Part shown: positions 1-16,708 of the stretch, piece after piece | How the letters are laid out: every line of letters begins with the position of its first letter | Position numbering within the stretch: the stretch's first letter is position 1 | Assembly: GCA_033764955.1 (NCBI GenBank) | Contig: JANRIL010000027.1 | Location: 1-16,708 of the forward strand | Length of the DNA stretch: 16,708 nt | DNA from: Cyanobacteriota bacterium | GTDB taxonomy: Bacteria > Cyanobacteriota > Cyanobacteriia > Thermostichales > Thermostichaceae | Direction: 5' to 3' | Position numbers and translations under genes: made by a program | Notes under the pieces: generated by a model | What the model saw: the letters and a program-made list of their open reading frames with translations, nothing else | Told to the model about the DNA's origin: nothing | Database searches by the model: none

Positions 1-430
1 GATTTTTGCTGAGGACTTGAACCTCAAAGCGACCAGTCGTGGCATGTTAGCAAAGCATTGTCTGGATGCTGCTTGGGGAAGTTTCCTGGAAATCCTCAAG
101 TGGGTTGCTTGGAAGAGAGGAGTTTACTTCGCCAAGGTTGACCCGAATCGAACAAGCCAAACCTGTCCTCAGTGTGGGGCGCATACTGGAAAGAAGGAAC
201 TCACTGAGCGGATACATCATTGCAATGAATGTGGATATACGACTGACCGAGATGTTGCTGCTGCTCAAGTGGTAGTGCAACGAGGTCTTGTACTTGTAGC
301 CGATGGACAGTCGGTGATACTGCCTGTGGAGGATGGTTGCTTGGGAACCCCGATGAAGCAGGAAAACCCAACCGCAAGGAAGGGAAAGCCCGCGCTCTAC
401 CCGCTAGGGTGAGCGTCCGGAGTATGTCAC
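1..430 (+). mobile_element. Right end of an IS200/IS605-family element
   Basis: tnpB is followed by a subterminal hairpin CGCTC-T-ACCC-gcta-GGGT-GAGCG (393-415) and GGAGTATGTCAC ending in TCAC (427-430), a typical IS605-type right-end cleavage tetranucleotide. The exact boundary is inferred. Confidence 0.75.
2..412 (+). CDS. tnpB: TnpB-family RNA-guided endonuclease (IS200/IS605), C-terminal part, truncated by window start
   Basis: Frame is open from position 2 (IFAEDLNL, RuvC-II Glu), followed by DAAWGSF, TSQTCPQCG..HCNECG zinc ribbon and DRDVAAA (RuvC-III Asp). Confidence 0.93.
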   Translation: MFAEDLNLKATSRGMLAKHCLDAAWGSFLEILKWVAWKRGVYFAKVDPNRTSQTCPQCGAHTGKKELTERIHHCNECGYTTDRDVAAAQVVVQRGLVLVADGQSVILPVEDGCLGTPMKQENPTARKGKPALYPLG

Positions 431-2172
431 AGATTGCCGTGACAGACTAAGGCTGGTTGAGGCAACAGGATCCGCTCCCCATGACCATCCCCTAAGCGAT
501 AAAGCTTGTCGAGCAAAGCATCCAAGTTTTGCCTTGTTTGGCAGGAAATAAACAGCGCCTTGGGATAGAGCAGGCGAATATCATTCACCCATTCGGGATC
601 CAATCGGTCAATCTTGTTAAAGATCAACTGCTGCGGCCCGACCGCGAGTGGTAATTCGGACAACAGTTTATCCACAGCGGCAATTTGGTCTTCCCAGTTG
701 GGATGAGAAAGATCGACAACATGCAGCAGAGCATCCGCTTCACTGACTTCTTCGAGGGTGGCTTGAAAGGCGTTGACCAAAGGGGTTGGTAGCTCCGTCA
801 AAAAACCCACAGTATCTGTCAAGAGCAGGGATCCGCCATTGGGGGTAGTCAAGCGGCGGGTGGTGGGATCGAGCGTGGCAAATAGCTGATCGGCGGCATA
901 GACATGGGAGTGGGTGAGGGCATTGAGCAGGGTGGACTTACCCGCATTGGTGTATCCCACAATCGCTACCACAGGAATTTCCGCCTGTTCCCGTTGCTGA
1001 CGCAGGCGCTGGCGATGGGCACGCAGAGCCTCTACCTCCTGCTTCAATTTGCTGATGCGCCGTTGAATGGCTCGCCGCTCCATTTCAAGCTGGGTTTCCC
1101 CAGGCCCACGGGTGCCGATCCCCCCCCCTAGCCGCGACATCGTGCCTCCTCGTCCGGCCAAACGGGGCAATAAATAGTCCAGTTGCGCCAGTTCTACCTG
1201 TAACTTGCCCGCACGGGAACGGGCACGCTGGGCAAAAATATCCAGAATGACCTCGCTGCGATCCACCACCCGCACGCCCACTTGCGTCTCTAGCGTGCGG
1301 ACTTGACTGGGGGATAGCTCCCGGTCAAACACCACTAGGTTAGCCCCCAAATCTTGAACCAAGAGAGCCAGCTCTTGTACCTTACCGGAGCCAATCAGGG
1401 TTTTGGAGCTGGGGTTATCTCGCCGTTGCCAAAGGGTATGCAGGACTTGCCCGCCAGCGGTTTCCACTAGCCGACTCAGTTCGCTCAGCTTATCGATCAG
1501 CTCCTCGTGAGATTGTTGAGGGTCTTGTAACCCGACCAAAATAGCCCGTTCCCCCAGTTGAGAAGCCGGATGGCGAGCCTCATGCTCCACCTGGCGGGCG
1601 CGAAAAAGACGGCGAAACTCGCTCTCTAGGTTTTCCACCAACTCGCTAAAATCCTGTTCCGCCAGCAGGCTTAAGGGGATGGGATCCGAAACCCGCCAGC
1701 GCAACTCTGGATCCGGCAGCAGGTGGGCAAGATAGGTGGTTTCGATAAATCCGGTGGCGGTTCCCCCCCGCCGTCGATGCCCGCCCGCCGATGAGAGGGT
1801 CAACACCACCAGGGCATCGAGCCGTTGCAGCGCCAACGCGGTTAGGGATTTTTGTCCCGGTTCTTGACCCGCCACCTGTACGGTGACACAGCGGATCCCT
1901 GATAGGCGTTCTGCCCCTTGGCGAGGCAGTTCGAGAGCCGGAATTTGGGTTTCAAAAGGGCTACCCATACCCACACGGATGACTTGCCCCCGCCGATTGA
2001 TATACACCGAGATCGGCTGCTCCCCCAACTCGTAGCTGATGGATCCCAGTCGTTCGGCAAACTCGATAGTAATAAAACGGTTGGAGGAGAGCCGCTGCTG
2101 AAACAGTTTTTGAAGTTGTTTGTGTTGATAGGGTTTGAGACCCCGACTGTGCAGAATTTCGTTCACGCGCAA
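427..2172 (-). CDS. hflX: GTPase HflX, long cyanobacterial form
   Basis: G1 GYTNAGKS, G2 LFATLDPT, G3 DTVG, G4 NKID; HflX signatures ILDIFAQRA, GKLQVELAQL and GGGIGTRGPGE. Start codon uncertain. Confidence 0.96.
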   Translation of the reverse strand: MRVNEILHSRGLKPYQHKQLQKLFQQRLSSNRFITIEFAERLGSISYELGEQPISVYINRRGQVIRVGMGSPFETQIPALELPRQGAERLSGIRCVTVQVAGQEPGQKSLTALALQRLDALVVLTLSSAGGHRRRGGTATGFIETTYLAHLLPDPELRWRVSDPIPLSLLAEQDFSELVENLESEFRRLFRARQVEHEARHPASQLGERAILVGLQDPQQSHEELIDKLSELSRLVETAGGQVLHTLWQRRDNPSSKTLIGSGKVQELALLVQDLGANLVVFDRELSPSQVRTLETQVGVRVVDRSEVILDIFAQRARSRAGKLQVELAQLDYLLPRLAGRGGTMSRLGGGIGTRGPGETQLEMERRAIQRRISKLKQEVEALRAHRQRLRQQREQAEIPVVAIVGYTNAGKSTLLNALTHSHVYAADQLFATLDPTTRRLTTPNGGSLLLTDTVGFLTELPTPLVNAFQATLEEVSEADALLHVVDLSHPNWEDQIAAVDKLLSELPLAVGPQQLIFNKIDRLDPEWVNDIRLLYPKALFISCQTRQNLDALLDKLYRLGDGHGERILLPQPALVCHGNL

Positions 2173-2392
2173 TGAAAATTAGAAATTAGTGGATAGGTCA
2201 AGCAACGTTTTGGAGAGGGGCAGGTGAATGGAGTTGCCCTTCATCTTAGCCGAGGCATGAAGGTGAAACCGGAGGAAAGCCCCGACCTCAGTGCTTGTAG
2301 TATGAATGTAACACAAAAGCGGATTTCTCGCCATAGTTTGTAGTACAAAGCAAATGATCGGGGGGATGGCAAAGCCTTGGCTTAGGGGATCC

Positions 2393-5134
2393 CTAGATCA
2401 GTTTGCTGAGGCGCTGGCTGAGGATTTGCTTTTGTTGCTCTAGTTCTTGCCGTTGTTGGCGGTTGCTGGCGACCACCTCGGCAGGCGCTTTATCCACAAA
2501 GTTGGGGTTGCTGAGGCGGGCGGTAATCCCCTCGATTTCCGCTTCTATTTTGTGAATATCTTTGCTGAGTTTGGCCTGTAGAGCGGCGATATCCACTAAT
2601 CCTGCCAAGGGCATCAACACCTGAATGGTGCCCACGACGGCAGCAGCCACCTGCTTGGGTTCACTGTCTAGGATTTCAACAATACGCAAGGTTTCCGATT
2701 TGGTCAGATCTTGAATGTAGGCTTGCGCTTCCTGCAAAATCGATTGGCCTGCCGGATCCTGGGTTTGCAGAATCGTGGTGATTTTTTGTCCGGGGTTGAG
2801 GTTGGCTTCGGCGCGCAGGTTGCGGATGGCGCGGATCGTCTCGATCACCACCCCGAAGGATTGTTCGAGGGAGGGGTTGATCTGGGATCCCTGCGCGGTG
2901 GGATAGGGTTGCTGCGCGATGGAAGTGGCTTGAGGTGGCTGGGTGAGCAGTTGCCAGATTTCTTCGGTGATGTGGGGCATCCAGGGGTGGAGCAGTTGTT
3001 GGAGGGTTTCTAGGACAAAGGCCAAAACCTGGCGGGCGGTCTGGGCTGAGGAGGTTTCTGGTTGGCGGAGGCGGGGCTTGACCAGCTCGATATACCAATC
3101 ACAAAAATCATCCCAGATCAGGCTGTAGAGGAGGCGTGCCCCTTCCCCCAGTCCGTAGCTGTCGAGGGCTTGCCGGACGGCCTGGGTGGTGGAATGGAGG
3201 CGAGACAGCATCCAGCGATCCGCCAGTTCCAATGCTCCTGGATCGGGGGATCCCAGTTGGGCGGGGGTTTGTCCTCCCAGATTCAGCAAAACAAAGCGGG
3301 AGGCATTCCAAATTTTGTTAGCAAAGTTGCGAGCAGCTTCTACTGAGGCTGAGTTGCCGGTTTTGCGGTCATAGGCTAGGCGGATATCCTGACCGGCTCC
3401 CACGACTTCCTTAACCAGGGCATAGCGCAGGGCATCGGTTCCGTAGCGATCCAAAAGATCGAGGGGATCGATGCCATTGCCCTTCGTCTTAGACATTTTG
3501 GCACCATTTTCATCCCGCACCAGGCCATTGATATAGACATCCTGAAAGGGAATTTGTCCGGTCAGGTGGGAGGCCATCATGGTCATACGAGCCACCCAAA
3601 AAAAGATGATGTCAAATCCGGTAGACATCAAGGTGTTGGGATAATAGCGGGCAAAATCCGCTGTTGGATCCGGCCATCCTAAGGTGGAAAAAGGCCACAA
3701 ACCCGATGAGAACCAAGTATCTAAGACATCGGGATCCCGTTGCAGTTGCACCGCTTCCCCATACTGTTGACGGGCTTGGGCATAGGCTTCGGCTTCGCTG
3801 CGAGCTACCACAAAGGCTTGAGCATCGGTTCTGGTTTTGTCTGGGCTTGCGGCAGCATCCAGCACATACCAAGCGGGGATTTGGTGCCCCCACCACAGTT
3901 GACGGGAGATGCACCAGGGTCTAATTTTTTCTAGCCAGCCTGTATAGACTTTTGACCAGCGTTCGGGCACAAAGCGGGGACTTTGTTGCTCCGTTTCGGC
4001 GGCTAAACAGGTTTGTGCCATGCCACTCACATCACAAAACCACTGGATGGAGAGATAGGGTTCGATCGGCACTCCCCCGCGATCACTGTAGGGAACCGTG
4101 TGGGTATAGGGTTCGACTTTATCGAGCAGGTGATGATCGGCAAACCACTCGACAATTTTTTGGCGAGCCACAAATCGATCCAACCCCGTGAAGGGATCCC
4201 CGTTTTCATTGAGGCTGCCATCCTCGTTCAAAATATTGATCATGGGCAATTGGTGCCGCTTGCCAATTTCAAAGTCGTTGGGGTCATGAGCTGGGGTGAT
4301 TTTCACACAGCCGGAGCCAAAGCTGGGATCCACATAGGCATCAGCAATAATCGGAATCAGGCGATCTTTGATGGGCAACCGGATGCTTTTGCCTATCCAG
4401 GCTTGATAACGAAGGTCGTCAGGATGTACAGCTACCGCCGTATCCCCCAGCATGGTTTCGGGGCGGGTTGTCGCCACCACCAAATAGTGAGCGGGATCCT
4501 CGGCTAAGGGATAGCGGAAATGCCAAAGGGATCCCTGCACCTCTCGATCATCCACCTCAATGTCAGAAACCGCCGAACGACTGGCGGGGCACCAGTTCAC
4601 CAAATATTCCCCCCGATAGATCAAGCCCGCTTCATAAAGGCGGACAAAAGCTTCGATCACCGAGCGATTGAGTCCTTCATCCATCGTGAAGCGAAGGCGC
4701 GTCCAATCAAGAGAAAGCCCTAACCGCCGCAGTTGACTGATGATATTGTTCTGAGACTGGGCTTTCCAACTCCAGGCGCGGGTCAAAAATTCTTCACGGC
4801 TCAGATCAAAGCGCGTTTTCCCCTCGGCTTTCAGTTGTTTTTCCAAAACTGTATGTACGGCAATCGAGGCGTGATCGGTGCCGGGAACCCACAGCACGTT
4901 GTAGCCCTGCATTCGTTTGTAGCGGGTGACAACATCCGGCAGCGTATAGGTGAAGGCGTGTCCCATGTGCAGGTTGCCCGTCACGTTGGGGGGAGGCAAG
5001 ACCATGCTAAAGGGATCCCCAGGCTGATCGGGATCGGCGGTATACACCCCCTGCTCTTGCCAAAACTGCTGCCATTTGGGTTCCACCTCGAAGGGGTTGT
5101 ATTGACTGGGCATCAGGGAGAGATCAAAAGCCAT
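2393..5134 (-). CDS. valS: Valine--tRNA ligase
   Basis: PPPNVTGNLHMGH (HIGH motif), KMSKT (KMSKS motif), WCISRQLWWGH, DVLDTWFSS and a C-terminal coiled coil with FVDKAP. Start placed at ATG 5134 (MAFDL) rather than the upstream ORF start at 5230. Confidence 0.98.
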   Translation of the reverse strand: MAFDLSLMPSQYNPFEVEPKWQQFWQEQGVYTADPDQPGDPFSMVLPPPNVTGNLHMGHAFTYTLPDVVTRYKRMQGYNVLWVPGTDHASIAVHTVLEKQLKAEGKTRFDLSREEFLTRAWSWKAQSQNNIISQLRRLGLSLDWTRLRFTMDEGLNRSVIEAFVRLYEAGLIYRGEYLVNWCPASRSAVSDIEVDDREVQGSLWHFRYPLAEDPAHYLVVATTRPETMLGDTAVAVHPDDLRYQAWIGKSIRLPIKDRLIPIIADAYVDPSFGSGCVKITPAHDPNDFEIGKRHQLPMINILNEDGSLNENGDPFTGLDRFVARQKIVEWFADHHLLDKVEPYTHTVPYSDRGGVPIEPYLSIQWFCDVSGMAQTCLAAETEQQSPRFVPERWSKVYTGWLEKIRPWCISRQLWWGHQIPAWYVLDAAASPDKTRTDAQAFVVARSEAEAYAQARQQYGEAVQLQRDPDVLDTWFSSGLWPFSTLGWPDPTADFARYYPNTLMSTGFDIIFFWVARMTMMASHLTGQIPFQDVYINGLVRDENGAKMSKTKGNGIDPLDLLDRYGTDALRYALVKEVVGAGQDIRLAYDRKTGNSASVEAARNFANKIWNASRFVLLNLGGQTPAQLGSPDPGALELADRWMLSRLHSTTQAVRQALDSYGLGEGARLLYSLIWDDFCDWYIELVKPRLRQPETSSAQTARQVLAFVLETLQQLLHPWMPHITEEIWQLLTQPPQATSIAQQPYPTAQGSQINPSLEQSFGVVIETIRAIRNLRAEANLNPGQKITTILQTQDPAGQSILQEAQAYIQDLTKSETLRIVEILDSEPKQVAAAVVGTIQVLMPLAGLVDIAALQAKLSKDIHKIEAEIEGITARLSNPNFVDKAPAEVVASNRQQRQELEQQKQILSQRLSKLI

Positions 5135-5595
5135 AGGATTGGGAAATGCGGGTCTTATCGTAGAACCAGAGTAACAAAAAGCCAGGGATCCCTTGGCGGC
5201 TGCTGAAAGCCTCTTTCCTTTGCCCAGCATTCGGCTTCATCCCCCTCAGGCCATCCTTCCCACTTAACTAGCCACCTCCCCATGGCTGGAGACCTTAAAG
5301 TGGAAAGCATTATTTCAGAATGCAACACTTGGGACCGTTTATGTGTGAGATATTCTTTAGGTGATGTTACTTCTATTAAATTTCTACAATCCCTTGAGCA
5401 TTAAAGACAAACCATCACCTAGTGTTCAAAATCAGCCTAGTTTACTCGTCGCCGCTGAATAGCACGGTTCTAGGGAATAAAATCAGCCAGATGGGGATCC
5501 CTTAGCCAACTGGTTCTGAAAGGAAGGTATACCGGAGATGGTATTTCATTCAAAAAAGATATACCCTGAAATGGATCCCAGTTATCATTAGCACT

Positions 5596-8034
5596 ATGTC
5601 AAGACAAATACCTCCTCAATGTCAGGATCTGAGTGCTCAAGTTGAAAGTTTGCTTACCCTCCTTCAACAAGAGTCAACTCTCCGTAGTCAGCAAGATACA
5701 ACTGCAATTCAGGCATCGCTTCGCAAGGCAATCTCCCCAACGTTTGAAATTGTCTTTGCAGGTGCATTTAGCGCTGGAAAATCAATGTTGATTAACGCAC
5801 TCCTTGGCAGAGAACTACTCTATAGTGCAGAAGGTCATGCAACGGGAACCGAATGCTACATTTCCTATGCTGAACCAGATAATGAGCAGGTTGTCTTAAC
5901 CTTTTTAAGTCAAGCAGAGATTCGAGAACAAGCTGAAGTTCTTTGTCAGCGGCTTAAATTAGATCCCCCAAAGGATCTCAGTCAGATAGCATTTTTAGAT
6001 AGCTTGCAGCAAAAGGCTAACCAGATTATTGAGCAAGAAGGTGGAAAAAGTAAATCAGATAAGGCCAAGCAAGCTGATGCACTTTTCTTATTATTAGATG
6101 GCTTTAAGAACAATACTGATCGAATTGATCTGAATAGAAATAATTCTTTTTCGATGCAGCAATTTAATTTTACTAACCTTAAAGAAGCAGCAAGTTATGC
6201 CAGAAGAGGGAGCAATAGTTCTGTGCTTCGAGAAATCAAGTATTTTTGCCATCACCCACTGCTAGAAGATGGCAATATTATTGTTGATACTCCAGGAATT
6301 GATGCTCCTGTCAGAAAAGATGCGCTTCGCACCTATGAGAAAATTGAGCATCCAGATACATCAGCAGTGATCTGTGTACTTAAATCTGCTTCGACAGGGG
6401 AGCTTACTACAGAAGAGACCGAACTCATTGAGCGAATACAAAATAACCTAAGTATTCGAGATCGTGTATTTTATGTATTCAACCGAATTGATGAAACCTG
6501 GTATAACAGCCAGCTTCGGCAACGCCTTGATAATCTCATTAGCACTCAATTTCGTTCTTCGACACGTGTTTATAAGACAAGTGGTTTATTAGGTTTTTAT
6601 GGTAGTCAAATTCGATCGGCTTCTGGACAAGATCGTTATGGACTTGACACCATTTTTTCCTCAATCATTAAAGGAGTTGATGGACAAGAAGAAACTCCCC
6701 AATTTATCAATGAATTTAATCGATACTGTGGTTCTTCTGGAAAACTAGTGGGAACTTCGTTGCGACCTTCTGTAAATGGCTATGAAACTCCCCTAGAAAA
6801 TTATGTAAGAATTTTGGGTGAGTGGGGCACGGATTTAATTGATCACATGCTCAAAGATAGTGGAATCGAAAGCTTTCGATTGGGTATAACCCGTTATCTA
6901 ACAGATGAGAAGCGTCCCCAATTATTTGCAGCTTTAGCCAATGATTTGCAACCCCTTTGCATTAGTATAAGAAAGTCGTATCTTGAACTTTTTCGAGAGC
7001 TAGACAGTCAGCCTCAGCAAGTGGAAGAGATGATAACCCACGAGCTAAGGAAACTCAGCCAAGATCTCGCTCGAATCGGGGAAGATTTTGCCGCACATAT
7101 TTCGGAGGAAGTCAATCAAGTTATCAATGGTAAAGCTACTGAATTTGAATCCGATTTTCGACGGTTACAAATGAGGATGGTGCATCGATTGGATGAATTG
7201 CTCAATACATTTTCAGTTGACAGTGCCTACAGTAGAGCTATTAGTAATCATCCGCGCAACTCGACAGCCCCACTGATCGCAGTCTTGGTAGAAGCCTTCT
7301 ATTATTTATCAAATGAGCTAGAGGATATTTTGGTAGAATCTTGCCAAACTCTGATTAACAACTACTTTCAATACCTTTTAGACAAGGTTAGGAAGTCAGA
7401 CTATTATCGAGATCTTTATCGCTTGCTTGGAAATGATGGAGGTTTAGAAAAGAAACTTAAAGAAGCAGAAGAGCGTGTATCAGATATTTTAGTGAGCGGA
7501 TCCCGAAATGAATGTGATCGATATGTGAGAGAGAGTCCTAGGTTTTATGACGAAGGAACATTCTCTATTTATCAGTTTCGACAGGTTTTACAACAAACAT
7601 CCCAAACCTATGATGTGAATGGAATTCGTGAAGCTGAACCTGCTATTCGTCAACTATTGAAGTTAGACTTTGAACCAAAAATCAACCAGACGGTTCGATC
7701 CAATTTTCGTCAGCAGACAAATAATACCCTTAAGAATCAGTTGCTTCCTCTATCCAAACAGCAGGCGGAAGATTTGCTGGAAAAATATGCTCAAGCAAGA
7801 GTCTATCTGGAGCAAACACTTGCTAAAGAGGCCGAGGAGAAAATTCAAAAAAATCAACGGTTGAGGACAGAGCTGGAGGAAAATATCAGCCTATATAACC
7901 AAGCTGTCTTGGGGATCAATCAGTGTTTACAGTCTATGCAACTGGATCGTCAGCAACTACCTATCATAGCAATGACAGATTATGTCAGCGCTACTCTTGA
8001 GATATCTTCTGAGATAAAGGGTGAAGGACAGTGA
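5596..8034 (+). CDS. Bacterial dynamin-like GTPase, SynDLP/Slr0869 (KGK-clade) type
   Basis: P-loop GAFSAGKS, G3 DTPG, G4 NRID, long helical stalk, HPRN motif, Cys9 and Cys777; 812 aa; followed by KGK-domain genes. Confidence 0.9.
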   Translation: MSRQIPPQCQDLSAQVESLLTLLQQESTLRSQQDTTAIQASLRKAISPTFEIVFAGAFSAGKSMLINALLGRELLYSAEGHATGTECYISYAEPDNEQVVLTFLSQAEIREQAEVLCQRLKLDPPKDLSQIAFLDSLQQKANQIIEQEGGKSKSDKAKQADALFLLLDGFKNNTDRIDLNRNNSFSMQQFNFTNLKEAASYARRGSNSSVLREIKYFCHHPLLEDGNIIVDTPGIDAPVRKDALRTYEKIEHPDTSAVICVLKSASTGELTTEETELIERIQNNLSIRDRVFYVFNRIDETWYNSQLRQRLDNLISTQFRSSTRVYKTSGLLGFYGSQIRSASGQDRYGLDTIFSSIIKGVDGQEETPQFINEFNRYCGSSGKLVGTSLRPSVNGYETPLENYVRILGEWGTDLIDHMLKDSGIESFRLGITRYLTDEKRPQLFAALANDLQPLCISIRKSYLELFRELDSQPQQVEEMITHELRKLSQDLARIGEDFAAHISEEVNQVINGKATEFESDFRRLQMRMVHRLDELLNTFSVDSAYSRAISNHPRNSTAPLIAVLVEAFYYLSNELEDILVESCQTLINNYFQYLLDKVRKSDYYRDLYRLLGNDGGLEKKLKEAEERVSDILVSGSRNECDRYVRESPRFYDEGTFSIYQFRQVLQQTSQTYDVNGIREAEPAIRQLLKLDFEPKINQTVRSNFRQQTNNTLKNQLLPLSKQQAEDLLEKYAQARVYLEQTLAKEAEEKIQKNQRLRTELEENISLYNQAVLGINQCLQSMQLDRQQLPIIAMTDYVSATLEISSEIKGEGQ

Positions 8035-8073
8035 TTATAGCTTATTTAGAATATAGAGGTGGAGTATTGAGAA

Positions 8074-8316
8074 ATGATTCTTGAATCAGGTTCACATGTA
8101 ATACTAGACATTAACAACTCAATATGCAAAGCAAGTTTTTTTCATGAATGTGTTGCTTTGACGCCCTCTGATTTTGAGGCAAAACTTACCAATAAACTCA
8201 ACTCTAAGGGATCCATTTTTGAACAGGGATCCCTGAGTGGCATTCTTGCCAAAGGAGTAGCCTGTAAAATACTTCAACCTAAATCTGATTGTCAAAAAGA
8301 CAAATTGATGAATTGA
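8074..8316 (+). pseudogene. Truncated/degenerate KGK-domain protein
   Basis: GVACKILQPKSDCQKDKL parallels [19 protein letters not shown] of the next gene. The W..KGK motif reads CQKDK, and the ORF stops before the EF.PDE..SPLD tail. Confidence 0.6.
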
Positions 8317-8349
8317 GATGCCTTATGTTCAGGACATCAAGGGAAAACC

Positions 8350-8718
8350 ATGAATGATCGAAAATATTACTCGTTAGAAAATGAAAAACTTAAGGAAGGA
8401 GTCATTGCAATCAAGCATAGCACCTGCAAAATTAACCATTTTCTACAATTGATTGTCAATGCTTTTTCTGATCTGAAGCAGATAGGAAATCAGCTTGAGC
8501 GTTCCTTACCAGATTATTTAGTTAAAGATGCTAACCTGAGTTATGAAAAAAAGGGTGAGTGGTTCTTAGAAGGGATCCCCTGCCAAATTCTTATCCCAGG
8601 AGCTGAAAAATGGAAAAGCGGCAAAGTGAGGGTACGACTTACGTTTACTGCTGAATTTTCTCCTGATGAAACCGATGACATGGATTCTCCCCTTGACGAT
8701 ATACGGCACGGCTCATGA
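8350..8718 (+). CDS. KGK domain-containing protein
   Basis: [40 protein letters not shown] matches the cyanobacterial KGK family pattern; lies downstream of the dynamin gene. Confidence 0.85.
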
Positions 8719-8960
8719 GCAAAACTCAACGCATACGGATCCCATTGTCGGTTCGTGAATATGTCTTAAATCGAGATCAATATCAGTGTCAAAGCTGTGG
8801 TCAACAGGGATCCCAAGAGCTATTGCAAGTTGATCACATCATTCCACTTGCTCAGGGAGGGTCTAATGACATTAGCAATTTACAAACTCTTTGTAGAACC
8901 TGCAATCAGAAGAAAAGTGATAAGCGGGATCCCCGATTTCATCCTTACTTTAGGATTTAG
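8715..8960 (+). CDS. Small HNH endonuclease
   Basis: [10 protein letters not shown]...[29 protein letters not shown] is a zinc-binding HNH signature; ATGA overlap with the KGK stop codon. Confidence 0.93.
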
Positions 8961-9034
8961 TTGTCAGTCTCAGGCTTTCTTTTATGATGAGCAATGATTT
9001 AGCTGAGTATGATGTTCTTTATATCTGTTCTGAA

Positions 9035-9970
9035 TCAACCATCAACTCGTACTGAACTGTGCCAAAATACAAAACGCTTTTCGAGCCACACAAGCACAAG
9101 ATAAACAACAGTGCTCAAAACGGTGACATAGACAATGGCAGCCCAGACAATATCAAAATTAAAACGAGCTGCTTCAATCTTAATGCGAAATCCTAACCCA
9201 TAGCCCGGAGCACCAAAAAATTCTCCAACAATAGCAGCAATCACGGCCAAAGTAGCCGCCAATTTGGCAGCATGGAAGAGGTAAGGTTGGGCTTGTGGCC
9301 AACGTAAATATTGAAAATCTTGGCGCGGATCCGCCGCATAGGATCGCATCAAATCTAAATGATCATGATTAACCGACTCTACTCCTCGCACCGTATTGAT
9401 CACCACCGGAAACAAAACGACTAGCGCAGCGATCACCGCCTTAGAAGGCCACTCTACCCCAAGAGCACCCACCACTACAGGAGCCAAAGCCGGAATCGGA
9501 ATGCTGGAAAAAATCGCCAGATAAGGGATTAACCCCTGCCCCAGCCAACCAAAACGAGTCAAACCCAATCCCAATAGGATCCCTCCCCCTATCCCCGCCA
9601 CCCATCCAGCCGTTGCCTCTCGCCCAAAGGTTTGCAGACTATCTTTGAGCAAGACAGCCCGCGCTGTCCATAGCGCCCGCACCACACGGCTGGGCGTAGG
9701 CATCAGCCCCGGCGGGATCCCATAACCCACCAGCAGTGTTTGCATAAGTAGCAATCCTAACAAGAGGGTAAGCAAGGGAGGGATCCATCCCTGATAAGCG
9801 CGGGCTAACCCCCAACATCCCCGCCCCGCTAACCCTGCCGCTAACAGGATCCCCCATCCCAAGAGAGAAGCTTCTACCGTTTGTCCCAACAGGGCGATCA
9901 GGAGCATACCCACGCCATAACAGACCCAGTCGATCCAGATTTTCTCAGGTTTCAAAGTAGAGCCTTGCAA
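9035..9970 (-). CDS. ABC transporter permease, NitT/TauT (SsuC-like) family
   Basis: Multiple TM segments; SIPIPALAP, FPVVINTVRGV, EAA-like loop DLMRSYAA, AIVGEFFG..GLG. Start (TTG) uncertain. Confidence 0.88.
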   Translation of the reverse strand: MQGSTLKPEKIWIDWVCYGVGMLLIALLGQTVEASLLGWGILLAAGLAGRGCWGLARAYQGWIPPLLTLLLGLLLMQTLLVGYGIPPGLMPTPSRVVRALWTARAVLLKDSLQTFGREATAGWVAGIGGGILLGLGLTRFGWLGQGLIPYLAIFSSIPIPALAPVVVGALGVEWPSKAVIAALVVLFPVVINTVRGVESVNHDHLDLMRSYAADPRQDFQYLRWPQAQPYLFHAAKLAATLAVIAAIVGEFFGAPGYGLGFRIKIEAARFNFDIVWAAIVYVTVLSTVVYLVLVWLEKRFVFWHSSVRVDG

Positions 9971-10080
9971 GACTTTCTGCCCACTAACTTTCTATCCAGT
10001 ATAGAAAAGGATGGGAAATGCCAATGTCCAACCAAATGGCTCAACCAGGCTACCAGAATCCCGCAGAGATGAAGGGTAGT

Positions 10081-10287
10081 CTACAGTAACATCAAAGCCC
10101 AGATCCGGCTATCGTTAGCCGGCATCACCCGTCGAGACAATACAGCCGAAAATAAATGATCCAAAACATTGAGATCTTGATGGGTGTAGTCTTGCATTTT
10201 TAAGAGGGTATCTATGCCCTCCTCTTGATCGGAAGTGAGCACGCAGGTTTCCATCACCTTGGCTACAATCTCAGGAATCGTCATCAT
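10081..10287 (-). CDS. Small hypothetical protein resembling a conserved cyanobacterial family
   Basis: MTIPEIVAKVMET.VLT.DQEE.I..LL...DL.VLD.L..AVLS.RV amphipathic pattern; start placed at ATG 10287. Confidence 0.6.
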   Translation of the reverse strand: MMTIPEIVAKVMETCVLTSDQEEGIDTLLKMQDYTHQDLNVLDHLFSAVLSRRVMPANDSRIWALMLL

Positions 10288-10444
10288 AAGAGGAGTTCTC
10301 GATTTCAAGGGCAACGTCAGCAGGTATTTGCTTTTCTACAAATGAGTATCGAACGACAGACCCCTGTTCCACAGCCGCACAATCGTCGGGATCCTCTACG
10401 CGATCCGGCTGAACCTCTCTGGCCTAGATGGGGCTGAACCCTTT

Positions 10445-11800
10445 TTACGTAACTAGCGTCTTGCCCTGCATAGAAAGCTGTAGCAATTCCATAGGATGCA
10501 ACACAGGTATCGCCGCTTGATTTTTTCGTTGCAAGTGTTTCAAGATTTGCAAGCGACAGCCGATATTGGCGGATACAATCACCTCTGCCCCCGTATTGAC
10601 CAGATGGGTTACTTTTTGATCCCCCAATTCCTCGGCAACCTCCGGTTGCAAAAGGTTATAAATCCCCGAACTGCCACAACATAAGGCCGCATCAATCGGT
10701 TCACGCAGCTCTATTTGAGGAATTTGTTGGAGGAGTTGACGGGGTTGCAGACTAATTTTTTGTCCATGCAACATGTGGCAGGCATCTTGATAAACCAGCT
10801 TGAGGATCCCTGCTTTGAGGGGAAATAAAGGCGTGGTTAACCCTACTTCCGCCAGAAACTCCTGCACATCCTTGACCTGTCGAGAAAAAGCAACAGCTTT
10901 TGTGGCGTACTCCGCATCCTCCTGCAAAAGTTGTCCGTAGACTTTCAGGGTGTGTCCGCAACCGGAGGCATTGATTAAAATCGCATCCAGGGGTTCGCTT
11001 GCCTGACTAGGGGCGAAATGATCAATCATCGCTTTTGCCAAAGTCTGTGCCTGTGCCTCTTGACCTTGGTGGTGAGGCAACGCCGCACAACAGCCCTGGT
11101 TTGGGGGAATCACCACCTCACAACCATTGGCGGTTAAAACCTCCACGGTTGCTTGATTCACTTCGGGGGCAAAAAGCCGTTGCACACAACCTAAAATCAT
11201 CCCCACCCGAAACCGCCGGGATCCCTGGGCAGGAATCACTTCAGGAAAAACGCTAGCTGTTAACTGTTCTTTCCTGAGAGGGGGAAGGATCGACTCCATC
11301 GCCGCTAACTGGGGAGCCAGTTTGTTGAGGATCCCCGTTTGGCGAAACCATTTTTGTAATCCCCACTGTTGATAAGCCCAGATCGGGTAGAGAAGGGGAC
11401 GCAGCCGTTCGGGATAGGGAAATAACGAAAAAAGGGTCTGACGCAGCCATTGTTCTGGCAAGGGACGCGGGTAATGGCGTTCTATCTGGACACGGGTAGC
11501 GGCAATTAGCTGGTCGTATTGCACCCCCGATGGACAGGCGGTGACACAAGCCAAACAGCCCAAACAGCTATCAAAATGGGAAATGGTTGTGGCTGACAGT
11601 CCGATTTGCTGCTGATGGATGGCATCCATCTGATAAATTCGCCCGCGGGGAGAATCGGTTTCCTTGCCGATCACCCGATAACTGGGGCAGGTGGTCAAAC
11701 AAAACCCGCAATGCACACAGGCATCGATCAGGCGAGGATCCGGTGACTGGTCAGGGTCAAAACCGATCAGGGGGGGCGAGGTGGGCTGAGGGTCAGACAT
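10445..11800 (-). CDS. glcF: Glycolate oxidase iron-sulfur subunit
   Basis: Two 4Fe-4S motifs (CVHCGFCLTTCP, CLGCLACVTACP), SPRGRI, and two CCG domains (GCV..QGCC..ASGC; YQDACH..CCGSSG..NIGC). Start placed at ATG 11800. Confidence 0.9.
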   Translation of the reverse strand: MSDPQPTSPPLIGFDPDQSPDPRLIDACVHCGFCLTTCPSYRVIGKETDSPRGRIYQMDAIHQQQIGLSATTISHFDSCLGCLACVTACPSGVQYDQLIAATRVQIERHYPRPLPEQWLRQTLFSLFPYPERLRPLLYPIWAYQQWGLQKWFRQTGILNKLAPQLAAMESILPPLRKEQLTASVFPEVIPAQGSRRFRVGMILGCVQRLFAPEVNQATVEVLTANGCEVVIPPNQGCCAALPHHQGQEAQAQTLAKAMIDHFAPSQASEPLDAILINASGCGHTLKVYGQLLQEDAEYATKAVAFSRQVKDVQEFLAEVGLTTPLFPLKAGILKLVYQDACHMLHGQKISLQPRQLLQQIPQIELREPIDAALCCGSSGIYNLLQPEVAEELGDQKVTHLVNTGAEVIVSANIGCRLQILKHLQRKNQAAIPVLHPMELLQLSMQGKTLVT

Positions 11801-11916
11801 AAAACCAAACATTCCTAGGGGGCTGGGTTGGCAAGGGTGCAATGGCCGGGATCCCGGCGGAATGGCTCTAGTGGGGATAGTAATTGCATCCTAAACTTGT
11901 TTCGGTCGTGCCATCG

Positions 11917-12591
11917 TTATCCACTGATTTGCACGGCTCGCAGGGCTTCCATCGCTTCATGACGCAAACTTTGTGCGCGACGAAATAACTCCAGCCCGGT
12001 ATGCAGATGCCTATCGTCAAAATTGAGGGGAAAAAAAGCTAACTCTTCTAGAGCATCGTCCAGATGGTTAAGGATGTAGTAAAAACGGGTAGCCACTCCC
12101 GCCAAACTACTAGGATTTGGCCAACCGCGAAACAGGATTTGGGCTTTGCTGAGCTTCTCGCGGCAATCTTGGAGATAGCGATCAAAATCATCCACTAAGT
12201 CAGGGTCAAAAGGGTCAGCCGATAAACTATTCAGTTCGGGATTGAGAGACTTGAGCAAGCCTGCCAACAGACGGTTGAGGGGAGCATAAACCTTTTGGAT
12301 CCACTCTTGCTGGGCGGTGGCTTCATCGCTAACGGTAGCGGTAGTGACAGCTTGGGAGTAAGATGATGCCCCGGAGGTCGGCTGAATGTGTTGATCATAG
12401 GAGTGACGAGCCTCCCGATCTCGGAGAATGGCGTAGGCGGCGTTGATTTGACGAATCCGGTCGCCGTCATTTTGGGTGGCGTCGGGGTGGTGTTGCTTGA
12501 CCAAGCGGCGATAAGCCTGCTTAATCTCGGCAGGGGAAGCACTGGTGGGGATACCTAACGTGTGATAGTGGGTGGATCCCTGAGAGGTCAT
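11917..12591 (-). CDS. J-domain (DnaJ type III) protein
   Basis: N-terminal J domain HYHTLG..EIKQAYRRL..HHPD..INAAYAIL..R..YD, followed by a helical C-terminal domain. Confidence 0.9.
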   Translation of the reverse strand: MTSQGSTHYHTLGIPTSASPAEIKQAYRRLVKQHHPDATQNDGDRIRQINAAYAILRDREARHSYDQHIQPTSGASSYSQAVTTATVSDEATAQQEWIQKVYAPLNRLLAGLLKSLNPELNSLSADPFDPDLVDDFDRYLQDCREKLSKAQILFRGWPNPSSLAGVATRFYYILNHLDDALEELAFFPLNFDDRHLHTGLELFRRAQSLRHEAMEALRAVQISG

Positions 12592-12786
12592 CGAGAAAAA
12601 GCTAACTCCAGCGCCCTCATTCTATCGTCAAGTCCACCAACCCATAACTGGTTTGTCAAAGGGGTGAATGGTGGCAACCTGCCCACCCTCACCTGGGGAA
12701 ACCAGCAACCGCAGGCCAAATCATTCCATTTTCAGAAAAAAGGGTTTAGCGTGAAGCTAGAAGTCTTTGGGGTATTGCAGGCAGAA

Positions 12787-13266
12787 ATGGCTCTGGATAA
12801 TTTACGCGGTCTCTATCAGCAGGTGATTTTAGAACGCTATAAGAAACCCCATCACCGTGGACAAACAGATCCGGTTCACCGCAGGCAGCGGGGGCATAAT
12901 CCCTCCTGCGGAGACACCATTGATCTCACGTTACATTTGGACGCTGACGAACAAACGATCATCGATGTCAAATTTGAAGGGGAAGGCTGCGCGATTGCTT
13001 TAGCCTCCGCCGATCTGATGGCCGATGCGCTGCGGGGATCCCCTTTGGGGGAGGCCATGACTATGATTGAGCAGTTCCAAAAGATGATGCAGGGTAACTG
13101 GGAGTTTCCCCGTAGCCAGAGGGCACTCAATGCCATGCAGGGGGTAGCTCAATTTCCCGTCAGAATTAAGTGTGCCACTTTACCTTGGCATACTCTCAAA
13201 TATGCTCTGACCACCCCCTCTCCAGAGCCATCCACAACCTTTGTTAGTAATGAAGCCGAAACCTAA
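12787..13266 (+). CDS. sufU: SUF-system NifU/SufU-family Fe-S assembly protein
   Basis: LYQQVIL, HNPSCGD, FEGEGCAIALASA, FPVRIKCATLPWH; start placed at ATG 12787. Confidence 0.92.
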   Translation: MALDNLRGLYQQVILERYKKPHHRGQTDPVHRRQRGHNPSCGDTIDLTLHLDADEQTIIDVKFEGEGCAIALASADLMADALRGSPLGEAMTMIEQFQKMMQGNWEFPRSQRALNAMQGVAQFPVRIKCATLPWHTLKYALTTPSPEPSTTFVSNEAET

Positions 13267-13318
13267 ATAGGATGATCAGCGGGGATGTATTTACAACAAC
13301 CCGATCACCAGACTCCAG

Positions 13319-13357
13319 CTAACTCTTCGTTGCTTCAGGATGAAATACGTACCTCAT
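13319..13357 (-). pseudogene. N-terminal stub of a RelE/ParE-family toxin
   Basis: MRYVFHPEA(TKS*) starts with an ATGA overlap on the antitoxin stop. M.Y.FHPEA is a typical ParE-like N-terminus; the rest of the gene is missing. Confidence 0.65.
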
Positions 13358-13584
13358 GGCTCAATCAGCCGTCTGACCTGAGCTAAAGCACCTTCACCTG
13401 GAATTGGTTGAACAGAACCATCTCACACTTCATTTCGTCGTCGCTTGGCTTCAGTTACCCAAACTGCCTGAATTGCTGAGTCGGTGTCAAACTCTAAGCT
13501 TTCCACTCATTTGTCTGCAAGCAGTGCTCTAGACTCATTAGGTAGGGGCAATAACTCTTCAGTCAGTTGCTCGATTGACCGCAT
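13354..13584 (-). pseudogene. Addiction-module antitoxin pseudogene (TIGR02574/PF09720-like)
   Basis: Manual translation MRSIEQLTEELLPLPNESRALLADK*VESLEFDTDSAIQAVWVTEAKRRRNEV*DGSVQPIPGEGALAQVRRLIEP*; in-frame TGA at 13507-13509 and 13423-13425; GAGGG RBS upstream. Confidence 0.8.
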
Positions 13585-13729
13585 ATGCCCTCACATGGCA
13601 CTACATAGCAATATGAGTAGTTTAAGCGGTATTCGCTGCCGTTGACTGACACCCAAAGTCAACAGTTTCATAGGCTTTGCACTCCTTGCAACCGATTCGA
13701 GTGATCCCCTACATCAGGCTTGTGAAATT

Positions 13730-14332
13730 TCAAGAATAGTTGTGTGTGTAATTTGACTCAAGTTGAGAATCTAGGAGAGATAAAATATTTGGCTCGACAT
13801 CAATCGCTCATTCAGCAACTCCAGCTTGTACATGGGCACAATGTGCAGCATTATTTCTTGCATAAATCAGCTCTTGAAGACCACCAACTGTCTCTTGGGG
13901 TAGAATTTCCTGCCTACTCAGTTGACGTAAAAGATTGCTTAAAGACTTTCTCTCATTAATTCCGTGCTTCATAGCGTATTCTCGGAGTCGCGTTTCGATT
14001 TCAATTCGTAACCCCAACAAAGCAAGGTTAGGATTATGCTCAGCAATTGCTACAAAACTCGGTGATGCTGGTGTAACTGATTCAGAGGTTTGTAAAGATA
14101 GGCTGCCTGTGACTCTTTCAGCAGCTTCTCGAAGATCTCTAAATTTAACCTCTCAGCCACCCAGAAACTTGACACTTTCTATTAATTCAGAGAGACATGG
14201 AAGAACTGCGACAGTAATCAGTCCAAAAGTGGCTGTATCAATTTTAAGATCAGGGCGCCAGATTCTTACGACAATCACACAAATAGCAGCAGTAGATATA
14301 ACAATTTTCAGTCGATTAATTGAAACTTTCAT
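13730..14332 (-). pseudogene. Cassette gene remnant: N-terminal TM helices plus HEPN-like (DUF4145-like) C-terminus
   Basis: One frame from ATG 14332: MKVSINRLKIVISTAAICVIVVRIW..FLGG*EVKF..PNLALLGLRIEIETRLR..RNNAAH..VAE*AIDVEPNIL..YS*; internal TGA at 14153-14155 and 13808-13810. The end point is approximate. Confidence 0.7.
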
Positions 14333-14363
14333 AAATAATTCATTGAGCGAAATTTTTGTATTC

Positions 14364-14453
14364 GCCTAACGGCTCAAATCAGCGGCGGCAGACGACGAAC
14401 TCAAACTCATCACCAGCGGCTCCCAACAGTCCGCTGCATTTGAATTGTTAGCC
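14364..14453 (-). other. Integron attC site (90 bp)
   Basis: Minus strand: R'' GGCTAAC, AATTCA, L'' AATGCAGC, GG-A-C...GCC, L' GCTGATT, TGAGCC, R' GTTAGGC. Unpaired bases fall in the first arm, and the upstream gene's TAA lies inside R''. Confidence 0.9.
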
Positions 14454-14897
14454 TACTTTTTCGGGTATCGAAGGTAATTGTTGAAGATACTGAATGTATT
14501 CAGTAGGTAGACCATGCTCGATTGCTCCTAGAATAACCATTTGTTTGTAAGAGTCAAAAGCAACTGGATTGTCAACTAAAGAATCTGAAATGTAAGTTTC
14601 TGCTTCTGCTATTTCACCATTATCTTTCGTGACTTTTACTCTTGTTCGAGCATAGCCCTTTTCAATTCTGTCAAGTTTACTTATTTCATCAATACCAATC
14701 TCATACAAACTTCCCCATGTAACAAGACCAGGCTTATAAAACAAATTAGCTTTTCCAGAACCATCCCTACTTTTTTTACTAAACTTTACGCCCCAATCAT
14801 ACAGAACTGCACGTCCTATCACTTTGGCAGCAATAGTTCGTTGAGCCAGACGGCTTGACATCATATTTGAGCCATAAGCAAAGTATAAGATTGTCAT
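14448..14897 (-). CDS. Gamma-glutamylcyclotransferase (AIG2-like/GGCT) family protein, cassette-borne
   Basis: LYFAYGSNM, GKANL, WGSLYEI, LDRIEKGY, Y...VILGAIEHGLP.EY. Confidence 0.9.
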   Translation of the reverse strand: MTILYFAYGSNMMSSRLAQRTIAAKVIGRAVLYDWGVKFSKKSRDGSGKANLFYKPGLVTWGSLYEIGIDEISKLDRIEKGYARTRVKVTKDNGEIAEAETYISDSLVDNPVAFDSYKQMVILGAIEHGLPTEYIQYLQQLPSIPEKVG

Positions 14898-15464
14898 TCA
14901 TCCACAATGAGAAATAATGGCTTGCATTTTCTTGCGAAAATTAGACCAAGTTTCACTATTCCAATCTTCTTTCTCTAAGGTCAAACAGTAGTACTCTAGA
15001 CAATTCTCCATCTCATTATGGAATGAAGTCGCATTTATTGTTTTTGTTTTAACTTCAAAGAGAGAACCATCTCTGCGAATATGCCATCCATCCATAGTTT
15101 CTGCTTGGTGTAATATTCCACAGCGTACATTTTTGTAAAAGCTTTCTGCATAGCCTTGAAAGGCACTAAGATTTTGATTCCTGGCAAAAAAAGAACAAAA
15201 CGCCAACTTACTTCTGCTTCTTGAATTATCCCATCCCTGCCAGAAAGACTCTAAGGTTTCAATCATCAAACAGCAAATTGCCATTGTGCAAAAGCCATGT
15301 TTCAGTTTAGGGTCACAGCGTAATGGAGTAATGTACCTTTCTGTAAATCTCAATTTAATAAATTCAATAATCTTTGGTTTATCCTTCTCTTTCTCCATTT
15401 GGAGATAATCAGCGACACTGACGTTTTTAGATAGAAGCGTTTGGTATGGTATTTCTTCGCCCAT
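14898..15464 (-). CDS. Hypothetical helical protein with HEPN-like RX4H motif, cassette-borne
   Basis: CLMIETLESF..AFCSFF..FYKNVRCGILHQAET. Start placed at ATG 15464 behind AAAGGA; its stop directly abuts the GGCT ATG. The HEPN call rests on the motif only. Confidence 0.7.
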   Translation of the reverse strand: MGEEIPYQTLLSKNVSVADYLQMEKEKDKPKIIEFIKLRFTERYITPLRCDPKLKHGFCTMAICCLMIETLESFWQGWDNSRSRSKLAFCSFFARNQNLSAFQGYAESFYKNVRCGILHQAETMDGWHIRRDGSLFEVKTKTINATSFHNEMENCLEYYCLTLEKEDWNSETWSNFRKKMQAIISHCG

Positions 15465-15540
15465 TTCTGGTTCCTTTACTTTAAAGATGCCTATTGACAA
15501 CCAGATCAGCTTCAGTACTACCTCCACTGATAATTCAGCA

Positions 15541-15598
15541 GGCTAACGTCGAAGTTCAGCGGGCGCCGTATGCGATCCGCTGGAACGACCTGTTCGAC
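15541..15598 (-). other. Integron attC site (58 bp)
   Basis: Minus strand: R'' GTCGAAC, AGGTC (5), L'' GTTCCAGC (extra C), GGA...CC, L' GCTGAAC, TTCGAC (6), R' GTTAGCC; canonical 59-base-element architecture. Confidence 0.93.
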
Positions 15599-15607
15599 CG
15601 CTGCGCG

Positions 15608-16426
15608 TCATGCCAGCTTTCCCTCGAACGCGAGGAGTTGCTCGGCTTTGATGATGATGCCCAGATTGTTAGGAATTCCCGCGAGAGAAATAGCCTTCTG
15701 CTGGGTCGGCACCAACACTACGCGGATCTCGCCCTCAACGGTGTGTTGGGGGCCCGCATAGAGGATCCCCAGAAGCTTCACTCTGGATGAGCCCATGAAC
15801 GTGCCCTTCTTAGTCTGATACCCACCGACTTCAAAGAGCATTACCGGCGACCCGCTGGAGCCGGGGAAGCAGGCAGCGTCGATCAAGAACTCCTTCTTGC
15901 CGTTCCAGTCCCGCTTGTAGTCAGTAGCCAACACTCCACGTCGAAATATCGGAAGGTTGTTGGCACTGTCCCAGAGCCCGTTGGGATAACCGACCATAGT
16001 GATGCTTTCAAGGCCAACCATGTCCTCAATTTCTTCCGCGGAGGGAATCAACGTCTTGTCCATCGTGGAAAAGAAGAACTGTTTCCCGGTCTTCTGTGCC
16101 TCATTCAAAAGCGGCGCAATTGGCATCACGCAGAGATCCACAGCAGGATCGGGATGCGGCAGCCAACGCTGCTCGAAAGAATCGAGCTCGTACGCCTGGC
16201 ACTGCCCCACCACCGGCAATCCATCACTACCTTGCAAGGTGAGGAGAAAGCGCCCCTTCTTCGCACCCGTCACGACATGCTTGTTCGTCACGATCACCGG
16301 AGTGTACTGATCACCTCTCTTGTCAAGGCTGTAGAAGAAGCCGGTACCTGTCCCGACACCGGTGGGGAGGTCGCACTCTATGCGCACCGTGCTGTGTGCG
16401 AGCTGTTCAGCGAGACTTAGAGACAT
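15608..16426 (-). CDS. Trypsin-like serine protease, cassette-borne
   Basis: GTGFFY, VTNKHVV (His), VDLCVM (Asp), VGYPNG, FPGSSGSPV (Ser); no signal peptide evident. Confidence 0.9.
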   Translation of the reverse strand: MSLSLAEQLAHSTVRIECDLPTGVGTGTGFFYSLDKRGDQYTPVIVTNKHVVTGAKKGRFLLTLQGSDGLPVVGQCQAYELDSFEQRWLPHPDPAVDLCVMPIAPLLNEAQKTGKQFFFSTMDKTLIPSAEEIEDMVGLESITMVGYPNGLWDSANNLPIFRRGVLATDYKRDWNGKKEFLIDAACFPGSSGSPVMLFEVGGYQTKKGTFMGSSRVKLLGILYAGPQHTVEGEIRVVLVPTQQKAISLAGIPNNLGIIIKAEQLLAFEGKLA

Positions 16427-16439
16427 AAGTCATTCAGCG

Positions 16440-16525
16440 GTCGAACGGTTGAATTGAGCGGACGCAAATGCTTTTTGAATCAACGATAGCGTTTACCGAC
16501 GTTCCGCTCCAATGAAGTGTTAGCT
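16440..16525 (-). other. Integron attC site (86 bp)
   Basis: Minus strand: R'' AGCTAAC, ACTTC (5), L'' ATTGGAGC, GG-A-ACG...CGTCC, L' GCTCAAT, TCAACC (6), R' GTTCGAC. Confidence 0.92.
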
Positions 16526-16708
16526 GGCTGAGTGCAACTGCTGGAGGAATTCTTGATAAATCGGCTTATGTGACGCTGAAAAGTTCTCCATGCCTGTCTT
16601 TGTTAAGTTTCCGCTCTTTCCAGTATGCGGATTCTTTACATAGCTAGAAATCACTTTTGGGCGTTCTGGATTCTCATGCCAGGTAATGTTGAAAGCTGCG
16701 TATTTTGG
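16520..16708 (-). CDS. 3' end of an unknown cassette gene, truncated by window end
   Basis: Open frame PKYAAFNITWHENPERPKVISSYVKNPHTGKSGNLTKTGMENFSASHKPIYQEFLQQLHSAS* with its TAA inside the attC R'' box; absent from the ORF track. Confidence 0.7.
   Translation of the reverse strand, partial: PKYAAFNITWHENPERPKVISSYVKNPHTGKSGNLTKTGMENFSASHKPIYQEFLQQLHSAS

Follow-up and report, generated by a model that had tools for sequence, protein, structure and literature searches.

Evidence for an integron gene-cassette array beside sufU in a cyanobacterial genome

Cury et al. (2016, PMC4889954) list Cyanobacteria as one of the phyla that carry integrons, and an attC model specific to this group has been published (Ghaly et al. 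2021, PMC8352920). The preliminary description of the locus analysed here held cyanobacterial integrons to be little characterised, a view that does not stand, as the available parts of these two papers already contain a catalogue and a model, respectively. The closest described systems are the CALIN and sedentary chromosomal integron arrays in the IntegronFinder definition, which, in the accessible sections of that source (PMC4889954), comprise two or more attC sites spaced by under 4 kb and co-oriented genes of mostly unknown function, with no intI within reach. The attC sites of class 1 integrons, the cassette-borne HEPN family and the ParE/RelE-type toxin–antitoxin cassettes of chromosomal integrons are the nearest counterparts of individual components.

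The window, which is the whole 16,708-nt stretch of DNA that was analysed, is the entire contig C32, the right end of which lies 183 nt past attC_C. The source was initially described as a GGGATCCC-type cyanobacterium, which is confirmed by the 4915 GGGATCCC versus 109 GCGATCGC counted and by 11 phycobilisome-protein matches. The minus strand carries what is very probably a genuine integron gene-cassette array, in which two whole cassettes lie between one that the contig end interrupts and, against the sufU flank, the truncated and decayed relic of a ParE-type toxin–antitoxin cassette (Table 1). Neighbouring attC sites are separated by 841 and 1087 nt, placing the sites within the 4 kb spacing that defines CALIN, and, judged on the contig as it stands, the array is classed as a CALIN (an attC cluster without an integrase). 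As described for CALIN in the parts of PMC4889954 available, the source genome also has complete integrons. The array differs from CALIN, as portrayed there, in being cut by a contig end and in having a broken cassette as its chromosomal edge. It is an additional example of an already known element type.

Table 1. Coordinates of the array and its flank in the window
Feature	Position	Strand	Remarks
sufU	12562..13266	+	Chromosomal flank, outside the element; TIGR01994 160.2 bits (cut-off 92.5)
ParE-family toxin gene remnant	13313..13357	-	First 9 codons kept; likeness to relatives ends near 13313; attC missing
Unstab_antitox-type antitoxin pseudogene	13354..13584	-	In-frame stops 13509-13507 and 13425-13423
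attC-less stretch	13585..14363	-	Short ORFs only: 59 aa (hydrophobic), 41 aa, 70 aa; GC about 0.40; without GGGATCCC
attC_A	14364..14453 (90 nt)	-	R'' GGCTAAC, R' GTTAGGC; extra bases G and A; last attC of the array; R3 78.9 bits
Cassette 2	14370..15546 (1177 nt)	-	GC 0.36-0.37; two genes
GGACT/AIG2-like gene (gamma-glutamyl cyclotransferase fold), 149 aa	14448..14897	-	AIG2_2 E 2.3e-12, GGACT E 8.2e-8; stop inside R'' of attC_A
188-aa protein gene, unnamed family	14898..15464	-	Alternative GTG start at 15527
attC_B	15541..15598 (58 nt, short loop)	-	R'' GTCGAAC, R' GTTAGCC; extra bases C and A; R3 27.6 bits
Cassette 1	15547..16445 (899 nt)	-	GC 0.54-0.58
Trypsin-like serine protease gene, 272 aa	15608..16426	-	Pfam Trypsin_2 E 2.3e-12
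attC_C	16440..16525 (86 nt)	-	R'' AGCTAAC, R' GTTCGAC; extra bases G and A on the R''-L'' arm, 6 nt apart; R3 46.4 bits
3' part of the contig-end-cut cassette	16446..16708	-	Open-ended ORF 16520-16708 (62 aa, no family) and most of attC_C

Anatomy and family membership of the attC sites

Three minus-strand attC sites with R''-L''-L'-R' boxes and unpaired bases had been reported, and all of these features are present in the sequence. The three sites share a common plan, which runs R'' (7 nt), spacer (5 nt), 3 or 4 bp, extra base, 6 bp, extra base, loop, 6 bp, 3 or 4 bp, spacer (5 or 6 nt) and R' (7 nt). Each site was said to follow a gene, and a co-oriented ORF does precede all three; likewise, two stop codons lie inside R'' (TAA at 16522-16520 and 14450-14448), the third (15610-15608) being located 9 nt before R''. 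Several properties of the individual sites count against the assignment or add nothing to it. The wider R'' consensus is RYYYAAC, which GGCTAAC, GTCGAAC and AGCTAAC fit only in part. Only AAC/GTT is constant across the R boxes, and sites A and C have a bottom-strand C where the R-box-side extra base is usually G. Folding energy, equally adverse, is no better than that of shuffled sequences (z -0.86, -1.96 and -0.49 for the three sites, minus strand). A crude box-and-stem pattern scan proved unspecific, returning 314 matches in the genome versus 644 after reversal of the genome. A search of Rfam over 13200-16708 yielded nothing at E≤1, and we know of no attC family in Rfam.

Covariance models place the sites in a genome-wide family. 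Model R1 was built solely from the three sites of the window and R3 solely from 10 sites in two arrays adjoining intact intI genes; R1, R2 and R3 all descend from an alignment seeded with the sites of the window and are not fully independent. R3, the sites of which were picked and aligned with window-derived models, finds attC_A, attC_C and attC_B on the minus strand at E values of 2e-21, 1e-11 and 7e-6, respectively, and detects no other site in the window, the runner-up over the 16.7 kb being site A read on the plus strand (E 0.002). R1 finds 40 more sites in the genome at E<1e-3, including all six strong sites beside the intI on C9 and two beside that on C38. Over 41 family sites the L stem is 93.5% paired, eight of its nine pairs show changes on both sides and the loop is free. 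The covariation score of these 41 sites is 0.355, compared with 0.134 in shuffles (0 of 500 reach 0.355) and 0.040-0.085 in slid controls.

Genome-wide the family numbers 72 sites, spread over 45 places, of which 31 hold a single site. A co-oriented ORF of at least 60 codons precedes 47 of the 72 sites, versus 23 of 72 in an opposite-direction control. Model R2 detects the family in 27 of the 31 genomes searched around the source genome, which is the richest of them, with 66 sites at E≤1e-4 (the runner-up has 35). The cyanobacterial attC family for which Ghaly et al. (2021, PMC8352920) made a taxon-specific model is, in the available account, similarly lineage-wide and fairly uniform, a likeness drawn by description only. 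The loop-side extra base is A on the top strand (T on the bottom) in 41 of 41 family sites, and the R-box-side extra base is a bottom-strand C in 35 of 41, giving T-N6-C. Class 1 attC sites with T-N6-G, as presented in the accessible part of Larouche and Roy (2011, PMC3053210), have the same two extra bases on one arm, 6 nt apart, with T as the loop-side base of the bottom strand; in contrast, the family of the window is mostly T-N6-C. The same portion of that work indicates that engineered T-N6-C sites are used well by IntI1, and the T-N6-G/C spacing of the window sites agrees with the spacing that integrases use best.

Cassette boundaries and the broken left edge

The proposal that the cassette ends pair as excisable circles agrees with the sequence: TTCGACC (16445-16439) is complementary to GGTCGAA (15599-15593), and TTAGCC (15546-15541) to GGCTAA (14453-14448). 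The 5' end of each whole cassette is complementary to its own R'' and not to the R'' of the attC in which it sits. In addition, one cassette is present in two contexts. The end of contig C31 shares 265 nt upstream of attC_C with 99.2% identity (two mismatches), and C31 and C32 diverge directly after the GTT of R', a different cassette following on C31. These two contexts and the pairing of R-box halves across cassettes are indirect evidence for recombination at G|TT.

On the established view of integrons, each attC would fold its bottom strand (the plus strand of the window) into a hairpin, the two extrahelical bases of which (T-N6-C for sites A and C, T-N6-G for site B) would orient the integrase. 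IntI would cut R' at G|TT on the top strand, equivalent to AA|C on the bottom strand. Recombination between attC sites would free a cassette circle, 16445-15547 or 15546-14370, and recombination of the attC with attI or with another site would reinsert the cassette. The integrase could act in trans; the arrays of the full-length intI genes on C9 and C38 use the same attC family. We infer that the sites are still recombined today. The one DNA sequencing run considered yielded only two contigs (157 and 198 nt) on 14568-14973, without joints or loose ends, and is uninformative on circles or on sequence past 16708.

The composition of the array is foreign. No GGGATCCC occurs in 13267-16708 versus 4.45 expected (Poisson P about 0.012), the final GGGATCCC of the window being at 13035, and GC jumps from 0.37 to 0.58 at the boundary between the whole cassettes. 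By our tally GGGATCCC is scarce in four of five other arrays counted, although the list of poor arrays names five contigs besides C30 (observed/expected: C9 1/9.0, C38 1/13.3, C31 0/3.0, C12 0/3.9 and C28 0/5.0); the exception is the array on C30, with 8 versus 10.6 expected. Promoter- and terminator-like sites occur about as often as expected by chance (4 versus 4.7 expected and 4 versus 3.6, respectively).

The preliminary description began the array at 13319. This lies close to the real end of the integron-derived DNA (about 13313), but the stretch 13313-14363 is an attC-less remnant rather than a normal cassette. Models R1, R2 and R3, run with filters off, revealed no fourth attC in 13267-14363, a point against the array reading. 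A candidate site picked by eye at 13317-13413 was rejected, as it folds like shuffles (z -0.50) and its GTTAGCT is inside the toxin-gene remnant. In the ParE/RelE-type toxin–antitoxin cassettes of the relatives G003 and G014, an Unstab_antitox and ParE pair is followed directly by an attC; the intact G003 homologues match PF09720 (antitoxin, E 3.2e-16) and PF05016 (toxin, E 1.6e-11), and the antitoxin pseudogene of the window shares 77% identity with the intact G014 gene over 74 aa. In contrast, the window copy is dead, with two stops in the antitoxin, nine codons left of the toxin and the attC lost, and no intact adjacent pair is thus present. Between this remnant and attC_A, 13585..14363 has no match in 30 relatives, its 70-aa ORF showing a sub-threshold likeness to DUF4145 (19.4 bits, cut-off 23.1).

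Setting of the array and its relation to the integrases

The SufU match spans residues 82-216 of the flanking ORF. The nearest relatives show about 70% DNA identity at sufU, none of the same genus being compared, and in some relatives sufU and the dnaJ-like gene are unlinked. In relatives, R1 finds no attC at 11 loci, of which 10 are sufU loci, a result of little weight since the relatives are distant.

Two full-length integron integrases are encoded elsewhere in the genome, on C9 and C38 (TIGR02249, 463 and 451 bits, cut-off 265). On C9, intI is divergent from co-oriented ORF-attC units and is accompanied by six strong sites and a seventh at E 0.003; the intI on C38 is accompanied by four sites. 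Further intI remnants occur at C36:180-860 (two TAG stops), C30:655-831 and C38:182627-182934. The initial interpretation of the locus as an integron-derived array is supported by its attC family, which is that of the arrays adjoining the two full-length integrases. No intI (TIGR02249) or attI is present on contig C32, which stops shortly after attC_C. The earlier expectation that any attI/intI would lie to the right is upheld, because the minus-strand sites are oriented as in the C9 and C38 arrays and as the cassette genes.

The array is somewhat likelier to be free-standing than to be joined to an intI gene or pseudogene beyond 16708. It is nevertheless quite possible, if on balance doubtful, that the array is the distal end of a complete integron, with attI and an intact or decayed intI on the plus strand a few kb beyond 16708 and the break an assembly gap. 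Judging by the cassette orientation, the platform would be on the right; the contig breaks off within a cassette, and the genome holds the additional intI remnants. Moreover, the overlap of contigs at graph nodes is 141 nt, and the same 141-mer terminates both C31 and C32, indicating that the sequence continues in a piece absent from the bin. Conversely, each intact intI gene, on C9 and on C38, has an array that closes without leaving its contig, and C31 is the only contig of the bin that overlaps the end of C32.

A rather unlikely origin for the array is insertion of cassettes into a non-attI genomic site (the attC x attG route), such that it never had an adjacent integrase. Lone sites and small clusters are the rule both in the source genome and in the closed genome of a relative (G019), and the accessible text of a preprint reports the route experimentally (bioRxiv 10.1101/2022.09.11.507474). 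The left edge of the array, however, is a cassette broken inside the toxin gene and not a clean G|TT junction with the chromosome, suggesting that a deletion or rearrangement came later. The sites are most improbably REP- or MITE-like palindromic repeats that mimic attC and are unrelated to integron recombination: the many single-site places and the unremarkable folding energy would suit such repeats, but the family is concentrated beside the integron integrases on C9 and C38, its members point the same way as the ORFs upstream of them, the DNA separating the sites varies in gene content and GC, R-box halves are paired over each cassette in the manner expected of a G|TT crossover, and the stem covaries whereas the loop is free.

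Cassette genes and significance

Within the integron cassette array that we favour, the protease of cassette 1 has no match in 30 relatives. Its residues 1-270 align with profile positions 11-282 of the 293 in PADLOC family PDC-S45 (E 6.1e-114), and it also matches phrog_7688 (E 1.5e-72). By profile similarity the protein is assigned to PDC-S45, a candidate defence family, and its anti-phage role is likewise a candidate one.

The 188-aa protein of cassette 2 has 699 homologues and no Pfam, PADLOC or NCBIfam match. It contains an R-x4-H motif, the R114 and H119 of which do not vary across the 26 sequences aligned, in keeping with the R-x4-6-H motif of HEPN proteins. An AF2 model (pLDDT 91.8) gave nothing at E≤0.001 in a Foldseek search of the PDB, and a profile search of PDB sequences returned only weak unrelated matches (best E 0.049). 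In VIA the HEPN chains 4nqf, 9bj5, 3o10, 7ae2 and 8jbc matched the model at Z 5.0-5.5, tied with non-HEPN helical proteins, a score range that lies inside the noise for helical folds. The protein is possibly HEPN-like. The described integron-cassette HEPN family (3jrt; PMC3710099, available in part) is likewise a small helical, cassette-borne protein with an R-x4-6-H motif. The 188-aa protein differs in showing no sequence link to any solved chain, 3jrt being absent among the 50 structure matches listed, and in the pairing of its gene with a GGACT-like gene. In 15 of 80 other loci a GGACT-like gene comes after that for the 188-aa family, and one natural fusion of the two proteins occurs (P0118).

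Tentatively, cassette 2 may be an uncharacterised toxin–antitoxin or anti-phage module that would occur in many phyla, partly as an integron cassette, and in which the GGACT/AIG2-like enzyme would control or arm the RNase-like R-x4-H protein, possibly a HEPN-type RNase. In the literature searched for HEPN, AIG2 and toxin–antitoxin, the sole text to mention both HEPN and AIG2 used AIG2 as an accession number, and the available portion of the HEPN survey (PMC3710099) mentions neither cyclotransferase nor GGCT.

The array leaves the knowledge of how integrons work unchanged. It adds a well-documented natural cassette example in a cyanobacterium, a group in which integrons have been catalogued by surveys and hardly studied at the bench, and two of its cassettes are candidate defence or toxin modules. 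As the genome is unusually integron-rich, with two intact integrases and 72 sites spread over 45 places, it is a good subject for the study of cyanobacterial integrase activity, cassette scattering and cassette function.

Membership of the window's sites in an attC family

The three attC sites of the window, each preceded by a co-oriented ORF, are built on one plan when read along the minus strand. On the 5′ side a 7-nt box ending in AAC is followed by 5 or 6 unpaired nucleotides and by a stem of 3–4 bp, an extra base, 6 bp and a second extra base, which is A in every site. The loop is free in length (short in attC_B), and on the 3′ side the partner strands, which carry no extra bases, lead to 5 or 6 unpaired nucleotides and a 7-nt box starting with GTT. 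In two sites the first box contains the stop codon of the preceding ORF (16522-16520 and 14450-14448). The extra bases correspond, on the bottom strand, to T-N6-C for attC_A and attC_C and to T-N6-G for attC_B. According to the available part of one study, T-N6-G is the usual attC arrangement and integrases work best with the 6-nt spacing; the same part reports that engineered T-N6-C sites are also well used by IntI1 (PMC3053210).

Folding energy did not distinguish the three sites from shuffled sequences (z −0.5 to −2.0), and a crude pattern scan was unspecific, with 314 matches in the genome versus 644 in the reversed genome. Decisive for attC identity is family membership. A covariance model built from the three window sites alone (R1) detected 40 further sites in the host genome, G000, at E<1e-3, among them six consecutive sites beside the integron integrase gene (intI) of contig C9 and two beside that of C38. 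A third model, R3, was built from only 10 sites, all located in these two integrase-linked arrays, and scored the window sites at 78.9, 46.4 and 27.6 bits on the minus strand; its sole other match at E<1 in the 16.7 kb was the plus strand of attC_A (E 0.002). The test is strong, though not fully independent, since the models used to pick and align the R3 sites derive from the three window sites. Across the 41 sites from which a further model, R2, was made, the L stem is 93.5% paired, with 8 of 9 pairs changed on both sides, and the covariation score is 0.355; shuffles gave 0.134, none of 500 attaining the observed value, and slid partners gave no more than 0.085. Pairing in the R stem is only 78%, which is expected, since in an array the next cassette contributes part of R′.

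Positions of the features discussed in the window and elsewhere
Feature	Location	Strand	Remarks
Chromosomal genes	window 1-13266		hflX-like GTPase, valS, dynamin-like, KGK-domain, ABC permease, glcF-like, DnaJ-domain, sufU; ordinary chromosome
Short ORFs only	window 14363-13585	-	one with a sub-threshold DUF4145 match
attC_A	window 14453-14364	-	common plan
attC_B	window 15598-15541	-	common plan
attC_C	window 16525-16440	-	common plan
Cassette 1	window 16445-15547	-	crossover between G and TT of R′
Cassette 2	window 15546-14370	-	crossover between G and TT of R′
188-aa family with GGACT/AIG2-like gene	window 14370-15546; L076, L080, L081, L083, L084, L086, L089, L091-L094		L-numbers, loci in genomes
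Integron integrase gene	C9 19-960	-	TIGR02249 463 bits, cut-off 265
Second integron integrase gene	C38 63588-64529		TIGR02249 451 bits, cut-off 265
Example attC sites in the host genome	C36:41699-41784; C11:16167-16252; C13:23277-23362; C42:77270-77356; C6:6535-6620		
GGGATCCC in region	C9:961-7943		1 observed, 9.0 expected
GGGATCCC in region	C38:53283-63587		1 observed, 13.3 expected
GGGATCCC in region	C31:20605-22930		0 observed, 3.0 expected
GGGATCCC in region	C12:16504-19482		0 observed, 3.9 expected
GGGATCCC in region	C28:10741-14602		0 observed, 5.0 expected

Boundaries, orientation and cargo of the cassettes

Cassette 1 starts with TTCGACC, complementary to GGTCGAA at its own first box, and cassette 2 with TTAGCC, complementary to GGCTAA at its own first box; neither start (6 or 7 bases) is complementary to the box of the site that it occupies. 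Such own-box complementarity is what circular excision and re-insertion would predict. The last 265 nt of the third cassette, which is cut by the contig end, recur with two mismatches at the end of another host contig, C31. C31 and the window (C32) are alike across the whole attC through GTT and split at the next base, past which cassette 1 lies in C32 and unrelated DNA in C31, a comparison that provides independent support for the predicted boundaries. Contig ends in this genome overlap by 139-142 nt at assembly-graph nodes (for example C4:1-141 and C9:1-141); C31 and C32 have their terminal 141-mer in common, and what comes after it is missing from the bin. An apparent intI fragment at C4:4-123 is merely the contig overlap with the C9 intI, so C4 and C9 adjoin each other in the assembly graph.

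Seven ORF-attC units of the C9 integron lead away from intI, which is encoded on the opposite strand. R2 scored the three window sites at 85.5, 72.1 and 41.8 bits on the minus strand and at 17.3, 10.9 and below 7 bits on the plus strand. As the sites share the C9 orientation and the genes agree with it, any attI or intI would lie to the right of 16708. The preliminary description had placed them on that side, if present at all, and the site scores and gene direction bear it out.

The product of cassette 1 is a 272-aa trypsin-like protease (Trypsin_2, E 2.3e-12) that aligns along its whole length with PDC-S45, a candidate defence family of PADLOC (E 6.1e-114), and was not found in 30 related genomes. 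Cassette 2 carries two genes, the first for a 188-aa protein whose family has no name and the second GGACT/AIG2-like. The 188-aa family (699 homologues at E<=0.001) has genomic relatives across many phyla as well as in some archaea, displays an invariant R-x4-H motif and has no Pfam, PADLOC or NCBIfam match. The predicted structure of the protein is helical and confident (pLDDT 91.8), and its structural matches include many HEPN domains at Z 5.0-5.5, which is the noise level for helical proteins. In 15 of 80 loci of other genomes a GGACT-like gene comes next after the family gene, and one homologue, P0118, is a fusion of the two proteins; the pair is thus a recurring module. With a cyanobacteria-trained model, an attC-like site was found near the family gene at 3 of the 80 loci at E<=1e-3 and at 6 at E<=0.1. 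Among the papers searched, none coupled HEPN with AIG2/GGCT.

The left edge and the chromosomal flank

No attC was found to the left of attC_A by R1, R2 or R3. The DNA at 13603-13313 is 72-85% identical to five related genomes, well above the ~70% for sufU. Its counterpart in the relatives G003 and G014 consists of an Unstab_antitox gene and, in overlap with it, a ParE-family toxin gene, with an attC directly after. In the window the antitoxin frame is interrupted by stops at 13509-13507 and 13425-13423, and the toxin gene is reduced to nine codons, so the array ends in a dead, shortened toxin-antitoxin cassette. Likeness to the relatives stops near 13313, and the cassette ends 46 nt from the sufU stop codon. 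The left edge points to a deletion or rearrangement rather than to a clean insertion junction. At one locus of G014 (L161, G014:C1:1935500-1941000) three genes form a single attC-bounded unit at 1837-3425, in the order 203-aa protein, antitoxin and ParE toxin. The first of these products carries hydrophobic segments near its N-terminus, is without a Pfam match and showed no likeness to window 13585-14363.

Several features of the chromosomal flank were also observed. The contig starts within a frame (2-412, +) that encodes a Cas12f1-like TNB domain of TnpB type (E 1.4e-20); it probably belongs to a repeated IS element at which the assembly broke off. At 8350-8960 (+) an 81-aa HNH endonuclease gene (E 1.1e-18) begins before the end of a KGK-domain gene (E 1.8e-20), the two making up a small unit amid housekeeping genes. 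The longest sufU frame (12562-13266, +) has a GTG start and a 30-nt overlap with the divergent DnaJ-domain gene (11917-12591, -); an internal ATG near 12787 is probably the real start, since similarity to SufU sets in no earlier than residue 82.

Distribution of the attC family and composition of cassette DNA

The host genome (3.8 Mb in 48 contigs, the window spanning all of C32) contains 11 matches to phycobilisome proteins, which among 14 control genomes occur in Synechococcus elongatus only, and is cyanobacterial. R2 detected 72 sites in it at E<1e-3, distributed over 45 places (31 singles and 14 clusters of 2-6). Of these, 47 have a co-oriented ORF of at least 60 codons upstream; the reversed control gave 23 of 72. 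Among the 31 genomes searched around the host, 27 contain the attC family and 15 contain integron integrases above the cut-off; the host is the richest, with 66 sites at E<=1e-4, the next having 35. Many of its single sites score like those adjacent to intI (72-85 bits), and attC sites are also dispersed round the chromosome of a closed relative, G019. The scattered sites may exemplify natural insertion of cassettes at places other than attI. The intI of C38 is 87.5% identical in DNA to the C9 copy. C11:37538-37914 adjoins a two-site cluster (attC C11:33783-33867 and 36523-36610) and resembles the C9 and C38 intI genes in their upstream part and 5′ flank (73-81% identity); it may be what is left of a third integron platform.

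According to the available portions of the papers, Cury et al. 2016 (PMC4889954) described integrons in Cyanobacteria as well as CALIN (clusters of attC sites without an integrase), an attC model specific to Cyanobacteria exists (PMC8352920), and HEPN proteins encoded in integron cassettes were on record in 2013 (PMC3710099); the portions of the literature at hand likewise have cassette-borne defence genes and cassette insertion outside att sites already in print. Set against this record, the window array is a sound further case of a known type of element.

Cassette-type DNA extends from ~13313 to the contig end, with every gene on the minus strand and a GC content that steps between 0.36 and 0.58. 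The motif GGGATCCC, present 4915 times in the host genome versus 109 for GCGATCGC, is absent from the 3442 nt at 13267-16708 (4.45 expected, P ~0.012). This iterated palindrome of the host is strongly depleted within the cassette arrays counted on C9, C38, C31, C12 and C28; a looser cluster on contig C30 displays no such depletion (8 versus 10.6 expected). Scarcity of GGGATCCC could be a simple marker for recently acquired DNA in this genome.
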